DNA from: Thermoproteota archaeon
Lineage (GTDB): Archaea; Thermoproteota; EX4484-205; JAAOZO01
Direction of reading: 5' to 3'
Assembly: GCA_041479945.1 (NCBI GenBank)
Contig: JBGOYZ010000001.1
Location: 563-64,562 of the forward strand
DNA: 64,000 nt
In this document: positions 1 through 64,000 of the stretch, one piece after another
Layout of the letters: each line of letters begins with the position of its first letter
Numbering within the stretch: the first letter of the stretch is position 1
The notes under the pieces: generated by a model
What the model was told of the DNA's origin: nothing
Databases searched by the model: none
The model's input: the letters and a program-made list of their open reading frames with translations, nothing else
Position numbers and translations under genes: made by a program

Positions 1-96
1 GTTCAGTGTTTCTGATAACTATACCCGTTGTTCACTTCGGAGCCAACTACCTCGCCTACAAATCGGGTCTCAAGAGGGTTCCTTGGTGACGCTCTG

Positions 97-522
97 TCAC
101 TTCCAGGATCCTATGAGGTACAGCAAGAACGTGGCGACCGCGACTATCGTGATTGCGATCATCGATGTGATGGTAGAAGGTCTTCCTCCTCTTGATGCCG
201 TGTACAACCAGTAGATGCCTCCTATGCCAAGCAAGTACATGACGCCAACAATGAACCCTTCTAAGGTGCCTTCGTCCAGCGGATCCTGTCTCACGAATGT
301 AGCTGAAAACGAGTTGCTGGCTTGAAACAACATGTTCGGCCTGTAGACAAGGACGAAGGGTCCTCCTGCAAGCAGGAAAGACATGAGGAAGACCAGCCCA
401 AACAGTATCAGTAGACCGCTCGACCTTTCCATGCGCCCTATACTTCCACCTTCCTCGCTCAGACTGTCGAACACACGATTCAGTAGGTCATCAATGACGT
501 AGAACAGGTCCTTCAGCCCCAT
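97..522 (-). CDS. Hypothetical membrane protein (multi-TM, hydrophobic)
   Basis: 141-aa ORF with several hydrophobic helices (LILFGLVFLMSFLLAGG..., IAITIVAVATFLLYLIG). No recognisable family. Confidence 0.35.
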   Translation of the reverse strand: MGLKDLFYVIDDLLNRVFDSLSEEGGSIGRMERSSGLLILFGLVFLMSFLLAGGPFVLVYRPNMLFQASNSFSATFVRQDPLDEGTLEGFIVGVMYLLGIGGIYWLYTASRGGRPSTITSMIAITIVAVATFLLYLIGSWK

Positions 523-627
523 CGGTTAAGGAAGTTCATCTTGCCGTATTTAAGTCTGCCCGGCACACATGAGAGCAGACATCACAAGTTTGCTAAGATA
601 TGTTTAAAACGCTGGAAAAGACGGACG

Positions 628-3243
628 ATGAGCGCCAGCATGTCAGGCTCTCTCGCATCAGCATCAGGCTTTGTTCGAGCGATATATGGGAAGAGACCCA
701 AGGTCGATGCGAGCGACTTCCTGAACTTTGCGCTTCTCATCACCGCAGTGTCCTTGGCGTTGACCATTAGACTACTCAGCTTCCGCTACGGCTTCTATCT
801 CTCGGAGTTCGACCCCTATTGGCACTATAGAAGTGCCCAGTACATCGCTGACAACGGTATCGTTCCATTTCTCCTCTGGCGGGATACTATGAGCTGGGTT
901 CCGGGGGGGAGGGCCGTGGCCGCTTCCACTCCCATTGGGTTGCCGCTCTTCGCGGCCTCTTTCGAGTTCTTCCTGAAGCTGATCGGGATAAGCATAGATC
1001 TGATGAGCTTGACCATACTGATACCACCGATCTCGGGCATATTCGCCGCGCTTTCAGTTTACTACTTTGCCAAGGAACTAGCCTCCAGAGAGGCCGGGAT
1101 CGTCTCGGCGATACTGATCGCGTTCAACGGGAGTAACATCGAGAGGACCGACCTTGGCTTCTTCAAACACGAAACACTAGGTATACCGCTTATCGTGCTT
1201 ACGCTTCTCTTCTTCATCAAGGCCGTGAAGGCGGACGACGAGAAGCGCATTTGGCTGTTCTCGATATTGTCAGGGCTTTCGTTAGGGTACTTGGCCATAA
1301 CTTGGACTGGATACGTGTACATGGTGGGACTGATTGCGCTGGTTACGGTTGCCTTAACGTTGTTCTCGTTGGTTGATCCCTCCAAGATGCTTGTCGTCTT
1401 CTCGATTGTGCAAGGTATTTTCTTGACCATGGGGTCGGTATTCCCTAGGAGCCAGAGTGAAATGCTCTCCATCAACTTGGCGATATCCCTTGCTGCGTTC
1501 GGTTCGATACTTCTGAAACGAGAAATGGACAAGACGCGTTCGATCAAGGCCAAGATCTCACTCATAGCTGGTGCGTTTGCCATAGCTGGGTTGCTTGTGC
1601 TGGTCGGTGTCCAAGTCGGGTTCCTCTCGGCACTCTACGGCAAACTGGCAGCGATCCTGAACCCTGCCCTTAGAGCTGAGCAGGCGATAGTAGAGTCGGT
1701 GTCAGAGCACAAGATGTCAACATGGTTCACCCTATTCAACGATCACGGACCTCTGCTGTTGCTTTTTGGTTTCTGTCTGGTATCGAGCGTGATGTCCTTG
1801 ACCGTTGACAATATCTTCATACTGCTCGCTGGAGGTACGTCTTTGTATTTCTCGACCATGATGGTCAGGCTGGGGCTGATCTTCTCTCCGTTCAGTTGCT
1901 CCCTCAGCGCTGTCGGAGGGCAGAGGCTCATAGCTGGAGTCTTCCCTGAGAGTGTTGAGGCAGCGTCGGCAGACATGCGCCGTGCGAAGAAAAGGACGGG
2001 GGCTCTGGGCTTCTCTTGGGTCGCGCTCTCTGTGCTCCTTGTCGCCGGACTGCTAGCTCCTTCTGTGGTTTCAGGACTGGCACATGCAGGCGCGCCGGTC
2101 ACCCTTGCTGGGGCAACTCTTCCCTTCTCGGGTTCGTGGCCTGATTGGCCTGAGGCTCTCGCATGGATGCGCGAGAATACGCCGCCCGGGAGTGTGGTTA
2201 TGTCTTGGTGGGACTACGGGTACTGGATCACGACGCTGGGTGATAGACCCACGATAATTGACAACGCCACGATAAACTCGACACAAGTTGCCATGGTCGG
2301 AAGGGCCTTCATCTCCAATGACTCAGTGTCTCTACCCATCATGAAGAGGCTCAATGTCTCCTATGTGGTGGTGTTCTCTGATCTCGGGTTGGAATACGGT
2401 TACAGAAACTACTACAACAGCTCGATAGGGTACTGGGGAGACGAAGTGAAATGGATATGGATGGCCGAAATAGGCTACTCCTTGAGGACGGAACCGTCAC
2501 ACAACGCAACGTACTTTGCGTTTGGAGACATAATTCCAACAGGTGACGGCCATTTCAAAGCCGGCAACTTCACAAGCCAGTTGGTCACCAAGAGCTTGAT
2601 CGCTTCGTCCAGTGGTTATCCCAACATAGTCCTGCCGAAGCCAGATTTCGTGCTGACCAAACTGCTGATTCTGGGATCATATGGTGCAATTTCGGGGCTG
2701 ATAAGCGATGACCCGCACTTCACACTTGCGTTCAGATCGTCAGATCGCTTGGTCATGATCTTCAAAGTGAACTACGATATCGAAAAGCAGATGTACTCCA
2801 CCCTGACTGCCTCCTCCACCGACAACGATACGAGCAAGTGGACATTGACCGACAGCGACGGTTTCTGGGCTGGCTCACGAGTGACGTTCACGATAGCAGA
2901 CGCGAAGAATACAACCGGCTCTTACAGCGTCAATGACACCTCCTTCAGTCTGGGGTCCGCGTACTACATCGAGATCTTGGATAGCAAAGGACAAGTGGTG
3001 TCAAGCATAGTACCTACGGTCGGCACCACCACCCTGGACATCAGCGCCAACAAGATACTCTTATCGGGTGAGGGTGGGCGAGAAACCGAGATCCCCGTGA
3101 ACTTCACCGGGACGCTCAGGCTCTCGTTCAGAGTGCAGGCCGACAAGCCACCGACAGGCGTCTCAGCCACGATTGTAAGGGCTGCCACTGCTCGGTTGGT
3201 GATAACCTCAATAAAGATCGGCTTAACTCCACCGCCAAGCTAG
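628..3243 (+). CDS. aglB: Archaeal oligosaccharyltransferase AglB (STT3 homologue)
   Basis: 900-aa ORF with ~13 N-terminal TM helices and a large C-terminal soluble domain. The diagnostic WWDYGYWIT (WWDYG) motif is present. The track start at 541 is TTG; the first in-frame ATG is 628, about 20 nt downstream of the TTTAAAA box at 604-610, so a leaderless start at 628 or 640 is likely. Confidence 0.85.
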   Translation: MSASMSGSLASASGFVRAIYGKRPKVDASDFLNFALLITAVSLALTIRLLSFRYGFYLSEFDPYWHYRSAQYIADNGIVPFLLWRDTMSWVPGGRAVAASTPIGLPLFAASFEFFLKLIGISIDLMSLTILIPPISGIFAALSVYYFAKELASREAGIVSAILIAFNGSNIERTDLGFFKHETLGIPLIVLTLLFFIKAVKADDEKRIWLFSILSGLSLGYLAITWTGYVYMVGLIALVTVALTLFSLVDPSKMLVVFSIVQGIFLTMGSVFPRSQSEMLSINLAISLAAFGSILLKREMDKTRSIKAKISLIAGAFAIAGLLVLVGVQVGFLSALYGKLAAILNPALRAEQAIVESVSEHKMSTWFTLFNDHGPLLLLFGFCLVSSVMSLTVDNIFILLAGGTSLYFSTMMVRLGLIFSPFSCSLSAVGGQRLIAGVFPESVEAASADMRRAKKRTGALGFSWVALSVLLVAGLLAPSVVSGLAHAGAPVTLAGATLPFSGSWPDWPEALAWMRENTPPGSVVMSWWDYGYWITTLGDRPTIIDNATINSTQVAMVGRAFISNDSVSLPIMKRLNVSYVVVFSDLGLEYGYRNYYNSSIGYWGDEVKWIWMAEIGYSLRTEPSHNATYFAFGDIIPTGDGHFKAGNFTSQLVTKSLIASSSGYPNIVLPKPDFVLTKLLILGSYGAISGLISDDPHFTLAFRSSDRLVMIFKVNYDIEKQMYSTLTASSTDNDTSKWTLTDSDGFWAGSRVTFTIADAKNTTGSYSVNDTSFSLGSAYYIEILDSKGQVVSSIVPTVGTTTLDISANKILLSGEGGRETEIPVNFTGTLRLSFRVQADKPPTGVSATIVRAATARLVITSIKIGLTPPPS

Positions 3244-3255
3244 CGGAGATAGTCT

Positions 3256-4068
3256 CTATCCTAAGTAGTCTGGCCCTTCTGTTCCTCTGCCCTGCAGGAG
3301 GGAAGAGAAACGTTGATCCTCCTCAAGCCTGCGTAGCCCCTTCTGGTACTGTTCCTGCAATTCTCTCCACCTGTCAGTCTCGGCCTCGAACTTGGAGAAG
3401 TTCAAGCCCAACTTCAGCAGCGTGTCAACGTTCACGAGGACGTGTTTGGCCGCTTCTAGGTCGGGACCCTCGCTGTTCGTCAGCCCGAGTACGCCTACGC
3501 CTTGCAGTCCAAGCAATCTGCTCAAACCGAGTGCTATTCCGGCTGCACCTACTATGGGAGTTCCAGCGGGGGCCATCGTGAATCCGTCGGTCTTGAGTTG
3601 TGCTGCCATTCGGGCGTCCGATGTGAAGACGTAGGTCCTCAGGTTTTCACGCGGTGGTTCCATGTGGCCGCCGACCGTGATGACCTTGGTTCCGCCAACT
3701 TTCTTGAAGAAAGACAACAACACTCGACACGTTTCATACTCTCCTCCCATCATCTCTTGATGTTGTTCGCCTAGGGCCAAGACCAGATCCCCGTCTGGCC
3801 TGGGCTTCAGATACAAACGCACTGCTGTTAGCCGTGCGATCCCATCCTTTCCAACGACTGCTTGAGAGCTGAAATACGGTGATGTCACGATGCCGATCTG
3901 CTTTGCGGACAATTCCCTGACCAAGAACCGCAAGACAACCTCGCCGATCCTTCCCAACCCCGGATACCCAGATATCAAAGTGGGTCTGGATACAACCCAG
4001 TTCTTCCTAATCCATATCCTTGGGTGTGTGAAATAGTACACGTTGGGATCTATCCCGCCTGAGAACAT
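3256..4068 (-). CDS. PAC2-family (proteasome assembly chaperone-like) protein
   Basis: GYPGLGRIGEVV resembles the PAC2-family G-x-P-G-x-G motif. Size and composition fit archaeal PAC2 proteins. The track start at 4128 is GTG and would overlap the Nop10 start; ATG at 4068 (M21) sits behind a TTAAAT box and is preferred. Confidence 0.5.
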   Translation of the reverse strand: MFSGGIDPNVYYFTHPRIWIRKNWVVSRPTLISGYPGLGRIGEVVLRFLVRELSAKQIGIVTSPYFSSQAVVGKDGIARLTAVRLYLKPRPDGDLVLALGEQHQEMMGGEYETCRVLLSFFKKVGGTKVITVGGHMEPPRENLRTYVFTSDARMAAQLKTDGFTMAPAGTPIVGAAGIALGLSRLLGLQGVGVLGLTNSEGPDLEAAKHVLVNVDTLLKLGLNFSKFEAETDRWRELQEQYQKGLRRLEEDQRFSSLLQGRGTEGPDYLG

Positions 4069-4114
4069 GAAACTCGCAAATCGATTTAAGGAGACATAAT
4101 TAAGGTTGTCCGCC

Positions 4115-4279
4115 ATGAAACGCTGCACTGTTTGTCTGAGTTACACCCTCAACGAGGACAAGTGCCCAAAATGCGGGGGGGTGTTAGGGGACCCTTCGCC
4201 GCCGAAATTCGCACTACAGGATCCTCACTACTCGATCAAGTTGGAGGCCTATCTCAGGAGTCCAAGGCTGCACAGCTAG
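4115..4279 (+). CDS. nop10: H/ACA ribonucleoprotein subunit Nop10
   Basis: 54-aa ORF below the track's length cut-off, translated by hand: [54 protein letters not shown]. The C-x2-C...C-P-x-C-G zinc ribbon plus the P-x-F-x-x-D-P-Y tail are the Nop10 signature. It lies next to aIF2alpha as in the conserved L44e-S27e-aIF2a-Nop10 neighbourhood, but on the opposite strand. Confidence 0.8.
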   Translation: MKRCTVCLSYTLNEDKCPKCGGVLGDPSPPKFALQDPHYSIKLEAYLRSPRLHS

Positions 4280-5034
4280 ACTTTCACGTTGCCACCCATC
4301 GCCTTTACGTCGGACGCTATCTTCTCTAGCACTTCTTCCGCGACGGCTTTGGCTTCTTTCGGTCGCTTGCTCTCTACTATGATTTCGTACCTAGGGGACG
4401 ATATGGTTCTGATGGTGATGCTCGATCGAGTCTTCTTGTCGTCCACGTACTTCTTCCCCAAGATCCTCAGTTTCTCGGCCCCGTCCGGACCCGTGAAGTA
4501 GATCTCGATGTGACGCTTCTCTCTGTACCTCTTCTTCAACAGTTCGGACTCAAGCTGTCGCTTGAGAGCCGCGCTGACTTGGGACGACACCCGGAGCTTG
4601 GTCAGCGCCTTGTCACCGGATTCCAGTATCGCTCTGAAGGCCAGACTCAGGGACCCGAATTTCTCGACGGCTCGGCTTTCGATCTCCTCCTCCGCTGACG
4701 GCGGGAGGCCCGTCTCTCCGATTATTCCTCTGAGTATTGCCCTAGCACTTCTCTCATCTTTGCCCGCGCGCAACCTGCTCCTTGCTTCGGATCCTGAGAT
4801 GCCCTTCAGAGAGACGAACAACCTCTTGGCGGCCTTGTCCTCTTTCAATGGTTTGACCACAACGACTTGGTTCTTCCTGATCACGTCGGTCAGCTTCTGC
4901 TCCCTTTTCAGCCGAACCTCCGAGACATGTAGGAAGAGTTCACCCTCGTAGTCTTCGGAGCGCAGAATTGCCCCGAATTCACCTAGCTCGGTGACTTCAG
5001 CCACAAGGAGTTCCCCGTCGAGACGTCCGCTCAT
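4276..5034 (-). CDS. eif2a: Translation initiation factor 2 subunit alpha (aIF2alpha)
   Basis: N-terminal S1 domain ([18 protein letters not shown]...[11 protein letters not shown]) followed by a helical domain and a C-terminal alpha/beta domain, 252 aa. Conserved position next to S27e and L44e. Confidence 0.85.
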
Positions 5035-5234
5035 TCAAGCTTACGGACTAGTTCCCCGTCTATTAACTTTCCCTTTCCTCCCGTGGGTTTCTGCAGTACG
5101 GCGTTGCACGAGTTGCATCTGACCTCGATTGCCGGGTTGCTGAACACGGACTGCTCATTTCCGCACATCTTGCACTTGATGATCCCAAAGGAGCTCTTGG
5201 ACGTCCTCACTGTTCGGCGCGTGTTTTCACTCAC
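5031..5234 (-). CDS. rps27e: Ribosomal protein S27e
   Basis: C4 zinc finger [37 protein letters not shown] matches S27e. The track start at 5294 is too long; GTG at 5234-5232 overlaps the L44e stop as GTGA and is the likely start. Confidence 0.8.
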
Positions 5235-5515
5235 GCAGCCTTCACCTCTAGTTTCTTCAACCTGATGCCTTCCCTGATCACGAAAGTACCGCACGTCTTA
5301 CACTTCAATCTGAGGCTCTGTTTCTTGGTGGTCTTGGCGATGTTTCTTATCAGTGGCGCCTTGGATCCTCCGTACCCGTGCCTATCCACTCTCTCGTGAT
5401 GTCTTTCTCCCTTAGCCATCGCTCTTCTCTTTCCTGCTTTGTATAACGAAACGGAATGGATGGTATACTTGTCGCATTTGGGACAATAGGTCCTTATCTC
5501 AGGCGGTATTCTCAC
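5231..5515 (-). CDS. rpl44e: Ribosomal protein L44e
   Basis: [12 protein letters not shown]...[18 protein letters not shown]: zinc-ribbon L44e, 94 aa. Confidence 0.9.
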
Positions 5516-5529
5516 TTCAGTTCACCAGG

Positions 5530-6084
5530 CTAATGTGGCGAGACTCTCGAGGCTAGGCCCTGACTTATAAGAATTTCCGCGTATTTTTTCGGCAACACGA
5601 CGATTTCTCGTTGATGGTAGGGTCCGTGCTTCCTTCCCCATTCGTCCACAAACTGATCCACTTTGGCAGCTTTCGTCACTATGATTTCCTCGGCTGCCCA
5701 CGCTCTGAACGGAGTCTGAACGGTCGCGGTATGTCCCCTCTCCAACCCCTCTAGGGTGTCCTGCACTATCTTTTTGGTCTCTGTTACCGGAACAAGAATA
5801 TGCCGATCTGGCGCGCTGTATACCCTCCCATCCTCTGGTTCCCTGAGAAGTGTCTTGAGTATTCTGCAGTATACTATGTCGGTGGATATGAATTTGACGA
5901 GTTCCATCTCCGTCGTCCGCAGTTTCCCCGTCGATCCGGAACGGTCTCTTCCATAGTTTGATTCCCTTGCCTTCCTCAATGCCGACCTGATCTTGTCCAT
6001 CGAATCGGAAGGCAGATCGGTCAGATCCTCGCTCTCCCTCTCCTTTCTCCAAGCTTTCACTAGCTCCTCGGCCGCTTCAGCCAA
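5530..6084 (-). CDS. Probable GINS subunit (Gins51/Gins15-like)
   Basis: 184-aa acidic helical protein immediately upstream of priS. gins15-priS is a conserved archaeal pair. The assignment is mainly by context and size. Confidence 0.4.
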   Translation of the reverse strand: MAEAAEELVKAWRKERESEDLTDLPSDSMDKIRSALRKARESNYGRDRSGSTGKLRTTEMELVKFISTDIVYCRILKTLLREPEDGRVYSAPDRHILVPVTETKKIVQDTLEGLERGHTATVQTPFRAWAAEEIIVTKAAKVDQFVDEWGRKHGPYHQREIVVLPKKYAEILISQGLASRVSPH

Positions 6085-7273
6085 CAGAAGCCACCCCCTT
6101 CAGGATGAGATACGCCGCTATGTATCTCGGAACGCTCGCGGTTTCGTTTGAAAACGGTCCAACTTTGCGGTCTCCGATCTCCACCTCGGGGGCAAATGAC
6201 ACAGAAACCTGAACCTCCGACCGTCCGTACTCGGGTATCAGAGACAAGACATTTGCATCGATCTTGTCCAATGGCACTCGTTGCTTTGGAAGCCCGCTCT
6301 TGCTATTAAGAGTTCCAGGCATTCTGAATACCCTGTGGATGTCCATCGTCACCGAGGGATCCACAACAATGGCTGCTCTCTGCCAAGCCCGTCTCAACAG
6401 TTTTCTTGCCCTCTTGATGCCCAGCAAGACAACGATGTCTTCGATTTTCCCCTTGTTGAGGGCTAGGAGAATCCTCTGCTTATTGTCTTTCAAGAGGGAC
6501 ACGCCGTCATCCTCTAAGATGTCGCCATGTTGGCTTGCGTTGTTTGCGACGTCTAGGATCTCCTCCTGCAGCCTCCTGCCAATCCCCCCCGCTCTTATGG
6601 TTCTCAAGTTGGCAGACTTGCCAGGCGAGTAACTGTCCATAGCTCCTTCAAGGGACAAGTAGCTCGTAATCTCCCTTCTTGCATCCGGCCCAAGTTCACC
6701 GATTGCCTTTGAAGTCACATATACATGGAATCCCATGTGACCGCTGAAGTAGACAGCGATGTCCTTTTCCTCTATTCCTAACTCCTCGATTAGAGCCGAA
6801 TGTAATCTCTTCGCCTGGTGGGCGGTGGACGCAATGCACCTGAAGCTCATGAACTCGACCGTACGACTCTCTTCCGAGCAGTTCGGACACTTCTTCTTGT
6901 TTCCCCTTCTGTGTGACCCACACTTCGGGCATACCGAGTAGGTCATCTCTTCAACGCAGTCTGGCTGCACATCCTTGGCATCAACATCGAAGGCAAGATC
7001 GGCCCACAGCGCACTCTTGTGTTCCATAGGCTTCTCTGGAAACTCATACACAGCACAGGAGTGATACGCATCCGCAGGAGTGTTGTTGAGAACGTACTCT
7101 CTCACATCAGTCAGGGATCTAAAGCTCATATGTCTGACCATTGCTCTGTCCGGCCAGACGGCGAACCCTATCTCCCTACTGTTCACTGGGGGCGGAACGT
7201 ACACCGCCTCGGAATGGTTTGAGTAGTACTCCGCGAAGACCGAACGTAAGAAGCGGATGTCCTGCTCTTTCAT
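6077..7273 (-). CDS. priS: DNA primase small (catalytic) subunit PriS
   Basis: AFDVDAKD catalytic acidic motif, FSGHMGFHVYV primase motif, and zinc knuckle CPKCGSHRRGNKKKCPNCS. 398 aa. Confidence 0.85.
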   Translation of the reverse strand: MKEQDIRFLRSVFAEYYSNHSEAVYVPPPVNSREIGFAVWPDRAMVRHMSFRSLTDVREYVLNNTPADAYHSCAVYEFPEKPMEHKSALWADLAFDVDAKDVQPDCVEEMTYSVCPKCGSHRRGNKKKCPNCSEESRTVEFMSFRCIASTAHQAKRLHSALIEELGIEEKDIAVYFSGHMGFHVYVTSKAIGELGPDARREITSYLSLEGAMDSYSPGKSANLRTIRAGGIGRRLQEEILDVANNASQHGDILEDDGVSLLKDNKQRILLALNKGKIEDIVVLLGIKRARKLLRRAWQRAAIVVDPSVTMDIHRVFRMPGTLNSKSGLPKQRVPLDKIDANVLSLIPEYGRSEVQVSVSFAPEVEIGDRKVGPFSNETASVPRYIAAYLILKGVASVG

Positions 7274-8271
7274 GTTGTTCGCCTGTACTTGAGCGGATGT
7301 CTTATGTGATCACACCATTTGTCGGGGAAACACAGGCCATACATCTTCATCGTCGCACATGACGGAGGTGAGTACTTCTTTCCCTTCCCCCTTCTTCCGG
7401 TGATGTGTTCCAGCTGGTATTTCGCTATTCGCTCGTTGAAATCTGGACTATGCCTAAGTAGAGACATCATCTCTTCCTCCGTCCATCCAATTGCCGCCAG
7501 ATAGGATACAAGTGTCCTTCTCTCGACGTGAGAGAGGTTCTCGCCTTTCGTCATCCTTTGCGTAAGCCTGTTCATGCACGGAGGTATGTCACGCGGTTCG
7601 AGGCGGACTTCCGGCTGGATTGCGGCCTTGTATTCCCTCCAAACGTCAGCTAGCTCGGTCCTTTTCTCGACTAGTAGAGTCGGAAGTTTGATGCCGCTAA
7701 CGTCCGCTCTCGTTCTCTCCAGGATGGTTCTCTTGATCTTCTCTTCGAGGATCCTGGCAAACTCGTGATCCGTCACGAGAACTTCTCCTCTGTCGACTGT
7801 CCTGTTTGCCAGCCTCCATTTCTCTCCCCACAATTGTGGGGAGAAGGCTAGGTAATCTACCAACCGAATGGTCAGCAAGTTCTGCTCATCCTCCCTCGTC
7901 GCGACCCTGAAATGGAATTCGAGCTCATCTGCAATGCGGTGAATGTCTGCACTGTCCTGTGCCATCAGCTCCGAACAGCGCTTAGCCTCAGCGGTTGCGT
8001 ACATGTTCCTAAGCATGTCGTCATTTATGAGAGCAACCAACATGACAGCCACAGGGAACGACACAACCTCGGTGTCGTAGCGGATCATGTTCTGCGTGTC
8101 AAACGGTACCTTCTTGCGCCTGATGGCTTGATAGACTCTCTGGAACCCCCTCTCTATCGCTTCGCGGTTCTCTGACTCCGGCAATTCGGCAAGGTTCAGG
8201 TCAAAATGCTGACCTACAAACTCCCTTGCCTCACGGACAAAGGGGTACTTCGCCATGAAGAAGGGGTTCAA
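7270..8271 (-). CDS. priL: DNA primase large subunit PriL
   Basis: 333 aa with a C-terminal Fe-S cysteine cluster (CMNRL...CATMKMYGLCFPDKWCD). Overlaps priS by 4 nt. Confidence 0.8.
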   Translation of the reverse strand: MNPFFMAKYPFVREAREFVGQHFDLNLAELPESENREAIERGFQRVYQAIRRKKVPFDTQNMIRYDTEVVSFPVAVMLVALINDDMLRNMYATAEAKRCSELMAQDSADIHRIADELEFHFRVATREDEQNLLTIRLVDYLAFSPQLWGEKWRLANRTVDRGEVLVTDHEFARILEEKIKRTILERTRADVSGIKLPTLLVEKRTELADVWREYKAAIQPEVRLEPRDIPPCMNRLTQRMTKGENLSHVERRTLVSYLAAIGWTEEEMMSLLRHSPDFNERIAKYQLEHITGRRGKGKKYSPPSCATMKMYGLCFPDKWCDHIRHPLKYRRTT

Positions 8272-8340
8272 TTGCTTCGCTGCTGGTTTTCGGTTGGTTG
8301 GAGCTTAAATTAATATGTGACACCACCATATGGCGCTCGA

Positions 8341-9105
8341 ATGTCAGAAGAGACCGTATCTTACGCGAAAATAACCGTGAAGGATGCTTCCCTTCTCTAT
8401 GACTCAATAAAAGCGGCTTCAGCCGTTACAGACGAGGTTCCTATCAAGGTGACTCCGGATGGCATATCACTCAGGGCGCTTGATCTCTCCGAGGTTTCCA
8501 TGGTAGACATAACCATTCCACCTGCGGCTACGGCAGAATTCAAGGTCGATAAGCCAGATACCTACGTTGTAAAGGCCGCGGAGATGATGAAATTCCTCAG
8601 GCTAGTCGGCAACGACGCAGTTAGCCTCGACTTCAGGCGGGGTACCTTGGTGATGGCGTCTGAGGCCGAAGTCATGAGAAAAGCAGACCTCGCGGTGTTC
8701 AAGCCAGAAGGGAGGGAACTCCCCCTGCCCAAGATAAGCTACACCTCCAATTTCAAGGCCGATATCAAGTACCTGAGACAGATAGTCGATCTTGGCAAAG
8801 GGGTGACCGACAGAATAGAGCTGTCAGTTGTTGGCAAGGATCTGAAGCTCATCGCTCGATCGGAGGAGAAAAGATCCCTAGAGGTCACGCTGATGCACGA
8901 GAAAGGGTCTCTCGGGGACTCAACCCTAGAAGATGGAGTATCGTCTAGGTATGATATCGGAAGGCTCTCCTTGCTGATAGCCTCGTTCCAGCCCAAGGCG
9001 GAAGTTACTTTCTACTTTGGCAAGGACCTCCCACTGAAAATCGTGGCGGAGGTACGCGAGGGCGTGATTCTGAACTACTACCTGGCTTCACTGATGGAGA
9101 GCTAG
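8341..9105 (+). CDS. pcn: DNA polymerase sliding clamp PCNA
   Basis: About 254 aa with PCNA-like two-domain beta-rich composition. The track start at 8317 is GTG; ATG at 8341 lies about 30 nt downstream of the TTAAATTAATA box. Sits in the primase/TFS neighbourhood typical of archaea. Confidence 0.8.
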   Translation: MSEETVSYAKITVKDASLLYDSIKAASAVTDEVPIKVTPDGISLRALDLSEVSMVDITIPPAATAEFKVDKPDTYVVKAAEMMKFLRLVGNDAVSLDFRRGTLVMASEAEVMRKADLAVFKPEGRELPLPKISYTSNFKADIKYLRQIVDLGKGVTDRIELSVVGKDLKLIARSEEKRSLEVTLMHEKGSLGDSTLEDGVSSRYDIGRLSLLIASFQPKAEVTFYFGKDLPLKIVAEVREGVILNYYLASLMES

Positions 9106-9115
9106 CACATCTGAC

Positions 9116-9451
9116 CTAGCTGTATATTCTCCACGTGTGACCGCACTTCGTACAACGAAAGAACTGCGTAGGGGATTCATCCGCACCTCTGGTCTGTATG
9201 AGCCACCAATACGCCTTGGTGTTTCCACAGGCAGGGCACACCGCGTCGCTGGTCGGCATGGGTTTCAGGCTCTCACTGGCCTCTCCTACAATCCGTACTG
9301 CCACTTTTCTCTTGCCCTTGACCACAGGGATCTTTACGTCCTTTGTTGCTTCCTTGTACTTACATTTCGGACATATGAACTGAGGGCGCTTGGCCGAACG
9401 ATCTTGAGTCATCTTAGTGCCGCATTTTGGGCAGAACTTGATGACCCCCAT
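9116..9451 (-). CDS. tfs: Transcription factor S (TFS, RNAP subunit M-like)
   Basis: N-terminal CPKCG...CPKC zinc ribbon. C-terminal TFIIS-type ribbon CPACGNTKAYWWLIQTRGADESPTQFFRCTKCGHTWR. Confidence 0.85.
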   Translation of the reverse strand: MGVIKFCPKCGTKMTQDRSAKRPQFICPKCKYKEATKDVKIPVVKGKRKVAVRIVGEASESLKPMPTSDAVCPACGNTKAYWWLIQTRGADESPTQFFRCTKCGHTWRIYS

Positions 9452-9500
9452 CGTCCAGAAACCGAGTGTGGGCAGGACGGACGCTAATAAAGCTTAGTCA

Positions 9501-10064
9501 TCATTTTTTGGGCAACGCAGACGCAATCATCCTAGCCGCCCTGAGGGCCTCTGGGACGGTCCCGGCCTTCCTCGACGATTCGAGCACATGCGTCAATTCG
9601 TCCCGATCGATGCCTCTACTCTGAACATACAGCGGTTTGTCCGTTCCTTTGAGTCTGACCCTGATCGGTTGATCCGCTTTTGATACCACCTCAAGTCTCT
9701 TCTCGAAGTTCGGGAGTGATCGCATGCTCCTTTTGATGCGATCTATGTTCGGCATTCTCTCCACAATACTGACCACTGGAACGCCTGTCTTTCGGTGCAA
9801 CTCATCCACGTCCACGAGGTTGAACCCACCGAAAGTTATGCCGTCTAGGAACACAACTCTGATCTGCGATGAGAACTTTGGATTGACGATCATTCTTCTG
9901 ATAGCATCGGTCGCATCCATTCCATCGACCTCTATCGTGTCAACCATGACACCCTCCATCCAGAGGTTGCCTCGATAGACCGTGCCGACCAGCCAGGTTG
10001 TCTTACTCTCCCTGAACTCGAAGGGCGAATCGTCCACTCCCAGGATTCTGACTTGCTTCTTCAA
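9501..10064 (-). CDS. DUF99/UPF0215 family protein
   Basis: 187 aa. N-terminal VRILGVDDSPF is characteristic of archaeal UPF0215 (DUF99) proteins. Confidence 0.55.
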   Translation of the reverse strand: MKKQVRILGVDDSPFEFRESKTTWLVGTVYRGNLWMEGVMVDTIEVDGMDATDAIRRMIVNPKFSSQIRVVFLDGITFGGFNLVDVDELHRKTGVPVVSIVERMPNIDRIKRSMRSLPNFEKRLEVVSKADQPIRVRLKGTDKPLYVQSRGIDRDELTHVLESSRKAGTVPEALRAARMIASALPKK

Positions 10065-10489
10065 GATACAGCGTCTCCCTTGACAAGCTGAATCTGTTTT
10101 ACTAGGGCCTCTTCCAGCTCAGCTCCGTTCTTCAGCTCCTCAAGAACGCGGGGCCAAGACAGATCGCCTCGAACGAACCAGTATGCTACCAATGCCTCGA
10201 CTGCATTTCCTAGGTCTCGTTTACCCATCCTCTTGCGGAGCTCTACCCTGAGCCCCGTGCGCGTTGAAACTCTCCTGAGCATCTCGTTTGTGACCCTTGA
10301 TCCGTCCCGCAAGTAACCGGCCTCTATCCCAACCACATTCAACAAGCCCAGTAATGCATCACCCAACTTCGCGAGGCCTCTGCTCTCGGTTATCTCTTTC
10401 AGACTGCTGTATGATAAAGCGTTCTGCAGTATCCTTCCCGGGACGGAGAGTTCAATAGACCCAGTCGGTTTCCTACTTGCCCTTCTCAA
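10061..10489 (-). CDS. RNase III-like (mini-III-like) protein
   Basis: 142 aa. LAKLGDALLGLL resembles the RNase III signature (LE-[FY]-LGDA). A second helix, GNAVEALVAYW, fits the RNase III catalytic-domain fold. Overlaps rpoL and DUF99 by 4 nt each. Confidence 0.4.
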   Translation of the reverse strand: MRRASRKPTGSIELSVPGRILQNALSYSSLKEITESRGLAKLGDALLGLLNVVGIEAGYLRDGSRVTNEMLRRVSTRTGLRVELRKRMGKRDLGNAVEALVAYWFVRGDLSWPRVLEELKNGAELEEALVKQIQLVKGDAVS

Positions 10490-10745
10490 GGTCGAGCCTG
10501 ACCCTGTCGATGTCCGAAGTCAGTTGATTCACGGCTTTTCCGATCAGCTCTCCTGGATCGCCCTTGGAACTCCTGACCGTCATCCTGAGGGGTCCTTTCA
10601 GGTAGTGGTCCACAACATAAGACGCGGCAGCTGTGGTGTCCTCCTGCAGTATATAGTCGACAAGTGGATCAACGAAAGTTGTTGACACATCTTCGAATAC
10701 TATCTCGACTTCGTCTTCTCCTTTCCTATCTATCTTCGATATCAT
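10473..10745 (-). CDS. rpoL: DNA-directed RNA polymerase subunit L (Rpb11 homologue)
   Basis: 90 aa, EVEIVFEDVSTTFVDPLVDYILQ...GDP pattern typical of RpoL. Conserved Csl4-RpoL pairing. Confidence 0.8.
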   Translation of the reverse strand: MISKIDRKGEDEVEIVFEDVSTTFVDPLVDYILQEDTTAAASYVVDHYLKGPLRMTVRSSKGDPGELIGKAVNQLTSDIDRVRLDLEKGK

Positions 10746-10751
10746 CTACAT

Positions 10752-11324
10752 TCACCACTTGAAGGTTCCATAGTCAGACGACGTAAGTCTTGTATCCTTC
10801 CAGCCGCAATCTACACAGTACAGGAGGTTCCTGGCCTCCCTCTTCTCAAGCTTGCCTCCACACTGCGAGCAGTAGGCCTGTACTGCGCCAAACCTCTGCC
10901 CCACCATGCTCACGTGGATCAGGCTCTTGTCGTAGACGACTTTGACTCGCACGATGTCTCCGGGCTTGAGGTACTTCTTGAGTCTAGATCCCACGATCCT
11001 GCCTGCTCGTGAGTGGTGAAGTAACCCGGTGAAGGTTCTCCCCAGTACCCTGTCGCTTACCTTCACTATTTCTAGGGTTGCCAATGAGTTATGAACAGTC
11101 ATTACCCTCGCAATGACCTCCTCCCCTTCCCGAGGAAACGGTGGACTTGAGGTCAACGGATCTACTTGGAAAATCTTGTTCTTCGGGTCGAATCGTATCC
11201 GCCCGGTGAACATTGAATTGATTCTGCCTTGATTTTCATAAGTCCCTTGTCCTGGATCCCCTTCTTCTATCGCACCTACGGTGTCTCCAGGCACCGTGAT
11301 TTCTCTATTTCTTGTCTCCTTCAC
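10752..11324 (-). CDS. csl4: Exosome RNA-binding subunit Csl4
   Basis: S1 domain plus a C-terminal zinc ribbon CSQCGGKLEKREARNLLYCVDCGWKD. Confidence 0.8.
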   Translation of the reverse strand: MKETRNREITVPGDTVGAIEEGDPGQGTYENQGRINSMFTGRIRFDPKNKIFQVDPLTSSPPFPREGEEVIARVMTVHNSLATLEIVKVSDRVLGRTFTGLLHHSRAGRIVGSRLKKYLKPGDIVRVKVVYDKSLIHVSMVGQRFGAVQAYCSQCGGKLEKREARNLLYCVDCGWKDTRLTSSDYGTFKW

Positions 11325-11790
11325 GCGTGATAACCTCCAAGGAGCATTTGATGGGAAGCTTGTACAAACCAGCTGTCAGGGCTGCCTTCACCACGCTCTC
11401 GTTCTCATGGTTGGCGAAGGCTTCCATTATGGTCTGTCCTTTGGCAAGCTTGGCCTTCCTGCCTGTTGGCTTGCCGAACGCCCTGACCATCCCTTGGCTA
11501 ATCCTGTCTGCACCAGCCTGTCCGAGCATCCTGTGTTCACGCGTTATTATGTGCGGGTATACCCTCACGTGCAAGATGTAGGTGTTCTCCCCCAATTTCT
11601 TCTCCAGCAGACTGTTCGCAACAACCCTAGCTGCCTCGAGAGCTTCCTGCTTGAGGTAGCAGCTGCCTTGAGGGATCACTTTCATTCCAAAATCATACTC
11701 GCCGGCGCCTGCCTTGAACCTACTGATCTTCACTTGCGGCGCCCCAGCTATATACTCAAGCCGCGAGTAGGACATGACCTTCCTTGGCAT
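11305..11790 (-). CDS. rpl10e: Ribosomal protein L10e (uL16)
   Basis: YSRLEYIAGAPQVKISRF...GADRISQGMVRAFGKP matches the L10e/L16 family. Confidence 0.8.
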   Translation of the reverse strand: MPRKVMSYSRLEYIAGAPQVKISRFKAGAGEYDFGMKVIPQGSCYLKQEALEAARVVANSLLEKKLGENTYILHVRVYPHIITREHRMLGQAGADRISQGMVRAFGKPTGRKAKLAKGQTIMEAFANHENESVVKAALTAGLYKLPIKCSLEVITREGDKK

Positions 11791-11924
11791 GGTTCAAAAT
11801 ACCATGCCTCGGTCGCCCTATTTAGTCTTTTGGCCCCCAATTGAAGGCGGAACTACCACTTAGGAGTCGTCGGCCATGAAAGCTGACGCACCTCCTTCAT
11901 TCTTGGGCAGGTTGACCTCGGAGT

Positions 11925-12755
11925 TCATCTTCGTCTGGAGATGCTGATGACGGCGTCTGTCACCACAAGCAAATCGTCGACCGATAGCTCGAAGACCCGC
12001 ATGGTCAGGAACTTGGCCATGGCGGGGTTCTCAAGCAGAGGCTTCGGGAGATTCGACATCTTGATCGCTTTGACCACCTTTCTCCTCCGATATCTGAACA
12101 ACTCCCTCGTGACGTCCTGTAGCGCCCGTAACTCTTCTTGGCCGACCCTGTTGGGTTTTTGGACCATCTTGAGGAGCGAAATCTCCGTTGAGGGAGGAGG
12201 AAAGAAGGAAGAAGGAGGATAAGTAACCAGCTCTTGGACGGCGTAGTTCAGCTGGAGCAGGACCGAAAGTCTTCCATACTCCCTCTGTCCCTCGATCGCC
12301 GTCAGTCGCCTTGCGTAGTCTTTCTCAAGGGTCGTGACGATGAGCCGTGGTGCCTCCTCTATGAGCTTCAAGATCATTTTTGATGAGATGCCGAAAGGCG
12401 GGTTGGAGATGCACTTATCATACTTGACCAATTCAACATGAAGGTAGTCTCCCTCTATGACGTTTATCGAGGGCTGTCCAGAGAACCTGCTTTTGAGGAG
12501 GTCAGCCAGACGCCTATCTTTCTCTACGACCGTTAGGGTCTTCGGTCCTTGACTAGCCAGGCGCGCCGTGAGCGTCCCTATCCCCCCTCCAATCTCAAGC
12601 ACTTCATCAGTTGGCCCTAGGTTGGCCTCTTGGACAATACGTTCCAGAAGCGATGAGCTGACTACGAAGTTCTGACCAAGGCGTTTGATCGGCCTGAACC
12701 CCCACGAACGGATGGCACTTTTTGTCTCCCCGAGAAGGTCCAGTTCACCCGTCAT
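11925..12755 (-). CDS. rsmA: 16S rRNA (adenine1518/1519-N6) dimethyltransferase KsgA/Dim1
   Basis: GQNFVVSSSLLERIV, SAM-binding LEIGGGIGTLT, and the NPPFGISS motif. Confidence 0.9.
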   Translation of the reverse strand: MTGELDLLGETKSAIRSWGFRPIKRLGQNFVVSSSLLERIVQEANLGPTDEVLEIGGGIGTLTARLASQGPKTLTVVEKDRRLADLLKSRFSGQPSINVIEGDYLHVELVKYDKCISNPPFGISSKMILKLIEEAPRLIVTTLEKDYARRLTAIEGQREYGRLSVLLQLNYAVQELVTYPPSSFFPPPSTEISLLKMVQKPNRVGQEELRALQDVTRELFRYRRRKVVKAIKMSNLPKPLLENPAMAKFLTMRVFELSVDDLLVVTDAVISISRRR

Positions 12756-13318
12756 CTCACGAATAGCCTGTATCTCTGCTGGGTTGAAATCTCTTCGATG
12801 ATCCGCGCAACTATCACTTTGACTGGGTTGGCTACCTTGGTGCGTTGCGTAAAGTCCTCGAAAGAGGAGAACGCCCCCCTTTCCCTTTCCTCTATGATCC
12901 TGCGCGTCGTACTCCTGCCTATGCCAGACAGCAGTTCAAAGGCATGTAATCTGGGGGTGAGGAGCCCCATTGAGTTCAGGATCCCAATGTACTTCTCTTG
13001 GTTGCTTATGACCATGTCTTCCAGTACAGATGGAAGGCTGTCTTTGGCGGTCTGGCTGAGGCTTTCATAGTCGATTCTACCGAGTACGGATACAGCCTCC
13101 TTCTTCGGGCCATTCCCGACATAGATCTTGGCCCCAACGCTGAGGCCCACTCCCTTCACTATGGCCACCTCCAAGATTGCGAAGAAGTCCTCTCCGATGC
13201 ACTGCACATATGGCATGGACTCTCTTCGCCAGGCCTTTTTTGGAACCCCTGACCTTATGTAGTCAAGTACTCGTGCGAATTCCTCACGGTGCCTAAACTC
13301 CTGCCTCCGGGTGATCAT
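12752..13318 (-). CDS. DUF655-family HhH nucleic-acid-binding protein
   Basis: 188 aa, conserved archaeal partner immediately upstream of ksgA. Carries a helix-hairpin-helix signature (LLSGIGRSTTRRIIEER). Confidence 0.55.
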   Translation of the reverse strand: MITRRQEFRHREEFARVLDYIRSGVPKKAWRRESMPYVQCIGEDFFAILEVAIVKGVGLSVGAKIYVGNGPKKEAVSVLGRIDYESLSQTAKDSLPSVLEDMVISNQEKYIGILNSMGLLTPRLHAFELLSGIGRSTTRRIIEERERGAFSSFEDFTQRTKVANPVKVIVARIIEEISTQQRYRLFVR

Positions 13319-13655
13319 GATTGAGCCTCCTATCAGAGCATCACCCTACGAAGTGGGCACTTCGAGTCAATCGAACCCCACTGACCGAAGGCAGAAGGTG
13401 TCATGGCCTGTGTTAGTTGGTACGCCCGCGAGATAGGATTTTAAGATTTTAGCGCTTTTGGGACTACACGCGGCACCATTCGGCCTTGGCTGGCCGACCC
13501 GTTTTAGTCTCCAAACTCTTCTCTCCGACAAACATATCAACTGCACGAGGTTTCCTGATTCAGGCGACGATGAGGAGTCAAAGTTACTTTGACAATATGA
13601 AAGAAAGGCATTTGTCCGAGTCGCCTTCTATTGTCCCTTTGAGGATCAACACAGG

Positions 13656-13762
13656 CGCCCCGGCCGGGATTTGAACTCCCGGGTCATAAGACCTCCCGGG
13701 TCTGGCGGGTGATTCGGCTCTATGAACAGCCGCCAATGTTAGCCGGTCTGCACTACCGGGGC
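13656..13762 (-). tRNA. tRNA, intron-containing or atypical (anticodon unresolved; GUU or CAU candidates)
   Basis: Minus-strand sequence GCCCCGG-TA-...-CGGGA-GTTCAAA-TCCCG-(G)-CCGGGGC-G has a 7-bp acceptor stem and a canonical T-arm. A 4-bp variable-arm-like hairpin (GGTC-TTAT-GACC) is present. At 107 nt it needs an intron or extra arm. The TTTAAATAA TATA box is about 27 nt upstream at 13788-13797. Confidence 0.55.
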
Positions 13763-13785
13763 ACCTTAGGTCGACTTCTCCAAAT

Positions 13786-13797
13786 GTTATTTAAACT
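13786..13797 (-). promoter_or_regulatory. Archaeal TATA box (TTTAAATAA) for the minus-strand tRNA
   Basis: The reverse complement of atgttatttaaac reads GTTTAAATAACAT, a near-consensus TTTAWATA, about 25-30 nt upstream of the tRNA 5' end at 13762. Confidence 0.6.
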
Positions 13798-13860
13798 TGA
13801 GAACTGGCGCCGCAGCCTTTTCCGTGAAAAACTTATCAAGGGTCGAGGTCGGTTGTTCTC

Positions 13861-14039
13861 GTCCCGCTGTAGCTCAGCCTGGTAGAGCTTCCGAGCCTGT
13901 GAGGGCGAAGATGCTGTAGGTGTCGACCTTGTGTCGATCCGTTCAGCTTACCGGGCTAAAAGCAGAAACCGGATTGTCGCTGGAGGTCGATGACCGGCGA
14001 ATTCAAAAGCCGATGGCTGAAACTCCAGCCGGCGGGACC
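13861..14039 (+). tRNA. tRNA-like element, probably a multi-intron pre-tRNA (identity unresolved)
   Basis: 5' GTCCCGC...TAGCTCAGCCTGGTAGAGC is a perfect D-arm consensus. The 3' end GCGGGAC-C is exactly complementary to the 5' 7-mer. The two are separated by about 150 nt holding several local hairpins and a CTGTGAG loop. Confidence 0.4.
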
Positions 14040-14086
14040 ACTTCAACCGAGCGATAACCTTTTTACATAAACCGCAAAATGACCTC

Positions 14087-14196
14087 GGGCCCGTAGCTCA
14101 GCATGGTAGAGCGCCGGAGATGATGTCGGCGAGGCTTTTAACCCGGGTGTCTCGGGTTCGAAGGAATAATGCTTTCCGGAAGTCCCGACGGGCCCG
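14087..14196 (+). tRNA. tRNA-Lys(UUU) with two non-canonical introns
   Basis: GGGCCCG-TA-GCTCAGCATGGTAGAGC-G-CCGG[AGATGATGTCGGCGAG]G-CTTTTAA-CCCGG-GTGTC-TCGGG-TTCGAA[GGAATAATGCTTTCCGGAAG]T-CCCGA-CGGGCCC-G. Removing a 16-nt insert in the anticodon-stem 5' strand and a 20-nt insert in the T-loop gives a canonical Lys(UUU) tRNA. A TTTTTACATAAA box lies about 27 nt upstream. Confidence 0.8.
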
Positions 14197-14276
14197 CATG
14201 ACGATTTGTGTTACTTGCCTTTTGAGTAACGTTAAAATAAGAGGATTTCGGGACCCATGAAGGGCTGGGGGTTGTT

Positions 14277-14528
14277 TTGTCATCTCGAGTTACGGATTTT
14301 AGTCCTTTAGAGCACGTTCTTTCACCGAAGTATGAGATACTTGGAGAGGAAGAGAAGAAGGAACTGCTGAAGAAGTACAAAATCAAGCCCTACAACCTGC
14401 CCAGAATCTTGTCCAGCGATCCGGCCGTCAAGGTTCTCGGAGCCAATGTTGGTGACGTGCTGAAGACAACCAAGAAGAGCGAGACGGCAGGAGAGTCAAC
14501 CTACTACAGGCTGGTGGTAATCGAATGA
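14277..14528 (+). CDS. rpoH: DNA-directed RNA polymerase subunit H (Rpb5 homologue)
   Basis: 83 aa: HVLSPKYEILGEEEKKELLKKYKIKPYNLPRILSSDPAVKVLGANVGDVLKTTKKSETAGESTYYRLVV. Overlaps the rpoB start as ATGA. Confidence 0.8.
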   Translation: MSSRVTDFSPLEHVLSPKYEILGEEEKKELLKKYKIKPYNLPRILSSDPAVKVLGANVGDVLKTTKKSETAGESTYYRLVVIE

Positions 14529-17500
14529 CAACGCCAGATTCCACCCCTACGATATCTACAGACGATTTGGAGTACGTGTACAAACTCGCGATCTCTAGGT
14601 TAGGGCTGGCTCAACATCACATAGATTCTTACAACGAACTCATCGAAAAAGACCTCAGCAAGATAGTCCAAGAAGTGGGAGAACTCAGTATCCTGCTACC
14701 AGACCTCCGCCATCGCCTTTCGTTCACTGGAGTGAGTGTGGAGTTCCCAACGATAGAGGAAGCTTCAGGAGCGCAGGGTCCACTGTATCCGCTTGAGGCA
14801 CGGTTAAGGGGCGTGAGTTACGCCGCCCCGATATTCTTGGAATTCAGAGAGTTCAAGAACGAACGACTAATGCAGGAAAGCAAGGTCAAGATCGGGGAGT
14901 TCCCGATCATGGTCAAGTCCAGACTCTGTCGACTGTACAATCTTGCCCCAGAAGAATTGGTGAAATTGGGTGAGGATCCTAGGGATCCTGGTGGCTATTT
15001 CATAATCAACGGGTCAGAGAAAGTGATAGTGGGGCTTGAGGACTTTGCGAGCAACCGGATATTCACGGAAAGGAAGAAGATAGGCAGCTCGGTCTTCTTC
15101 ACCTCGAGGGTTTTCTCGTCCACGGTAGGCTACAGGACTCGTGTGGAGATCAGGTTCAACCAACAGAATCAACTGCTGAAGGTCTACTTCCCGGGGGTGG
15201 GAGAGGACGTTCCCTTTGTTGTCCTGATGCGCGCTTTGGGGCGCGAAGTTGACAAGGACATAGCGTACGCGGTCTCTCAGCATGCTGACATCCAAGACCA
15301 TCTGATGAAGTCATTCGAGGACGCTGTAGAGATATCCACGGTAGAGGAGGCGTTGGACTACATAGGAGGGAGGACGGCATACGGGCAACCTAAGGAGATC
15401 AGAATAAGGAGAGCTGAATACCTACTGGACAAGGTGTTGCTCCCCCATTTGGGGACCACTCCGGAGGATCGGCTGAAGAAGACCGATTTCCTCGGGAAGA
15501 TGGCTGAGCGGTGCATCGCAGCAAGATTAGGCTGGAGGAGGACCGATGACAAGGATCATTACAAGAACAAGAGGCTAAGGTTTGCTGGGCCACTGATTGC
15601 CGAGATGTTCAGACAGGCCTTCAGAAGGATGGTTAGAGACCTCCGGTATCAGATCGAAAGATCCGACCTGAGGAGGACCGCTCCTTCTAGGAGCGTGAGC
15701 CACTTGGTATCAACTAGGTTGATCACCGACATACTGGGCCATGCCATCGCAACGGGGAACTGGGGGAGAAGACTGGTCGGGGTGTCCCAGTTGCTTGAGA
15801 GGACCAACTACCTGTCGACCATCAGCCATCTTAGGCGCATCCAGTCCACACTGAGCAGAAGTCAGGCCAACTTCGAGGCCAGAGACCTCCACCCAACACA
15901 ATGGGGCAGAATAGACCCGTCCGAGTCTCCAGAGGGCAGCAACTGCGGACTGGTCAAGAACATGACTCTGCTTACACAAGTCTCCGTCACAGCAGACGTA
16001 GAAGAAATCAGGAAAACACTGGAATCTCTTGGTGTTCTACCTGCTGACCAAGCTGACGAGAACGTGAAGATATCATGGGCGGAAGTATACGTCAGCGGGA
16101 TATTTCTGGGCTACCACAACGAGGGTAGGTCGTTGGCAAAGGAGCTCATCAGGCTCAGAAGACGAGGACGACTGTCCAGTCAGGTGAACATCGGTGTTTA
16201 CACACACGACTACGGAGGCGTGCAAAACACAGAGGTAGTCCTGAATGCCGACCCAGGAAGGTCGAGGCGCCCCCTGATCGTCGTTGAGGAGGGCGTTCCA
16301 AGGCTTCGAATGGAACACGTCCACAAGTTGAAGGCTGGTGAACTCACCGTTGACGATTTGGTCGACATCGGTGTCGTGGAGTACCTAGACGCCGAAGAGG
16401 AGGAGATGTCACTGATAGCCCCAGACTTGAAGTCGATTTCGGCCGAGACGACTCACCTTGAGGTCTCGCCTTTGGCGATCTTCGGTGCAGTGACTTCCGT
16501 AATTCCATTCGCCGAGCACAACCAATCTCCAAGAAATACATATGAAGGAGCGATGGCAAAGCAGGCTCTCGGATATCCAACCGCCGCACTACCGTTCAAC
16601 TTCTCGACCACATCTCACTATTTGATTTATCCTCAAACGCCACTCGTTACGACCGACACCAGCGAGGTTGTAGGGTTGGAGAAGAACCCTATAGGACAGA
16701 ACTTCATTGTCGCGATCCTTTCGGATCCGTACGACATGGAAGACGCTTTGGTCTTGAACAAGGCATCAGTTCAGCGGGGGCTAGGCAGATCCGCATCCTA
16801 CTTCGTGTACGAGGGTGAAGCGCGGCTGTACGCCATGGGCGAGAGGGACAGGATACAGAGGCCAGAGGAAGGGGTCCGGGGGTACAGAGGGATCGAGTCA
16901 TACTCGTTGCTCGATGATGATGGTGTAGTGGGAGTTGAAACCAAAGTCAGTGGAAGCGATGTGATTATCGGGAGAACAAGTCCTCCGAGGTTCTTGGAGG
17001 AAAGGGTCGAGATCTGGGGACAATCCTCCTACAGAAGGGATACCTCGGTCGTTGTGAAGCCTTCGCACTCAGGGTACGTGGACACGATCATAATGACCGA
17101 AGATACGGAACAGAATCGACTGATCAAGGTCCGCCTGAGGGATATGCGAACCCCGGAGACCGGGGACAAGTTTGCGAGCAGGGCGGGCCAAAAGGGAGTA
17201 GTGGGTGCTATCATTCCGCAGGAGGACATGCCCTTCACAGAATCGGGCATGGTTCCGGACGCTTTGATTAACCCGCACGCCATTCCCTCGAGGATGACCA
17301 TAGGACATTTCTTGGAGGCGATATTCGGGAAGGCTGCTGCCATATCCGGAAGGCAAAGAAAAGGGGATGCATTTGTCCACGAGGATCAGGAGAACATATT
17401 CGAGATTCTGAGGTCTTACGGCTTGCACCCCTATGGAGAGGAAATGATGGTCAACGGAATGACTGGGATGCCCATGAAAGCGAAGGTGTTCATCGGACCG

Positions 17501-17899
17501 TCTTACTATCAACGCCTCCACCACATGGTCAAGGACAAGATGCACGCGAGGGCGAGGGGGCAGATAACTCTGTTAACCCACCAGCCAACCGAGGGAAGGG
17601 CTAGGGGCGGAGGCCTGAGATTCGGAGAGATGGAGAGGGACTGTCTAGTAGGACATGGTGCCTCTCGGCTTCTCCAAGATAGGCTACTGGAGGAATCGGA
17701 CAAGACGACAATCTACGTCTGCGAGAATTGCGGGACGGTTGGGTACTACGATTCCAAACAGAGAAAGTACGTGTGCAAGATGTGTGGCAAAGACGTCAAC
17801 ATAAGCGCCGTCTCAATATCCTATGCGTTCAAACTCCTTCTGCAGGAGATTATGAGCTTGGGGATCTATCCTAGGATCAACCTAACTAGGAGGGTATGA
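14525..17899 (+). CDS. rpoB: DNA-directed RNA polymerase subunit B (unsplit)
   Basis: 1124-aa single ORF with Rpb2-like motifs and a C-terminal zinc ribbon CENCGTVGYY...CKMCGK. Confidence 0.95.
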   Translation: MTTPDSTPTISTDDLEYVYKLAISRLGLAQHHIDSYNELIEKDLSKIVQEVGELSILLPDLRHRLSFTGVSVEFPTIEEASGAQGPLYPLEARLRGVSYAAPIFLEFREFKNERLMQESKVKIGEFPIMVKSRLCRLYNLAPEELVKLGEDPRDPGGYFIINGSEKVIVGLEDFASNRIFTERKKIGSSVFFTSRVFSSTVGYRTRVEIRFNQQNQLLKVYFPGVGEDVPFVVLMRALGREVDKDIAYAVSQHADIQDHLMKSFEDAVEISTVEEALDYIGGRTAYGQPKEIRIRRAEYLLDKVLLPHLGTTPEDRLKKTDFLGKMAERCIAARLGWRRTDDKDHYKNKRLRFAGPLIAEMFRQAFRRMVRDLRYQIERSDLRRTAPSRSVSHLVSTRLITDILGHAIATGNWGRRLVGVSQLLERTNYLSTISHLRRIQSTLSRSQANFEARDLHPTQWGRIDPSESPEGSNCGLVKNMTLLTQVSVTADVEEIRKTLESLGVLPADQADENVKISWAEVYVSGIFLGYHNEGRSLAKELIRLRRRGRLSSQVNIGVYTHDYGGVQNTEVVLNADPGRSRRPLIVVEEGVPRLRMEHVHKLKAGELTVDDLVDIGVVEYLDAEEEEMSLIAPDLKSISAETTHLEVSPLAIFGAVTSVIPFAEHNQSPRNTYEGAMAKQALGYPTAALPFNFSTTSHYLIYPQTPLVTTDTSEVVGLEKNPIGQNFIVAILSDPYDMEDALVLNKASVQRGLGRSASYFVYEGEARLYAMGERDRIQRPEEGVRGYRGIESYSLLDDDGVVGVETKVSGSDVIIGRTSPPRFLEERVEIWGQSSYRRDTSVVVKPSHSGYVDTIIMTEDTEQNRLIKVRLRDMRTPETGDKFASRAGQKGVVGAIIPQEDMPFTESGMVPDALINPHAIPSRMTIGHFLEAIFGKAAAISGRQRKGDAFVHEDQENIFEILRSYGLHPYGEEMMVNGMTGMPMKAKVFIGPSYYQRLHHMVKDKMHARARGQITLLTHQPTEGRARGGGLRFGEMERDCLVGHGASRLLQDRLLEESDKTTIYVCENCGTVGYYDSKQRKYVCKMCGKDVNISAVSISYAFKLLLQEIMSLGIYPRINLTRRV

Positions 17900-17906
17900 C
17901 GACAAC

Positions 17907-20900
17907 ATGAGTAGAGAACTAGAAGTAAAGTCGATCGATTCCATAACCTTTGGACTGCTGAGTCCGGCTACCATAAGGAAGATGTCCGTTGTTGAGATAA
18001 CCTCAGAGGAGGTCTACAATGAGGATGGTACTGCTGTGCCTGGAGGCGTGATGGATCTTCGACTTGGAACCATCGAACCCAGCCAACGGTGTCATACCTG
18101 TGGCAACCCCCCGACTCGGTGCCCGGGACACTATGGGCACATTGAGCTTCCAACTCCGATTGTCAATTATCTTTTCGCCAAGGAAATCCACCTCCTTCTG
18201 ACGATCACATGCAGGTCTTGTGGTAGGATACTCCTCCCTGATGAAAAGATCACGGATTATGGACAAGAGATGGCCAGATATCAGAAAGAATTCGGAGCCA
18301 TTCCCAACAAGATCTACTCCCAGATCATCCGGGAGGCAAAACGCATGGCCAGCTGTCCTCATTGTGGCTCCGCTCAATATGTGGTCAAGCCGGTCAAGCC
18401 CGCGGGCTTCTTTGAAGTCACCCCAGAGAAGATCACAACCAAGCTTACCCCAGCTATGGTGAGAGAACGGCTTGATAGGATCCCAGATGATGACCTTGTC
18501 TTGGTGAGGCTCGATCCCGAACTGGGTAGGCCAGAATGGATGGTGTTAGAGGTACTTCCAGTGCCACCAGTGCAGGTTAGGCCCTCGATCATACTTGAAA
18601 CCGGGGAAAGGTCGGAGGATGACCTCACGCACAAGTTGGTTGACATAGTTCGAGCCTCACAGCGCATGAAAGATGCCTTAGAGAGTGGTTCGTCACCCAT
18701 GATCGTCCAAGATTTCGATGAGCTCCTTCAGTATCACGTGACCACGTATCTGGACAACGAGGCCACGGGCGTTCCTCCATCCAGACATAGAACGAACAAG
18801 ATACTGAGGACCCTGTCTCAGAGGTTGAAAGGGAAGGAAGGTAGGTTCAGGAAGAACCTATCGGGGAAGAGGGTGGATTTCTCGGCTAGAACCGTGATAT
18901 CTCCCGACCCGTCGATCGCTGTGGATGAAGTTGGGGTTCCGATAGATGTTGCCATGGAGCTGACTGTCCCAGAGAAGGTCAACCCATTCAACAGAGAGGC
19001 ACTTCTCGCTCTTGTGAAGAACGGGGCATCGAAGTATCCAGGGGTCCGATATGTGATAAGGCCGGACGGCGCTAGGATAAAACTTGAGTTCGTGAAGGAT
19101 CTGGAGGCGTTCGCTGAAAGCGTCGCCGAGGGATTTATCGTCGAAAGACACCTACTTGACGGAGACTACGTTGTTTTCAACCGCCAGCCATCTCTTCACA
19201 GGATCTCGATGATGGGGCACAAGGTACGCGTGCTTCCTGGCAGAACCTTCAGGCTCCACCCCGCTGTCTGTACCCCGTATAACGCTGACTTCGATGGGGA
19301 CGAGATGAACTTACACGTTCCGCAAAGCGTCGAGGCGGTAGCTGAAACCAAGGAACTGCTTCAGGTCATGAAAAACTACATCACGCCCAGATACGGAGCG
19401 CCAATCGTGGGTGCCATAAGAGACTTCGTCACCGGTGCCTATCTGCTGACGCGCTCTGACACGGTTCTCACTAGAAAGGAGTTCTTCATGCTCCTTGAAG
19501 CCGCTGGAGTGGACCGAAACCGCATAGAGTCAGCTATCAAGAAACCGAAAGCGACATGGTCAGGCAAAGAGGCGTTCAGCGCGCTCCTGCCTGCGGATCT
19601 GCACTACAAAACTAGGGCGTCGGTTTGTGCGAACGATCCGAAATGTGACGAGGACAGCTGTCCTCATGAAGGCTTTGTGGTCATAGAAGATGGTGTGTTA
19701 CTGAAGGGAGTAATGGACAAGGCTTCCCTGGGTGCTGAGAAGCCTGCAACCATCATTCACGAAATCCTGTTGAACTACGGTGAAGTAGAGGCCCACAAGT
19801 TCCTGACATCACTCACTCGAATGATATCCACGTTCCTGAAGCTCAGAGGATTCAGTATGACTTACGCTGAACTCATCCTATCTGATCAGGCAAAAGATTG
19901 GATAGAGAGGGATCTCTCATCCGCGGACGACCGCGTGGCCGAGGTCATCTCTCAGTTCAAATCGGGAAAGTTGCAGAAGATACCCGGCCAGTCACAGGAG
20001 GATTCAGTGGAGGCCTACATCATGGACGTGCTCTCTGACATAAGGACCAGAACCGGCGAGTTGGCCAGCAAATCCTTGGGGCTCGACAACAGCGCGGTTG
20101 TGATGACGAGGACCGGTGCTCGGGGTTCCGATCTCAACTTGGGCCAAATGTGTGCGGCACTGGGGCCACAGCAGGTCCGTGGCAAGAGGATCTCAAGGGG
20201 GTATCTCGGGAGACCTCTTCCACACTTCAGGAGAGGAGACATTGGACCTGCTGCTAGGGGATTCATCAAGTCAAGTTACATGACAGGGCTTTCACCGGTT
20301 GAATTCTTCTATCACAGCATGGGAGGGAGAGAGTCATTGGTCGACACAGCTGTAAGGACGCAGCAGAGCGGATACCTCCAAAGGCGTCTGATTCACGCCC
20401 TTGAAACCCTGAAGGTGGAATATGATGGCACCGTGCGGGATCCATACGAGAACATCGTGGAGTTCATCTACGGTGACGATGGTCTGGATCCCGCGAAGAG
20501 CTACCACGGCAAGTTCCCAGTGGAGACGATAATCCGCAAACTCGCCTCATCAATGGACGTCAAGCTCGGTGTCAAGGCTGACAAGGTCGCAATCAGATCG
20601 GCGGTTGCCGCAAGAGTCAAGGACATTCCTCCCCTCATAGCGAAGGAGCTGGAGGGTGCGCTCCTATCACTTGGTGCGGATCCAGCGAGGGCACCGGAGG
20701 TAATCGACGCTACCTTGCGCAGGTATCTTGAGCTCACCGTGGACCCAGGCGAGTCCGTCGGGGTAATAGCGGCCCAGTCAATTGGTGAACCCGGGACGCA
20801 AATGACACTCCGAACCTTCCACTACGCCGGCATAAAGGAGGCCAACGTAACGCTGGGCCTTCCTAGGCTAATAGAGCTCTTGGACGCGAGAAGGATTCCC

Positions 20901-21734
20901 AAGACGCCATTGATGGAAGTTCATCTCTCCCCGGAGTATCGCGAGGATCAAAAGGAGGTTCTCAAAATCGCTAGGAGGATGCCATACACCTCTGTTGAAG
21001 ACATCGCCTCTGAAATCAAGATTCAGCAGTTCAAATCCGTGATAACCATAGGACTCTCAAAAGAAATGATGGTGGAGAGAGGGGTAACTCCGAAGAAGCT
21101 CCAGAGGAGTCTGATCGAAGCCGGCTTTAGACCCAGAAGGGAAAAGAAATTCGAGATCTCAATCACTGTCAAGGATTCTGAGGGAGACCTTACTCCGGTC
21201 GTCGACAAACTGAGAAAGGTTCCAGTCTCCGGCTTGTCGTCTGTTTCTAGGGTCACAGTCCGGGAAAAGGACGGCGAGTGGGTCATATTCACGGAGGGAT
21301 CCAATCTGATGGAAGCCTTGAAGATGCCAGAGGTTGACAAGACCCGGGTATTCACAAACAACATTCACGAGATCGGCGAAGTCCTAGGAATAGAGTCGGC
21401 CAGGACTGCCTTGGTCAAGGAGCTGAAAGACACTCTGGAGGAGCAAGGGCTTGATGTTGATATCAGGCACATAATGTTAGTGGCGTCCGCGATGACTACC
21501 TCCGGAAGGGTCAAACAGATAGGTAGGCACGGTCTCTCAGGAGAAAAAGTGAGTGTGCTGGCTAAGGCCGCGTTCGAGAGGACCATTCCCACACTAGTGG
21601 AGGGTGCCATCACCGGTTCAACAGATCACATGAGAGGAATGACTGAACGTGTCCTTGCAGGCGAGGAGATCAAAGCTGGGACAGGCATGATCGACGTGTA
21701 TGTCGATCTTAGGAAAGGTTTAACTCAACAATAA
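17907..21734 (+). CDS. rpoA: DNA-directed RNA polymerase subunit A, fused A' plus A''
   Basis: 1275-aa continuous ORF. It contains the RpoA' N-terminal zinc motifs, the NADFDGDEMN active-site motif, and the RpoA'' trigger-loop region GESVGVIAAQSIGEPGTQMTLRTFHYAG, all in one frame with no stop or frameshift. Confidence 0.9.
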   Translation: MSRELEVKSIDSITFGLLSPATIRKMSVVEITSEEVYNEDGTAVPGGVMDLRLGTIEPSQRCHTCGNPPTRCPGHYGHIELPTPIVNYLFAKEIHLLLTITCRSCGRILLPDEKITDYGQEMARYQKEFGAIPNKIYSQIIREAKRMASCPHCGSAQYVVKPVKPAGFFEVTPEKITTKLTPAMVRERLDRIPDDDLVLVRLDPELGRPEWMVLEVLPVPPVQVRPSIILETGERSEDDLTHKLVDIVRASQRMKDALESGSSPMIVQDFDELLQYHVTTYLDNEATGVPPSRHRTNKILRTLSQRLKGKEGRFRKNLSGKRVDFSARTVISPDPSIAVDEVGVPIDVAMELTVPEKVNPFNREALLALVKNGASKYPGVRYVIRPDGARIKLEFVKDLEAFAESVAEGFIVERHLLDGDYVVFNRQPSLHRISMMGHKVRVLPGRTFRLHPAVCTPYNADFDGDEMNLHVPQSVEAVAETKELLQVMKNYITPRYGAPIVGAIRDFVTGAYLLTRSDTVLTRKEFFMLLEAAGVDRNRIESAIKKPKATWSGKEAFSALLPADLHYKTRASVCANDPKCDEDSCPHEGFVVIEDGVLLKGVMDKASLGAEKPATIIHEILLNYGEVEAHKFLTSLTRMISTFLKLRGFSMTYAELILSDQAKDWIERDLSSADDRVAEVISQFKSGKLQKIPGQSQEDSVEAYIMDVLSDIRTRTGELASKSLGLDNSAVVMTRTGARGSDLNLGQMCAALGPQQVRGKRISRGYLGRPLPHFRRGDIGPAARGFIKSSYMTGLSPVEFFYHSMGGRESLVDTAVRTQQSGYLQRRLIHALETLKVEYDGTVRDPYENIVEFIYGDDGLDPAKSYHGKFPVETIIRKLASSMDVKLGVKADKVAIRSAVAARVKDIPPLIAKELEGALLSLGADPARAPEVIDATLRRYLELTVDPGESVGVIAAQSIGEPGTQMTLRTFHYAGIKEANVTLGLPRLIELLDARRIPKTPLMEVHLSPEYREDQKEVLKIARRMPYTSVEDIASEIKIQQFKSVITIGLSKEMMVERGVTPKKLQRSLIEAGFRPRREKKFEISITVKDSEGDLTPVVDKLRKVPVSGLSSVSRVTVREKDGEWVIFTEGSNLMEALKMPEVDKTRVFTNNIHEIGEVLGIESARTALVKELKDTLEEQGLDVDIRHIMLVASAMTTSGRVKQIGRHGLSGEKVSVLAKAAFERTIPTLVEGAITGSTDHMRGMTERVLAGEEIKAGTGMIDVYVDLRKGLTQQ

Positions 21735-21754
21735 CACGAGGAGTCGCAAGACTA

Positions 21755-22048
21755 TTGGAATCTGCGATAAGGACCACGTGCAGGACAGGAGAGGTTCTGT
21801 CGGGATACTTCTCGGTCAAGAAGTCGATAATGACGGGCAAGGTCAGTGCAGTCATCTACTCTGCGTCGTTGCCTGCTGAGAAGGCAGAGGAACTGGAGAA
21901 ACTATGCTCGCTCGCTGAAATACCGGTCAGGAAAATGGCCATCTCGCCAGCAGACTTTGGCTCACTGTGCAACAAGCCATTCCCAACGTCCGTTCTGGGC
22001 GTACGTTCCTTCGGCCAATCATCGCTGAAGGAGCTGATGACGAAGTGA
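21755..22048 (+). CDS. rpl30e: Ribosomal protein L30e
   Basis: 97 aa ending GSLCNKPFPTSVLGV. Conserved position after rpoA. Confidence 0.85.
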   Translation: MESAIRTTCRTGEVLSGYFSVKKSIMTGKVSAVIYSASLPAEKAEELEKLCSLAEIPVRKMAISPADFGSLCNKPFPTSVLGVRSFGQSSLKELMTK

Positions 22049-22482
22049 CATCTCCTAAGGTAAGGCTCTCGACAGAAACCTTCAGGTATCTTGCGCTCTT
22101 TGAGCGTATAGCAAGAGTAAGGCCCATTGACTGTGTGGTCTCGCCAGAGGGAGAGATAATCTTCCTAGTGAACCCAGACGAATACCCGCTCGTCACGATG
22201 AACCCGACCAAACCTCTGATACATCTCTCAAGGATGCTGAACACGAGAGTTCTGGCCTATCCTCTTTGCGAGAACACCGAGGAGTTTGTTGCTGGGCTCT
22301 TCAGACAGGTCAGGGTTGATTCGGTCTCACTGGTCAACGTGAAAGATGGCAGGCGAATCGCCAACGTGAAGGTAGCTGAAGTAGACAAGGGCAAAGCGAT
22401 CGGCCAAGGGGGAGCCAATGTGAAAAGAGCCTCTCTGCTGATCAAGAGATACTTCGAAGTTGATCAAGTGAAAATCGTATAA
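22045..22482 (+). CDS. nusA: Transcription termination/antitermination factor NusA (archaeal KH-domain type)
   Basis: KH-domain pattern (KAIGQGGANVKRASLLIKRYF). Probable GTG start at 22045 overlapping the L30e stop as GTGA; the track ORF begins earlier, inside L30e. Confidence 0.75.
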   Translation: MTSPKVRLSTETFRYLALFERIARVRPIDCVVSPEGEIIFLVNPDEYPLVTMNPTKPLIHLSRMLNTRVLAYPLCENTEEFVAGLFRQVRVDSVSLVNVKDGRRIANVKVAEVDKGKAIGQGGANVKRASLLIKRYFEVDQVKIV

Positions 22483-22517
22483 GGTTAATAAGCAGCCGTC
22501 GCAATTCGTAGCGTCTA

Positions 22518-22955
22518 ATGTCAAAAGGCGCAAGAGGGGAATTCGCAGCAAGGACGTTGAAGAAGAGAAGGAATAAATTCAAATGGAGCGACAAATACTA
22601 CACCCGTAGAATCCTCTCTCTGAAGGCCAGATACGATCCCCTCGGAAATGCGCCGATGGCGAGGGGCATAGTGCTCGAAAAGGTTGGGATAGAGAGCAAG
22701 CAGCCAAATAGCGCTGTCAGGAAATGTGTTCGCGTTCAGCTGATCAAGAACAACAAGGAGATAACCGCCTTTGTGCCAGAGGACGGTGGTCTGAACTTCA
22801 TAGATGAGAGAGACGAGGTTCTACTAGCTGGCATAGGTGGCTCAGGGGGAAGATCCATGGGAGATCTACCTGGGGTCAGGTACAAGGTCGTGGCCGTGAA
22901 CGACATCTCATTGGAAGCGATGCTCAAGGGCAAGAAGCAAAAGATCAGGAAGTAG
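22518..22955 (+). CDS. rps12: Ribosomal protein S12 (uS12)
   Basis: [31 protein letters not shown]...: classic S12. Confidence 0.9.
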
Positions 22956-23122
22956 AGGGCTCAATCAGCCAGCAGAACTAGGGAACAATCCGAACAGCAA
23001 ATCCGAACTCAAGCATAGTCCGTCTGGTTCCGAAGAACGGAAACGATAGGTATTATAACCCCCTATGTCCATCGCCTTCCATGAATGAGCGCTGTGCGCT
23101 CTCGCGAAGGAGATGAGAAGCA

Positions 23123-23701
23123 ATGTCAGTCGAACCTGAACCCATAAAGCTGTTTGGGAAGTACGCCTTCGATGATCTAAAGGTAACCGACAGAACCCTC
23201 GAGACCGCTATCTCTTTCAAACCGATATTCCTGCCTCATTCGGCCGGCAGGCACGAGCACAAGAGATTCGCTAAGAATTCGATCAACGTGGTTGAACGAC
23301 TCGCGAACCTGATATCTCTGACGCAGAAGGCGGGAGGAAAGAAGGCCCAAGCGATCAAGATAATGGAGGCCGCTTTGGACTCTGTCAGTTCCAAGAAGAA
23401 AGAGAATCCTCTCAGAGTCCTGTTGACGGCAATAGAGAACAGCGCTCCCAGAGAGGACACAACTAGGGTCAGCTACGGAGGCATCCTGTACTATCAAGCG
23501 GTGGACATCTCTCCGACCAGAAGAGTGGATCTAGCCCTTAGGAATCTCGTCAAGGGCGCTAGGAGGGATTCCTTCAAATCAACAACTCCTTTCCACGAGG
23601 CTATGGCGAATCAGATAGCACGGGCGGCCGATAAGGATCCAAAATGTTTCGCCATCGCACGGAAAGATGAACTAGAGAAGCATGCCTTGGCTTCTAGGTA
23701 A
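23123..23701 (+). CDS. rps7: Ribosomal protein S7 (uS7)
   Basis: 192 aa with S7 family motifs (INVVERLANLI, SYGGILYYQAVD). Confidence 0.9.
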   Translation: MSVEPEPIKLFGKYAFDDLKVTDRTLETAISFKPIFLPHSAGRHEHKRFAKNSINVVERLANLISLTQKAGGKKAQAIKIMEAALDSVSSKKKENPLRVLLTAIENSAPREDTTRVSYGGILYYQAVDISPTRRVDLALRNLVKGARRDSFKSTTPFHEAMANQIARAADKDPKCFAIARKDELEKHALASR

Positions 23702-23765
23702 GCCCTTCAGATAACCTTTATAATGGCACGGCCCAAACTGAAGGTCGTCTAAAGGTGAATTCGTA

Positions 23766-25079
23766 ATGAGTAGTGCTAGTTCGAAACCGCACCTGAATCT
23801 AGTCGTGGCTGGGCACGTGGATCACGGAAAGAGTACAACGACTGGTCACCTGCTATATCTCAAGGGATACGTCGACGCAAGGAAACTGGATGAACTTGCG
23901 AAGGAGTCTGCGAGGACTGGTCTTGGTGAGAGCTTCAAGTACGCTTGGGTTCTCGACACTGTCAAGGAAGAGCGAGAAAGAGGTGTCACAATAGACGCTG
24001 CCTACGTGAAGTTCATCACAGACAAGTACTACTTCACTGTCATTGATGCTCCGGGACACAGAGACTTTGTCAAGAACATGATAACTGGGGCAAGTCAAGC
24101 GGACGGCGCCCTTCTGGTCGTCTCTGCAAAGAAAGGGGAATTCGAGACCGGGATTAGTCCAGAGGGCCAGACGAGAGAACACGCCTTCCTGCTCTTCACG
24201 TTGGGCGTCCGCCAAATTGTTGTGGCTGTCAACAAGATGGATGATCAGACTGTCAACTGGAGCAAGGATAGGTTTGAGGAGGTAAAGAAGGCCATACTTG
24301 ACCTGATGGTTCCGATGGGCTTTGACCTGAAGAAACACAAGATCTTCGTCGTTCCAATCAGCGGGTGGCTCGGCGACAACCTAGTGACAAAATCAGAGCA
24401 CATGCCATGGTACGACGGCCCGACTCTGGTCGGGGTACTAGACCAATTCGAACCCCCTGCGAAGCCAACTGACAAGCCATTGAGGCTTCCGATCCAACAG
24501 GTGTTCAACATTCCAGGTGTGGGAACGGTGCCGGTCGGTCGTGTGGAGACAGGAGTGCTGAAGGTCAACGACAAGATTGTTGTGAATCCGTCTGGTAAAC
24601 ACGGCGAAGTTCGAAGCATTGAGATGCATCACGAGAGGATGGAGAAAGCCGAGCCTGGAGACAATGTGGGTCTGAACATCAAGGGCATATCACAGAAAGA
24701 AATGAAGAGAGGAGATGTCGTCGGAACCGAGGCCAACCCTCCGTCCATTGCAAAGGAATTCATCGGCCGGATCATAGTCATTCGCCATCCGACAGCGATC
24801 GCTGTTGGCTACACCCCAGTCCTTCACATTCATACGGAGCAGGTTGCATGTGAGTTCGCAGAGTTGGTCAAGAAGATCGACGCTAGAACCGGTGCGGCTG
24901 TAGAAGATAAGCCCGCCTTCCTAAAGACTGGAGATGCAGCTATCGTCAGGTTCAGGCCACTCAGGCCAATATCGCTTGAGACTTTCTCCGACTTCCCACC
25001 CTTGGGAAGATTCGCCATAAGAGACATGGGTCTAACCGTAGCGGCTGGCGTGACGATGGAGATCACTCAGAAGGGATAG
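23766..25079 (+). CDS. tuf: Elongation factor 1-alpha
   Basis: GHVDHGKST G1 motif, DAPGHRDF, NKMD. 437 aa. Confidence 0.95.
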   Translation: MSSASSKPHLNLVVAGHVDHGKSTTTGHLLYLKGYVDARKLDELAKESARTGLGESFKYAWVLDTVKEERERGVTIDAAYVKFITDKYYFTVIDAPGHRDFVKNMITGASQADGALLVVSAKKGEFETGISPEGQTREHAFLLFTLGVRQIVVAVNKMDDQTVNWSKDRFEEVKKAILDLMVPMGFDLKKHKIFVVPISGWLGDNLVTKSEHMPWYDGPTLVGVLDQFEPPAKPTDKPLRLPIQQVFNIPGVGTVPVGRVETGVLKVNDKIVVNPSGKHGEVRSIEMHHERMEKAEPGDNVGLNIKGISQKEMKRGDVVGTEANPPSIAKEFIGRIIVIRHPTAIAVGYTPVLHIHTEQVACEFAELVKKIDARTGAAVEDKPAFLKTGDAAIVRFRPLRPISLETFSDFPPLGRFAIRDMGLTVAAGVTMEITQKG

Positions 25080-25166
25080 GCGGATCTTTTCAGAGCGACG
25101 GAACAAAAATAGGTCGGTGCTTACAGTTAGGCAGTTCTTCGTCGGAGCTACGCTGGGGTTGGCCAC

Positions 25167-25766
25167 CTACACGGGGAAGAACTCTTCCCAGGCCTTCTCT
25201 TTCGATATGAACAACATGTCTATTCCATTTCCCGATGCCGAGTCTCTCTCAAGGGCCGATCTGACCGTCTTCAAGACTTGTCCTTTGGCCTCGTCGTAGC
25301 TCATGTCGTCCTTGTACGTGGCTTCAAGGATGCCGAGAGCAAGCTCACTTCCGCTACCCACAGCAGCGTACTTGTCCTCGATGATCGATCCCAATGCGTC
25401 CATGACTATGACGCTCTTCTCCCCTCTGTCAAATCCGCCGATTATCAGCTGGGTGAAGAGTGGGGCTAGCCTGTTGGAGAAGAGTATATTGGATATGAGC
25501 TTAGCCAGCGCTCTGGCATTCATCTCCCTGTTGGTCTGCAGTCTGAACATGTTCGCGCCGTATTTCGCCTCCCTCAAAATCGTCTGGATGTCTGATATCA
25601 CCCCGGCCGACGACAATCCGATGGTATTCGTGATCTTGAACACTTTCCTTGCGTTCTTGCTCAGTATGAAGGTTCCATATGAAGCCCTTCTGTCCGCGGC
25701 GAGGACGACGCCATCGCCGTAGATCATCCCTAGGGCGGTGGCTCCGGGAATGAAAGAGGAAGACAT
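25167..25766 (-). CDS. Proteasome beta-type subunit paralogue with Thr1 replaced by Ala (probably non-catalytic)
   Basis: Aligns to archaeal beta subunits over its whole length, conserving G5, D17, R19 and K33. The position of the catalytic Thr1 reads ...PG-ATALG instead of G-TTTVG. Confidence 0.8.
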   Translation of the reverse strand: MSSSFIPGATALGMIYGDGVVLAADRRASYGTFILSKNARKVFKITNTIGLSSAGVISDIQTILREAKYGANMFRLQTNREMNARALAKLISNILFSNRLAPLFTQLIIGGFDRGEKSVIVMDALGSIIEDKYAAVGSGSELALGILEATYKDDMSYDEAKGQVLKTVRSALERDSASGNGIDMLFISKEKAWEEFFPV

Positions 25767-25801
25767 GATCGTTTTATCGCGAACTGCGGATTTAAATGAT
25801 T

Positions 25802-26872
25802 CTATGTCTTTGGAGCCACCACTAGCTCTGGCGGGAACCCAGAGTTGTTGACTTGGATGTCAGCAGCGCCGAACATCCTTGCCACATGAACCTCCGTAAG
25901 GAGATGCTCGGATACGCTCGGCATAGTTATCTTGGACTGTCCCTCTGCCTTCAGCATATAGGGGAGTATCATGTCGGCGAAATGTTCGTCAACGGCGCCC
26001 CCGGCATTGACGCAACTGCTGAAGGCGGTTGCTGCTTCAGAGCCAACGATCTCCGCTGCCTTTCCTCTTTCTCCTATGGAGTCTGCTCCAATGAAACTGA
26101 GTGACTTGGAACTAGCCCACAAGGTTACGCTACTTCCGGGGGAGATGGAATTGTCCAGACATACAGTGTCCAACTCTGCTATTGAGATGCCGGCGCTGCT
26201 CAATAGAGCCCTGGCGCTCATCGCTTGTCTTTCTGCCACAGACACAGGAAGGTGTGCACATCTGCTTATGCCATGGCATTTCAGGTCATTCTTTGGGGAG
26301 GCATCCGCTATGAGCGGCACTAGTCGAGCACGAGGCTTGACCTCGAACCTGACGATTCCCCCTCCCTTGGGGTAGTAACCGCTTCTGATCAGTTTGACGG
26401 AAACGTCCACGCCCATAGCACGCAGACCATTGAGGAAGACTTGATCGAAGTAGTCTACGGTAGGGCTCCATTTGACTTCGGTTCCACCAACTATTCTTCC
26501 GCTAACTGGTCGCTCGGCCATCAAAGCGACTGGGAGGATGGCTTGAAGGACAAGCGTCACACTACCTGCTGTCCCAACGTTGAACTCGAACTCCCCTCCT
26601 GTCACCTTTCCCGGTCTGAAGGAGATCGATGAAGACCCGATCTCGTTTCCGGTCAACTTAGCGTTCGCCAATATGCCTACCGCTTTAATGGCCGCGAGGT
26701 GCTGTGGCCTTATTCCTGGGGGGGTTCTGTTGGCCCTTATGTTGACTATGGTCACTTCCTCACCCAGCAAAGTGGACAGGCCCATCGAGAACCTCAGAAG
26801 TTGTCCTCCTCCCTCCCCATAGGACCCGTCTATCTCCATCGGGTCGCGAGCCTTGTCAGCATTTTTAAACAA
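25802..26872 (-). CDS. rtcA: RNA 3'-terminal phosphate cyclase RtcA
   Basis: GSYGEGGGQLLR N-terminal motif and overall 356-aa cyclase architecture. Confidence 0.8.
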   Translation of the reverse strand: MFKNADKARDPMEIDGSYGEGGGQLLRFSMGLSTLLGEEVTIVNIRANRTPPGIRPQHLAAIKAVGILANAKLTGNEIGSSSISFRPGKVTGGEFEFNVGTAGSVTLVLQAILPVALMAERPVSGRIVGGTEVKWSPTVDYFDQVFLNGLRAMGVDVSVKLIRSGYYPKGGGIVRFEVKPRARLVPLIADASPKNDLKCHGISRCAHLPVSVAERQAMSARALLSSAGISIAELDTVCLDNSISPGSSVTLWASSKSLSFIGADSIGERGKAAEIVGSEAATAFSSCVNAGGAVDEHFADMILPYMLKAEGQSKITMPSVSEHLLTEVHVARMFGAADIQVNNSGFPPELVVAPKT

Positions 26873-26891
26873 ACGAGTTGTCCCAAAGGCG

Positions 26892-27434
26892 ATGAGTAAG
26901 GATAGCTGGGCGCTCTTCGTGGGCAGGTTTCAGCCCTTCCATAAGGGCCACTTGCACGCGATCCATCTAATACTGGAGAGAGAACCGAAAGTCGTCATAG
27001 CAGTAGGAAGTTCGTTGTCCAGCCATGAAGAACGGAACCCGTTCACCATGGGAGAACGAGTTCAGATGATATTGGCTGCTCTTGCCGAGAATAACGTCGA
27101 AAGAGGCAGATACCTGATAACAGGAGTTCCAGACACCGAGTTCCACCCTTCTTGGGTTACATATGTCCTCAAGAGCGTACCTCCCATCAATCGGGTGTAC
27201 ACAAACGATCCGCTGACGACTACATTATTCGAAGAGGAGGGGTATGAAGTAGTCGCCATCCCCCTTCAAGATAGGAGTGCATACTCTGGCACGGAGATAA
27301 GGCGCAGGATAGTGAACCGTGAGGATTGGTCGGACCTGGTCCCAAGAGCAGTCCATGACGTCATCAGGGGCTTCCACGGAGATGTCAGGATCAGGAGAAT
27401 CTCTGGCAGCGATTCCGACAAGACCCAACAGTAG
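26892..27434 (+). CDS. nadM: Nicotinamide-nucleotide adenylyltransferase (archaeal NMNAT)
   Basis: GRFQPFHKGH (H/T-x-G-H nucleotidyltransferase motif) and ISGTEIRRR. The track start at 26853 is probably too far upstream. Confidence 0.85.
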   Translation: MSKDSWALFVGRFQPFHKGHLHAIHLILEREPKVVIAVGSSLSSHEERNPFTMGERVQMILAALAENNVERGRYLITGVPDTEFHPSWVTYVLKSVPPINRVYTNDPLTTTLFEEEGYEVVAIPLQDRSAYSGTEIRRRIVNREDWSDLVPRAVHDVIRGFHGDVRIRRISGSDSDKTQQ

Positions 27435-27505
27435 ACTTCAAGTCCGCCGTCGTAGAGTCGGGGAGCAGATACTGCTTGGGTTCTGCATCCTAGCAGTCAC
27501 CCGTC

Positions 27506-28366
27506 GTGCTCATGGACGAGAATTACGCTTATAACGAGCGCTCTAGCGGTCGTATTTACATGAACGAAGAAGGTTCTTTCCTCCTTGTGGACCTTACAGC
27601 CAAAGTTCAGGAGACAGGCGAGATAATAGATACCACAAATGAGAGTGTCGCCAAAGAAGCCAAGATCTTCAATGAAAGCGAAGCTTACGTTCCGAGGCTA
27701 CTGATAGTAGGCTCTGACGACGCTCCAAAACCCCTGATGGAGACGCTGAAGAAGGCTGAAGTAGGTGCTGAGCAGCAGGTCGTAGTTTCGCCAGAACAGG
27801 GATACGGGTTGAGAGATCCCTCCAAGGTGCGGGTTCTGCCACTCAGGAAGTTTGCGAACGTCAAGGATCTGGACGTGGACTCTAGGGTGGAGGTCGATGG
27901 GAGAATCGGTACAGTCAAGTCAATAACCTCCGGGCGCGTCTCCGTGGACTTCAACCCACCGTTGGCTGGAAGGACCATCATGTATGATGCGAAGGTGGTG
28001 TCCGTCGTTGAAGAGGAGCCGGATCAGATCCGCGAACTGATAAGTCGAAGGTTCCCGAAGGTCGACAAGAAGGGGTTTGATATCAAGACTGAGGGGTCAA
28101 CGGTCGAGATCAAGTTACCTGAGGAGGTATTCTATGTGGAAGGCCTTCAAGTCATCAAGAGGGCTCTCTTCGCGGAGATAACAAAGCATCTGAAGAACGT
28201 CATGACCGTCTTGTTCTCGGAAGTGTATTCAAAGAAGCAGGAGGAGAAAAGAGAGGAGGAGAAGAAAGAAGAACGCAAAGAAGAGAAAGCAGAGGTCGAG
28301 CCCCCCGCTAAGAAGCCTGCTCGCAAGGAGAAGTCAAAGAAGAAGGCAGGAACTAAGGGGGAGTAA
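27506..28366 (+). CDS. FKBP-type peptidyl-prolyl cis-trans isomerase with a K/E-rich C-terminal tail
   Basis: FKBP fold signature (VVVSPEQGYGLRDP) and an inserted flap domain. The C-terminal 50 aa are highly charged (EEKREEEKKEERKEEKAEVE...). Confidence 0.75.
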   Translation: MLMDENYAYNERSSGRIYMNEEGSFLLVDLTAKVQETGEIIDTTNESVAKEAKIFNESEAYVPRLLIVGSDDAPKPLMETLKKAEVGAEQQVVVSPEQGYGLRDPSKVRVLPLRKFANVKDLDVDSRVEVDGRIGTVKSITSGRVSVDFNPPLAGRTIMYDAKVVSVVEEEPDQIRELISRRFPKVDKKGFDIKTEGSTVEIKLPEEVFYVEGLQVIKRALFAEITKHLKNVMTVLFSEVYSKKQEEKREEEKKEERKEEKAEVEPPAKKPARKEKSKKKAGTKGE

Positions 28367-28745
28367 TCCTAGCAACAGAGAGTGTCTTAGTCGAATCCAT
28401 CGCGCACGGAAACGTTCTCTCGACATGCACTATCTTGATTCTGTCTCCATCGGCCAGTGAGAACGGATCGCAGAGCTCTCTGTAGAGACATGTCCAAGTT
28501 CCACAGGAGACCCTCTTGAACTTGAATGCTGCCCCCTCCTTGGCCAATCGCGCATCCAAGGCGATGGATGTGTCTGGTTTCCTTATCTGGACGCTCTCTA
28601 CGTTTCCTTCCCTCAACTTGCAGTAGCTCCTCGTTCCCTTTCTCCCAACTATTTGGAAGGAAGCGCCCACACACATGGAACCATGGCACACCGTACGTCG
28701 TTCACAGTCGGCGCATTCCTCGGATCCACCGAAATACGTCCACAC
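28353..28745 (-). CDS. Hypothetical cysteine-rich protein
   Basis: 130 aa with 10 Cys (CADCERRTVCHGSMC...SCGTWTC...C). Fills the gap between FKBP and G1PDH. No recognisable family. Confidence 0.25.
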   Translation of the reverse strand: MWTYFGGSEECADCERRTVCHGSMCVGASFQIVGRKGTRSYCKLREGNVESVQIRKPDTSIALDARLAKEGAAFKFKRVSCGTWTCLYRELCDPFSLADGDRIKIVHVERTFPCAMDSTKTLSVARITPP

Positions 28746-28815
28746 AGACCCCTCTTTGATCGCGTCAGGATCGAGTAGGGTGAGTGCCTCTATCCTACTG
28801 CTTTTTGCCGGCGTC

Positions 28816-29871
28816 TCAGATCACCCGGGTTGCTCTTGCCAGATCGACCGCCGCTTTTTCACTCAGTCCTTTCTCGCCCAGTATGGTATATCTGTCTGGT
28901 CTAATGCTTGCCGCTCTTACTAGGGCCTCTACAATAACCTCATCGCTCACGCCAAGTTCCTTGGCCGACGTAGGGGCTTTGGCCTCTGCAAGGCTGTTCC
29001 TCACCTTCTCCCAGTCCGCGTCATGTAGGTAAGACATCATAATGGTCCCGATCCCCACCTGTTGACCGTGGAAAGAGGAGGTATGTCTTATCTGATCCAA
29101 CGCATGTGAGAAGAGATGTTCAGACCCACTGCAAGGCCTACTGGTTCCGGCGATACTGATGAGTATACCACAATTGATAAGCGCCTCCACTAGCGCACGT
29201 ACCCCCTCCGCACTTCCCTCCCCCACCTCTTCGGCCCTCTTCATCATTATCTCCGCACACTCCAAGGCTAGGTCCGCCGTGTATTCGCCATAGTACTCTC
29301 CCAGCAAGAGATGAGCCAACCTCCAATCCTTCACCGCGGTGTACTTGCCTATCACGTCACCAAAGCCACTGGCGATGTATTGATGCGGGGCGGTCACCAG
29401 TACAGATATGTCGGCGAATACTGCCTGGGGCGTCTTGGCGAACCTAGAAGACCTGATGTCACCACTGAGTATTGACACGAGTGGACTCGCTATGCCGTCA
29501 TGAGATGGGATCGTAGGCACGGAGAAGAACTCCGTACCCGATTTCTCTGCGATCAGCTTGGAGATGTCCAAAACCCTCCCACCGCCGACTCCAACCAATC
29601 CATCTATTCCCGTCCCGATGGTTTCGAGGAACTCGTCCCTGACGCTTTCGTGAGGTTTACCATCATCTAGGAAGAACCTGTATTCTATGCCCGAGGTCTC
29701 CAGCGAGCGTTCCAACTTGCCACCAAGAAGTCTGAAGGGAGTCTTGCTGGTGAGCACTCCAACTCTCTCTACTCCCAGTGCCGATAGCTCCTTCCCAATA
29801 CCTTCGATAATACCCCCTCCAGCCATTATCAGCCTGGGAAGCTCAATCTTGTGCGGACTCCCATTGGGCAT
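28816..29871 (-). CDS. egsA: Glycerol-1-phosphate dehydrogenase [NAD(P)+]
   Basis: 351 aa. N-terminal Rossmann LIMAGGGIIEGIGKE plus overall similarity to the AraM/EgsA family. Confidence 0.85.
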   Translation of the reverse strand: MPNGSPHKIELPRLIMAGGGIIEGIGKELSALGVERVGVLTSKTPFRLLGGKLERSLETSGIEYRFFLDDGKPHESVRDEFLETIGTGIDGLVGVGGGRVLDISKLIAEKSGTEFFSVPTIPSHDGIASPLVSILSGDIRSSRFAKTPQAVFADISVLVTAPHQYIASGFGDVIGKYTAVKDWRLAHLLLGEYYGEYTADLALECAEIMMKRAEEVGEGSAEGVRALVEALINCGILISIAGTSRPCSGSEHLFSHALDQIRHTSSFHGQQVGIGTIMMSYLHDADWEKVRNSLAEAKAPTSAKELGVSDEVIVEALVRAASIRPDRYTILGEKGLSEKAAVDLARATRVI

Positions 29872-29910
29872 TGTTCCCCCTTGGGCACAAGAAAAGAAAA
29901 ACTTATCTTG

Positions 29911-30642
29911 ATGGGCTCAGCCCTCTGTCACACTTCATCAGGTGCTTATGCCAAATTGAACAGCTACTTTGGGCCAATTGGGTCACCTCTGGGATCAGGT
30001 CTCTTGAAGGTGCCTGAGGTGAAGTGGGGAACCACTACAATTGGTGTAGCCTGCAAGGATGGGATCGTGTTCGCCACCGATACCCGTGTAGTGCAGGGGG
30101 AAACGTTCATCGCGCACAAGACTGGAAAGAAAGTGCACAAAGTCGAAGATCACGCAGCAATGACTATGGCCGGAGGTGTAGCCGATGCCCAAGCCCTGCT
30201 GGACGTTCTTAGGTACCAAGCTAGGATCTTCTGGCTCGAAAGGGGTACTAAGATTCCCATCAAGTCGCTTTCGAACATCGCGTCCTTGGTACTCTTCGGA
30301 AATAGGTTGGCCCCAATGGCGGTTCAGGCACTGATAGGTGGCCTAGACCATGACGGCCCGAGTCTGTATCAGATCGACCCGTTTGGCGGAGTCACGAGAG
30401 AGACCCTCATTTCGACCGGCTCCGGGTCGCCCGTTGCCCTTGGTTTCCTAGAGGCAAACATACATAAGGACATGTCTTCCAAAGATGTCGTACCGCTGGC
30501 GGTCAAGGCGGTCCTGACAGCCATGAACAGGGACACAGCGACCGGCAATGATTTCGATGTGGTCGTGATCGATTCTGCGGGCTACAGAGAACTCTCGCCG
30601 GACGAAAAAGGGATCATTGCCAAGAGGATAGTGGCGGTATAG
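29911..30642 (+). CDS. psmB: Proteasome beta subunit (catalytic, Thr1 intact)
   Basis: Propeptide followed by G-TTTIGVACKDGIVFATDTRV, with D17 and K33 conserved. The track start at 29851 overlaps egsA; ATG at 29911 is more likely. Confidence 0.85.
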   Translation: MGSALCHTSSGAYAKLNSYFGPIGSPLGSGLLKVPEVKWGTTTIGVACKDGIVFATDTRVVQGETFIAHKTGKKVHKVEDHAAMTMAGGVADAQALLDVLRYQARIFWLERGTKIPIKSLSNIASLVLFGNRLAPMAVQALIGGLDHDGPSLYQIDPFGGVTRETLISTGSGSPVALGFLEANIHKDMSSKDVVPLAVKAVLTAMNRDTATGNDFDVVVIDSAGYRELSPDEKGIIAKRIVAV

Positions 30643-30672
30643 TGCTCAGGTCAGAGCACGGCAAACATTACG

Positions 30673-32571
30673 ATGATTGAACTAGTGAGGAAGGAGGTTC
30701 TTGAAAGGGCACCAGCAGAGGCCTCTCTGACAGGCATAGAGATAGAAGGCCCTCAGATTGTGTTGCTGACCAAGAACCCGGAGTTCATGTTGTCAGGGCA
30801 GCAATACGCCTCCGAGCTGGCCAAAGTACTGAGAAAGAGAGTTGTGATAAGGACCGCACCTCAATACTTGCTCGATGAGGAGACGGCATCCGGAGCCATC
30901 TCTTCCATACTACCAAAGGAGGCAGGCCTCCAGAGGGTCATCTTCAACCACAGCACTGGCGAGGCCATCTCGATAGCGAACAACATTGCGTTGCTGGAGG
31001 CTGACATCAACAATCTCACTCAGAAAGTAGCCAAGGAAACCGGCTGGAGGCTGGTTGTTGAGAAGAAATTCCTGTCGGACTCCAAAACCTTCTCGCAGGT
31101 ACTGCATGTCCTAACGTCCAGGTCCGAATCCAAGAGTTCATTCCTTAGGGAAACTGGGGACAGGATCTTCAGGACTCCATTGGGTTCTACCAGCAGTTGC
31201 ACGCTGTCGTTCCTGGGAGGGGTCGAACAGGTGGGGCGTTCGGCCTTGCTTGTGTCCACAGACGAGAGCAAAGTGTTAGTGGACGCAGGGGTGAACCCTG
31301 GAACCTCGCAGAGAGGGTCATTGTTCCCTAGATTTGACTATGAGTTCGATGGTTTCGAATCGCTGGATGCGGTAGTCGTGTCACATGCACACCTAGACCA
31401 CATAGGAGCACTGCCGTTGCTGACGAAGTATGGTTATCAGGGTCCCTTCTACATGACGGAGCCAACTCTCTATCTGCTGACAATCTTGTTGGAAGACTTC
31501 TACAACGTAGAGACGAGGTCGGGCTCCCTTTCGTTTTTCTCGCTGAAGGACGTCAAGTCAGTCATCGAGCAGACGATTGTGGTTAAGTACAACCAAGTAA
31601 CCGATGTTTCTCCCGACATAAAGATAACACCTTACAACGCCGGTCATATACTTGGCTCCTCCCTGATCGACTTGACAATAGGCGACGCAGGCTACTCTGT
31701 GCTGTACACAAGTGACTTCAAACTTGGGAGGTCATTGCTACTCAACCCTGCCGTTTCCAGATTCCTCAGGGTGGACACACTGATAATGGAATCCACCTAC
31801 GGAGGAGAAGGGGACGTAATGCCGAGCCGAACAGAAGTGGAGAACAGATTGATCTCTCTGGTGAACGAGACCTTCCAAAGGGGAGGAAGGGTCTTGATCC
31901 CCACATTGGCAGTTGGCAGAGCCCAAGAGGTCCTGCTGATCTTGGATCGGGCGATGACCAACAAGAATATCGAGGAGGCCCCGGTGTTTGTGGACGGGAT
32001 GATAACAGAGGTCTCCAAGGTTCACTCGGCTTTTCCGAGTTATCTCTCATCTGAGCTCTATTCGCTCATAACTGAGGAAGGGGTGAACCCACTGGAGTCG
32101 GAATACTTCGTGCCAATCAAGAGCAGTTCGGAGAGATCAGAGGCCCTGTCTGCGGGTAAGGCGATAGTACTTTCCACATCCGGCATGTTAGAAGGCGGCC
32201 CGGTGTTGGAGTACTTCAGACACGTGGCCCCAGAACCGAAGGATTCGGTTCTGTTCGTCAACTATCAAATTGAGGGGACGCTGGGCCAAAGGGTGCTGTC
32301 GGGCGCAAAACAGGTGCAACTTTACGATGGGGAAGGCAAGCTGGCAGTCATAGATATCAAGAGCCAAATCCATCGACTGGACGGCTTGTCTGGGCACTCA
32401 GACAGGTCACAGCTCCTGACGTTTGCAAGGAATGTCATCACTGGGCGAGGTTCAATCTTCTTGGTTCATGGCGAGAGGAGTAAGCTGCGCAGTCTACACA
32501 GGACTGTCTCCCACATGTTTCCTCACAGGGCTACGGTGCCAAAGCTAGGAGAAAGGTACCGGGTGTTTTGA
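30673..32571 (+). CDS. aCPSF1 / FttA (KH domains plus metallo-beta-lactamase/beta-CASP ribonuclease)
   Basis: 632 aa. HAHLDHIGALP metallo-beta-lactamase motif, N-terminal KH domains, and the conserved position downstream of psmB. Confidence 0.9.
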   Translation: MIELVRKEVLERAPAEASLTGIEIEGPQIVLLTKNPEFMLSGQQYASELAKVLRKRVVIRTAPQYLLDEETASGAISSILPKEAGLQRVIFNHSTGEAISIANNIALLEADINNLTQKVAKETGWRLVVEKKFLSDSKTFSQVLHVLTSRSESKSSFLRETGDRIFRTPLGSTSSCTLSFLGGVEQVGRSALLVSTDESKVLVDAGVNPGTSQRGSLFPRFDYEFDGFESLDAVVVSHAHLDHIGALPLLTKYGYQGPFYMTEPTLYLLTILLEDFYNVETRSGSLSFFSLKDVKSVIEQTIVVKYNQVTDVSPDIKITPYNAGHILGSSLIDLTIGDAGYSVLYTSDFKLGRSLLLNPAVSRFLRVDTLIMESTYGGEGDVMPSRTEVENRLISLVNETFQRGGRVLIPTLAVGRAQEVLLILDRAMTNKNIEEAPVFVDGMITEVSKVHSAFPSYLSSELYSLITEEGVNPLESEYFVPIKSSSERSEALSAGKAIVLSTSGMLEGGPVLEYFRHVAPEPKDSVLFVNYQIEGTLGQRVLSGAKQVQLYDGEGKLAVIDIKSQIHRLDGLSGHSDRSQLLTFARNVITGRGSIFLVHGERSKLRSLHRTVSHMFPHRATVPKLGERYRVF

Positions 32572-32611
32572 GTTTCTTGCTTAAGTTTATATCCGATGTC
32601 CTTCTGCTACG

Positions 32612-32848
32612 GTGCGAATTCAGTTGCTGAGTGAACCTACATCACAGGCTCTGGAGAACTCCATCGGGAAGAACGTTCTTCTGAGACTCAAGGGAGGGGG
32701 CGGGATCAGGGGAATACTACTCGGTTTCGACACGCACATGAACCTGGTGCTTGACGACGCAGAGGAGATTTTCAAGGAAGACGCCAAGAAGTTGGGTATG
32801 ATAATTGTGAGGGGAGACAACATAATACTCGTCTCTCCGGCGGAGTAG
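32612..32848 (+). CDS. Sm-like archaeal protein (SmAP/LSm)
   Basis: Sm1/Sm2 motifs: KNVLLRLKGGGGIRGILLGFDTHMNLVLDDAEE...IVRGDNIILVSP. Confidence 0.85.
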   Translation: MRIQLLSEPTSQALENSIGKNVLLRLKGGGGIRGILLGFDTHMNLVLDDAEEIFKEDAKKLGMIIVRGDNIILVSPAE

Positions 32849-32859
32849 GTGAGTCTAGA

Positions 32860-33060
32860 ATGGGGAAGTCAACGGCTGGAACGACCGCCTTCGGCCGAAT
32901 GAACAAGAAGAGGATACACACAACCTGCCCCAGGTGTGGCAGGCGTTCTTATCACATTAGGAAGGGATACTGCGCCTCGTGTGGGTTTGGAAGGAGCCCA
33001 AAGCTCAGGCAGAACTCATGGAGGAGAAAGAACCTCTCAAGGTCTGTTAGAGTTGTCTAG
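32860..33060 (+). CDS. rpl37e: Ribosomal protein L37e
   Basis: GTTAFGRMNKKRIHTTCPRCGRRSYHIRKGYCASCGF: zinc-ribbon L37e. Conserved Sm-L37e pair. Confidence 0.9.
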   Translation: MGKSTAGTTAFGRMNKKRIHTTCPRCGRRSYHIRKGYCASCGFGRSPKLRQNSWRRKNLSRSVRVV

Positions 33061-33097
33061 GCGAGCCAGGAACGCCAAGAGTTCGCTGATCCCACGT

Positions 33098-33730
33098 GTG
33101 AGGCGCTCCATAAGGAGGGCACATGAATCGCTCAGATCCTCTGAACTACGTAAGAGGAGTATCATAGACTTGGGGGAGGTTATTCTTAGGGCCTGCAGGG
33201 AGACTATCTCCGGGGTTCATTCCGGGAGAATGGGAGAAGCGAGAAGGGCGCTCAGGAAATCCACTCGCAACTTCAAGAAGTTCCTGAAGATGACTGGATC
33301 TGCCCGCCACCTCCAACGTTGGGGTTACACAGTCCAGATTGTCCAAGAGTTCTTGGAGGCAAGTCTGCTGCTATCTATCTACACAGGTGAGGAGTTCTTC
33401 CCGCTCGATGAATTGGACGTGCTCCCGGAACTGGCCATACTATACGGGGTCTCGGATGTCATAGGTGAACTCAGGAGGAGGATCCTAGCATCCCTTGCAG
33501 ATGAGGACGCGAGCGGGGTGACGTACCTTTTCAATACGATGACAGAGCTCTACGGCGAGCTATCGTCAATCTCCTTGGCTGACTCCGTAGCTCCAGGGTT
33601 AAGACGGAAGCTTGATGTCAACAGGTCGACCTTGGAGTCTACGCTTTCGGACGTCACGGAAGAACTGAGCAGGAGAAAGTTGGCGCGGTCGATGGATCAG
33701 TTGACACGACGTCTACACCATGGCAATTGA
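33098..33730 (+). CDS. Translin-like protein
   Basis: Helical protein with matches to the translin family: ILRACRETISGVHSG, ARRALRKSTRNFKK, VSDVIGELRRRILASLADED, GLRRKLDVNRSTLESTLSDV. The track ORF (32936) overlaps L37e; a GTG start near 33098 is more likely. Confidence 0.5.
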   Translation: MRRSIRRAHESLRSSELRKRSIIDLGEVILRACRETISGVHSGRMGEARRALRKSTRNFKKFLKMTGSARHLQRWGYTVQIVQEFLEASLLLSIYTGEEFFPLDELDVLPELAILYGVSDVIGELRRRILASLADEDASGVTYLFNTMTELYGELSSISLADSVAPGLRRKLDVNRSTLESTLSDVTEELSRRKLARSMDQLTRRLHHGN

Positions 33731-33751
33731 TCCTGCAGGTTCCAGTTAGAC

Positions 33752-34357
33752 TTGGAAATCGACGTATCCAAAGCAACGAAGGCTCAGATTGCGATTGCCT
33801 CAGAGGTGAGAGTCACGCCCTTCAAGCGAGATGGCTTGGCGACCATTGGAGGAGTTGATGTCGCATATTCCGAATCTGTCGCAGTGGCGGCCTATGCTGA
33901 GCTGAATCTCGACGACGGCAGGCTTCTCTCACTGACCAAGCCCGCTCCCATGCCCCAGATTGGCTACCAGCCAGGTTTTCTTGCCTTCAGAGAGGCTGGG
34001 CCTGTCTTGGGTCTCATGCGTGAGCTGAAGGCCTTTCCCCAACTGATGTTGGTCAACGGACATGGCTTGGCCCATCCGCGTCTTTGCGGGCTAGCAACGC
34101 ACTTGGGCGTGGTTCTCGAACTGCCAACCATAGGATTAGCCAGAAGCACATTGGGGTCGCCCGTGAACACCTACAATCGTCTCTTCTGTCAAAAGGTGAG
34201 GAACCTGTACGTAAGTCCCGGGAATCTGATTTCCCTGCAGGACAGCGTAGATATCGTTAATAGCCTCCCGGCGAAATATGGCTACCCCGAACCGTTAGGA
34301 AGTGCACACCATGAGTCCAAAAGAGCGCTCACAGCAGAGTTTCGGGAAAAGGGCTAG
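33752..34357 (+). CDS. nfi: Endonuclease V
   Basis: GVDVAY...VNGHGLAHPRLCGLATHLGV contains the EndoV catalytic Asp/His motifs. 201 aa. Confidence 0.85.
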   Translation: MEIDVSKATKAQIAIASEVRVTPFKRDGLATIGGVDVAYSESVAVAAYAELNLDDGRLLSLTKPAPMPQIGYQPGFLAFREAGPVLGLMRELKAFPQLMLVNGHGLAHPRLCGLATHLGVVLELPTIGLARSTLGSPVNTYNRLFCQKVRNLYVSPGNLISLQDSVDIVNSLPAKYGYPEPLGSAHHESKRALTAEFREKG

Positions 34358-35024
34358 GGCGCTGCTTTCACTGCTCTCTCTGTTCAAGATGTCCGAGAAC
34401 AGGGGCGAACTGTTCACCAGCACCCGTTCATTTGCTGAGATTCTCGGCGTATCGCAGCAAACTGCATCTATTCTCCTGAGGGAATTGTCATCAGATGGGA
34501 TCATTCTCAGGCAGCTCTCGAAGGGAGGAGAGAGGATCATATTCACTCCCAGAGCATACGCTAGACTCGCACAGGAACTCGCGGGCATATCAGCAGAATC
34601 ATTGCGAGGTCGGATCGAGCCAGCAAGCCTGAGCATAACGGGGCGGGTGTTTACAGGAAAAGGAGAAGGGTCGTACTACATTTCCCAGAGCGGATACTTG
34701 AAACAGATGACAGTCAAACTGGGGTTCTCACCCTATCTTGGGACTCTCAACCTGAGGGTCGGTTCGCTCGATGAGCTGAACAAACTGATATTGCTTTACG
34801 GCACAACTCCCACAGTCTTACGTGGATTCTCGACGCGTGAACGGGCGTTTGGGGATGTCAGCTGCTATCACGTGCGGGTGGAGGGCGTGTCAAACGTTGT
34901 CTTGGTCAGGTCAGAAAGGACAGTGTACGACCTAGCCATAGTCGAGCTAATATCGGACAAGAACCTGAGGAAGACCATTCACCTTAGGGATGGCGATGCC
35001 CTGTCGTTTTCTTTCCCCGCTTAG
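34302..35024 (+). CDS. ribK: RbkR-like bifunctional protein (N-terminal wHTH regulator fused to CTP-dependent archaeal riboflavin kinase)
   Basis: N-terminal about 90 aa resemble a winged HTH (TRSFAEILGVSQQTASILLRELSSDGIIL). The C-terminal domain carries the archaeal RibK motifs GRVFTGKGEGSYY and PYLGTLNLRV. The start is uncertain; the track ORF overlaps the nfi 3' end by 56 nt in another frame. Confidence 0.7.
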   Translation: MHTMSPKERSQQSFGKRARALLSLLSLFKMSENRGELFTSTRSFAEILGVSQQTASILLRELSSDGIILRQLSKGGERIIFTPRAYARLAQELAGISAESLRGRIEPASLSITGRVFTGKGEGSYYISQSGYLKQMTVKLGFSPYLGTLNLRVGSLDELNKLILLYGTTPTVLRGFSTRERAFGDVSCYHVRVEGVSNVVLVRSERTVYDLAIVELISDKNLRKTIHLRDGDALSFSFPA

Positions 35025-35484
35025 AGAATCTACGGGCTATCAGGCTCTTGACTGCGGATGACCTAGACAGATCATCATACGCGAATTCCCTGATCCTGAC
35101 CAGGCGGATGTCCTTTCGACCCATTTCCTTCAGCACTCTTCTGACCTTCGAGACTATGCTGCTGCGATGTTGATCGTACCCGAAGGCGATGATGTCTGGG
35201 TTCACCTTCAGTATGGTCTCCTTCATTCCTTCCTCCAGATCATAGGATGACGGCCCCAACATAGCCTCATCTACTGGTTTCAAAGCTCCTATTATTCGCA
35301 AGCGGGCTCTTTCGCTGAAGATTGGTGCGGACCCTCTCATGTTCTTCGCAGTCTTGTCTCTTGCGAGAACAACCACAAGCTTGGACCCGAGCCCCCCTGC
35401 CCTCTTGGCTTCCTCCAGGTACTTCACGTGCTCTGGATGCAAGACATCAAACACGCCCGAGGCCAGTACCTTCTTGCCTTTCAA
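34984..35484 (-). CDS. ribL: FAD synthetase RibL (archaeal FMN adenylyltransferase, cytidylyltransferase fold)
   Basis: KVLASGVFDVLHPEHVKYLEEAKRAG: H-x-G-H nucleotidyltransferase motif. 166 aa. Convergent with ribK. Confidence 0.8.
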   Translation of the reverse strand: MKGKKVLASGVFDVLHPEHVKYLEEAKRAGGLGSKLVVVLARDKTAKNMRGSAPIFSERARLRIIGALKPVDEAMLGPSSYDLEEGMKETILKVNPDIIAFGYDQHRSSIVSKVRRVLKEMGRKDIRLVRIREFAYDDLSRSSAVKSLIARRFSKRGKKTTGHRHP

Positions 35485-35542
35485 GTGGATGCTTCCACTG
35501 TAGGGAAAACAGATAAAAACGCTTAGTCAAGCGCCAAAGTCA

Positions 35543-35656
35543 GGGCCCGTAGCTCAGCATGGAAGAGCAGCAGATGTCGGGCTAGCTGATGCTCTTAACC
35601 TGATGGTCACGGGAATGGAATCCCGCCAGAAATGGGTTCAAATCCCATCGGGCCCG
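35543..35656 (+). tRNA. tRNA with multiple non-canonical introns, probably tRNA-Lys(CUU)
   Basis: GGGCCCG-TA-GCTCAGCATGGAAGAGC...CTCTTAA...CCCGC-CAGAA-ATGGG-TTCAAAT-CCCAT-CGGGCCC-G. The acceptor, D-arm and T-arm are canonical. A CTCTTAA Lys(CUU)-type anticodon loop is visible, but about 40 extra nt sit in and around the anticodon arm. The first insert (AGATGTCGG...) resembles intron 1 of tRNA-Lys(UUU) at 14117-14132. Confidence 0.65.
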
Positions 35657-35721
35657 CGTCACTTCTCGTCCAGTTGTTCGATTGCGGGCGCTTAATTCAG
35701 TGAAAGTCTGGTCGAATTCAG

Positions 35722-35889
35722 ATGACCTCGAGAGTAGAGGAGCTTCAAGAGAAAGTGATCGACCTTCAGCTGGAACTCAGGAAGCTGGAAACCAAGCGCA
35801 AAAGACTGAGGAAGAGGGTGAACTGCGAGCTTGACAGGTTGTTAAAGGCAAAGGAAACACTGAAGAGGAACAGGAAGATCTGTGTCTGA
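35722..35889 (+). CDS. Hypothetical small coiled-coil protein (55 aa)
   Basis: Hand-translated: MTSRVEELQEKVIDLQLELRKLETKRKRLRKRVNCELDRLLKAKETLKRNRKICV. Heptad-like and basic. Not in the ORF track (under 60 aa). Confidence 0.25.
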   Translation: MTSRVEELQEKVIDLQLELRKLETKRKRLRKRVNCELDRLLKAKETLKRNRKICV

Positions 35890-35950
35890 ACCACTCCTAA
35901 CGCAGATATATCTGCCGCCGAAACTGTTATCGAAGGGCTAGGATCTGGAG

Positions 35951-37018
35951 ATGCAGGACGAGGTCAGAACCGCTCTAGCGGCGAAAGTACCCCTAGAGAG
36001 AGGTGAGCACGTAAGAACGCTCCTCAAGGATCTGGGGGCTGTCGATCTGGATCTCGCGCCTGCAGTTGAGGGGAAGTACCTCTTGGTTCCAGTACTGAAT
36101 CCTCAAAGACTCGAGGAAAATGCCGAACTACATCTGCTGGAACTGGTCGAACGCAAGCTGAGGGTGAACCATCGTAGGCCAAGGAGTGTAAAGGAGGCCC
36201 TTCTTGGGAATCTTCAACCTGACATAGTGGGTCAGATCACAAAATCCTTCGACATCATAGGTGATGTGGCAGTGGTCTCCACCAAGGAAAGGATGTCGAG
36301 GTACAGAGAAAACGTGGTGAATGCGTTGCTTTCGGTTCACCCAAACATACGGCTGATCTTGGCCAAAGTTGCTCCGGTTTCAGGGGTTGAACGGGTAGCT
36401 TCATACGAACGATGGTACGGGTCAGGCACGACGGAAACACTGCACAGAGAACACGGCTGCGTCTACGGTTTGGACGTGACCAAGGTGTTCTTCACCCCTC
36501 GACTGTCAACGGAGAGAAAGCGGGTGGCATGCCTCGTTGAACCGAACGAGACTGTATGTGACCTCTTCGCCGGCGTAGGCCCATTCTCGGTGCTCATAGC
36601 CAGACTGCAACCCTCCTCGCACGTCAAGTCCTGTGACATCAGTCCTGAGGCTGTCACCTATTTGAAGAGGAACGTACGACTCAACGGAGTATCCGACAGG
36701 GTCGAGATCTTCCAAGGGGATGCTGCGCAGGTATCGCACAAGTTCCTGAGAGGTTTGTGTGACAGAGTGGTGATGAACCTGCCCAAACAGGCTGAACTGT
36801 ACTTGGCAGCAGCTACAGAGGCGCTCAGGGCCCGGGGGGGAACAATACACCTCTATCTGTTCCGGAAGGCCCCCCAAACCTTCGAGGAGAGGATCTCGCG
36901 CGCGACGGCTGGACTCGAATCGCTGGGTTGGAAAGATGTGGAGGTTTCATTTCACAGGAGAGTCCGCGAGATAGGTCCAAGAGAGTTCAACGAAGTCGCA
37001 GACATGAAGGTGTCATGA
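35951..37018 (+). CDS. trm5: tRNA (guanine37-N1)-methyltransferase Trm5 family (Trm5/Taw-like)
   Basis: Class I MTase: DLFAGVGPFSVLIA, DISPEAVTYLKRNVRLNGV, VVMNLP (NLP motif). Confidence 0.75.
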   Translation: MQDEVRTALAAKVPLERGEHVRTLLKDLGAVDLDLAPAVEGKYLLVPVLNPQRLEENAELHLLELVERKLRVNHRRPRSVKEALLGNLQPDIVGQITKSFDIIGDVAVVSTKERMSRYRENVVNALLSVHPNIRLILAKVAPVSGVERVASYERWYGSGTTETLHREHGCVYGLDVTKVFFTPRLSTERKRVACLVEPNETVCDLFAGVGPFSVLIARLQPSSHVKSCDISPEAVTYLKRNVRLNGVSDRVEIFQGDAAQVSHKFLRGLCDRVVMNLPKQAELYLAAATEALRARGGTIHLYLFRKAPQTFEERISRATAGLESLGWKDVEVSFHRRVREIGPREFNEVADMKVS

Positions 37019-37038
37019 GAACAGCCTGGGCGAGGTTC

Positions 37039-37500
37039 CTACTGGTCAGTGGACTTCGGATGGGCAGACGAAATAGGGAGCACGTCAAGCCTTATGGACA
37101 CAGAGTTGTTCGGCCTTGCGAGCTGGCGGGCCAGATCCCTGTTGATGTCTTTGGCCGCTTTGCTGGATAGGATTCCTATGGTGCGGCCATCAACATACGA
37201 GCTCCTTCTCACAACTATCGAGGTGCGATCGCAAAACACCATCTCCTTGGATCCAGCTGCCTCGACTACATCCCGCATTCCGGCGCATTCAACCGTGACA
37301 ATCAAGCGAGCACCAACACGCAACAAGGCCTTTAGTTCCGCGCTCAGTTCAGACGCAGACGTTGAGGCCCCTACAGCAAGTATGCAGTCGCCTCTTCTGG
37401 TCATATCGTTGTCCTTTGTGATCTCAATTGTGGTGGGATGTCTCAGGGTCACAAGTTCATGACCACGAGCTGTGATGGTCGCCGTTGCTGCGGGGCGCAA
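37039..37500 (-). CDS. Hypothetical protein (possibly DUF371-like)
   Basis: 153-aa archaeal-type small soluble protein. Weak resemblance only. Confidence 0.3.
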   Translation of the reverse strand: MRPAATATITARGHELVTLRHPTTIEITKDNDMTRRGDCILAVGASTSASELSAELKALLRVGARLIVTVECAGMRDVVEAAGSKEMVFCDRTSIVVRRSSYVDGRTIGILSSKAAKDINRDLARQLARPNNSVSIRLDVLPISSAHPKSTDQ

Positions 37501-37541
37501 GCTTAACCGATAAAACCTCAGCTGATGTATAAAAGGCGAGA

Positions 37542-38210
37542 TTGACCCGCTATGATGAGCAACGTAGTAGGATGGTTTCTTACCTCAAGTCGCTTGGCAT
37601 AATTACGTCGGAGAGAGTAGAGAGGGCCTTTCTGGTGATCCCTAGGGAAGAGTTCGTCCCCGAGGAAGTCAGAGACCAAGCCTACACAGATACGCCGCTG
37701 CCACTGATGAACACCGGTCAGACGATATCGGCTCCATCCATGCTTGCTTACATGGTTGAGGCTCTAGATCTGGAATCTCATCACAACGTCTTGGAGGTTG
37801 GGGCAGGGAGTGGCTACGGCGCAGCCGTGATGGCGGAGGTCATCAGCCCATCTTCTAGTGCCGGAATCAGCCACAAGATACACGCGATTGAGATAGACCC
37901 TCGTCTGGTCTCCTTCGCCAAGGGTAATCTCCAGAAGTGCGGGTGCTCAGATCGGGTAGACATCATACTCGGAGACGGTGCCCTGGGCTTGCCCGAGGAG
38001 TCGCCTTTCGACAGGATAATGGTATCGGCAGCAGCCACAAGCGTCCCAAGACCACTAACGGATCAACTTGCCGACGGTGGGACAATGGTGATCCCGGTTG
38101 GCGGCAGTTCTTGGTCTCAGGAACTGCATCTGGTGCGCAGAAGTGGCACCGAAATCACAGAGGAATACATGATGGACGTCATATTTGTTCCGCTGAGAGA
38201 GGGTCCATGA
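37542..38210 (+). CDS. pcm: Protein-L-isoaspartate O-methyltransferase
   Basis: VLEVGAGSGYGAAVMAEV SAM motif, and overall length and order typical of PCMT. Confidence 0.85.
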   Translation: MTRYDEQRSRMVSYLKSLGIITSERVERAFLVIPREEFVPEEVRDQAYTDTPLPLMNTGQTISAPSMLAYMVEALDLESHHNVLEVGAGSGYGAAVMAEVISPSSSAGISHKIHAIEIDPRLVSFAKGNLQKCGCSDRVDIILGDGALGLPEESPFDRIMVSAAATSVPRPLTDQLADGGTMVIPVGGSSWSQELHLVRRSGTEITEEYMMDVIFVPLREGP

Positions 38211-38213
38211 GTT

Positions 38214-39239
38214 CTATCTCTCGATGAACCTAGCTAGACCAGACCTCTTTGCTTCAATCCTCTGAATTGTTGCATCTAGGGTTTTCGTCACTCTCTCTTC
38301 GGAAAAGGAGTATTCCTTCACGAGAAGAGAGACCACTCCATCTTTGTCAATAGGCTGGAAGTCTAGGGACTTGACCTCGGCGACAGGAGGATTCATGAAG
38401 AAAGCAACTATCCGATCTAGGTTCTCGGGAACTACAGCACCTCTTTCCTTGTATGTCTCTTCGAGTTTCGCTCCTCCGGCCACCAGAGCAAGAGCCTTCT
38501 TCGCTCCTAGACCCTTAACCCCCTCACAGTAATCCGTTCCAACCAGAATGGCGATGTCAATGAGTTGGCTTCTTGAGATTCCCAAGTCTTGGGTCGTTCT
38601 GTCAATATCCACTAGCTCCGGCTTGACTTCGACATACGCCCTGCGCCCTGGAAGCTTCCTTCTGCCCGTGACACCTAAATTCCTGACCAGCTTCGGAGCT
38701 CCAAAGAGCGCGGAGTCATAGTCTTGGCTGGCCGCCGCGAACACTAGCCCCACTTTCGCCAAGTGAGCAGCCTGCGCTTCTCCCTCGGACGGGGCCTGAA
38801 TGCACGGAATACCCATCAGCCCGAGCAGTTGTTTTGAACTCTCTCGGATGTAGTCATTTACCCGCGCTGTGGCTTGAGCGTACTTCCTAGCGCCTTCAAG
38901 GTCACCAGTTCTGAGGGCGTGATCGTATTTCTCTTGGGCCTGTTTCTTTCTCTCCTTGCGCTCCTCCACCTCTTGCCTCTTGAACTTCGGTGGTTCCCCG
39001 TCAAGGACGAAAGCTGGCCAGATATCGTTCGAGAGGAGGTTGCAGACTCTGTAAAACAGTCCCGATAGGTGGCTGGTAATCCTTCCACTGCTGTCAGCCA
39101 AAGGCTTACCATCGGCCCCCCTTATTATGGACAGAAACTGATACAGGATGTTGTACCCGTCAACGGCAACGACCTTTGACCTGAGTCTATCGAAGGTTAT
39201 CTCTTCTCTGGTCAATATGCTCCCTATGTCTACACCCAA
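38214..39239 (-). CDS. fen: Flap endonuclease FEN-1
   Basis: MGVDIG...VAVDGYNILYQFL N-terminal nuclease motif, 341 aa. An H3TH region is present. Confidence 0.9.
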   Translation of the reverse strand: MGVDIGSILTREEITFDRLRSKVVAVDGYNILYQFLSIIRGADGKPLADSSGRITSHLSGLFYRVCNLLSNDIWPAFVLDGEPPKFKRQEVEERKERKKQAQEKYDHALRTGDLEGARKYAQATARVNDYIRESSKQLLGLMGIPCIQAPSEGEAQAAHLAKVGLVFAAASQDYDSALFGAPKLVRNLGVTGRRKLPGRRAYVEVKPELVDIDRTTQDLGISRSQLIDIAILVGTDYCEGVKGLGAKKALALVAGGAKLEETYKERGAVVPENLDRIVAFFMNPPVAEVKSLDFQPIDKDGVVSLLVKEYSFSEERVTKTLDATIQRIEAKRSGLARFIER

Positions 39240-39269
39240 GGTACAATCTACGATTTCAGTTTGTGGGTA

Positions 39270-39509
39270 TTAATCAGTTCCGGGGCCGCCCGTTCCCAGA
39301 AGTTCGATCCTGATATCTTTCTTCGACAATCTTATAGTGACTATCAAACCCATTATCTCGAACTTGATCAGCGTGCTCATCAAATCCTTCTCGGACGTGT
39401 CAGGATAAGTCTTCCTTACTTCTCTGAGCAGATCTTCGAACTGGACGGCCTTCTTGACCTTCAGTATCTCTAGGATCTCCGACTTCAGCAGAGGTGCTTC
39501 ATTGCTCAT
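39270..39509 (-). CDS. Hypothetical small protein (79 aa)
   Basis: Co-oriented with and overlapping the ef1b stop by 4 nt. Possible winged-helix-like composition. Confidence 0.3.
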   Translation of the reverse strand: MSNEAPLLKSEILEILKVKKAVQFEDLLREVRKTYPDTSEKDLMSTLIKFEIMGLIVTIRLSKKDIRIELLGTGGPGTD

Positions 39510-39793
39510 TGCGGCCTACCCACATTGACGAATCTCCTCACGTTCTCCACAGATATCTCCCCAACACCTGCCAGCGACCTTATCCTATCCTCGTATTCTT
39601 GGCTTACTCCGTCCTTCTCCGGGGCCGTCAGATCAACCACCAGAGCTTCAATACCATAGCCGATGTATTCTCTGCCGCGGGAAATCACTTGCTCCTCAGG
39701 GAACGCGGACCTTAGTGCCTGTAGCAGATTGTCCAAGTTAACGTCAACGCCGGTCGGTAATACCTTCACGGTCATGATGACCTTCCTCTCCAT
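39506..39793 (-). CDS. ef1b: Elongation factor 1-beta (aEF1B)
   Basis: 95 aa: VKVLPTGVDVNLDNLLQALR...GIEALVVDL...VGEISVENV. Family-typical. Confidence 0.85.
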   Translation of the reverse strand: MERKVIMTVKVLPTGVDVNLDNLLQALRSAFPEEQVISRGREYIGYGIEALVVDLTAPEKDGVSQEYEDRIRSLAGVGEISVENVRRFVNVGRPQ

Positions 39794-39805
39794 ATCTCCA
39801 TCGCC

Positions 39806-39967
39806 TCATGGCCCAACGAAACCGCATTTGGGGCATGCATACTGCCTGACGAACTTTCTGTCTTTCTCACCTCTCCATATTGCGACCTCTCCGCAGTTGA
39901 AGCACATGAACTTCACGTACCTCTCATGCGGGTCGAGGGGCTTGTTTGAAGAAGTTCCCCTAGGCAT
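39806..39967 (-). CDS. COG2888-type zinc-ribbon protein (conserved EF1B partner)
   Basis: Hand-translated 53 aa: MPRGTSSNKPLDPHERYVKFMCFNCGEVAIWRGEKDRKFVRQYACPKCGFVGP. C-x2-C...C-x2-C ribbon. The position immediately upstream of ef1b matches the conserved archaeal arrangement. Not in the ORF track. Confidence 0.6.
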   Translation of the reverse strand: MPRGTSSNKPLDPHERYVKFMCFNCGEVAIWRGEKDRKFVRQYACPKCGFVGP

Positions 39968-39988
39968 TGCCGGGCGGTCTAAGACTTC

Positions 39989-41152
39989 CTATTTAAACAA
40001 TCCGGTTATGAGATGATGAGCAACTCTAATCCCGATTGGCAGCAAGTTGACATTCGGTGTGATAGTCCGAAGTGCCTTCTTCAGATCCCCGTGGAAATCG
40101 AAATCAACCGTCTCTAGGTATTTCGTCAGTCTCTCACCAGTCGTGACCGTCGTCATCGCTTCCATCACAAGCTGAGGGCCTACGGAATCCAGCAGCTTCC
40201 TGATCGTCCTAATCTTTCGAAGTTGAGACACCAAAGCTTCCGAGGATTTCATCGCCTCAAGGGAGGTTCCTTTCAGTTCTTGGATAATTGTCTCGGCCGT
40301 GGCCCTTCCTGACAAGGCTCCAAACAGTATTCCCCCCCCAGTTGTGGCCTTTGACATCCCTGCCTCGTCTCCCACGGTGAAAACATTTCCCCTCCTGATT
40401 CTGGGGATGGGCCCCCCTGTCCAGATCCCCCACAGACTCGGCCTTCCGGACAACTCCGCCCCCTCTTTCTTGGCCATGAGCCGGACGGAACTCAGCACAT
40501 CCGTCCTCTTGGAGGCGACACCGATCCTACAGTGCTCTTCGTCGATAGGTACAACGTATCCGAAGAACTCCGGGGAGATCTTGTCGCTCAGGTATACAGA
40601 GGCGACAGTCGGATCTGCATGCTTCTTTGCGATGCATTGGGCGGACATCAGCAAATGGGAGTTGTCCCTTGTCAAGCCCAACCGGTAACCTAGGTCATCC
40701 GCAATTCCTCCCGCCAGCACGGCGTATTCTGCGCTGTGTGTACGTGCAGACTCGTCAACCACGATCGGATGGTCAACTTCCCTTACGGACACCGCCTTCT
40801 TCGACCTGACCAACTGAACTCCCTCTGCTTCGCACAAATCCGCAAGATGTTCATCGAACCTCTCCCTCGATATCACCTTCGCGACGGGGCGGCTTGATCT
40901 CACGACGATTTCTTTGGTCCCGTCCGTGAATCTGAAACCGTACAAGTCGTTCAACTCAATGGAAGATGGCGACGGGATGCGAATCTTCTCACCGTAGTCA
41001 GCTGAGACAACGCCTCCGCAGTGACATGGGGACCCAATGGTGTCGTGTTCCTCTAAGACCGTGACAGCCACGCCTGCCTTGGCTAGCGTCATTGCTGACA
41101 CCATTCCGCTTACGCCGCCACCAACGACAACGACGGTCGACGCGTCGGACAT
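39989..41152 (-). CDS. Geranylgeranyl reductase family flavoprotein
   Basis: N-terminal FAD-binding VVVVGGGVSGMVSAMTLA plus the GGR-family CGG region (SPCHCGG). Confidence 0.8.
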   Translation of the reverse strand: MSDASTVVVVGGGVSGMVSAMTLAKAGVAVTVLEEHDTIGSPCHCGGVVSADYGEKIRIPSPSSIELNDLYGFRFTDGTKEIVVRSSRPVAKVISRERFDEHLADLCEAEGVQLVRSKKAVSVREVDHPIVVDESARTHSAEYAVLAGGIADDLGYRLGLTRDNSHLLMSAQCIAKKHADPTVASVYLSDKISPEFFGYVVPIDEEHCRIGVASKRTDVLSSVRLMAKKEGAELSGRPSLWGIWTGGPIPRIRRGNVFTVGDEAGMSKATTGGGILFGALSGRATAETIIQELKGTSLEAMKSSEALVSQLRKIRTIRKLLDSVGPQLVMEAMTTVTTGERLTKYLETVDFDFHGDLKKALRTITPNVNLLPIGIRVAHHLITGLFK

Positions 41153-41389
41153 TAGGTAAGATCGACCTCGCTGAGATTCCGATGGTGTGCCTTAAATGTT
41201 GTAGGCAGACTTCGGTGTCGCAAAGGGCTCCCAAAACAGACGGACTTCGTTCGCAACTCTGGAGGCAGTCCTATGAGAATCGCGCTAAGACCATCAGGGC
41301 ATCATATCGAGTCGTGGAGAATGCGTGCACTTTGGGCCTCGCCATCTTGGCCATCTGTCTTAAATTTGGATCCCCTGCAACAGAGGGCG

Positions 41390-42703
41390 ATGTCGCAACC
41401 AAAGCCCCCGGCACCATCACACCCTCTACGTCCTTTAGACTACCTGACGCTCAACGTCTACTGGTTCGCTCTATCATTCCTCTGGAATTCCATGGGACCC
41501 ATTCTGTTGCCTGCATTGGTTTCGCTCTCGGTGGTTGAATCACAGAGGGGCGGAGCCCTTGGTCTGATCTCGGCTCTCGGGCTGGTAGTCGCCATTGTGG
41601 TACAGCCCGCAGCAGGGGCGTGGAGTGACACTCATGTAACGCGTTGGGGGCGCAGGCGTCCCTACTTGGTTGGTGGTACATTGTTTGATGTGATCTTCTT
41701 GCTGGCAATGGCGTTCTCGGGCAACTACGTGTTGCTCGTCGTCGCTTACCTTCTCTTACAGACTTCATCCAACATAGCTCATGGACCCTATCAGGGCTAC
41801 ATACCCGATTTGGTGCCGGAAGCCAAGCGCGGTGCTGTAACTGGCGTAAAGCAGTTGTTGGAGATGATCGGAATAGTCGTCACTTCGTTGGTAATGGGCT
41901 ACCTAGTCGGGCAGGGTCAGATACTGATGTCATTCCTCGCAATCATTCTCTGTCTGTTGGTCTGCATGGCGATTACCGCGTTGTTCGTGACGGAACAACC
42001 CTTTGACGGAGCGCTCAAAATCGAACCCGAGAAGTCGACGCCACAACCCCACCACGATTCGGCACGGGACATATTGACCTCGCTCTTCCACAGCCGTGAT
42101 TTCTTCCTCTGGCTAGTCTCGCGCCTTCTGATCTTGGTTGGCGCCAACTTGGTACGCAACTACGCGCTCTACTTTTTCATGGATGTTCTGGGTCTGCCGA
42201 ATCCAGCCGGAGCGGTCGGGGGATTGCTAGCTGTCATTGCGGTGAGCATTGCGATAGTCGTTTACCCTTCGGGGGCACTGAGCGATCGCTGGGGGAGGAA
42301 GTGGTTGGTGGTTCTCTCCGGCGTGTTGGGGGCGATTGGGGCGCTGTTGCTGATGACCGCCACGACGCAGGAGCAGGTGTTGATGTACGGCGGTATCATC
42401 GGAGTGAGCGCTGGGATATTTCTGAGCGTTAACTGGGCTTGGGGCGCGGATCTGATACCACCCGGAACTGGGGGGCGCTACCTCGGCATATCGAACCTCG
42501 CCACGGCTGGATCGGGAGTGTTAGCAGGTGCAGGCGGGTTCATGCTGGACTACTTCAACGCACAATCTCACAACATGGGTTACACGGTCCTCTATCTGTC
42601 TGCGGCGGTCTGCTACGTACTCGGAACCATCTTGGTGTTGGGGATCAGAGACGCTGGGGGAAGACAGCTGGTTGCGCCACGCCAGAGGAAAGAGAACCGT
42701 TAA
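41390..42703 (+). CDS. MFS transporter
   Basis: 12 predicted TM helices. MFS loop motif GALSDRWGRKW. The track start at 41273 is probably upstream of the real start (MSQPKPP...). Confidence 0.75.
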   Translation: MSQPKPPAPSHPLRPLDYLTLNVYWFALSFLWNSMGPILLPALVSLSVVESQRGGALGLISALGLVVAIVVQPAAGAWSDTHVTRWGRRRPYLVGGTLFDVIFLLAMAFSGNYVLLVVAYLLLQTSSNIAHGPYQGYIPDLVPEAKRGAVTGVKQLLEMIGIVVTSLVMGYLVGQGQILMSFLAIILCLLVCMAITALFVTEQPFDGALKIEPEKSTPQPHHDSARDILTSLFHSRDFFLWLVSRLLILVGANLVRNYALYFFMDVLGLPNPAGAVGGLLAVIAVSIAIVVYPSGALSDRWGRKWLVVLSGVLGAIGALLLMTATTQEQVLMYGGIIGVSAGIFLSVNWAWGADLIPPGTGGRYLGISNLATAGSGVLAGAGGFMLDYFNAQSHNMGYTVLYLSAAVCYVLGTILVLGIRDAGGRQLVAPRQRKENR

Positions 42704-42742
42704 GAGAGGGAGGAATGCCGGAGTAAGCAGGTAGGGGAAGAC

Positions 42743-43105
42743 ATGGAATTTGAGTACAAGCAGTGCATTGTCGTAAGATCTGACCTAGCGATGTCCATAG
42801 GGAAGACATCTGTACAGGTCGCACATGCTGCAGTGACTTCTGCGGCTGATGCAAGGACTCGGAAGCGAACATGGTATCGGGCTTGGGTCGATGAGGGACA
42901 AAAGAAAGTTGCACTGTCAGTCCAGTCGTTGGATGATCTATTGCGATTGGAGAAAAAGGCGCAATCGCTCAATCTTCCAACTGCGTTGATAGAAGACAGG
43001 GGCTTGACGGAGCTGCCGCCGGGCACGATCACTGCTCTTGGAATCGGTCCTGCGCCTTCTGGCATCGTCGACAAAGTCACCAGCAATCTCCCTCTGTTGA
43101 AATGA
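42743..43105 (+). CDS. pth2: Peptidyl-tRNA hydrolase (archaeal Pth2)
   Basis: 120 aa: [26 protein letters not shown]...TALGIGP. Pth2 family. Confidence 0.85.
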
Positions 43106-44448
43106 TGGGAACGAGGCTACCAACTGATCCCGAAGGAGTAGTCGCGTGGTTAAGGGAGCGTGGCGCAGACAGACTGATAGGCATGGAGACTCAGTCTTGT
43201 GATACTTCATCCAGACTGAAGGGCAGGATACGCGAAACGCCCGAAGATTTCTTCGTCTCAGAGGTTTTGAGAAGCGGGTCTGTGGCAACATCACTGACTT
43301 ACAGAATGAACGGTGAAGGAGACATCCCTGTGTATGTGTTGTCCAAGACAGATCTTGATACCATCACTGCAATCAGGGAGTTCTCCACGGCGCTCGGGTT
43401 GAAGCCATGGGAAGTGAAACACCTCGGGCTTAAGGACAGGCGAGCCGTGACCTACCAGTTCATATTCCCGACTAGCTTCCGCGGGACGCCCCCTCCAAAG
43501 CTGCACGGTGGGAAATGGGAGGCAAGCATATACTCAATGCTGGGGAGGCCATTGAGACCTCTAGACTTGTGCGGAAACCTTTTCTGGATACTGATCAGGC
43601 TTAGAGATCCCGTTCCGACGCCGGAACTCCAAGGCTTGCTGTCTGAGTTCACCCGCAGAGTATGCGAGACCGGGTTCCTGAATTTCTTCGGCCCCCAGCG
43701 TTTCGGAGGCAGGAGGCCGATCAATCACGTGGCAGGATATCTAATCGCTAGGCGCGACTATGATGCGGCGGCGGAGGTCATATTGGGTACTCCTTCCGGT
43801 TCCGATGATGAAGTGCTGCGTCGAGCAAGAACCAGCTTCCTCGAGGGTGAAAGACGCAGGGAGCTTCAAACCCTAGCTCGTTCGCCTTTCATTCTGGAGC
43901 GATCTTTGGTGAAGAACCTCGTCCGGTACGAAGGAGACAGCAGGGAATCAATACTAAAACTCCCGTCATACCTCCTGAGATTTCTGCTGGAATCTTTCTC
44001 CGCATTCCTCTTCAATCTCGCGGTCAGCCGAATGAAGGGCGGACTCCTGAGCTGGAAAGCCCAAGAGGGTATGCTGTACGTACCTCTCGACGATCGGGCA
44101 AGCCCCCTCACCATATGCGTGAGGGCTACTCCCTCCTCTCTCGGGACAATAGAGGATGATCTCAACAAGCGAAAGGCAGTTCCAGCGGTAGTGTGTCCGG
44201 GCTTCTTGGTGAAGAGGGCTCTGGCAAAGGAGTTGGGACAGATCATGGCCGAACTGGGGGTGAGTTGTAGTTCCTTTTACCTTAGGGAGCGGCCGGAGGC
44301 CGGATACCCGGGTCAGATCCGTGCCGCCGTGACAATCCCTAGGACCATCTCAGCTGCACCAACTGGCAGCCAATCGGTTTTCCTCCGTTTCTTCTTGCCT
44401 AGGTCAAGCTACGCAACCGTTCTGCTGAGAGAGCTGCTAGCCAGATAG
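43102..44448 (+). CDS. truD: tRNA pseudouridine synthase TruD (Pus7)
   Basis: [11 protein letters not shown] contains the catalytic Asp motif of TruD. 448 aa. Confidence 0.8.
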
Positions 44449-44488
44449 CCGTCTCGGTGGGCGTCACGCAGGCTTAATATCACGGTGA

Positions 44489-46027
44489 TTGCGACGAGTT
44501 CCGCTTACTGGCATGGGCGAAGAGACAAAGAAGAGCATAAGGGAAAGCTTGAGCGACCTGGCCAAGAGGAGGGGGCTTTTCTGGCAACCCTACGAACTGT
44601 ACGGAGGGCTTCGCGGGACCATTGCGATCGGACCGGTCGGGTTCTTAATGAAACGCAGAATAGAAGATCTTTGGCTCGAGTCCTTTGCGGAGAGATTCGG
44701 GCTCATGACCCTAGAATCACCCATTCTGGGGCCACGCGACGTGTACGTTGCATCAGGGCATGAGGGAAGCTTCGTTGACAAAGCCGCAACATGCAGTTCA
44801 TGCGGAGCCGTCTGGAGAATAGACCAACTGCTGTCCGAGGAATACGACTTGCAGAACGCGGAACTCTTGGACCTTGAACAGCTAGAAAAAGAGATGGTAA
44901 GCAAGGGTGTGACCTGCCCCAACTGCAAGGGAAAGTTGGGCAAGCCCTTCTTGGCGCCGCTCATGGTAACCGCTAGTCTTGGCTTTGCGCAGGGCGCCCA
45001 GTCATACCTGAGACCAGAGACGGCACAGGGCATTTTCACAGAGTTTAGGCGGCTGTACAAGATCGGTCGACAGACGTTGCCTTTCGGGGTTGCACAGATA
45101 GGCAAAGTATTCAGGAACGAAATATCCCCGAGGCAGGGATTGCTTCGGCTAAGAGAGTTCACCATAATGGAGCTAGAGATGTTCGTGGATCCCGAGGCGA
45201 AGCTGGAGATCGATCGAGAACTCGGTCCTATCGTTTTGCCGTTGCTCACAGAGAAGACCCAGATGTCAGGCTCCGACGAAATCTTCAAGACCACTTTGTC
45301 AAACGCCATCGGTGATGGAACGTTCTCAAACGACTGGGTGGGCGTGTTCATAGCCACTGCCTTAGAGTTCTTCTCATCACTCGGCATAGACCGGTCAAAG
45401 GTTAGGTTCAGAGAGAAGTTGCCCGAGGAGAGAGCCCACTACGCGAAACAGCTGTTCGACGCCGAAGTCTGGTTGGATGGGTATGGCTGGACGGAATTGG
45501 CTGGGTTCGCATACAGGACAGACTACGACCTGAAGGGGCACATGAAAAAGACTGGGGAAAATCTGGGGGTAACACTCGGTGATGGGCGGCAAGTGGTACC
45601 GCATGTAGTGGAGCCGAGCTTCGGTGCGGAGCGAGTTCTCTACGCTGCTCTTGAATACGGTCTGAGGGAACGGGAGGGTTCAGCCTATCTCTCTTTGCCC
45701 CCGAAGATAGCCCCCAAAGATGTCTCCGTCTTTCCTCTCATGGATAGAGCCGAGCTGTCAAGCGCCGCCAAGGAGGTTCTGCTGCTCCTGAAACGCGCCA
45801 GATTCCTCTGCAACTACGACGAATCGGGGTCGATCGGGAGAAGATACGCACGCTCTGATGAGATAGGTATCCCTCTAGCGATTACCATAGACTACAAGAC
45901 GCTCGAGGACAAATCTGTGACCATAAGGGATCGAGATACCCGGGAACAACAGCGCTCGCCGGTGAACGAGTTGCCGAGCAGAATAAGCTTAAGGCTCAAC
46001 GCCCAATGGGCTAACCCTCAAGTTTAA
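44489..46027 (+). CDS. glyS: Glycine--tRNA ligase (archaeal/eukaryotic alpha2 type)
   Basis: Class II motifs: FRNEISPRQGLLRLREFTIMELEMF and VVEPSFGAERVLYAALE. C-terminal anticodon-binding domain. Confidence 0.85.
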   Translation: MRRVPLTGMGEETKKSIRESLSDLAKRRGLFWQPYELYGGLRGTIAIGPVGFLMKRRIEDLWLESFAERFGLMTLESPILGPRDVYVASGHEGSFVDKAATCSSCGAVWRIDQLLSEEYDLQNAELLDLEQLEKEMVSKGVTCPNCKGKLGKPFLAPLMVTASLGFAQGAQSYLRPETAQGIFTEFRRLYKIGRQTLPFGVAQIGKVFRNEISPRQGLLRLREFTIMELEMFVDPEAKLEIDRELGPIVLPLLTEKTQMSGSDEIFKTTLSNAIGDGTFSNDWVGVFIATALEFFSSLGIDRSKVRFREKLPEERAHYAKQLFDAEVWLDGYGWTELAGFAYRTDYDLKGHMKKTGENLGVTLGDGRQVVPHVVEPSFGAERVLYAALEYGLREREGSAYLSLPPKIAPKDVSVFPLMDRAELSSAAKEVLLLLKRARFLCNYDESGSIGRRYARSDEIGIPLAITIDYKTLEDKSVTIRDRDTREQQRSPVNELPSRISLRLNAQWANPQV

Positions 46028-46068
46028 TCTTATAACTCTCCTCCTCACACACAGATAGTGTATCGTAA

Positions 46069-46728
46069 TTGCTACCATCAGAAGCATCAGCCAAGCTCAG
46101 GCGGCAGGCCCTGAACCTGTGCCAAGAGCTGACCAGAGTGAGTCTGGACACAGTGAGGGGCCTTCACAACATGGTGATTGCCTTCGCCGAGGGGAAGGGC
46201 GCTGAAGTGGAATTCCACGGAAAGAAAGTGATGGAACTCAAAGACGAAGCGGCAAACCTGAAACGGTCTCTAACGGAAGAACTGATCTCCGCCGGAGCCA
46301 TCTTGTTCAGCAGGGAGGATTTCCTGAGACTCGCCGCCCCTCTGACGGAGATATCCGACAGGGCTGATGGCATAGCTTTCAGGCTTAGGGAGCTTTTCTC
46401 CAGGAAGCAACGACTCGAGAAGGGTGTGTTGGGCGCGATAAGGGAGCACTCCGCCGCAGTCCTTGAATGCGTTCTCAAGCTACGGGAGGTCACTTACTCT
46501 CTGAACTTCGACATAGCCAAGGTGGAATCGCTCGCCACCGCTGTGGAGTCTGCGGAGAGGACGGCAGATGAGAGCTACAGGAGGTTCATACTGAAGCTCA
46601 TTGACTCCAAAGTGGACATTCCGACATTGGTGCTTATGAAGGATGTGGCAGAGATGTTGGAGGAAATCGCTGACAAGACCGAGGACGCTGCCGATGCGTC
46701 TAGGATGTTGGCATTGAGCGTGCTATAG
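46069..46728 (+). CDS. DUF47 / PhoU-like (TIGR00153) protein
   Basis: 219-aa all-helical protein with the DUF47-type repeat pattern. Confidence 0.55.
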   Translation: MLPSEASAKLRRQALNLCQELTRVSLDTVRGLHNMVIAFAEGKGAEVEFHGKKVMELKDEAANLKRSLTEELISAGAILFSREDFLRLAAPLTEISDRADGIAFRLRELFSRKQRLEKGVLGAIREHSAAVLECVLKLREVTYSLNFDIAKVESLATAVESAERTADESYRRFILKLIDSKVDIPTLVLMKDVAEMLEEIADKTEDAADASRMLALSVL

Positions 46729-46742
46729 GAGGTGCCGAGCCT

Positions 46743-47297
46743 TTGTCAGAAGCAGAAATCATAGCCGAGCTTGTCAATGACCGCTTGGTTGTGTGGGACA
46801 TAGGAGCCTCCCGCAAGCTGTACAAGATGGGATACTTCGGAAAGCCGATAGGTGTTCCGAAACCGAAGGATTTCGAGTTCGATGCGCCACTCACACTGGA
46901 TCTTATCGAGGGACTCTACCTAGCGAGGAGAGAACTGATCAGGGTCGTCAAAGGGAACAAGCGAATAGGCCCGGCCGCTCTGGAGCGAGTGGCACGTCGG
47001 TATCACGAGCGGTTCGACCTGAAGTACAGGGTCTATGAGAACTTGAGGGGTAAGAACCTTGTGGTAGGTCCCGGGATCAAGTTCGGTTGCGATTTTGCAG
47101 TTTACGAACACGGCCCAGGAATCGATCATGCACCATTCCTGATCGAGGTCAAAGAGGCGGGTGACCAAGTGACAGCGGCTGACCTAGTGAGGGCCGGGAG
47201 ACTCGCCACCACAGTCAAGAAGAGATTCGTATTCTCCGTGGTCGACAAGAGGACATCTTCCATACACTACTTGGTAAGCAAGTGGTGGAAGGCCTAG
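46743..47297 (+). CDS. endA: tRNA-splicing endonuclease catalytic subunit EndA
   Basis: YLARRELIRVV, GPGIKFGCDFAVYEHG, HAPFLIEVK catalytic Tyr/His/Lys block. At 184 aa it is the short catalytic-subunit type. Confidence 0.85.
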   Translation: MSEAEIIAELVNDRLVVWDIGASRKLYKMGYFGKPIGVPKPKDFEFDAPLTLDLIEGLYLARRELIRVVKGNKRIGPAALERVARRYHERFDLKYRVYENLRGKNLVVGPGIKFGCDFAVYEHGPGIDHAPFLIEVKEAGDQVTAADLVRAGRLATTVKKRFVFSVVDKRTSSIHYLVSKWWKA

Positions 47298-47345
47298 GAT
47301 AACGTCACTCTTATCAAGTACGGTTCGACATTCGATCACCGACCA

Positions 47346-48314
47346 TTGGAGATCAAGAAGGTGGGGGTGGTAACCTCGGGTGGAGACGCCTCTGGGATGA
47401 ACGCAACGATAAGGTCGGTAGTCAGATGTGCGATAGACCAAGGGCTTGACCCCGTGGGAATAGAGCGAGGGTATTCCGGTCTGATCCTCAATCAGGTGAT
47501 CCCCATGAACAGGCGTTCCGTTTCAGGCATCATAAACCAAGGTGGGACAATACTGAAAACTACACGGTGTGAGGAAATCAAGACGAAGGAAGGGCTTGAA
47601 GGAGTCGCGAGAACTCTGGAATCCAACGCCATCGACGCTCTCGTCGTAATAGGCGGAGACGGGTCATTCCGCGGCGCTCAGGACATAAGGAAGACATCGG
47701 GGAGGCCGGTGGTGGGAATCCCTGCTTCCATAGATAACGACGTGTGGGGCGCCGACGAGACTGTGGGATTCGACTCGGCGGTCAACGTAGCAGTCCGATC
47801 TACGGACAATCTACGGGACACTGCTTACTCACATGACCGGACGTTCCTGGTCGAAGTGATGGGAAGGGTCCGGGGATTCATCGCGCTTGAGGTGGGTCTG
47901 TGCACTGGCGCGGAGTACACCCTGATGCCCGAGGTAAGAGAGGATCTGAACAAGATAGCTCAGGATCTTCGTGAATCGGGACACAGGGGCAAGAAGTGCA
48001 TAATCATCATAGTGGCCGAAGGATATGGGGACTCACGGGAAATAGCCTCCTATCTATCCCAAGAAAGCGGAATCGAGACTAGGCTGTCAGTGTTAGGCTA
48101 CATCCAGCGGGGAGGCTCACCGACGGCACGTTCTAGGAGGCTGGCCGCTACCTTCGGTGCAAGCGCGATTGAGGCGCTTCTCCAAGGAGAGGAGGCCTCC
48201 ATCGTGGGTCTGCAGGGAAACGAGATCAAGATTGTCCAGTTAAGCGAAACGGTCAGTCGCCGCAAAGAGATAGATCTCGAATTGTACAGGCTATCTAGGA
48301 ACATATCACAGTGA
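47346..48314 (+). CDS. pfk: PFK-A family 6-phosphofructokinase (ATP- or PPi-dependent)
   Basis: VGVVTSGGDASGMNATIR, VVIGGDGSFRGA, and MGR motifs of the PFK-A family. Confidence 0.8.
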   Translation: MEIKKVGVVTSGGDASGMNATIRSVVRCAIDQGLDPVGIERGYSGLILNQVIPMNRRSVSGIINQGGTILKTTRCEEIKTKEGLEGVARTLESNAIDALVVIGGDGSFRGAQDIRKTSGRPVVGIPASIDNDVWGADETVGFDSAVNVAVRSTDNLRDTAYSHDRTFLVEVMGRVRGFIALEVGLCTGAEYTLMPEVREDLNKIAQDLRESGHRGKKCIIIIVAEGYGDSREIASYLSQESGIETRLSVLGYIQRGGSPTARSRRLAATFGASAIEALLQGEEASIVGLQGNEIKIVQLSETVSRRKEIDLELYRLSRNISQ

Positions 48315-48335
48315 CCCCCCCCATCTAGCGCTGTT

Positions 48336-48731
48336 CTACACAACCTTCTTGGGTGTGCACACGATTGACAGCACGACGAGGAGAATAGAGAACACCGTTC
48401 CTGTAACAATCGATATCATGTCCGCAATCTGGACTTGAGTAGATGGCAGCATTATCAGGTAGTAGTTCACTGTTAGAAAGTATGAAAGCAGGGTAATCCC
48501 TATCACCAAGTTTGCTCCCTTCGCCTCTTTGACTCCTCGGTTGTACCCCAAGGCGGCGACGGGCAGAATCGCAGCCGTCACGAACAGGACGGGATGAACC
48601 ACTCCCCGCCAGAAGACTAGGAACGAGAGGATGACAGAGAGGAGTATATCCATTATGATGATGACCCACGTGTAGATCCTTGACATGCCCTCAACCATTG
48701 AGGCGTCTACCCCGCTGACGATCCTTCTCAT
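48336..48731 (-). CDS. Hypothetical membrane protein
   Basis: 131 aa, four hydrophobic segments. Confidence 0.35.
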   Translation of the reverse strand: MRRIVSGVDASMVEGMSRIYTWVIIIMDILLSVILSFLVFWRGVVHPVLFVTAAILPVAALGYNRGVKEAKGANLVIGITLLSYFLTVNYYLIMLPSTQVQIADMISIVTGTVFSILLVVLSIVCTPKKVV

Positions 48732-48758
48732 TCATGTTTATAAAATCTACACCGTTGG

Positions 48759-49655
48759 TTGACCGACTTGAGAGAACAACCAGACAACAGGTTTCTCCAT
48801 GTCCGGCCTTCAATCTCGTTCCTGGACAGCGAAACCGGTTTCAGTGATGCGAAGTTTGTGGTAGTTGGGGCGCCGCTCGACGTGACTGGCACATTCAGGA
48901 CAGGCTACCGGTACGCCCCCTTGGCAATAAGAGCTGCATCTGCCCAGATTGAGACGTACAGTCGCCGGTATTCATTTGATGCTGAAAGCGCTACGGTTCA
49001 CGATCTTGGGGACATTACAGTCGGCTTCGATGTTCCCAGTGCTGTTCGGTTCATTGAAGAGACGGTGGCTCAGATTCGCTCCAGTCAGAAGATGCCAATC
49101 ATCTTGGGTGGTGAACACACGGTGACGCTCGGAGGTTTCTTGGGCTCTGGTGCTGACAGGCTGGTCGTATTTGATGCGCATATGGATCTCAGAGAGGAAT
49201 ACCAAGGTGTGACCTTGTCGCATGCCACTTGGCTGAGGAGGCTAAGCGAGAGGATATCCCCGAGCCGAATCCTCATTGTGGGGGCTCGTGCCACTTCACA
49301 CGACGAGCTTGCGTCAATACCCCCTGGGATAAACATCATACACTCAGATGATCTGCAGAGCAAGGAGAACGAATTCGTGGATTGGGTTGAGAACGCAAGA
49401 AACTGTTATATGTCGTTGGATCTTGACTACTTTGATCCCGCCTATGCCCCTGGAGTCGGAAACCCAGAGCCCGGGGGTTCCTCTCCTAATGATTTCTTCC
49501 GCCTCCTATCTCGCCTGAGGAAGCCTAGGATAGTCGGGCTGGATGTCTGTGAGGCTATCCCTAGTTTGGATCCATCGGGTATTACATCAGTTCTTGCGAC
49601 GAAGGTAGTCATCGAGCTGTTGTCTCTGATATCTGTCAAAGATCTCGCTGAGTGA
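48759..49655 (+). CDS. speB: Agmatinase/arginase-family ureohydrolase
   Basis: Mn-binding motifs GGEHTVT, DAHMDL, SLDLDYFDPAYAPGVGNPEPGG. Confidence 0.8.
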   Translation: MTDLREQPDNRFLHVRPSISFLDSETGFSDAKFVVVGAPLDVTGTFRTGYRYAPLAIRAASAQIETYSRRYSFDAESATVHDLGDITVGFDVPSAVRFIEETVAQIRSSQKMPIILGGEHTVTLGGFLGSGADRLVVFDAHMDLREEYQGVTLSHATWLRRLSERISPSRILIVGARATSHDELASIPPGINIIHSDDLQSKENEFVDWVENARNCYMSLDLDYFDPAYAPGVGNPEPGGSSPNDFFRLLSRLRKPRIVGLDVCEAIPSLDPSGITSVLATKVVIELLSLISVKDLAE

Positions 49656-50585
49656 CACTGCCCGATTAGATTGACTGGAAGTCAACGCGGCCTCCGCTAG
49701 AACTAGGTTGGCGATCGCATCCTCGCAGCCGGGTGACGGGACGCTCCTGTTCGAAATCGCCTCAAGGAAACTTCTCAACTCAAAGAGCAGCGGCTCTTTC
49801 CACAACACTGCTTTGGTGAAGGACCCCTTTTCGTCCTTCACAGTCACTTCCTGTGTTATCAAGTCCGCCTCGACATAGCCGGTCATTCCGGTCACCGCTA
49901 GCCTTCTACTCTTGGACGGCGTTATCCAGTTCGCCTCAAGAACAGCCCTATGCCGTTGGAAGTTCAGCAGAATAGTTGCGTGGTCTTCCCTTGGCCTTCC
50001 CATCAATGATCCGGCAAGGGCATAGACGGAACTTGGCATCTCCTCCGAAAGATAGCGGACTATGTCTATGTCATGTATGGCCGTATCCTTTATCACCCCG
50101 AGGTCTATTGGCCTATCCGGCCACTGTCTTATCCTAGATGTTGCCATGATGATAGGGGCTCCGATTCTGCCGTCCTGCAGGTAGCTTCTCACTTGGGTCA
50201 CAGCCTGGTTGAACCTTTCAATGAACCCCGCCATCAGCTTCGCATCCTCTCGCTCCATGATCTGGGCAAGCTCAAGTGCTTCTGATACATCAGTCACAAC
50301 CGGCTTCTCCACGAACAAGTATTGAACTCCCTTGACTATCAGTTGTTTGGCTATGTCGAAATGAGTTGTAGTGGGTGTGGATACGACCGCTCCATCAACT
50401 CCACCAAAGTCGAAGTCCTTGGGGGTGGAACTCCATGGGACTCTGTACAGATCGGAGAACGCCTTTGCTGCGGTCTCGTTTATATCTATAACACCAGCAA
50501 GTGCACCCAATTCACTGAGCACCCTTACATGATTCTTGCCGAACGACCCTGTTCCTACTACAACCACCCTTGGCGAGCTAGCCAT
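49587..50585 (-). CDS. Gfo/Idh/MocA-family NAD(P)-dependent oxidoreductase
   Basis: N-terminal Rossmann VVVGTGSFGKNHVRV and the GFIERFN region typical of the family. Confidence 0.7.
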   Translation of the reverse strand: MASSPRVVVVGTGSFGKNHVRVLSELGALAGVIDINETAAKAFSDLYRVPWSSTPKDFDFGGVDGAVVSTPTTTHFDIAKQLIVKGVQYLFVEKPVVTDVSEALELAQIMEREDAKLMAGFIERFNQAVTQVRSYLQDGRIGAPIIMATSRIRQWPDRPIDLGVIKDTAIHDIDIVRYLSEEMPSSVYALAGSLMGRPREDHATILLNFQRHRAVLEANWITPSKSRRLAVTGMTGYVEADLITQEVTVKDEKGSFTKAVLWKEPLLFELRSFLEAISNRSVPSPGCEDAIANLVLAEAALTSSQSNRAVSLSEIFDRYQRQQLDDYLRRKN

Positions 50586-50592
50586 TGAGCCC

Positions 50593-53085
50593 TCACATGA
50601 AGTCTACCAGTTTTGAACTTTTCCCTTTGCTCGATATGTCTATGCCCAGCGGTTCTAGGAATTGGTCACACGTGGTCTCGAATATCTGAAGGTACTTGTC
50701 CACGTCTATCTCTTCAGGGGATACGGTCTGAGTGGGTTTCACGCCCAATCTCCCCTTGACCTTCACGTATGAGATGACGCTCCCGGCTCCGGGCGTCGTG
50801 CCGTCCCTTGATGTCATAATTGCCGCCTTGATGTGCTGTGGAAGCGTGTCCTTGTAGTCCTCGATGTCCTTGCTCATCATGACGTTGAAGGACAGGCTGG
50901 ACACTGGGACTTCGCGTCTCTTCAACTTGTCAATGCTGTCCTTCAAGATCTGGCCGACCTTCTCTTTTGCCTGTTCGAATTGGGTCTCGTCTTTGACACC
51001 ACTCAATATCGCGATGGTTCCGTTGAAAACCTCCTTCACGAAGGCCGGGGTTGAGCTCTTTTTCCCCATGAGACCCTTCACGTCCACTATTCCATCCTCC
51101 GTCACCCCGAAGTAGTTCTTCTTCCGTGTGCTGAACACAACGTACCTGTATTTCTTGTCGAAGTTGAGCTGGATGCCGAAGTCCTCCGAAGCCTTCCGGG
51201 ATATCGCCTCTATCTCCTCTTCTGACGGTCGCTCGAGGAATGCTGAGTCGGTGTCTCCGTATATCACGTTAGTCCCTCTTTTCTGCGCCTCCGAAATGAC
51301 CTCAGTCAGTATCTTCCTTCCTAGGGCGGTCACGCTTTCGGCCACCGGAGGAGTGTAGAACTGGAAACTCTCCGCTCCCATTACACCGTAGCTGGCGTTA
51401 AGGAAGACTTTGAGAGCTCTCTGTATGACCTCATACCTTTTCGCAGTCAGTTGCGAGGTGGCCTCTTTGGAGAGAGGAATGTAGAGCTTCACCCTGAGAT
51501 CTCTAAGCGTGCCGATCACTGAGCTAGTTATCCCCTTCACCTTCGTGCAGACCCAGTGGGGAAGGTCCGCCACCTTATTGTCCCTACATTCGGGATGGGG
51601 GCATCTGACGGTTTCGTACGAGAGGTTGTACCTTGCTATCACGCTCGGGTACAGTGACGCAAAGTCCATGACGACGACATTGAAATGAGCCCCAGGAGTC
51701 GGCTGCAGCACTATCGCCCCCTTGTACTTCTTGCCCTTGATGATGGCCGTGGTCACCGTCCCCCCCTTAAGCTTCAGTATGTCCGCTTGGTTTGGAATCA
51801 ACATCCCCCTCTCTCTATGGAGGGCTATGAAGAGACTTCGGATCCATGAAGATACCGCTCTCCTGACTATCTCTTCCATCGGTGCTCTACTTATTCTCAT
51901 CAGCATCACGATGAGGTTCATGACAATCGCCCCGTTGTACGTGGTCAGTTCCAAAGTGATCGCGGCATCGTTTCTGCAGTAGAGCCATAGTTCCTCGTAT
52001 GACAACTCTCCAAATGGCTTCGTCAATGGGAGCTTGCCCTTTCCAATGAGCGCGTTGCTGATGGCATCCAGCGTCGCCTCTTTGTACGCGTTGCTGAACG
52101 CATAGATCTGGATGGATCTGTTGTAGAAGAACCTGTAGAGGTCTACATGGACTCCCACCTTCATGTCCACATTGTCCCTACCCGCCCTCAGGGGGATATC
52201 GCCGTCTGGAACCCCTAACGCTCTCGCTCTGCCTCGGAGATATGGCAGGTCAAAGTTGTCTCCGTTGAACGTTATGACCAAGGGGTATTGGTTGAGGAGT
52301 TTGAAGGTGGCCATAAGCATCTCTTTCTCGTTATCGAAGAATCTCACCTTCGGCTCCGTCAGCAATTCCTTCGGGATCTGGCGCTTTGGTGAGGCTAGCA
52401 GAAAGGTAAGGTCCATTCCTTCATCGTCCATCATGGCTATGGCCACAATAGATTCCCTAGGTTCGTTCGCATCCGGCAACCTGTTGGGTTCGCTCGGTAG
52501 AACCTCAATGTCCAAGGCGACCCTCCGAAAGTTGGATACTGGTTGCTCCAAGAGGATGGCGGTCTTCTCGAGCATCTCTCTATCGAGGGGTGCAGTCGAG
52601 TTCAAAATCCCCTGCAGTCTTGTCAAGACGTCAGGCTTGAGATCGGACACAGAGAGCTTGAGGTTCCCGTCTTCTATGTCGTAGTACTGCCCCGGTCTGA
52701 GGCCAAGGTCATAGATGTAGTTCAAGACATAGGCTATGTCTGCCTCCCACGTGTCCCTCAGCACGGATCTGACCGTCCCACTGGGTTTTCCCCCTATGCT
52801 GAGCGGGTCTGCGGCGACGATCTTCGTCATCACGACCTCCTTCTGCGAAAGGGCATTGAACTTCCTCACTTGATCGAATCCAACTATGCCAGGAAGCGAG
52901 ACCAGCTCCCTGTTGGACTTGAGTTGTTCCTCGGTCAGCGTACTCAGGCAGTAGGGCTTGTGGTCGGTCGGATCTTCTACCGGGAACACGTTCTTGCCGT
53001 CTTCGGTCAGGAACTTCATTATGGCTTTCCTGAGTTGTCCGTCGTAGGTGACCGACAGAAGGAAGCCGCGCCTTTTTCCTCCCAA
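50593..53085 (-). CDS. polB: Family B DNA polymerase
   Basis: 830 aa. Exonuclease motifs, polymerase motif A (DFASLYPS), motif C (YGDTDS). Confidence 0.9.
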   Translation of the reverse strand: MGGKRRGFLLSVTYDGQLRKAIMKFLTEDGKNVFPVEDPTDHKPYCLSTLTEEQLKSNRELVSLPGIVGFDQVRKFNALSQKEVVMTKIVAADPLSIGGKPSGTVRSVLRDTWEADIAYVLNYIYDLGLRPGQYYDIEDGNLKLSVSDLKPDVLTRLQGILNSTAPLDREMLEKTAILLEQPVSNFRRVALDIEVLPSEPNRLPDANEPRESIVAIAMMDDEGMDLTFLLASPKRQIPKELLTEPKVRFFDNEKEMLMATFKLLNQYPLVITFNGDNFDLPYLRGRARALGVPDGDIPLRAGRDNVDMKVGVHVDLYRFFYNRSIQIYAFSNAYKEATLDAISNALIGKGKLPLTKPFGELSYEELWLYCRNDAAITLELTTYNGAIVMNLIVMLMRISRAPMEEIVRRAVSSWIRSLFIALHRERGMLIPNQADILKLKGGTVTTAIIKGKKYKGAIVLQPTPGAHFNVVVMDFASLYPSVIARYNLSYETVRCPHPECRDNKVADLPHWVCTKVKGITSSVIGTLRDLRVKLYIPLSKEATSQLTAKRYEVIQRALKVFLNASYGVMGAESFQFYTPPVAESVTALGRKILTEVISEAQKRGTNVIYGDTDSAFLERPSEEEIEAISRKASEDFGIQLNFDKKYRYVVFSTRKKNYFGVTEDGIVDVKGLMGKKSSTPAFVKEVFNGTIAILSGVKDETQFEQAKEKVGQILKDSIDKLKRREVPVSSLSFNVMMSKDIEDYKDTLPQHIKAAIMTSRDGTTPGAGSVISYVKVKGRLGVKPTQTVSPEEIDVDKYLQIFETTCDQFLEPLGIDISSKGKSSKLVDFM

Positions 53086-53152
53086 AATCCCAAACCCTTC
53101 ATGTTCGTTCCCATCACAGTTTTAAGTCTATTGACACTCAATTGGGCCAAGC

Positions 53153-53476
53153 GTGAAAAGAACTCGCCGAAGGTACTTGCTGATAGAATATGACGTGTCC
53201 CTGTATACCTTAGATCGTCTTCGGGAACTCATGTTACGAGTCGCAGAAGAACTCTCGCGTGAGAATCCTCACTTCAAACACACTTTCTTCGTTCTCAGGC
53301 CAGGATTGGCGATCCTCTCAATGCCCCACAAACACGTTTCCCAAGCCAAGGGGAGGATCTCATCTTTGAGCCCGGGTCTTGAGGTGATACTGACTTCTGG
53401 GACTCTGGAGGGGATCAGGAGAAAAGCAGGAGCAAGGAGCTCCCAAAAAGGTTTATCAGAACCTTATCACAGTTGA
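53153..53476 (+). CDS. RNase P protein subunit Pop5 (Rpp14)-like
   Basis: 107 aa: RRRYLLIEYDV... resembles Pop5 and sits at the head of the conserved exosome/proteasome superoperon. Confidence 0.5.
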   Translation: MKRTRRRYLLIEYDVSLYTLDRLRELMLRVAEELSRENPHFKHTFFVLRPGLAILSMPHKHVSQAKGRISSLSPGLEVILTSGTLEGIRRKAGARSSQKGLSEPYHS

Positions 53477-53492
53477 ATTCTAGGTGTAAACG

Positions 53493-54236
53493 TTGTTGCC
53501 TGGGATGGGCTATGATAGAGGAATTACCGTCTTCTCCCCTGATGGGCGTCTTTGGCAAGTGGACTACGCCATGATCATGGTGAACAACAGCCCCACGGCG
53601 TTGGGTGCCAGCTCCAGCAATGGTGTTGTCTTAGCCGGCATAGAGAAGAAGACCGACGCTCTGCAGGATAGGAGCTTCAGCCACAAGCTGTTCATCATTG
53701 ATGAGCACGTGGCGGCGACTGTCACCGGATTCACCTCTGACGCTAGGATCCTAATCGACATAGCTCGCCAGGAATCACAGACGAACAGGCTGCTCTACGA
53801 CGAGCCAATAGACATGAACTACCTTGCCAGAAGGCTCGGAGACATAATGCAGAACTACACACAGAATGCTGGGGTTCGTCCCTTTGGAGTTTCACTGATC
53901 ATCGGTGGTGTTGACCTGTTGGGTCCTTCGGTGCATCAACTGGATCCGAGCGGAATCTACAACAAGTACTTCCTCACTGCATCGGGAGTGAACAGAAACG
54001 AAGCCTTAGAGGCCACCAAGGCTATCTACAACAAGTCGGCGTCGCTGGATGTCCTCAAAGAGCTGGTGATGATAGGAATGATCGCGAGCAACAAGGCAGA
54101 AGCTTTGTCTGAAGTAGTCAGGATGACGTACATAGATGCTGGGGAGAAGAAGGTCACTCTTGCCAAGGACGAGGAAATCTCTGAGATATTCGAGAGAGCC
54201 TCCAAGAAACAGCCGCCCAAGGTTTCAGAGAAGTAG
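53493..54236 (+). CDS. psmA: Proteasome alpha subunit
   Basis: GYDRGITVFSPDGRLWQVDYA N-terminal alpha-subunit signature. Confidence 0.9.
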   Translation: MLPGMGYDRGITVFSPDGRLWQVDYAMIMVNNSPTALGASSSNGVVLAGIEKKTDALQDRSFSHKLFIIDEHVAATVTGFTSDARILIDIARQESQTNRLLYDEPIDMNYLARRLGDIMQNYTQNAGVRPFGVSLIIGGVDLLGPSVHQLDPSGIYNKYFLTASGVNRNEALEATKAIYNKSASLDVLKELVMIGMIASNKAEALSEVVRMTYIDAGEKKVTLAKDEEISEIFERASKKQPPKVSEK

Positions 54237-54245
54237 GTAGTCCAG

Positions 54246-54932
54246 ATGTCCGAGAAAGTCTCCTTGGCTCGGTTCGATGTGAGAGGCAATCATTTCGAAG
54301 TATTGGTCGACTCTGAGCGGGCCTTGGACTACAAGCTCAAGAGAACTCCTTGGAGCGACAAGATACTCAAGTTCGAAGACGTCTTCAGGGACTACAAGAA
54401 GGGGGAGCGCGCATCAAGAGACGCATTGCTCAAAGCGTTCTCGACCGATGACTCCCGCAAGATATGCAAAGTGATCATCGACGAAGGAGAACTCCAAGTA
54501 CCATCACATATGCGCAGGAAGCTACTGGAGGAGAAAAGGAAGGCGATAATGGCATTGATATCAAGGGTTTCTATAGATCCCCAGACAAACACCCCGATCC
54601 CTCTCCTGAGGGTCGAACAGGCGTTTGACAAGATCTCCATTCCGGTCGACCCATCCAAGGAACCAATCGATCAGCTGAAACCGATCATCAAGGAAATGAA
54701 GAGAATACTCTCCATAAAGGTCAAAGAGGCCGAAATCGAGGTAGAGTTCCCCCCAGACCTAATAGCCCATGTAAGGGGGTATCTTGAGTCCGTCGGCGAG
54801 ATGGTCCTTCAGCCGCGCAAGAAAGGCGATTTCCTAACGATGACGGTGAAGGTTCCGGAGGCGACGAGGACAGACATAGTACAGAAGGTAGCAAAGAGGT
54901 TCGGTGAAAAGGTTAAAGTAACGTTAGTCTAG
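54246..54932 (+). CDS. sdo1: SBDS-family ribosome maturation protein
   Basis: KVSLARFDVRGNHFEVLVD N-terminal FYSH domain pattern. 228 aa. Confidence 0.85.
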   Translation: MSEKVSLARFDVRGNHFEVLVDSERALDYKLKRTPWSDKILKFEDVFRDYKKGERASRDALLKAFSTDDSRKICKVIIDEGELQVPSHMRRKLLEEKRKAIMALISRVSIDPQTNTPIPLLRVEQAFDKISIPVDPSKEPIDQLKPIIKEMKRILSIKVKEAEIEVEFPPDLIAHVRGYLESVGEMVLQPRKKGDFLTMTVKVPEATRTDIVQKVAKRFGEKVKVTLV

Positions 54933-54957
54933 TCGGTTTGCGAGGTAAGGAAACAGA

Positions 54958-55650
54958 TTGGAAGAGGAACCAAGAGGCCCTGTCGTAGTAGTGCCTGGCG
55001 AGGTTATCGGCACAGGCGACAACAGGGCTGGAGAAAACACGGTGAAAGTTCAGGGGTCGATAGTAGCCACTAGAGTGGGAATCCGAAGAGGTGGGCCAGA
55101 AGGTGTGAGCGTGATACCCTTGAAGGGCTTCTATGTCCCAAGAGTAGGAGACCTAGTGGTCGGGATAGTGTGTGATGTCTCATACAACATGTGGAAGGTC
55201 GACATAAACTCCCCCTACTTTGGAATCCTTCCAGCCACGGATGTCTTCGGCAGGAGGTTTGACCCCACAATGGATGATCCCCTGAAGGAGTTCGACATAG
55301 GCACAGTGTTAAAGGTCAAGATAGTGGCATTCGACAGAAGCCAAGATCCCCTTCTCACGATCAGAGATCAGGACTTGGGAAAGGCTGACTTCGGGTTTTT
55401 GGCCAGAGTCAACCCCTCCAAGATCGCCAGGGTAATAGGGCGAGGTGGGTCGATGCTATCCAAAATTCAACAGGCCTCCAACTCCAAAGTCATAGTGGGA
55501 CAGAACGGCACTGTCATACTGACGACAAGTGATCCGGCCATGCGGGATAAGCTAATCAGGGCCCTCAAGCTGATAGAGGAGGAGGCTCACGTATACGGCC
55601 TGACTGAGAAGGTTGTGGAACTCATTTCCGGTAAGGTGGAAGGACAATGA
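54958..55650 (+). CDS. rrp4: Exosome RNA-binding subunit Rrp4
   Basis: N-terminal domain, S1 domain (PRVGDLVVGIV) and C-terminal KH (VIGRGGSMLSKI). Confidence 0.85.
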   Translation: MEEEPRGPVVVVPGEVIGTGDNRAGENTVKVQGSIVATRVGIRRGGPEGVSVIPLKGFYVPRVGDLVVGIVCDVSYNMWKVDINSPYFGILPATDVFGRRFDPTMDDPLKEFDIGTVLKVKIVAFDRSQDPLLTIRDQDLGKADFGFLARVNPSKIARVIGRGGSMLSKIQQASNSKVIVGQNGTVILTTSDPAMRDKLIRALKLIEEEAHVYGLTEKVVELISGKVEGQ

Positions 55651-56393
55651 CCGAAGAGAAGACAAAGCTGATCGACGAGAGGGGGCTAAGAACTGATGGA
55701 CGCAAGCCAGATGAACTCCGGCCCATCAAGATAGAACTCGGCTACCTCAAGCACGCGGACGGTTCTGTCCTCTACGAGCAGGGCAAATGCAAGATACTGG
55801 TCGCAGTCTTCGGGCCTTCAGAGGTCCATCCGAAGCACATTGAGCTTCCGGATCGGGCGATCCTGAAGGTCAGATATCACATGGCTCCCTTCTCAGTTGA
55901 TGATAGAAAATCGCCGGCGCCATCAAGAAGGGAGATAGAACTCTCGATGGTTGTAAGAAATGCACTGGAACCAATAGTGATCACGGAACTCTTCCCCCGG
56001 ACTGTCGTCGAGATTTTCATCGAAGTTCTGCAGGCCGATGGAGGTACACGCGTTGCTGGACTGACTGCCGCCGCCTTGGCCTTGGCCGATGCGGGGATAC
56101 CCCTGAGAGGACTCGTTGCCGGGTGTGCGGTCGGCAAAGTCGACGGAACCATGGTTCTTGACTTGAACGATATCGAGGACAAAGAGGGAGACGCTGACAT
56201 GCCCGTCGCCTACATTCCTACTATGAACAAGGTTTCACTGCTACAGATGGATGGTTTGATGACGAGGGATGAGTTTAGGCAGGGACTCTCGATGGCAATA
56301 AACGGGAGCATGAGACTATACGCGCTACAGGTCGCTGCCTTGAAGTCGAAATACAATCAACCTGAGAACCAGGAGAAGGAGGAGACACAGTGA
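55647..56393 (+). CDS. rrp41: Exosome catalytic subunit Rrp41 (RNase PH-like)
   Basis: RTDGRKPDELRPI and GSVLYEQGKCKILVAV motifs of the RNase PH family. Overlaps rrp4 by 4 nt. Confidence 0.9.
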   Translation: MTEEKTKLIDERGLRTDGRKPDELRPIKIELGYLKHADGSVLYEQGKCKILVAVFGPSEVHPKHIELPDRAILKVRYHMAPFSVDDRKSPAPSRREIELSMVVRNALEPIVITELFPRTVVEIFIEVLQADGGTRVAGLTAAALALADAGIPLRGLVAGCAVGKVDGTMVLDLNDIEDKEGDADMPVAYIPTMNKVSLLQMDGLMTRDEFRQGLSMAINGSMRLYALQVAALKSKYNQPENQEKEETQ

Positions 56394-57208
56394 TGTCAGT
56401 CACAAGGGATCGCCCAGTGATATCGAAGGTTCTACACCAAGAGCTCATGGATCTGCTTGCACGAGACAAGAGAATGGACGGCAGAGCTCTCCACGAGTTC
56501 AGGAAAATCGAAGTTGAAACCGGCTTGCTGAAGAAGGCAGAAGGCTCTGCGCTAGTATCCGTGGGCGGTACAAAGGTGCTGGTCGGGATAAAGGTAGGGA
56601 TTGGATCTCCTTTTCCTGACACTCCGAACCAAGGAGTCCTCACAGTGAACGCCGAACTGCTACCGTTAGCATCGCCCACGTTCGAGGCTGGTCCACCTGA
56701 CGAGAGGAGTATTGCGCTGGCCAGGTACGTCGACAGGAGCATCAGAGAATCAAAGGCGATAGATCTGGAAGCGTTGGCCCTCCAACCTAGGAAGATAGTT
56801 CAGGTGGTATACATCGATGTCTACGTTCTAGACTACAGCGGGAACATGACGGACACGGCGGTGCTCGCTGCCGTCAAGGCCCTCGAGAACACTAATCTGA
56901 AGAGGTACACTCTCGAAGGAGATGTTCCGACCTTCAGCGGAGAGTTCGTCCCGTTGGCGTTGAAGGATTACCCGGTTTCTACGACCTTCGGCATCATTGG
57001 GGAGAAATCCTTCCTAGACCCCGACCTAGAGGAAGAACACGCTGCAGAGGGGTTCATATCGTACACCTACACACAAGAGGGCAACCTATGTGCGGTCATG
57101 AAGAACGACCAAGGGTATCTCTCACACTCCCAGATATTCGACATGCTTGACATAGGTTGGGAGAAGGCCCAAGAAATAGGCAGAGCCATGAACTGGAGGA
57201 AGGACTAG
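56390..57208 (+). CDS. rrp42: Exosome subunit Rrp42
   Basis: RNase PH-like, MDGRALHEFRKIEVE...GSALVSVGGTKVLV. Overlaps rrp41 by 4 nt. Confidence 0.85.
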   Translation: MMSVTRDRPVISKVLHQELMDLLARDKRMDGRALHEFRKIEVETGLLKKAEGSALVSVGGTKVLVGIKVGIGSPFPDTPNQGVLTVNAELLPLASPTFEAGPPDERSIALARYVDRSIRESKAIDLEALALQPRKIVQVVYIDVYVLDYSGNMTDTAVLAAVKALENTNLKRYTLEGDVPTFSGEFVPLALKDYPVSTTFGIIGEKSFLDPDLEEEHAAEGFISYTYTQEGNLCAVMKNDQGYLSHSQIFDMLDIGWEKAQEIGRAMNWRKD

Positions 57209-57209
57209 G

Positions 57210-57479
57210 TTGGCAAGAAGAAAGCCATCAGGCTCTCTAGGGGTCAAATACGGATTCACACTGAGGAGACGCTCGGCCGATGTGATGGCGAGAAGGAGAC
57301 TCAAGTACAAGTGCCCCAACTGCGCCAGAGGATTCCTGAAGAGGGTCGGAGTTGGAATCTGGACCTGCAAGAAATGTGGGAACACGTTTGCGGGAGGCGC
57401 GTACGAACCACACACAAAGTCGGGACTTACTTCCGTCAGGGTATCGGGGATCACTTCTGCCAAGAGAGCTGAAAGTTAA
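57210..57479 (+). CDS. rpl37ae: Ribosomal protein L37ae
   Basis: KYKCPNCARGFLKRVGVGIWTCKKCGNTFAGGAY zinc ribbon. Confidence 0.9.
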   Translation: MARRKPSGSLGVKYGFTLRRRSADVMARRRLKYKCPNCARGFLKRVGVGIWTCKKCGNTFAGGAYEPHTKSGLTSVRVSGITSAKRAES

Positions 57480-57518
57480 TAACCGAGTTCGGTCTACGTG
57501 TGGCTTGGTGCGTTCTTG

Positions 57519-57860
57519 ATGGAATCCGTGCCTCCACAGGTCAGCGACAAGATATCCAAACTGCAGTCGACACAAGCCGCCTATGACACGACCATCCTGC
57601 AACACCAGCGAGTGCAGGAAGAACTGAGCGAAGTAGAGAGATCCTTAGAGACCTTGGGCCAGGAATCAAGCGACGAGGTATATCAGTTTGCAGGGCGAGT
57701 TCTCGTAAAGAGAGACAAGAAGAAGGTCGAGACAGAACTGAAGGAGAAGCAGGAGCTGCTAAAGCTGAGAGATTCTGCTCTTGAGAAACAAGAGGGCAAA
57801 CTGAAGGAGAGAATCGAGGAGCTGGAGAGTTCAATCAAGGGTTCGTTGAAGAGCCAGTGA
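57519..57860 (+). CDS. pfdB: Prefoldin beta subunit
   Basis: Coiled coil, beta hairpin, coiled coil. VYQFAGRVLVKRDKKKVETELKEKQELLKLRDSALEKQE is family-typical. Confidence 0.7.
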   Translation: MESVPPQVSDKISKLQSTQAAYDTTILQHQRVQEELSEVERSLETLGQESSDEVYQFAGRVLVKRDKKKVETELKEKQELLKLRDSALEKQEGKLKERIEELESSIKGSLKSQ

Positions 57861-58882
57861 ACGGCATGGTCGCCGGGCCGCCTCCCCTCTTGGATTCGAT
57901 AGCAACTCTGTCTACACGACTGGCAGAAGCAAAGCCAAGAAGGATTGCCATCTTGACTCACAAGGGAGCCGATGTTGATGCGTTGGCCTCGGCATTCGGG
58001 ATCAGAGAAATGCTCGCCCAGAGCTGTCCCTCATCGCATCTGTCCATCCATTCAGTGGGAAGGCTACCGCAGAAGTCCAGAGGACTGGTCGAGTTCCTAG
58101 ATCTTGAGGTGGACGGAGAGATGCCCGAGACTCAAGGATCTTGGATCTTTCTCGTAGACACAGGGGGGTGGATGACAACCGGAGTGCCCGTTGAGCGACT
58201 TTCGGAGGCGGAATGCAGGGTTCTAGTAGATCATCACCCGCTGGTGGATCAAGATCTCTACGACATCGTGCTGTACCACCCTTCCACTTCGACGTCCGAG
58301 ATCGTGTTGAAGATGTTTGATGTCCTACACTGCACTATGGAAGAACGCGTCTCCACGGCCCTGCTTGCGGGAGTGATAACGGACACTGCTGGGTTGAGGG
58401 AGGCAAATGACGAGACACTGATGCATCTCTGCGAGCTGGGATCAAAAGGGGCAAAGATTGCCAAGGCCTGGGAGACGATCTCGCGCGAGGCATCAAGGGA
58501 TGAGACTATAGCCAGATTGAAGGCAGCCCAAAGAATGAAGATACTGAAGACCAAAGAATTGGTCGTCGTCATTACAGAAGTGGGCTCATATCACTCCGTC
58601 GTTGCTTCCGCACTGATCAGATTGGGAGCGGACTTGGCGATAGTGTTCTCAAGAGCGCCCGAGGGGTCGAAAGCGAGTCTAAGGGCATCGAGGCGTCTGT
58701 CTGACCTGTCCTCCTTGGACCTCGGACCTCTGAGCGCTGAACTGGCAAGGGAACTCGGAGGGCATGGAGGAGGTCACATCAGGGCCGGGGCACTCAGTTC
58801 TTCCAAGAACATGAAAGAGTCGCTTGCGCTTGCCGAGAAATTCCTAGCCAAGCATTTAAGTCAGCTGAGAACTGCAGAGTGA
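57857..58882 (+). CDS. DHH-family phosphoesterase (NrnA-like, DHH plus DHHA1)
   Basis: RIAILTHKGADVDALAS, VDHHP (DHH motif), and a C-terminal GGH motif (LGGHGGGH). Confidence 0.7.
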   Translation: MNGMVAGPPPLLDSIATLSTRLAEAKPRRIAILTHKGADVDALASAFGIREMLAQSCPSSHLSIHSVGRLPQKSRGLVEFLDLEVDGEMPETQGSWIFLVDTGGWMTTGVPVERLSEAECRVLVDHHPLVDQDLYDIVLYHPSTSTSEIVLKMFDVLHCTMEERVSTALLAGVITDTAGLREANDETLMHLCELGSKGAKIAKAWETISREASRDETIARLKAAQRMKILKTKELVVVITEVGSYHSVVASALIRLGADLAIVFSRAPEGSKASLRASRRLSDLSSLDLGPLSAELARELGGHGGGHIRAGALSSSKNMKESLALAEKFLAKHLSQLRTAE

Positions 58883-58894
58883 CCAGCCCAGGTC

Positions 58895-59761
58895 ATGGCC
58901 GAGAACCCGGTGGTGTCGTTCAGAGATGTTACCTTCTCCTATCAGGGCGGCTCGAGGTCAGTGCTGAAAGGTGTCAACTTCGAACTCAGGGCTGGCGAAT
59001 TCGTTCTCATCACTGGACCCTCTGGGAGCGGAAAGACATCTCTGGCCAGGCTGATAACGGGTCTGATACCCAACAGCTACCCCGGGGAACTCTCTGGAAG
59101 CGCTGTTGTTCTCGGCGAGGATGTCTCCAAGTCGAAGATCCACACCTTGGCCCAGAAAGTCGGGTTTGTGCTCCAGAATCCCGAGAATCAACTGTTCGCG
59201 CTCACAGTGGAGGACGATGTGGCCTTCGGCCCTGAGAACCTGGCCCTACCTAGGCAAGAGATCAAGAGTAGGGTGGACTGGAGTCTATCGACAACCGGGC
59301 TGGAAGACCAACGACAGAGGCCGCCCTTTGAACTGTCCGGTGGATTCCAGCAGAGGGCAGCCATAGCTGGTGTACTTGCGATGAAGCCGAGGTTGCTTGT
59401 CCTGGACGAGCCCACTTCATCGCTTGATTCCCTAGCAGCTAGGAATTTCGTGAAGTTCCTGACGAAGTTACGCTCGGAACTGGGCGTCACCACTCTCATC
59501 ATAGAACAGCGACTTGAGCTCTTCTACAATGCGGTCGACAGGATAGTCGTTGTACAAGATGGCTCGATCGCAGTTGACGCGACACCGATCGCCGCGCTGG
59601 ACCTCTGTCTGAAAAACAATCTACAGGTGAACTACCCTCTTTCGTATCTCTTCTGGAAGGCATACGGAAGGGATATCGGTCGAATGTCGGAAAGACCGCC
59701 TTCTGAACCGTCGACCTATGTCGACAGCATTCGTCGCAGAATGGGTGAGAGCGTTGGCTGA
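58895..59761 (+). CDS. ecfA1: ECF transporter ATPase component EcfA
   Basis: Walker A GPSGSGKTS, ABC signature LSGGFQQR, Walker B LLVLDEPTS. Confidence 0.85.
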   Translation: MAENPVVSFRDVTFSYQGGSRSVLKGVNFELRAGEFVLITGPSGSGKTSLARLITGLIPNSYPGELSGSAVVLGEDVSKSKIHTLAQKVGFVLQNPENQLFALTVEDDVAFGPENLALPRQEIKSRVDWSLSTTGLEDQRQRPPFELSGGFQQRAAIAGVLAMKPRLLVLDEPTSSLDSLAARNFVKFLTKLRSELGVTTLIIEQRLELFYNAVDRIVVVQDGSIAVDATPIAALDLCLKNNLQVNYPLSYLFWKAYGRDIGRMSERPPSEPSTYVDSIRRRMGESVG

Positions 59762-60566
59762 GATTGAAGTCTTGGATGTGGGTTTCTCGTACGAGCCCGG
59801 AAGAGAGGTTCTGAGGCAGGTCACCCTTGACGTACCCGAAGGTTCGTCTATGTCTATTATGGGACCAAACGGTTCCGGCAAGACGACTCTCATCAAAACC
59901 TTCAACGGACTGCTCCTGCCAACAAAGGGAAAAGTGCTCGTCGATGGCTTGGCCACAACGAACACATCCATCTCACAGTTAGCCAAGAAAGTGGGCATTA
60001 TCTTCCAGAATCCCGAGAAGAGCTTCTTCTCTGAAACGGTCAGGCAGGAGATCGCTTTTGGCCCGAAGAACATGGGGTTCTCAGAGAAAGAGGTAGATGC
60101 TGTGGTCAATGACGTGTCGGTCAAGTTCGGGCTTTCGGACTACCTTTCATCCAATCCGTTTGACTTGAGCGGCGGCGAGAAGAGACGCCTTTCGATAGCC
60201 TCCGTGCTGGCTTGGCGCCCTGAAGTCGTTGTGATGGACGAGCCGACCGTGGGGCTCGATCACCAGTACAGGGTGTTTCTGATCGACGTGCTGAGAGGAT
60301 TCAAGGCGGAAGGCAAGTCCGTCGTGATTGTGACGCACGATGTTGACTTCGCTCTTCTGACTTCGGAAAGGACCGCTCTGATGGACGATGGCTCGATGGT
60401 CTGGCGCGGGAGCTTGACGGATCTTCTGAAATCGCCAGAGTTGTTCGCGAGAGCGAACATGCTTCCGACGTTCCTGACCTCTCTTTGCACTGAACTCCTG
60501 AGATCTGGTTTGTCCCAAGATCGGTTCGCTCCAGTTGACCTCGCGTCGCTGCTGGGAGGGAAGTAG
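59718..60566 (+). CDS. ecfA2: ECF transporter ATPase component EcfA'
   Basis: GPNGSGKTT, LSGGEKRR, VVVMDEPTVGLD. Overlaps ecfA1. Confidence 0.85.
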   Translation: MSTAFVAEWVRALAEIEVLDVGFSYEPGREVLRQVTLDVPEGSSMSIMGPNGSGKTTLIKTFNGLLLPTKGKVLVDGLATTNTSISQLAKKVGIIFQNPEKSFFSETVRQEIAFGPKNMGFSEKEVDAVVNDVSVKFGLSDYLSSNPFDLSGGEKRRLSIASVLAWRPEVVVMDEPTVGLDHQYRVFLIDVLRGFKAEGKSVVIVTHDVDFALLTSERTALMDDGSMVWRGSLTDLLKSPELFARANMLPTFLTSLCTELLRSGLSQDRFAPVDLASLLGGK

Positions 60567-60569
60567 CTC

Positions 60570-61337
60570 ATGTCTCTTGCGTTCCTGAGGGCCTACAGAT
60601 TCTCAAAGTTGGACACTCCGGTCCACAGGTTGGATCCACGGACGAAGTTGATAATGACGGTAGCATTCACGTTGCTGGGAGTAACGACACTTGACCCTTT
60701 GGAGATTCTCGTTTTGTTGTTTGTTCAGTTGATCATTCTGGCCATAAGCAGATCGCTGCAGATGTGGCTTCGGTCACTGAGGGCCCTGTTGCTCTTCCTT
60801 GTGCTCATATTGCTGGCTCAGGCAATAGCTACGGGCAACCTACTTCAGTCCGCCTTCTTTGCGCTCCGGTTCGTGGTGGTCGCGTCCGCAACTTCTTGGT
60901 TCTTCTTCACCACTTCTCCAGAAGATCTGGGCCGGGCTCTGGAGCAAATGGGCATATCCGCCGATGTAGCGTTGTCCTTCACCCTGTCAATGCGGTTCAT
61001 CCCAGTCATAGCTGAGGAGTTTCAGTCCATATTCGATGCCCAGCGGGCCAGAGGCTTGGATGTGGGTAAAGGAGGTTTGTTGGACAGAATGAGATCTCTG
61101 CTCCCCGTGCTTGTCCCACTGTTCGTGGGGGTGATAAGGAGAACATACGAGATCGCCGACGCTCTGGAGCTGAGAGGATACGGAGCCCTGAAGTCAAGGA
61201 CGAGGTGGAAAGACCCGAAGTTCGGCAGGACCGATGTCCTGGCGTTGTTGGCGCTTGTAGCACTGTCTGCCGGTCTCATCTACTACAGGTTGGTCATCCC
61301 GACCTTGGATCTGTCCAAACTCACCACCCTTTTATAG
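60570..61337 (+). CDS. ecfT: ECF transporter transmembrane component EcfT (CbiQ family)
   Basis: 255 aa, 5-6 TM helices. The ARxxRG-type loop (DAQRARGLD) is conserved in EcfT. Confidence 0.8.
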   Translation: MSLAFLRAYRFSKLDTPVHRLDPRTKLIMTVAFTLLGVTTLDPLEILVLLFVQLIILAISRSLQMWLRSLRALLLFLVLILLAQAIATGNLLQSAFFALRFVVVASATSWFFFTTSPEDLGRALEQMGISADVALSFTLSMRFIPVIAEEFQSIFDAQRARGLDVGKGGLLDRMRSLLPVLVPLFVGVIRRTYEIADALELRGYGALKSRTRWKDPKFGRTDVLALLALVALSAGLIYYRLVIPTLDLSKLTTLL

Positions 61338-61359
61338 ATGTCTGAGAGACCCGAGGCTC

Positions 61360-61956
61360 GTGACCAACCGTCCTCCCTTTGATGCCCTCCTCAAGGCCAT
61401 AAACGTGAACTTGGATTCGGTGGACCCAAAGCAGGTCGAAGGTTTTACGAATGCGCTGACGAGCGCGTACCATGACCGAAGAACGATAGGTGTAGTAGGG
61501 GCCGGCAGGAGTGGGCTGGTCGCCAAGGCATTTGCGATGAGACTCATGCACTTGGGATTCAATGTCTTCGTGATAGGCGAGACAATAACCCCGGCCATCG
61601 GAAAGGACGACGTCTTGCTGGCAGTTTCCGGGTCGGGAGACACAGCTTTGACCGTGAGTTCTGCTCAGGTGGCGAGGCACGTCGGAGCAAGAGTGATCTC
61701 CATTACTTCCTTCCCAAGCTCGAGTCTGGCCGGATTGTCGGACATCGTGCTGGTCGTGCCCGGCAGAATTCGGAGGGTAGAAACTGACGACTACTTCTCA
61801 AGGCAACTCCTGGGCATTCATGAACCCCTTGCACCTCTGGGAACTCTCTTTGAGTTGTCCACAAGCATTCTCATGGATTCCATAGTGGTAGAGCTGATGA
61901 AGGTCCTCAAGATCGATGAGAAAGACATGCGGAATAGACATTCCACGATACACTGA
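61360..61956 (+). CDS. SIS-domain sugar-phosphate isomerase (6-phospho-3-hexuloisomerase-like)
   Basis: TIGVVGAGRSGLVAKAFAMRLMHLGF...LLAVSGSGDT SIS motifs. 198 aa. Confidence 0.7.
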   Translation: MTNRPPFDALLKAINVNLDSVDPKQVEGFTNALTSAYHDRRTIGVVGAGRSGLVAKAFAMRLMHLGFNVFVIGETITPAIGKDDVLLAVSGSGDTALTVSSAQVARHVGARVISITSFPSSSLAGLSDIVLVVPGRIRRVETDDYFSRQLLGIHEPLAPLGTLFELSTSILMDSIVVELMKVLKIDEKDMRNRHSTIH

Positions 61957-61998
61957 TTTGAGCCAACGCTTGACCGCTCGCTGGCTGGATGAGCGACC

Positions 61999-62325
61999 AT
62001 GAAACGCACGAGACACGTAGACAAGAAGCTGGTCTACGAGGTCGTAAGGCGGATCCCGAAGGGAATGGTCTCTTCGTATGGTACTATCGCTAGGGCAGTG
62101 GGTGTGCCAGGGGCCGCGAGGGCCATCGGGAGCATAATGCGGGCCAACCCCAATCCTCCGATCATTCCATGTCACAGGGTGGTGTATTCTGATGGGAGAC
62201 TGGGTGGGTTCAGCGGCAGATCCCACATACCTAAGAAGGCGCGGCTGCTGCGATCAGAGGGCATAAAAATCGCCAATGGCAGGATCGTCGACTTCTCACG
62301 CGTGTTCCATGACTTCAGAGGGTGA
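61999..62325 (+). CDS. ogt: Methylated-DNA--protein-cysteine methyltransferase, short single-domain form
   Basis: YGTIARAVG...IPCHRVV active-site PCHR motif. 108 aa, the C-terminal DNA-binding/active domain only. Confidence 0.75.
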   Translation: MKRTRHVDKKLVYEVVRRIPKGMVSSYGTIARAVGVPGAARAIGSIMRANPNPPIIPCHRVVYSDGRLGGFSGRSHIPKKARLLRSEGIKIANGRIVDFSRVFHDFRG

Positions 62326-62398
62326 GCTGACACTGGGCTCTAAGGTAGGCATAGCAACCACCTGCGGTGCTTGTTGACCGCTGGACTTCGTCATGTTA

Positions 62399-62425
62399 CT
62401 GTTTCCGTGGAAACAGTCTTATAAT
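62399..62425 (+). promoter_or_regulatory. Perfect 8-bp inverted repeat abutting the hmgA TATA box
   Basis: CTGTTTCC-GT-GGAAACAG (62399-62416) is followed directly by TCTTATAATGG (TATA) and the hmgA ATG about 23 nt later. Confidence 0.5.
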
Positions 62426-62447
62426 GGGTTGACCCACTCATACTTTG

Positions 62448-63725
62448 ATGGACGGGACATCTAGGATGCCCGGATTCTACAAACTTTCTGTCAAGGATAG
62501 ACTAGAACACGTCCGGAGGGTCTGTGGGCTGACGTCAGAGGAAACGGAACTCCTGATGAAAACGGGCGGTCTGAACTTGGATGTGGCAGACAGGATGGTA
62601 GAGAATGTCATCGGTACGATGTCATACCCCTTGGCGATTGCGGTGAACTTCCTGATCGACGGCTTGGATCGCCTTGTTCCCATGGTCATCGAGGAACCAT
62701 CAGTGGTTGCTGCCTCCAGCAACGCCGCGAAAATGATGCGGGAGAAGGGAGGCATATTCACGAACGCGACAGAACCGTTGATGATAGGGCAGATTCAGTT
62801 GTTGGAGATCGAAGACCCGTGGGCGGCTCGCCTCAGAATAATCGAGCACACCGATGAGATTCTGCAACTGGCGAACGAACAGGATCCGTTCCTGACGAAG
62901 GTCGGAGGAGGAGCTAAGGGCCTAGAGGTTAGGGTCGTGAACTCCCCGACGGGAGTGATGGTTGTTGCGCACCTTCTCGTTAACGTAAAGGACGCGATGG
63001 GAGCCAATGCAGTTAACACGATGTGCGAGGCTGTGGCCCCAACCGTTGAGCGAGTGACCGGTGGCAGGTCGTGTTTGAAGATAATCTCCAATCTCGCGGA
63101 TAGAAGGCTTGCTAGGGCCAGAGCTGTCGTCGCGAAAGAAGAACTAGGTGGAGAGAAGGGGGTGGACTCCGTAGTCCAGGCGTGGTCCTTTGCAGTGGCC
63201 GACCAATATAGGGCGGCAACTCACAACAAGGGGATAATGAACGGGGTGATAGCAGTTGCGCTGGCAACCGGACAAGACCACAGGGCGCTGGAGGCGGGTG
63301 CGCATGCCTATGCCGCCAGAACCGGCAGGTATCTCCCGCTCTCCACTTGGGAGAAGGACGAGAACGGGGATCTGACGGGGACGTTGGAATTGCCCATGGC
63401 CGTGGGTCTTGTCGGCGGGGCCACCAAAGTGCATCCTGTTGCGCAGCTATCTGCAAAGATACTCGGTGTGAAAACCGCCACCGAACTTGCTAGAGTGATG
63501 GCTGCTGTGGGTCTGGCACAGAACTTTGCGGCACTCAGAGCGCTTACTCAGGAGGGGATCCAGCTCGGCCACATGAAGTTGCATGCTAGGAACATAGCCT
63601 CAGCGGCTGGGGCAGAGGGTGAACTAGTGGACAAGGTTGCGGAAATCATGATCAAGGAGAAGATGATAAGGTTCGACAGGGCCAAGGAACTGGTCGAGCA
63701 ACTCCGTTCCAAGGGGCCAAAGTGA
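62448..63725 (+). CDS. hmgA: Hydroxymethylglutaryl-CoA reductase (NADPH)
   Basis: ENVIG, DAMGANAVNTMCE, GLVGGATKVHP motifs. The track start at 62445 is TTG; ATG 62448 lies 23 nt after the TTATAAT box. Confidence 0.9.
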   Translation: MDGTSRMPGFYKLSVKDRLEHVRRVCGLTSEETELLMKTGGLNLDVADRMVENVIGTMSYPLAIAVNFLIDGLDRLVPMVIEEPSVVAASSNAAKMMREKGGIFTNATEPLMIGQIQLLEIEDPWAARLRIIEHTDEILQLANEQDPFLTKVGGGAKGLEVRVVNSPTGVMVVAHLLVNVKDAMGANAVNTMCEAVAPTVERVTGGRSCLKIISNLADRRLARARAVVAKEELGGEKGVDSVVQAWSFAVADQYRAATHNKGIMNGVIAVALATGQDHRALEAGAHAYAARTGRYLPLSTWEKDENGDLTGTLELPMAVGLVGGATKVHPVAQLSAKILGVKTATELARVMAAVGLAQNFAALRALTQEGIQLGHMKLHARNIASAAGAEGELVDKVAEIMIKEKMIRFDRAKELVEQLRSKGPK

Positions 63726-63786
63726 ACGGGGTCGGCCCTCTTTTAGCGCCAGCGGGCGAAAAGGTGCAACACAAGAAGGAAGGCTT

Positions 63787-63814
63787 AAATATCGATTCCG
63801 ATATCGTTTCCGAT
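63787..63814 (+). promoter_or_regulatory. TATA box plus tandem TCCGATAT / CGATATCG repeats upstream of the padR-like gene
   Basis: GCTTAAATATCGATTCCGATATCGTTTCCGATATG: TTAAATA box, then two direct TCCGATAT repeats with a CGATATCG palindrome, running into the ATG. Confidence 0.45.
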
Positions 63815-64000
63815 ATGTTCGACGAGCGTGGCGGACCTCGCTCCCGGAAGTTTCTGCTTCCTCCCAGAGGCGCACTGAGGGTTCTCATCTTGAGGTTGAT
63901 AGAGGAGAAGCCGAGGACCGGATCTGAGATAATGAACGAGATTGAGAAAGAGTCCTTGGGACACTGGCGACCTAGCCCAGGTTCGGTCTATCCCATGCTG
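63815..64000 (+). CDS. PadR-family transcriptional regulator (partial, truncated by window end)
   Basis: Hand-translated: MFDERGGPRSRKFLLPPRGALRVLILRLIEEKPRTGSEIMNEIEKESLGHWRPSPGSVYPML. PadR wHTH signature (G-x-E-I...S-x-G-x-V/L-Y-P-x-L). Confidence 0.6.
   Translation, partial: MFDERGGPRSRKFLLPPRGALRVLILRLIEEKPRTGSEIMNEIEKESLGHWRPSPGSVYPML

Follow-up and report, generated by a model that had tools for sequence, protein, structure and literature searches.

An archaeal tRNA-Tyr(GUA) gene very probably interrupted by four introns, one of which carries a segment complementary to the D-loop

What kind of gene opens and closes like a tRNA when its interior does not fold into a single cloverleaf? 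The question is raised by a segment of about 180 nt in a 64,000-nt stretch of archaeal DNA (contig JBGOYZ010000001.1), the whole of which is called the window here. An earlier note, written from the sequence alone, had described a D-arm, complementary 7-mers at the two ends and the inner motifs CTGTGAG, CCGG...CCGG and TGGAG...CTCCA, all of which are indeed present. The candidates that it put forward were a tRNA with three or more introns, a tRNA whose intron hosts a small RNA such as a C/D-box guide, and a tRNA-derived regulatory RNA. The first of these is borne out by the spliced cloverleaf and by a splicing solver. Judged from its sequence, the element is very probably a working gene for an archaeal tRNA-Tyr(GUA), split by four introns of the protein-spliced, bulge-helix-bulge (BHB) type that lie at 30/31, 37/38, 53/54 and 59/60.

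A tRNA-Tyr gene in five exons

The exon/intron model was built outward from three anchors, namely the acceptor stem, A73-CCA, and the hexamer CUGUAG at 13914-13919, which contains the anticodon GUA. It places the gene at 13863-14040 on the plus strand, with five exons of 31, 7, 16, 6 and 17 nt, two of them micro-exons (6 and 7 nt), and introns of 19, 48, 18 and 16 nt. In window coordinates, the features are:

13832-13839, plus strand: TATA-like box CTTATCAA, spanning -31 to -24 relative to nucleotide 1 of the tRNA; putative promoter element
13863-13893, plus strand: exon 1, positions 1-30 (acceptor strand CCCGCUG, U8 and A9, D-arm, U26, stem positions 27-30)
13876-13885, plus strand: D-loop segment A14-G22 (AGCCUGGUAG), predicted to pair with the antisense segment of intron 2
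13894-13912, plus strand: intron 1, 19 nt, at 30/31; CUUC/GAAG, four Watson-Crick pairs; inner hairpin GCCU-GUGA-GGGC
13913-13919, plus strand: exon 2, micro-exon GCUGUAG, 7 nt, positions 31-37; anticodon GUA at 13916-13918
13920-13967, plus strand: intron 2, 48 nt, at the canonical 37/38; CUGU/GCAG; 5' hairpin GUCGAC-CUUGU-GUCGAU; segment antisense to the D-loop
13948-13957, plus strand: antisense segment UUACCGGGCU within intron 2, complementary to 13876-13885 over 10 bp including G-U
13968-13983, plus strand: exon 3, positions 38-53 (A38, anticodon-stem 3' strand CCGGA, variable loop UUGUC, T-stem 5' strand GCUGG)
13984-14001, plus strand: intron 3, 18 nt, at 53/54; CGCU/GGCG; inner hairpin GGUC-GAU-GACC
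14002-14007, plus strand: exon 4, micro-exon UUCAAA, 6 nt, T-loop positions 54-59
14008-14023, plus strand: intron 4, 16 nt, at 59/60; UUCA/UGAA, four Watson-Crick pairs; inner hairpin GCC-GAU-GGC
14024-14040, plus strand: exon 5, positions 60-76 (U60, T-stem 3' strand CCAGC, CGGCGGG at 14030-14036, A73 at 14037, CCA at 14038-14040)
14060-14064, plus strand: T5 run, 20 nt downstream of the CCA; putative terminator

The ends of the gene are set by the acceptor stem. U8 and A9 stand directly ahead of the GCUC D-stem, which fixes the 5' acceptor strand at 13863-13869 (CCCGCUG); it pairs with 14030-14036 (CGGCGGG) through a single U:G wobble (U6:G67). A 4-nt insertion in the 3' acceptor strand (CAGC[CGGC]GGG) was also considered and was dropped, as the wobble register explains this strand. 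The 5' part that had first drawn attention, GTCCCGC-TG-TAGCTCAGCCTGGTAGAGC, does start at 13861, with GTCCCGC at 13861-13867, and its proposed pairing with GCGGGAC lies in the true acceptor register; however, that pairing is shifted two bases outward, and its extra pairs are -1:73 and -2:74. Likewise, GCGGGAC is found at 14032-14038, but the element had been said to end at 14039, one base beyond this 7-mer. The D-arm, UAGCUCAGCCUGGUAGAGC, is textbook-like.

When the four introns are removed by hand, a 77-nt product remains which ARAGORN calls tRNA-Tyr(gta), with all four stems fully paired. It forms a canonical cloverleaf with the conserved tRNA nucleotides and carries the anticodon GUA, C1:G72, A73 and an encoded CCA. 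C1:G72 together with A73 is the identity signature of archaeal and eukaryotic tRNA-Tyr. The earlier note had named, as the mark of a decayed pseudogene, that no tRNA model would score after intron removal and no transcript would be seen; on the first point the ARAGORN call speaks the other way. Nor is this a split or permuted tRNA gene, as the five exons are colinear on one strand within 178 nt.

The same solution is reached without choosing the introns by hand. A solver collected all candidate introns of 10-70 nt with a 4-bp central helix in BHB register, spliced every combination of up to four of them and scored each product with ARAGORN. On 13859-14044 this gave 198 candidate introns and 194,066 products, the best of which (score 120.5) lacks exactly the four introns of the model; the runners-up reach no more than 116 and are malformed. 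No tRNA emerged from 30 dinucleotide shuffles or from 30 stretches of 186 nt drawn at random from these 64 kb, at about 10^5 products each. The tRNA-Tyr result is far above chance.

The element is, at the same time, invisible to standard tRNA tools. ARAGORN with default settings finds no tRNA in the whole 64 kb and misses all four tRNA genes of the window; with one intron allowed it still misses tRNA-Tyr, solves the neighbouring Asp gene in part and mis-calls Lys(CTT) as Ser. At the gathering threshold, Rfam reports one tRNA in the window, at 35543-35656, and at E<=10 its tRNA model gives no match at the tRNA-Tyr element and no small-RNA family appears.

The locus is not an assembly artefact, since it is identical across assemblies. 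The region 13600-14300 is found at 100% identity over its full 701 nt in the independent assemblies L001-L004, over 629 nt in L005 and over 381 nt in L006, which begins inside the tRNA-Tyr gene. The weak upstream AAACTTAT box of the earlier note is plausibly an archaeal TATA box, represented by CTTATCAA, and orthologues carry similar A/T boxes (CTTATAGG, TTAAATA or TTTATAT), mostly 25-40 nt upstream and in a few cases up to about 45 nt. Oligo-T runs serve as transcription terminators in archaea. The CCA is encoded here and in most multi-intron orthologues.

Orthologues and a graded intron series

An orthologous tRNA-Tyr gene lies upstream of rpoH/rpoB in relatives, with a varying number of introns. 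L011 and L020 have the canonical 37/38 intron only, and exons 1 and 2 are contiguous in both; the L011 gene scores 52.7 bits with the Rfam tRNA model. L009 adds an intron near 45/46 to the canonical one, and L072, L074 and L010 add one in the D-loop. In L031, the nearest relative, there are three introns, at 30/31, 37/38 and 59/60, and the 53/54 intron is missing. The exons match the predicted mature sequence at 70-71 of 74 positions in L011, L020, L009, L074 and L031 and at 65-66 of 74 in L072 and L010, which confirms the splice model independently. In L007, L008 and L042 (RpoB 71-72% identical), no tRNA was found upstream of rpoH.

A wider sample was drawn from metagenomes with the pattern GGTAGAGCTTCCG N{0,30} GCTGTAG. 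To splice the matches, dynamic programming was run against the mature sequence; after validation with ARAGORN, at least 95 unique pre-tRNA-Tyr sequences were obtained among the matches listed. Their layouts, counted in this sample, are:

Canonical intron only: at least 35 unique sequences of the 95 listed
Introns at 30/31 and 37/38: at least 21 unique sequences of the 95 listed
Four introns, same layout as the window: at least 9 unique sequences of the 95 listed
Five introns, the extra one at 9/10: at least 2 unique sequences of the 95 listed
Three-intron layouts and minor or ambiguous parses: the remaining 28 of the 95 listed

Four further hits, L162, L172, L171 and L119, were chance matches to the pattern and not tRNAs. 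Intron number is thus graded from one through two, three and four to five in a single gene, a series that could be used to study the gain and loss of BHB introns. In the nine listed four-intron orthologues the introns are longer and unrelated in sequence, and the acceptor stems differ as well. An independent solver run on L154 returned five introns (12148-12170, 12193-12216, 12224-12271, 12288-12309 and 12316-12337; score 120.9). A synteny search found no genes in common between the five-intron contigs and the window.

Each intron behaves as a separate unit, as single introns are missing in L031, L134 and L200. Intron 1 is missing in L011, L020 and L200 and present in at least 53 validated orthologues among the matches listed; intron 2 is found in nearly all orthologues. 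Intron 3 is missing in L031 and found in L159, L157, L142, L154 and others, and intron 4 is missing in L134. Where an orthologue lacks an intron (L011, L020, L031, L134, L200), the flanking exons are joined directly. Among the matches listed, all four central-helix pairs are formed in 52 of 53 introns at 30/31, 92 of 96 at 37/38, 13 of 19 at 53/54 and 23 of 24 at 59/60, as against a chance expectation of about 2%. Furthermore, the inner hairpins change in sequence in every lineage and retain their pairing, that of intron 4 included. Taken together, this pattern argues strongly for purifying selection on the splicing signals and, by the same token, for a functional gene.

Two other accounts of the locus can be set against this evidence. 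The silence of the standard tools, ARAGORN at its defaults and the Rfam tRNA model even at E<=10, speaks for a pseudogene left by a decaying tRNA, or for a repeat or regulatory RNA derived from one, with junk in place of introns. Such a sequence would nevertheless not be expected to splice into a flawless tRNA-Tyr when controls yield none, to recur in the same layout in diverged lineages with its central helices intact and its hairpins different yet paired, or to be 100% conserved across six assemblies over whatever part of the gene region each contains. This account is hardly credible any more and can be considered effectively refuted. The other account keeps a tRNA but gives it fewer introns or another identity. 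The heptamer CTGTGAG resembles an anticodon loop and had been read in the earlier note as anticodon GUG, hence tRNA-His; it is in fact the hairpin loop of intron 1, with no stem beside it in tRNA register, and the anticodon is GTA at 13916-13918. Similarly, a 7-bp helix, GCTGGAG/CTCCAGC, encloses the entire 13986-14022 and could suggest that introns 3 and 4 are really a single large intron of the T-arm. However, a UUCRANN T-loop cannot result from its removal, and L031 lacks only intron 3, just as L134 lacks only intron 4. With the lower-scoring, malformed solver alternatives and the Tyr-type C1:G72 and A73 also counting against it, this account retains next to no probability. The four-intron tRNA-Tyr gene is the reading followed below.

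An intron segment complementary to the D-loop

In its 3' half the canonical intron is conserved, and the consensus there reads CAGCCUAYCAGGC..ACAGAA. Within it, ACAG is the central-helix strand, which pairs with CUGU, and CUAYCAGGC is the reverse complement of G15 to G22 in the D-loop of the same gene. In the window, the predicted duplex joins 13948-13957 to 13876-13885. Of the 87 unique combinations of D-loop and intron listed, 82 have a longest ungapped duplex of 8-11 bp, and the mean is 8.9 bp as against 5.8 bp with shuffled introns. When 35 distinct sequences are aligned with MAFFT, 99.4% of 315 cells are paired, compared to 13-48% once the partner is slid. The pair formed by position 17 and its partner is C:G in 23 of these sequences, U:A in 11 and U:G in one; five other pairs vary on the intron side only, through transitions that preserve pairing. 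None of 500 shuffles reached the covariation score. For instance, the sister five-intron genes L154 (C17/G) and L151 (U17/A) are separated by exactly this double change. In U17 lineages, moreover, an alternative hairpin internal to the intron (GCCU/AGGC) is broken and the D-loop pairing is kept. The pairing spans many uncultured lineages, whose tRNA-Tyr has the same D-arm and anticodon stem.

An intron that is complementary to its own exons invites the view that, within the four-intron gene, it also encodes a small RNA acting in trans, for example a guide of the C/D-box or H/ACA type. Such a guide would account for the antisense segment of intron 2, which is 9-10 nt long, conserved and covarying, and the C/D guide in the tRNA-Trp intron provides a precedent (PMC4090602). 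GAUGA-like and CUGA strings do occur around introns 3 and 4; they were rejected as a C/D motif, being hairpin loops whose GAU varies between lineages and which are not conserved in orthologues. An ACA three bases before the end of intron 2 was likewise rejected as an H/ACA box, as it belongs to the ACAG central-helix strand whose pairing with CUGU already accounts for it. A search of the interior against Rfam, which the earlier note had suggested for C/D or other small RNAs, gave no match at the gathering threshold or at E<=10, and no snoRNA or sRNA family matched in the window or at 12 orthologous loci. No C/D or H/ACA boxes are conserved across the 87 unique canonical introns listed, and neither the combination of a RUGAUGA box C, a CUGA box D and a 10-12-nt guide nor an Rfam family, either of which would mark a box C/D guide, was found in the element. 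A hosted guide is for these reasons quite improbable.

As described in PMC4090602 (after Clouet d'Orval 2001 and Singh 2004), the 37/38 intron of pre-tRNA-Trp resembles that of tRNA-Tyr in being complementary to its own exons. It differs in carrying C, D', C' and D boxes and guiding Cm34 and Um39, whereas the tRNA-Tyr intron is boxless and would target the D-loop at 14/15-22. That 2014 review calls the tRNA-Trp C/D intron a "unique example" of a functional unit that is encoded in an intron and serves the tRNA interrupted by it (PMC4090602). It is conceivable, if rather doubtful, that the canonical intron of tRNA-Tyr is a cis-acting antisense element that clamps its own D-loop (14/15-22) until the last splicing step. 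Such a clamp might keep the processing steps in order, prevent the tRNA from folding or being charged too early, or make the D-loop available for modification. If this is true, functional tRNA introns with complementarity to their exons would come in a second kind, one without the boxes of the tRNA-Trp C/D guide; the pairing, if functional, would be a new intron-encoded feature of tRNA maturation. A literature search found no description of intron:D-loop pairing in archaeal pre-tRNA-Tyr.

Splicing route and other multi-intron tRNA genes

All four introns have the geometry that cleavage would require. In the BHB register used here, each 3-nt bulge is cut between its second and third nucleotides, and exon nucleotides p-5..p-2 pair with intron nucleotides n-5..n-2. 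All four central-helix pairs are present in each intron in this register, with the splice sites in two 3-nt bulges around the 4-bp central helix (BHB or relaxed HBh'/hBH). The inner hairpins of introns 1, 2, 3 and 4 measure 4, 1, 4 and 3 bp. Because its inner helix has only 1 bp, intron 2 would be a relaxed form that relies on the outer helix and hence needs a broad-specificity endonuclease, such as one of the alpha2beta2 or epsilon2 type.

In the proposed route, transcription from the TATA box about 30 nt upstream would give a precursor of about 180-200 nt, from which RNase P would remove the short leader; the 3' trailer beyond the encoded CCA would be trimmed. EndA, the tRNA splicing endonuclease, would cleave within the two 3-nt bulges beside each 4-bp central helix, and a ligase of the RtcB type would seal the five exons. 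Introns 1 and 3 would probably be cut first, because their complete helix-bulge-inner-hairpin motifs already exist in the primary transcript. Intron 2 would follow intron 1, as its outer helix, the anticodon stem, is contiguous only once intron 1 is removed; for the same reason intron 4, with the T-stem as its outer helix, would follow intron 3. Reading of the sequence agrees with this, in that the outer helices of introns 2 and 4 form once introns 1 and 3 are gone. Until it is excised, intron 2 could pair with the D-loop through its 10-nt antisense segment. When the full precursor is folded by minimum free energy (MFE), the four BHB motifs do not all appear; the motif of intron 1 and the hairpin of intron 4 are seen only in some partly spliced forms, and such patchy recovery says little on splicing order. 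Plain MFE folding usually fails to show all motifs of this kind. Exons of 6 and 7 nt are demanding substrates for endonuclease and ligase alike, and their conservation suggests that they are spliced.

Multiple BHB introns at non-canonical positions are already well known in Thermoproteales and Thaumarchaeota, and the tRNA-Tyr gene is an extreme case of this known phenomenon, with the micro-exons and the conserved D-loop antisense segment as unusual extras. In Thermoproteales (Pyrobaculum, Thermofilum, Caldivirga; Sugahara et al. 2008 and Fujishima et al. 2010, as summarised in PMC4033280 and PMC8450103), tRNA genes can be multi-intron too and share further traits with the present gene: neighbouring introns that need, or here would need, sequential removal, positions that recur across tRNAs and genes missed by standard finders. 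Intron density there averages 0.84 per gene, with 71 introns in 46 genes of P. calidifontis (PMC8450103), compared to 10 introns in four genes of the window. Archaeal tRNA genes are stated to have "a maximum of three introns" (PMC4033280), and the tRNAscan-SE 2.0 paper gives "up to three" (PMC8450103). The four introns here and the five in relatives exceed this limit of the reviews and of the tRNAscan-SE 2.0 paper, and unlike the hyperthermophile isolates of Thermoproteales, the host appears to be Brockarchaeota-like and comes from metagenomes.

Four introns are not unprecedented, since Supplementary Data 4 of Valentin-Alvarado et al. 2024 (PMC11291895) lists as many in Asgard genes, namely Arg-TCT, Ile2-CAT and Leu-GAG of Freyarchaeia and Trp-CCA of Atabeyarchaeia. 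According to the same paper, more than 90% of Freyarchaeia and Atabeyarchaeia tRNA genes contain an intron. These archaea belong to a different phylum and their tRNA-Tyr has one to three introns in that source, where the four-intron cases stand in the supplementary table only, without analysis of BHB motifs or orthologues; its Atabeyarchaeia-2 and Freyarchaeia rows contain no five-intron gene. No tRNA gene with five introns turned up in the literature search, and the five of tRNA-Tyr in relatives exceed every reported count that was found. Outside the archaea, nuclear tRNA genes of the eukaryote Cyanidioschyzon merolae have up to three BHB introns, and some are also circularly permuted (Soma et al. 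2013, PMC3728597). In its three-intron tRNA-Ile, the non-canonical introns were shown experimentally to be removed before the one at 37/38 (PMC3728597); this is also the order proposed above for tRNA-Tyr.

The host can be placed through the adjacent RpoB, whose sequence recurs unchanged in six or more assemblies, drawn from JGI sediment metagenomes, NCBI (GCA_964405495.1) and a Logan run. Among species representatives, RpoB identity is highest at 71-74%; one of these closest records bears the label Candidatus Brockarchaeota, and the rest are filed under Nitrososphaerota or Thaumarchaeota. RpoB of hot-spring Brockarchaeota is 58-59% identical. RpoB identity and record labels thus point to a Brockarchaeota-like host with Brockarchaeota-like relatives, and the source metagenomes derive from peat and cold sediment. 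The literature search turned up no account of tRNA introns in Brockarchaeota; extreme tRNA-intron proliferation would now extend to a Brockarchaeota-like lineage. For metagenome-assembled genomes of this kind, estimates of completeness and codon capacity will be wrong unless multi-intron-aware tools are applied, because default ARAGORN found none and Rfam one of the four window tRNA genes.

All four tRNA genes of the window contain introns, 10 in total. Those other than tRNA-Tyr are:

13654-13762, minus strand: tRNA-Asp(GUC), two introns
14087-14196, plus strand: tRNA-Lys(UUU), two introns, at 14118-14133 (30/31) and 14163-14182 (59/60)
35543-35657, plus strand: tRNA-Lys(CUU), two introns

Positions 30/31, 53/54 and 59/60 recur across different tRNAs of the window. 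The 53/54 intron of tRNA-Asp (AGGUC-UUAU-GACC + CGGG + AG) is built like intron 3 of tRNA-Tyr (AGGUC-GAU-GACC + GGCG + AA), a likeness that is compatible with a spread of introns as in Thermoproteales (PMC4033280). As a separate observation, the tRNA-Lys(UUU) gene of L031 has four introns.

D-loop complementarity in the canonical tRNA-Tyr intron

The canonical tRNA-Tyr intron, at 37/38, carries a segment that is antisense to the D-loop of its own gene: positions 13948-13957 pair with 13876-13885, and the orthologous positions pair likewise in the metagenome and assembly loci recovered as RpoB relatives or by the tRNA-Tyr pattern scan (L-numbers below). This antisense of 9-10 nt is both conserved and covarying, with 99.4% of cells in the D-loop/intron duplex paired across 35 distinct sequences and C17:G replaced by U17:A. 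Guide-RNA boxes are absent from the intron that bears the segment, and a literature search found no description of D-loop antisense in the canonical tRNA-Tyr intron.

Multi-intron tRNA genes of the window

Three other tRNA genes in the window are interrupted, each by two introns:

13654-13762, - strand: tRNA-Asp(GUC), two introns
14087-14196, + strand: tRNA-Lys(UUU), two introns
35543-35657, + strand: tRNA-Lys(CUU), two introns

Together with tRNA-Tyr, these four genes hold 10 introns. The tRNA-Asp(GUC) gene, overlooked by default tools, was parsed by the solver, which scores with ARAGORN every spliced product from combinations of bulge-helix-bulge (BHB) candidate introns (score 121.3). Its first intron is 14 nt long and lies within the anticodon loop; the second, 19 nt at 53/54 (AGGTCTTATGACCCGGGAG), is built like Tyr intron 3. 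The tRNA-Lys(UUU) introns lie at 30/31 (14118-14133) and 59/60 (14163-14182), where Tyr introns 1 and 4 also sit, and the unspliced gene reaches just 17.6 bits in Rfam. In tRNA-Lys(CUU) the first intron (35574-35590) is again at 30/31 and the second (35609-35631) is near 48/49, with only 3 of 4 central-helix pairs; with one intron permitted, ARAGORN wrongly calls this gene Ser(GGA).

Higher intron counts and a leader repeat in relatives

Related loci contain genes with four or five introns:

L154 12139-12351, + strand: five-intron tRNA-Tyr orthologue
L151 6386-6597, reverse complement of locus: five-intron tRNA-Tyr orthologue
L031 (nearest relative) 3520-3680, + strand: tRNA-Lys(UUU), four introns, canonical position empty (solver score 118.0)

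The tRNA-Tyr genes of L154 and L151 have BHB introns at 9/10, 30/31, 37/38, 53/54 and 59/60, a parse that the solver upholds for L154 (120.9), and five introns exceed any per-gene tRNA intron count found in the literature. The L031 tRNA-Lys(UUU) extends four-intron genes in the clade beyond tRNA-Tyr. Among the matches listed, four tRNA-Tyr genes possess the 9/10 intron (L151, L154, L107 and L169), and in all four the acceptor 5' strand is repeated in the leader, about 12 nt upstream of position 1 and directly ahead of the true 5' end. The repeat is complete in the first three (TCCCGCGGA) and partial in L169 (TCCCGC). This repeat may serve in pairing between leader and trailer, or it may be a vestige left when an intron inserted.

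Gene order and the RNA polymerase largest subunit

The tRNA cluster lies ahead of RNA polymerase genes:

11925-14528: KsgA/Dim1 methyltransferase, DUF655, tRNA-Asp (-), tRNA-Tyr (+), tRNA-Lys (+), rpoH, rpoB, rpoA
17907-21734, + strand: RNA polymerase largest subunit, single 1275-aa ORF, Rpb1 domains 1-5

The cluster upstream of rpoH is retained in L031 and in relatives with 58-59% RpoB identity, and is absent there from L007, L008 and L042. The largest subunit is unsplit, as opposed to separate A' and A'' genes, in the window and in the relatives L031, L007 and L042. Unsplit rpoA is known from Thaumarchaeota and Korarchaeota, and it would fit the placement of the window's lineage.

Follow-up and report, generated by a model that had tools for sequence, protein, structure and literature searches.

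Introns at tRNA positions 30/31, 53/54 and 59/60, as well as tRNA genes that carry two or three introns, are documented in Crenarchaeota, Thaumarchaeota and Nanoarchaeota (PMC4090602, PMC8450103), and the published genome-wide record stands at 71 introns in 46 tRNA genes (PMC8450103). The multi-intron tRNAs of the Thermoproteales (Pyrobaculum, Thermofilum and Caldivirga), as far as the work of Sugahara et al. (2007/2008) is recounted in PMC4090602 and PMC8450103, have short non-canonical introns of the bulge-helix-bulge (BHB) type, at least two per gene, at sites that include the three above, and their hosts are described there as having a splicing endonuclease (EndA) with a Crenarchaea-specific loop. 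In two groups of soil Asgard archaea, Atabeyarchaeia and Freyarchaeia, 92-95% of the tRNA genes contain introns, over half with several and many of them non-canonical (PMC11291895). Position 30/31 is also the place where the split tRNA-Lys(CUU) genes of Nanoarchaeum equitans and Staphylothermus are broken (PMC4090602). As for the enzyme, non-canonical introns are cleaved only by the loop-bearing (alpha-beta)2 and the epsilon2 endonucleases (PMC5829648), and K44 of A. pernix EndA is needed to cut non-canonical and bulge-helix-loop introns (PMC3241643).

The region 14087-14196 of the window (the whole 64-kb stretch of DNA analysed here) is, judged by its sequence, a real lysine tRNA gene, tRNA-Lys(UUU), interrupted by two short introns at 30/31 and 59/60. 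Both the sites and the kind of intron are already documented, and the two-intron pattern is by itself ordinary for such archaea. It resembles that of the Thermoproteales in the short non-canonical BHB introns, in their number per gene and in the loop-bearing EndA of the host, which here, unlike the Thermoproteales, is an uncultured lineage from sediment metagenomes with its nearest named EndA relatives in Brockarchaeota and Bathyarchaeia. The Atabeyarchaeia and Freyarchaeia, archaea from wetland soil, are likewise intron-rich, but they belong to another phylum; their counts were obtained with tRNAscan-SE and R2DT, without the cross-species conservation used here, and the likeness is one of description only. 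The break at 30/31 in a lysine tRNA is the same as in the split tRNA-Lys(CUU) genes, except that the halves of the latter are transcribed from separate loci, and those in the window are joined in cis by an intron of 14-19 nt. Also, intron 2 lies at the same position as the known T-loop site 59/60 that is cut by an EndA with a specificity loop. That known site is a relaxed hBH motif handled by an epsilon2-type enzyme, whereas intron 2 has a strict hBHBh' motif and is accompanied by a crenarchaeal alpha-type enzyme.

The gene lies on the forward strand and would give a 110-nt precursor in which CCA is not encoded, with the layout GGGCCCG-TA-GCTC-AGCATGGTA-GAGC-G-CCGG[AGATGATGTCGGCGAG]G-CTTTTAA-CCCGG-GTGTC-TCGGG-TTCGAA[GGAATAATGCTTTCCGGAAG]T-CCCGA-CGGGCCC-G. 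Exon 1 (14087-14117) holds the 5′ strand of the acceptor stem, the D arm and anticodon stem positions 27-30; one of its D-loop bases varies among the seven variants of the gene described below and the rest is invariant. Intron 1 (14118-14133, 16 nt, AGATGATGTCGGCGAG) interrupts the 5′ strand of the anticodon stem. Exon 2 (14134-14162) contains G31, the loop CUUUUAA, the 3′ strand of the anticodon stem, the variable loop, the 5′ strand of the T stem and T-loop positions 54-59, and a single variable-loop base is changed in one variant. Intron 2 (14163-14182, 20 nt, GGAATAATGCTTTCCGGAAG) lies in the T loop and is followed by exon 3 (14183-14196), with U60, the 3′ strands of the T and acceptor stems and the discriminator G73. 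Deletion of both introns gives 74 nt that ARAGORN calls as tRNA-Lys(ttt), with stems of 7 bp (acceptor), 4 bp (D), 5 bp (anticodon) and 5 bp (T), a 7-nt anticodon loop CUUUUAA (U33, purine at 37), the T loop UUCGAAU and G73. The first-pass annotation was thus correct in describing a tRNA-Lys(UUU) with two non-canonical introns, and the stem-loops that it expected after their removal (CCGGG-CTTTTAA-CCCGG and TCGGG-TTCGAAT-CCCGA) were reproduced. Its boundaries need correction, as intron 1 had been placed 1 nt off, at 14117-14132, and intron 2 had been placed 3 nt off, at about 14160-14179.

We put the probability at roughly 0.88 that this region is a functional and independently transcribed tRNA-Lys(UUU) gene whose presumed transcript would carry two short BHB introns. 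In the precursor, each intron would pair with four exon bases that shortly precede its 5′ splice site. The splicing endonuclease would then cut two nucleotides into each bulge, presumably by means of the loop-bearing catalytic subunit encoded at 46743-47297; an RtcB-type ligase would join the exons into the 74-nt tRNA, to which CCA would be added post-transcriptionally. No RtcB-type ligase was found in the 64-kb window.

For the splice motifs, a BHB was defined as a 4-bp central helix with one 3-nt bulge on each strand and cleavage after the second bulge base. One strand of the helix consists of four exon bases ending 2 nt upstream of the 5′ splice site, the other of four intron bases that stop 2 nt short of the 3′ site. 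With respect to the flanking helices, the motif is strict if it is hBHBh′ and relaxed if at least one of h and h′ is present. Intron 2 has the central helix UUCG × CGGA (U54-A, U55-G, C56-G, G57-C), the bulges AAG and AGU, and a 3-bp inner helix GAA/UUC. Since the 5-bp T stem itself acts as the outer helix, it is a strict hBHBh′ motif. At intron 1, the exon strand CGCC pairs with the intron strand GGCG (C25-G, G26-C, C27-G, C28-G), with GGA and AGG as bulges; the length of the inner helix is 3 bp in the window sequence and ranges from 1 to 3 bp across relatives, falling to 1 bp in two variants. This motif uses positions 25-28 and hence competes with the anticodon stem and the last D-stem pair G10-C25, for which reason the site is a relaxed, alternative-fold BHB. 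Its 4-bp outer helix (G25-C32, A24-U33, G23-U34, A22-U35) can exist only when the D stem opens and its 3′ strand pairs with the anticodon loop instead. Only the tRNA-restoring register allows all four central pairs to form at both junctions, and the sole alternative register of intron 1 with an identical product keeps 2 of the 4. When each intron was shuffled (100,000 trials each), a full central helix together with an inner helix no shorter than the observed one was found in 0.12% of the trials for intron 1 and 0.33% for intron 2. Folding with ViennaRNA gives −30.3 kcal/mol for the BHB conformer against −47.5 for the minimum free energy structure; the BHB fold is not favoured and the energies therefore lend no support. 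An unfavourable folding energy is expected where bulges are stabilised by protein. The junction folds that the first-pass annotation had named as its check came out on its side, with a BHB-type motif at both junctions that is conserved in relatives.

The weaker motif of intron 1 leaves a small chance that the gene is real but that this intron is not recognised as a BHB. Cleavage would then take place at a relaxed bulge-helix-loop, or it would have to await a further step, for instance the excision of intron 2 or the binding of a chaperone, possibly in a slightly different fold. Besides the inner helix of just 1-3 bp and the competition of the outer helix with the D stem, such a reading can draw on a helix that may slip by one register (G30-C41 for G33-C41) and on the cleavage of bulge-helix-loop substrates by loop-bearing EndA (PMC3241643). 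Against this reading, the slipped register would give a product 2 nt too long, and every one of the seven variants can form the 4-bp helix with its two 3-nt bulges, which yields the right product.

These variants were collected by synteny. An RpoB identical to that of the window is encoded on 18 contigs, which come from JGI sediment metagenomes, from Logan assemblies and from the NCBI MAG GCA_964405495.1, and the tRNA-Lys(UUU) locus is identical in six independent assemblies (JGI, NCBI and Logan; six loci compared). RpoH homologues with 81-92% identity led to 16 further loci with the gene order rRNA dimethylase, DUF655, tRNAs, rpoH, rpoB. A search of representative genome contigs with RpoH returned distant archaea only (51-58% identity), with no syntenic tRNA and no orthologues; upstream of the RpoH match in two Bathyarchaeia (L007 and L008) the sequence appeared to be coding and to contain no tRNA gene, and tblastn with the window RpoB found no match in the stretches fetched from them. 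The pattern GTAGCTCAGNNNGGTAGAGCGCCGG, when used against metagenomes, hit many unrelated bacterial and archaeal tRNAs, with one orthologue (L116) among the matches listed. Also among the matches listed was an intron-less metagenomic tRNA-Lys(UUU) (L078), whose first 44 nt and acceptor stem equal those of the spliced window tRNA.

Seven distinct variants of the gene (the window and six from relatives) lie between DUF655 and rpoH, and all seven have both introns at the same positions. Only 2 of the 74 exon sites vary, against 22 of the 36 intron sites. Intron lengths range over 15-16 nt (intron 1) and 18-21 nt (intron 2). The GGCG strand of intron 1 is invariant while its loop differs in sequence and length, and the intron strands of both central helices are invariant except for a C-to-A change in intron 2 that creates a G·A mismatch in two variants. 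Inner-helix changes in the relatives are of the kind A-U to U-A or G-U, and A-U to G-C, with two inner-helix pairs of intron 2 altered on both sides. Over the seven variants, 97.4% of pair cells are paired, a proportion that never exceeds 61% when the partners are slid. Changes on both sides are seen in three intron pairs, a number equalled by 21 of 500 shuffles; the covariation support is modest because most of the helix pairs never vary.

Upstream of the gene, an A/T-rich box TTTTTACATAAA (14060-14071, forward strand, 16-27 nt from the 5′ end of tRNA-Lys(UUU)) is likely to be an archaeal promoter element of the TATA type. The block GATAAC(C/T)TTTTTACA that spans 16-35 nt upstream is kept in nearly all of eight variants, and the spacer flanking it varies. 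These patterns bear on the idea of a dead tRNA pseudogene with two insertions that are never removed, for which speaks the rejection of the unspliced sequence by standard finders: with default settings ARAGORN calls no tRNA here or anywhere in the window, and the Rfam tRNA model gives 17.6 bits, below its gathering score of 29. The near-invariant exons, and intron helices that are kept while the rest of the introns drifts, point to a working gene instead. Together with the conserved promoter-like box and with BHB motifs that place both inserts in precisely the register needed for an intact tRNA, they leave the pseudogene with a very slim chance. A fortuitous likeness to a tRNA gene or an artefact of assembly, for which nothing but the failure of default tools could be cited, is hardly credible given the same locus in six independent assemblies, its conservation in relatives and shuffle probabilities of about 1e-3 per intron.

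The first-pass annotation had also drawn attention to a C-box-like GATGATG in intron 1. The string is indeed present (14119-14125), but the meaning attached to it does not hold, as the intron has 16 nt, a D box is missing and the string lacks conservation. A C/D-box sRNA in a tRNA intron would need a C box of the form RUGAUGA together with a D box (CUGA) and some 10-12 nt of guide sequence, all of them conserved; intron 1 contains no CUGA. That intron 1 serves in addition as a C/D-box guide RNA has GATGATG in its favour and is nonetheless next to impossible, since a 16-nt intron without a D box is too small for a guide, five of the six variants from relatives lack the string, and the weak Rfam C/D matches nearby (E = 7-8.5) fall on the T-loop introns of a tRNA-Tyr gene and on a tRNA 3′ flank. 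The resemblance to a C box is a coincidence. Rfam matches to sR38, SNORD34 and YrlA (E about 2-8) were dismissed as weak for a C/D-box reading.

The gene at 46743-47297 (forward strand) encodes a predicted 184-aa catalytic (alpha) subunit of tRNA-splicing endonuclease with the Pfam domains PF02778 (tRNA_int_endo_N) and PF01974 (tRNA_int_endo). Its best relatives of solved structure are A. pernix 3P1Z_B (5e-43, 175 residues aligned) and S. tokodaii 2CV8 (4e-41), and the homotetrameric (alpha4) EndA of M. jannaschii aligns only from query residue 50 onward. The segment GVPKPKDFEF aligns with the A. pernix loop DVEKPRGADF such that K40 corresponds to K44 and K42 to R46. The Tyr/His/Lys triad is represented by Y121, H129 and K160, which match the motif residues of A. 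pernix; the structure of an H-to-A mutant (3AJV) marks the catalytic His. By these alignments, the protein is a crenarchaeal-type alpha subunit with the Crenarchaea-specific loop. In comparison with the A. pernix (alpha-beta)2 endonuclease (3P1Z; PMC3241643), the loop and the K44 equivalent are common to both; here the alpha subunit is the one identified and the activity is predicted. We infer the two-subunit (alpha-beta)2 architecture for the window enzyme; a profile of 120 EndA homologues found no second EndA-like ORF, as a candidate beta subunit, in the 64-kb window. The suggestion that this EndA fits a broad-specificity enzyme stands as regards the catalytic subunit and is helped by the loop lysine; the short length on which it had been based is no indicator, and it is the Crenarchaea-specific loop that suggests broad specificity. 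The 90% cluster of the window EndA includes a protein named 'Thermoproteota archaeon' (NCBI), in agreement with the 'Thermoproteota-like' host that had been proposed, and the nearest other named relatives are from Brockarchaeota (66% identity) and Bathyarchaeia.

Beyond the flagged gene, the intron density nearby and a well-supported tRNA-Tyr with four introns add interest to the locus. The tRNA-Tyr(GUA) gene (13863-14037, forward strand, encoded CCA at 14038-14040) lies 50 nt upstream of tRNA-Lys(UUU). Its introns are at 30/31 (13894-13912, 19 nt, shuffle P 0.0012), at the canonical site 37/38 (13920-13967, 48 nt, P 0.013), at 53/54 (13984-14001, 18 nt, P 0.0002) and at 59/60 (14008-14023, 16 nt, P 0.0003), all on the forward strand and all with a 4-bp central helix. 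The two T-loop introns enclose a 6-nt micro-exon, UUCAAA. The spliced 74 nt are called tRNA-Tyr(gta) in 8 of 8 variants, the same tRNA bar one U·G-to-C-G change, and all 368 of 368 pair cells are paired, a value that none of 500 shuffles reached and that compares with at most 48% in slid controls. Both ARAGORN and Rfam missed the gene, and a weak Rfam 'C/D-box' match at 13982-14039 is really the pair of T-loop introns. In 8 of 8 variants the 48-nt intron keeps the core TCGATCCGTTCAGC unchanged, along with two internal hairpins, whereas the loops of the other introns drift; C/D boxes are absent from it. The tRNAscan-SE 2.0 paper states up to three introns per tRNA (PMC8450103), and our literature search found no paper that describes an archaeal tRNA with four. 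Supplementary Data 4 of the soil Asgard study contains a tRNA-Lys(TTT) for which four introns were predicted and three retained on curation (PMC11291895). The tRNA-Tyr exceeds the stated three; on account of the Asgard entry, we regard it as a probable rather than a certain record. With T-loop introns 6 nt apart, it would be a good substrate for studying the order of splicing and the limits of BHB recognition.

On the reverse strand, a BHB scan identified a tRNA-Asp(GUC) gene (13762-13655) with introns at 34/35 (13726-13713), inside the anticodon, and at 53/54 (13694-13676). Its spliced 74 nt are called tRNA-Asp(gtc), and the interrupted gene is conserved in relatives. The 53/54 intron AGGTCTTATGACCCGGGAG resembles that of tRNA-Tyr, AGGTCGATGACCGGCGAA (AGGTC..ATGACC), which hints at a common origin. 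The fourth gene is tRNA-Lys(CUU) (35543-35656, forward strand), with one intron at 30/31 (35574-35590) and another of 21-23 nt where the variable loop meets the T stem (about 35609-35631). Rfam scores it as a tRNA at 41.4 bits with a 53-nt insertion, and its spliced forms are called tRNA-Lys(ctt). The BHB of the second intron can form in two registers, of which one (21 nt) leads to a tRNA of 76 nt whose variable loop has 7 nt and the other (23 nt, 48/49) to the standard 74-nt tRNA; in one relative (L156), an exon U44-to-G change is compensated by an A-to-C change in the intron. Run with its intron option, ARAGORN reported 'Ser' for this gene and a spurious 'Arg' with a 1143-nt intron. We do not infer homology from the heptamer ATGTCGG that the 30/31 introns of both lysine tRNAs have in common, its structural roles being different. 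Downstream, at a distance of about 300 nt, tRNA-Lys(CUU) is followed by a gene for a Trm5/TYW2-like tRNA methyltransferase (35951-37018, forward strand), whose Pfam families were identified in the L155 orthologue.

When the two strands of the window were scanned for an acceptor stem plus D arm, no other convincing tRNA emerged, and a candidate at 53544-53662 was rejected as it lies inside a coding region. Thus all four tRNA genes of the window are interrupted, by 10 introns in total (2.5 per gene), only one of which is at the canonical site. ARAGORN detected none of the four and a single one reached the Rfam threshold. Since default finders miss such genes, the tRNA complements and completeness of such MAGs will be underestimated by searches that are not intron-aware. 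Introns at 30/31 occur in three of the genes, both lysine tRNAs and tRNA-Tyr, and their recurrence at the known break point of split tRNAs bears on the relationship between tRNA introns and split tRNAs. The combination of multi-intron, non-canonical tRNA genes with a loop-bearing EndA is hereby extended to a sediment lineage outside the hyperthermophilic Thermoproteales. Whether this uncultured Thermoproteota lineage holds the densest tRNA intron load yet with comparative support is in our estimate an evenly balanced question; the likeness of the two 53/54 introns would then point to a recent spread of introns between tRNA genes. In a distant archaeon with a split rpoB (L149, 1537-1987), a tRNA-Tyr with the canonical intron only, a 5S rRNA and an intron-less tRNA-Asp lie directly upstream of rpoH. 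As the gene order there is the same without the extra introns, these are specific to the window lineage and the tRNA-rpoH neighbourhood is old. The gene that follows rpoB in the window (about 17907 onward, forward strand; 6383-9375 in L001) is called as a single 1275-aa product with all five Rpb1 domains, so that the large subunit A of RNA polymerase appears to be unsplit; a split into A′ and A″ is usual in most archaea.

Follow-up and report, generated by a model that had tools for sequence, protein, structure and literature searches.

The closest described relative of the locus reported here belongs to the 20S proteasome of Sulfolobus acidocaldarius, from which a two-beta system with an inactive structural subunit is already known. 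In reconstitution experiments, the alpha subunit and full-length Saci_0662 formed an unstable complex, and alpha with the truncated Saci_0662deltaN formed a stable 28-subunit particle with "no catalytic activity" (Anjum et al. 2015, PMC4569737). The second beta subunit, Saci_0909, did not assemble with alpha. Co-expression of all three proteins yielded one mixed particle; its beta ring contained Saci_0909 "at a lower ratio," and it was Saci_0909 that "conferred catalytic activity" (PMC4569737). PDB entry 6Z46 represents the S. acidocaldarius Saci0613/Saci0662 20S proteasome. The alpha/Saci_0662deltaN particle has also been described as "catalytically inactive," with the bortezomib-binding Thr1 placed on Saci_0909 (bioRxiv 10.1101/774273), and a 2025 preprint reports that the two Sulfolobales beta types form hetero-heptameric rings. 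In the accessible Sulfolobus papers, the inactivity of Saci_0662 is not attributed to an alanine.

Other well-described systems differ in the use of Thr1. The single beta subunits of T. acidophilum, A. fulgidus, and M. jannaschii have the same fold as the subunit described below and are 35 to 39% identical to it. Unlike that subunit, they carry G-TTT and are self-processing, and all members of their homomeric rings are active. When Thr1 of yeast beta1, beta2, or beta5 is replaced by Ala (engineered T1A mutants), neither autolysis nor activity is seen (Huber et al. 2016, PMC4792962). The propeptide remnants of these mutants occupy the substrate-binding channel and turn tightly at Gly(-1) (PMC4792962).

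The stretch of DNA analyzed here (64,000 nucleotides; "the window") resembles S. acidocaldarius in gene content. A beta gene with Ala at the nucleophile position (beta1) co-occurs in the window with one alpha gene and one canonical Thr1 beta gene (beta2). A PAC2 homologue is present in both organisms: it lies close to the beta1-type gene in S. acidocaldarius and in the same window here. The features are as follows.

25167..25766, minus strand: Ala1 proteasome beta gene (beta1; PsmB1 or Saci_0662 type), 199 amino acids, stop codon included in the coordinates; identified from the open reading frame, Pfam, PDB matches, and an AF2 model
25743..25766, minus strand: N-terminal extension MSSSFIPG, positions -8 to -1, ending in Pro(-2)-Gly(-1)
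25740..25742, minus strand: codon GCC, Ala at the Thr1 nucleophile position (precursor residue 9), read from the sequence
25790..25797, minus strand: TATA-box-like ATTTAAAT, approximately 25 to 31 nt upstream of the beta1 ATG, read from the sequence
29911..30642, plus strand: canonical Thr1 proteasome beta gene (beta2; PsmB2 or Saci_0909 type), ...KWG-TTTIG, with the Thr1 codon at 30031-30033; start codon uncertain
53493..54236, plus strand: proteasome alpha gene, Pfam PF00227 and PF10584 (Proteasome_A_N)
3256..4128, minus strand: PAC2-family protein, a proteasome assembly chaperone homologue (Pfam PF09754, 1.1e-25)

Searching the window by tblastn with both beta sequences revealed the alpha gene as the only other gene with a proteasome fold. 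The start of beta2 is ambiguous: the longest open reading frame begins at GTG 29851 (263 amino acids), the original prediction, which had been made from the DNA letters, used ATG 29911 (243 amino acids), and automated calls on identical contigs vary between 207, 212, and 243 amino acids. Since the start may lie anywhere in 29851-30030, the propeptide could range from approximately 4 to approximately 60 residues. Homologues of beta2 span only the last 80 to 85% of the 243-amino-acid form.

The beta1 product is a proteasome beta-type subunit with the Ntn-hydrolase fold. Pfam PF00227 spans the protein (2e-48, residues 8 to 186), and the alpha-type N-terminal signature PF10584 is absent. The AF2 model (mean pLDDT, 87.6) superimposes on solved beta subunits with TM-scores of 0.85 to 0.92. 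The open reading frame uses the earliest in-frame start codon that follows a stop, and the protein begins MSSSFIPG-ATALGMIYGDGVVLAADRRASYGTFILSKNARKVFKI. Upstream, the TATA-box-like ATTTAAAT, which was read from the sequence, would suggest a leaderless or near-leaderless beta1 transcript and would favor the ATG at 25766 as the start.

The register of the active site was established from three alignments. HMMER placed beta1 "gatalgmiygdgvvlaadrr" opposite A. fulgidus beta "GTTTVGLVCKDGVVMATEKR," and MAFFT placed beta1 G-ATALG opposite the KWG-TTTIG of the window's own beta2, with Saci_0662 also aligned. All three comparisons (with A. fulgidus beta by HMMER, and with beta2 and Saci_0662 by MAFFT) were free of gaps before approximately residue 110. 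In this ungapped register, Ala9 of the beta1 precursor occupies position 1 and is followed by Thr2, Gly5, Asp10, Asp17, Arg18-Arg19, and Lys33. Read directly, the codons around position 1 are CCC (Pro), GGA (Gly), GCC (Ala), and ACC (Thr). The protein also retains Gly47, Ser129, Asp166, Ser169, and Gly170, such that the catalytic constellation besides the nucleophile (Asp/Glu17, Lys33, Gly47, Ser129, Asp166, and Ser169) is complete. What beta1 lacks is the Thr1 nucleophile of a catalytically competent archaeal beta subunit. The original prediction had proposed this replacement of Thr1 by Ala, the retention of G5, D10, D17, R18-R19, and K33, and a canonical G-TTTIG in the second beta gene, and all of these were borne out. 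The three gap-free alignments excluded any shift of register that places the Thr of beta1 at the true position 1.

We then asked which of the two Sulfolobus subunits beta1 corresponds to. Its best PDB match was 6z46_H (Saci_0662; 1.4e-51, approximately 46% identity across the complete mature domain), the next archaeal beta scoring 3.7e-40, and 6Z46 was also the best fold match of the AF2 model. For the window's beta2, 6z46_H ranked only seventh among PDB matches (1.8e-30). Together with joint placement in one clade of a neighbor-joining tree calculated without support values (see below), the PDB ranking and the fold identify beta1 as orthologous to Saci_0662 rather than to the Thr1 paralogue. 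The two proteins share Ala1 followed by Thr, Asp or Glu at position 17, Arg19, Lys33, a GSG motif, and Asp166/Ser169. Their extensions differ: MSSSFIPG with Gly(-1) here, and MEELP with Pro(-1) and no Gly in Sulfolobus. The hosts also differ, in that the present lineage is related to Nitrososphaerota and known from sequence, whereas the Sulfolobus particle has been tested by experiment.

The "pro-peptide" removed in the Saci_0662 construct was MEELPA, after which the chain continues TAIGIK; the native N-terminus is thus MEELPA-TAIG (PMC4569737), and Saci_0662 therefore has Ala at position 1. The Thr taken as "equivalent" to T1 in that work reads as Thr2 in our aligned register. This offers a sequence-level reason for the unexplained inactivity of the alpha plus Saci_0662 particle, in that the construct's "T1" is Thr2 and position 1 is Ala. 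That study's treatment of the corresponding Thr as T1 (the "equivalent threonine"; PMC4569737) is nevertheless one argument for a different reading, namely that beta1 is active, being cut after Ala9 so that the invariant Thr2 becomes the N-terminal nucleophile. The invariance of Thr2, the retention of all remaining catalytic residues, an equally invariant P-G-A that could serve as a processing site, and the NCBI name of several family members ("archaeal proteasome endopeptidase complex subunit beta") point the same way. We nevertheless consider an active beta1 very improbable. Thr2 as the nucleophile would move Asp17 and Lys33 one residue off, and the alignment to active beta subunits is gap-free. 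True Thr1 subunits (TTT) have an equally invariant Thr2, and conservation of this residue can thus be explained without catalysis. Moreover, Saci_0662deltaN starts exactly at the corresponding Thr and was inactive, whereas Saci_0909deltaN, built to the same design, conferred activity (PMC4569737). For Sulfolobus, the Thr2-nucleophile reading is largely refuted.

A second concern, raised with the original prediction, was that the codon had been miscalled. A single transition separates Ala GCC from Thr ACC, so that the observed codon could in principle stem from an error in sequencing or assembly, or from a recent A-to-G mutation (ACC to GCC) inactivating a nascent pseudogene. The probability of either is vanishingly small. 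Gene calls on at least 23 contigs, drawn from separate, independent assemblies (JGI, ENA, and Logan), gave the identical 199-amino-acid protein, and its neighboring genes were the same in every case. Nor is the residue peculiar to this genome: every relative examined, down to approximately 45% identity, has Ala at this position and none has Thr. G-A-T was found in 119 of 119 full-length matches among the 120 closest beta1 homologues, in all 80 species-representative genome loci (44 to 67% identity to beta1), and in 118 further homologues retrieved with an Asgard query. The closest species genomes, Nitrososphaerota metagenome-assembled genomes, encode proteins only 67% identical to beta1. Across 86 related loci, the Ala codon itself varied synonymously (GCC, 42; GCA, 27; GCG, 9; GCT, 8). 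Since Ala is kept in all relatives examined and is written with four synonymous codons, it is held by selection at the protein level. Overall conservation of the beta1-type family is also strong, with a mean column identity of 62% (42 sequences), which likewise argues against a pseudogene. Sequencing error and pseudogene were rejected on the identical contigs and the variation of the Ala codon. Ala1 is the normal state of an ancient archaeal paralogue family and no one-off event in this genome.

Conservation in this family extends to both sides of position 1. Pro(-2), Gly(-1), Ala1, and Thr2 did not vary among the 55 distinct beta1-type N-termini compared, where they follow Ile or Val at -3 and an aromatic residue at -4; the 88 beta2-type N-termini were invariant only from Gly(-1) onward. 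The P-G-A-T motif is not universal, because the Sulfolobus subunit lacks the Gly (LP-A-T). Within the 42 beta1-type sequences (down to 48% identity), Lys33, Gly47, Asp166, Ser169, and Gly170 were invariant, and Ser129 was nearly so. Two points appear to be new in the accessible literature: that Ala, and not the next Thr, occupies position 1, and that P(-2)G(-1)A1T2 is invariant. We found no published statement of Ala at position 1 of the crenarchaeal beta1; the final Science paper on Sulfolobus cell division might contain one. The Ala1 paralogue is absent from the discussion in the survey of proteasome homologues by Fuchs et al. (2021). What the present analysis adds to the known Sulfolobus case (the statement of the Ala1 register, the breadth of the family, and the P-G-A-T motif) is modest.

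A search of cluster representatives (50% identity) gave Ala at position 1 in the clusters closest to beta1 (a few had Gly or Ser) and the canonical T-T-T in those farther away. In a neighbor-joining tree of 149 sequences, calculated without support values, beta subunits lacking Thr1 formed essentially one clade that included the window's beta1 and Saci_0662. In the same tree, again without support values, the window's beta2 fell in a Thr1 clade with homologues from Bathyarchaeia, Brockarchaeota, Thermofilum, Nitrososphaeria, and Hecatellaceae. There were a few exceptions to the pattern (P0163, P0157, P0139, and P0208): a few Thr1 sequences (P0163 and P0157) lay within or beside the non-Thr1 clade, and two Gly1 sequences lay outside it. 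Named members of the Ala1 clade came from Nitrososphaera, Nitrosocosmicus, Bathyarchaeia, Methanomethylicota, Fervidicoccaceae, Sulfolobus, and Atabeyarchaeia (Asgard; IPLG-ATT). Both beta paralogues were found across Thermoproteota. A lineage with only the Ala1 type would force activity on that subunit; such a lineage was sought in Bathyarchaeia among named sequences, and named Bathyarchaeia Thr1 beta subunits exist. The two-beta arrangement reaches beyond Sulfolobales to Nitrososphaeria (including ammonia oxidizers), Bathyarchaeia, Methanomethylicota, Fervidicoccaceae, and at least one Asgard lineage.

The Asgard representative, from Candidatus Atabeyarchaeum deiterrae (CP147780.1; locus L063, 7923-8591, plus strand), is an Ala1-type beta with IPLG-ATTLG and is 51% identical to the window's beta1. 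It belongs to a tight clade of approximately 16 related sequences, all with PLG-AT. The next-nearest relatives of this clade are Bathyarchaeia-like, at approximately 61% identity, and horizontal transfer is therefore possible. Some beta-like clusters had Gly or Ser at position 1 (P0139, P0134, P0140, P0149, P0171, P0169, P0235, and P0253). Among these, the Gly1 sequence P0139 is named Baldrarchaeia (Asgard) and lies outside the Ala1 clade, and the Ser-type group (P0169, P0235, and P0253) also lacks Asp17, with Lys33 lost as well in two of the three. Judging from the Gly1 and Ser1 clusters, Thr1 may have been lost more than once.

Taking these comparisons together, we consider it highly probable that beta1 builds rings without taking part in catalysis, in a 20S proteasome encoded by three genes (one each for alpha, the Ala1 beta, and the Thr1 beta). 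Having Ala instead of Thr1, beta1 would neither remove its own N-terminal extension nor hydrolyze substrates, and it would keep the full beta fold and the contacts for assembly with alpha. The beta2 protein would join the same heptameric rings, probably as a minority, and supply the active sites; the ratio of beta2 to beta1 would then set the number of active sites per particle. We infer Sulfolobus-like behavior of these subunits in this organism (inactivity, mixed rings, and stoichiometry) by analogy. The original prediction had cast beta1 as a catalytically dead structural or regulatory beta subunit and had expected a heteromeric ring with the active paralogue. The former is supported by the inactive alpha plus Saci_0662deltaN 20S particle of the closest solved relative, and the latter by the Sulfolobus reconstitution in which Saci_0909 joins the Saci_0662 ring.

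The fate of the Pro(-2)-Gly(-1)-Ala1 stub may take one of two forms. It may fold into the dead substrate channel, as in T1A mutants, or be trimmed in trans by beta2. Compared with the engineered T1A beta subunits of yeast and Thermoplasma, beta1 carries the same single nucleophile change with the rest of the site intact. However, the mutants are laboratory changes in active subunits with long propeptides, whereas Ala1 of beta1 is natural, ancient, and selected, and follows an 8-residue extension. Full-length Saci_0662 gave an unstable particle and only the truncated form a stable one, so N-terminal processing may be needed in vivo; trimming of the stub by beta2 would possibly fit that instability.

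One observation sits uneasily with a non-catalytic, ring-building beta1. The other catalytic residues and Thr2 are as strictly conserved in beta1-type subunits as in active ones, and such conservation appears to exceed the obvious need of a purely structural role. It could instead reflect particles built with beta1 only, serving as an inactive reservoir, a decoy, or an unfoldase or chaperone platform, or else a non-hydrolytic pseudo-site that, for example, holds substrate segments. In line with this, alpha and Saci_0662deltaN alone suffice for a complete stable 28-mer where alpha and Saci_0909 do not (PMC4569737), and the catalytic constellation minus its nucleophile is strictly conserved along with P-G-A-T. 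However, co-expression of the three subunits gave a single mixed particle, and the beta2-type Saci_0909 cannot assemble with alpha unless the beta1 type is present, so mixed rings are the only demonstrated route to activity (PMC4569737). We therefore regard beta1-only particles or a pseudo-site of this kind as quite improbable. A broader reading, which we offer as speculative and rather unlikely as a whole, would combine several of these elements: the Ala1 site may be a pseudo-active site under selection, its stub either plugging the channel of its own subunit or licensing assembly once trimmed by beta2, and the archaeal split into active and inactive beta subunits would predate eukaryotes and may be ancestral to beta3-like subunits. 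The pseudo-active site enters this reading because neither P-G-A-T nor the catalytic constellation varies across a span that takes in Nitrososphaeria, Bathyarchaeia, and an Asgard lineage.

Eukaryotic beta3, beta4, beta6, and beta7 resemble the archaeal beta1 in having a beta fold without Thr1, and they too share a ring with active subunits. Eukaryotic rings have seven fixed, distinct positions, whereas here there would be two beta types in a variable ratio, by analogy with Sulfolobus. Beta3 chains were among the better eukaryotic PDB matches of the window's beta1 (approximately 1e-20) and were missing from the 60 best PDB matches of beta2, which were mostly beta5. This ranking of PDB matches may be a weak hint of a link between beta1 and the eukaryotic non-catalytic beta subunits.

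The non-catalytic, ring-building role of beta1 bears on annotation, as one of the two "proteasome beta" genes here very probably cannot encode a protease, and in the particle, beta1 is best viewed as structural and beta2 as catalytic, alongside a single alpha. Both beta proteins score below the curated cut-off of 224 for TIGR03634, the model for the endopeptidase complex subunit beta (beta1, 217.4; beta2, 201.1), and for this reason close relatives are named merely "proteasome subunit beta." Because the Thr1-bearing beta2 is also below the cut-off, the TIGR03634 score cannot alone decide competence. Bathyarchaeia Ala1-type proteins pass the cut-off and are named "endopeptidase complex subunit beta" although they lack the nucleophile. 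Many Ala1 proteins are currently named as an endopeptidase subunit by annotation pipelines.

The two beta genes lie 4 kb apart in the window. Of the nearest genomes, the two whose flanking sequence suffices (loci L001 and L004) retain this linkage (approximately 5 kb); the Bathyarchaeia loci do not. Both genes are enclosed in a conserved information-processing block (14525-32571) that comprises RpoB, RpoA, an L7Ae-family protein, NusA, S12, S7, EF-1alpha, and beta1, followed by RtcA, an NMN adenylyltransferase-like protein, FKBP26, UPF0179, a glycerol-1-phosphate dehydrogenase-like protein, beta2, and aCPSF1. Farther along, Rfam matched a tRNA at 35543-35656 on the plus strand (41.4 bits, full model). 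Its span of 114 nt is too long for an uninterrupted tRNA, and an intron is therefore probable; against this match, ARAGORN reported no tRNA anywhere in the window. The PAC2-family gene adjoins genes for the AglB/STT3 oligosaccharyltransferase (541-3243) and aIF2-alpha (4276-5034). The alpha gene is the first of a classical archaeal "exosome superoperon" (53493-57208, plus strand), in which it is followed by SBDS/Sdo1 (54246-54932), Rrp4 (54958-55650), Rrp41 (55647-56393), and Rrp42 (56390-57208).

Follow-up and report, generated by a model that had tools for sequence, protein, structure and literature searches.

The tRNA-Lys(CUU) gene and its surroundings

Positions 35543–35656 on the forward strand of the window, by which we mean the whole 64-kb stretch of DNA that was analysed, very probably hold a functional gene for tRNA-Lys(CUU), in which two BHB introns at tRNA positions 30/31 and 48/49 interrupt a product of 74 nt; the host is an uncultured archaeon of the Thermoproteota (TACK). 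Gene content marks the window as archaeal, with rpoB, an unsplit rpoA, FttA, FEN1 and Trm5 among its archaeal genes. Just as the original prediction had described, the sequence itself displays an acceptor stem (GGGCCCG/CGGGCCC), a D arm, a T arm (ATGGG-TTCAAAT-CCCAT) and the loop CTCTTAA. Rfam model RF00005 matches the gene end to end with 41.4 bits, compared with a gathering score of 29, and its alignment inserts 53 nt at 13 model positions in the anticodon-arm region. ARAGORN in its standard mode finds no tRNA anywhere in the 64-kb window, this precursor included, and when run with -i, its intron option, it mistakes the precursor for a tRNA-Ser(gga) with a 40-nt intron. When the spliced 74-mer is submitted, it reports tRNA-Lys(ctt). 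The Rfam match and the ARAGORN call on the spliced form together bear out the earlier identification of an intron-laden tRNA-Lys(CUU) gene. Removal of both introns leaves a canonical cloverleaf with a sensible anticodon, the same as in intron-free relatives, and its cloverleaf score is 27, the top score of the scheme being 28, which is reached by the spliced tRNA-Lys(UUU) of the same window. A split or permuted tRNA gene is excluded, as the three exons are collinear within 114 nt.

A conserved block upstream of the gene, GAAAACAGATAAAAAC (35505–35520, forward strand), resembles a BRE/TATA-type promoter in position and composition. The TATA-like string ATAAAAA within it (35513–35519) is centred ~27 nt upstream of the tRNA 5′ end. 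The block is nearly invariant at the six orthologous loci, with a single A-to-G change in L003, and it is intact in L009, the most distant ortholog, where its intergenic flanks have diverged.

Directly downstream, after a gap of 295 nt, lies a gene for a Trm5/TYW2-family tRNA methyltransferase (35951–37018, forward strand). The linkage of this gene to tRNA-Lys(CUU) is conserved in L001–L007 and L009; no functional link between the two is evident, because tRNA-Lys has A37. Elsewhere in the window, RNA polymerase subunit A (17907–21734, forward strand) is a single unsplit ORF of 1275 aa with Rpb1 domains 1–5. This subunit is split into A′ and A′′ in many archaea, and the unsplit form is a possible taxonomic marker by which the lineage might be placed.

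Two introns framed by BHB motifs

Splice sites were sought by a BHB rule in which each strand consists of a 4-nt central-helix strand followed by a 3-nt bulge that is cut after its second nucleotide. A brute-force solver ran over all combinations of BHB candidates and ranked them by the quality of the resulting cloverleaf. Its top solution for tRNA-Lys(CUU) places introns at gene positions 32–48 and 67–89, and both introns of the tRNA-Lys(UUU) gene (30/31 and 59/60) were recovered by the same search. Exactly 40 nt (17 + 23) are predicted to be excised, in agreement with the estimate of about 40 nt made earlier.

Exon 1 (35543–35573, forward strand, as are all parts of the gene) comprises tRNA positions 1–30, namely the 5′ strand of the acceptor stem, the D arm, A26 and the GCAG of the anticodon stem, and is delimited by the Rfam match, the BHB scan and the solver. 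It is followed by intron 1, ATGTCGGGCTAGCTGAT (35574–35590, 17 nt, gene positions 32–48), which lies at 30/31 according to both the strict BHB scan and the solver. This is the sole strong strict BHB in the gene when all four central pairs are required. Its hBHBh′ motif has a central helix of CAGC (35568–35571) with GCTG (35585–35588) in which 4/4 positions pair, the bulges AG|A and AT|G, an outer helix of 5 bp (AAGAG with CTCTT) and an inner helix of 2 bp. Among the relatives, the central helix carries an A.C mismatch in L003/L004 and an A.A mismatch in L009. The insert had been thought to start with AGATG; with the predicted cut it begins with ATG, the preceding AG being exonic (tRNA positions 29–30).

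Exon 2 (35591–35608, tRNA positions 31–48) contains G31, the loop CTCTTAA with the anticodon CTT at 35594–35596, the stem strand CCTGA and the variable loop TGGTC; it is invariant in the six orthologs and agrees with the intron-free relatives. Intron 2, ACGGGAATGGAATCCCGCCAGAA (35609–35631, 23 nt, gene positions 67–89), is placed at 48/49 by the solver, the orthologs and the relatives. Its central helix, ATGG (35603–35606) with CCAG (35626–35629), has three of four standard pairs (U62-A86, G63-C85 and G64-C84) and the mismatch A61.G87. With the bulges TC|A and AA|A, an inner hairpin of 5 bp (CGGGA-loop-TCCCG) and an outer helix of 6 bp (AACCTG with TGGGTT), the motif is a slightly relaxed hBHBh′. 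The A.G mismatch is present in five of the six orthologs; G87T in L005/L006 converts it to an A-T pair, which leaves 4/4 paired in L005. Relaxed motifs are described as usual in archaea with broad-specificity endonucleases (PMC4090602, PMC5829648). A cut at 49/50 rather than 48/49 would give the identical product, owing to a repeated A. Exon 3 (35632–35656, tRNA positions 49–73) provides the T arm ATGGG-TTCAAAT-CCCAT, the 3′ strand of the acceptor stem CGGGCCC and the discriminator G; it is covered by the Rfam match and invariant in the orthologs. CCA is not encoded in the gene.

The outer helices of both BHB motifs borrow D-stem or T-stem strands of the mature tRNA. Therefore, either the precursor needs a fold other than the cloverleaf or the enzyme accepts the motif without its outer helix. 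The full BHB folds of the precursor, at -30.6 to -34.8 kcal/mol, are less stable than the unconstrained MFE structure at -44.9 kcal/mol (37 °C).

The direct repeat CTGATG, which had been noticed on both sides of the anticodon loop, with the question whether it marks splice sites, does exist, at 35586–35591 and 35600–35605. The answer is yes for one copy of the two. The first consists of the CTG of the central-helix strand, the bulge AT and G31, and contains the predicted 3′ splice site of intron 1 (CTGAT|G), whereas the second, C40-U41-G42-A43-U44-G45, is purely exonic. CTG recurs in the two copies because each of them pairs with the CAGCAG run in exon 1. In the orthologs the first copy reads CTGAGG, CTGAAG or CAGAGG; the repeat is not conserved and is therefore incidental. 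A C/D-box sRNA within intron 1 was also considered and rejected: the intron has only 17 nt, its CTGA is made up of BHB central helix and bulge and varies (CAGAG in L009), and the second CTGATG is exonic. Rfam reports no C/D family at this locus.

Conservation in orthologs and intron-free relatives

Homologs of the neighbouring Trm5 protein with 99, 90, 84, 79, 78, 63 and 59% identity and lower were found, nearly all of them metagenomic. The few with names are labelled ‘Thermoproteota archaeon’ or, more distantly, Bathyarchaeia, Brockarchaeota and Nitrososphaerota. Synteny with an orthologous tRNA gene at the same place was seen at L001/L002, L003/L004, L005/L006, L007 and L009. No tRNA was found upstream of the Trm5 homologs P0012 (63%) and P0015 (48%) at L008 and L010, where synteny ends. 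Both inserts are kept in all six syntenic orthologs, whose neighbouring Trm5 proteins are 59–90% identical.

An alignment of the six distinct orthologs has 18 variable columns, 17 of them among the 40 intron columns and one among the 74 exon columns (Fisher P = 1.7e-8). The exon columns are thus nearly fixed and the intron columns free to vary, as expected under purifying selection. The sole exon variant is G28A in L003/L004. Nine of the 17 columns of intron 1 vary, and in intron 2 the hairpin has a variable loop on an invariant stem. There is one compensatory change, at the intron 1 inner-helix pair 33-42. The covariation statistics of the BHB helices, with 81 of 500 shuffles reaching the observed score, say little because nearly all pairs are invariant.

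The shared 5′ exon was used to scan GTDB genomes, and 110 stretches were returned. Among the GTDB representatives matched there were only more distant relatives and none of the host's own lineage. Five of the genes, L119, L019, L053, L059 and L071, are intron-free Lys(CUU) genes that read GCAGG-CTCTTAA-CCTGA-YGGYC and continue into a T stem of 5 bp; the exact string GCAGG-CTCTTAA-CCTGA-TGGTC occurs in L119 and near-identical ones occur in the other four. Since this architecture is shared, the mature tRNA here should read ...GCAGG CTCTTAA CCTGA TGGTC ATGGG..., that is, ...GCAG|GCUCUUAACCUGAUGGUC|AUGGG... across the predicted junctions, with the anticodon stem GCAGG/CCTGA and a G27.A43 mismatch. 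Removal of intron 2 restores a 5-nt variable loop and a 5-bp T stem, as in the intron-free relatives. In the host lineage and in several other MAGs of Thermoproteota, Brockarchaeota and Nitrososphaerota (L019, L053, L059, L071 and L119), the anticodon stem carries the G27.A43 mismatch at its top; L003/L004 have A27.A43 at this place.

These comparisons bear on how the gene should be parsed. The original prediction had closed the anticodon stem as GCGGG/CCCGC by excising two or three pieces around the anticodon arm; written out as three short pieces (gene positions 30–36, 40–49 and 57–79), it gives a perfect 5-bp stem, and ARAGORN accepts the resulting 74-mer as tRNA-Lys(ctt). The GGG that this stem requires (columns 37–39) varies among the orthologs, however, reading GGG, GCG, GGA or TGT. 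Six variable columns would become exonic, all three G's included; for the two other parses that were discarded, the number is two or three. Inserts of 7 and 10 nt are too short for a BHB, no BHB candidate lies at the junctions, and no intron-free relative combines GCGGG...CCCGC and a CAGAA variable loop with this tRNA body. Hardly any credence can be given to such a parse. The actual stem is GCAGG/CCTGA, as in the intron-free relatives, and the GGG lies in intron 1; there are two introns, one of them not around the anticodon arm but where the variable loop meets the T stem. An intron at gene positions 61–83 (23 nt, with the 3′ strand of the stem formed by CCTG+C) was rejected as well, given that no BHB lies at its junction, that the variable columns 87 and 89 would be left exonic and that the relatives read CCTGA-TGGTC.

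A subtler choice concerns the exact cut of intron 2. The only register initially found for this intron by the strict scan was 67|68 with 88|89, which would leave intron 1 as above and yield a tRNA of 76 nt whose variable region, UGGUCAA, has 7 nt. In favour of this register, its inner helix has 4 bp, its four central pairs (TGGT with GCCA) are all standard or wobble, and ARAGORN accepts the 76-mer. It lacks an outer helix, though, it makes the variable column 89 (A to T in L009) exonic, and its product is unlike all intron-free relatives, in which the variable loop has 5 nt. The register 66|67 with 89|90, in contrast, offers an outer helix of 6 bp, an inner helix of 5 bp and, in L005, 4/4 central pairs. 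The shifted register was dropped after the comparison with relatives and orthologs, and we regard it as improbable. Finally, could the whole locus be a decaying pseudogene that carries unspliced junk insertions? Failure of ARAGORN on the precursor and the 53 nt that Rfam must skip would fit such a view. Yet 73 of the 74 exon columns are invariant while the neighbouring protein falls to 59% identity and the inserts vary, the BHB motifs are maintained around both inserts, and promoter block and synteny are conserved, all of which makes decay exceedingly improbable.

Proposed splicing pathway

What the analysis shows directly are the BHB motifs, the sequence of the mature tRNA and the way in which the columns vary among the orthologs; the following pathway, including its enzymes, the order of splicing, the excision of the introns and the exact cut sites, is predicted. 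The gene would be transcribed from its own BRE/TATA-type promoter. At 30/31, the central helix of 4 bp would arise between GCUG at the 3′ end of intron 1 and the exon 1 nucleotides C25-A26-G27-C28, and the outer helix between the 3′ strand of the D stem and the anticodon loop. At 48/49, the 3′ end of intron 2, CCAG, would pair with A43-U44-G45-G46; the intron hairpin would serve as the inner helix, and the 3′ strand of the anticodon stem would form the outer helix with the 5′ strand of the T stem. The archaeal splicing endonuclease, which is expected to be of the broad-specificity type in this phylum, would cut each 3-nt bulge after its second nucleotide. The three exons would then be joined by an RtcB-type ligase to yield the 74-nt tRNA.

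Relation to the intron of tRNA-Lys(UUU)

The gene used for comparison, tRNA-Lys(UUU), is located at 14087–14196 (forward strand). It has two introns with strict BHB motifs that were also found by the solver: AGATGATGTCGGCGAG (14118–14133, 16 nt, forward strand) at 30/31, with the central helix CGCC/GGCG, and GGAATAATGCTTTCCGGAAG (14163–14182, 20 nt, forward strand) at 59/60. ARAGORN identifies its spliced 74-mer as tRNA-Lys(ttt). The gene was found on eight metagenome contigs, and all differences among them are intronic.

The first insert of tRNA-Lys(CUU) had been said to sit at the position equivalent to that of tRNA-Lys(UUU), in the 5′ strand of the anticodon stem, and the BHB scan and the solver indeed place both at 30/31. 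As for the sequence likeness that had been reported, the two 30/31 introns have an 8-mer, GATGTCGG, in common (35573–35580 and 14122–14129, the first G being exonic in the CUU gene). It is only nominally above chance, with a shuffle P of 0.006–0.018 for an observation that was chosen post hoc.

Does this likeness mean that the two genes inherited the intron, or that they exchanged it, as had been suggested? In an exchange, the genes would recently have traded the intron or taken up the same mobile intron by transposition or gene conversion, and GATGTCGG would be the trace of this event. The common position 30/31, the similar lengths of 17 and 16 nt and the shuffle P for the common 8-mer are in keeping with such an event, and for Thermoproteales it has been proposed that introns move by transposition from one tRNA gene to another (Fujishima 2010, as cited in PMC4090602 and PMC4033280). 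However, the identity is limited to 8 nt in a match selected post hoc. Counted from the 5′ splice site, the 8-mer lies 5 nt out of step between the two genes, and it plays different structural roles, forming bulge, inner helix and loop in the CUU gene and loop, inner helix and central helix in the UUU gene. The 3′ ends of the introns are each tuned to their own diverged exons, GCTG to CAGC in the CUU gene and GGCG to CGCC in the UUU gene. In Ga0315296_10000001 and Ga0172362_10000007, the two other genomes where both Lys genes could be paired, the longest string common to the two introns drops to 6 nt and 5 nt, respectively, part of it being flank. The 30/31 intron of the neighbouring tRNA-Tyr has no such similarity. 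Differences between the mature Lys(CUU) and Lys(UUU) tRNAs extend over the whole of the anticodon stem, variable loop and T arm, so that the two are not recent duplicates. Nor do the introns make up a shared family of the Fujishima type, as only GATGTCGG is common to introns of 17 and 16 nt. Taken together, the sequence match is weak evidence and a recent exchange between the two Lys genes is unlikely. The shared position, the similar length and the BHB design favour the other half of the suggestion, and most likely reflect an origin in common, probably an old one, or alternatively a site whose structure favours insertion.

Other interrupted tRNA genes in the window

Further tRNA genes were found by a custom scan for an acceptor stem together with a D arm. 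In all, the 64-kb window contains four tRNA genes, every one of them interrupted, with a total of 10 introns. The Lys(UUU) gene and a tRNA-Asp(GUC) gene are not recovered by Rfam at E ≤ 1 over the whole window, and neither is reported by ARAGORN. The tRNA-Asp(GUC) gene (13656–13762, reverse strand, 107 nt) has two introns according to the solver, at gene positions 37–50 (14 nt, in the anticodon loop) and 69–87 (19 nt, at 53/54), and its D stem is poor (GTGC/ACAT).

The tRNA-Tyr(GUA) gene (13863–14037, forward strand, 175 nt) apparently has four BHB introns, each with 4/4 pairs in the central helix. They are located, all on the forward strand, at 30/31 (13894–13912, 19 nt), 37/38 (13920–13967, 48 nt), 53/54 (13984–14001, 18 nt) and 59/60 (14008–14023, 16 nt). 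ARAGORN reads the spliced 74-mer as tRNA-Tyr(gta). In the orthologs L122/L128, L124 and L125 all substitutions are intronic, and L127 is identical to the window. According to the tRNAscan-SE 2.0 paper (PMC8450103), archaeal tRNA genes contain up to three introns. A tRNA-Tyr with four may exceed this reported maximum, and is more unusual than the neighbouring tRNA-Lys(CUU).

ARAGORN does not see genes like tRNA-Lys(CUU) at all, and Rfam sees only half of them. As a consequence, tRNA-Lys, tRNA-Tyr and tRNA-Asp would be counted as absent from MAGs of this lineage, whose apparent completeness is thereby lowered.

Comparison with known systems

Multiple non-canonical BHB introns in tRNA genes of TACK archaea are already established, and the known mechanism is unchanged by the tRNA-Lys(CUU) gene. 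They have been described in Thermoproteales and in other Crenarchaeota and Thaumarchaeota (Marck & Grosjean 2003; Sugahara 2007/2008; reviewed in PMC4090602, PMC4033280 and PMC8450103). Like the introns of the Thermoproteales type, those of tRNA-Lys(CUU) are short, framed by BHB motifs, located outside 37/38 and at least two per gene in a TACK host. Introns of that type also recur at sites including 30/31 and 59/60, and the genes that carry them are missed by generic tRNA finders. Three points set the present gene apart, one of them being the high density of introns in its surroundings, where all four tRNA genes of the window are interrupted. The host belongs to an uncultured lineage of Thermoproteota and not to Thermoproteales, so that a further TACK lineage joins the organisms with dense non-canonical tRNA introns. 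The second intron, at 48/49, lies outside the positions given in the pertinent part of a review (PMC4090602), and a 48/49 intron was not seen in the 104 other Lys-type genes scanned.

An intron at 30/31 of the same design is present in ten other Lys genes (L022, L026, L033, L037, L056, L079, L087, L102, L114 and L116), whose hosts are Aenigmatarchaeota, Thermocladium, Thermoproteus and uncultured archaea. As in tRNA-Lys(CUU) here, the 3′ end of these introns is complementary to exon positions 25–28 and is followed by an A-N bulge and G31; most of them start with A, and they often stand alongside an intron at 59/60 or in the variable region. Their sequences, in contrast, are unrelated to that of intron 1 save for the 3′ end dictated by the exon, their lengths range from 13 to 23 nt, and none is accompanied by an intron at 48/49. 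The set of orthologs of the present gene allows the turnover of such very short BHB introns to be followed.

A separate observation from the same scan concerns long Lys(UUU) introns at the canonical site (L022, L033, L079, L087, L093, L094, L117 and L026), from Aenigmatarchaeota and uncultured archaea, which share the motif GCTAAAAGCTTTGAT...GATGAAAG. It contains C- and D-box-like strings and may represent a conserved intron-encoded small RNA.

A broader scenario can be offered tentatively, although we consider it rather doubtful. The 10 introns in four tRNA genes, the 48/49 site and the four-intron tRNA-Tyr might reflect a lineage-wide burst of tRNA introns at least equal to that of Thermoproteales, and the 30/31 intron of Lys(CUU), Lys(UUU) and tRNA-Tyr might be an old, vertically inherited discontinuity of tRNA-Lys, the same one that is split in Nanoarchaeum and Staphylothermus.

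Position 30/31 is known both as an intron site and as a split site in tRNA genes (PMC4090602, PMC3218864). The split tRNA-Lys(CUU) genes of Nanoarchaeum equitans and Staphylothermus marinus/hellenicus are joined at exactly this position (Chan et al. 2011, PMC3218864). The gene described here has the same isoacceptor identity, the same position of the discontinuity and a BHB at the junction. Unlike in those organisms, where two genes are trans-spliced, the parts are contiguous and are separated by a 17-nt cis intron. The tRNA-Lys(CUU) gene of this archaeon is thus a cis-intron counterpart to the tRNA-Lys(CUU) genes that are split at 30/31.
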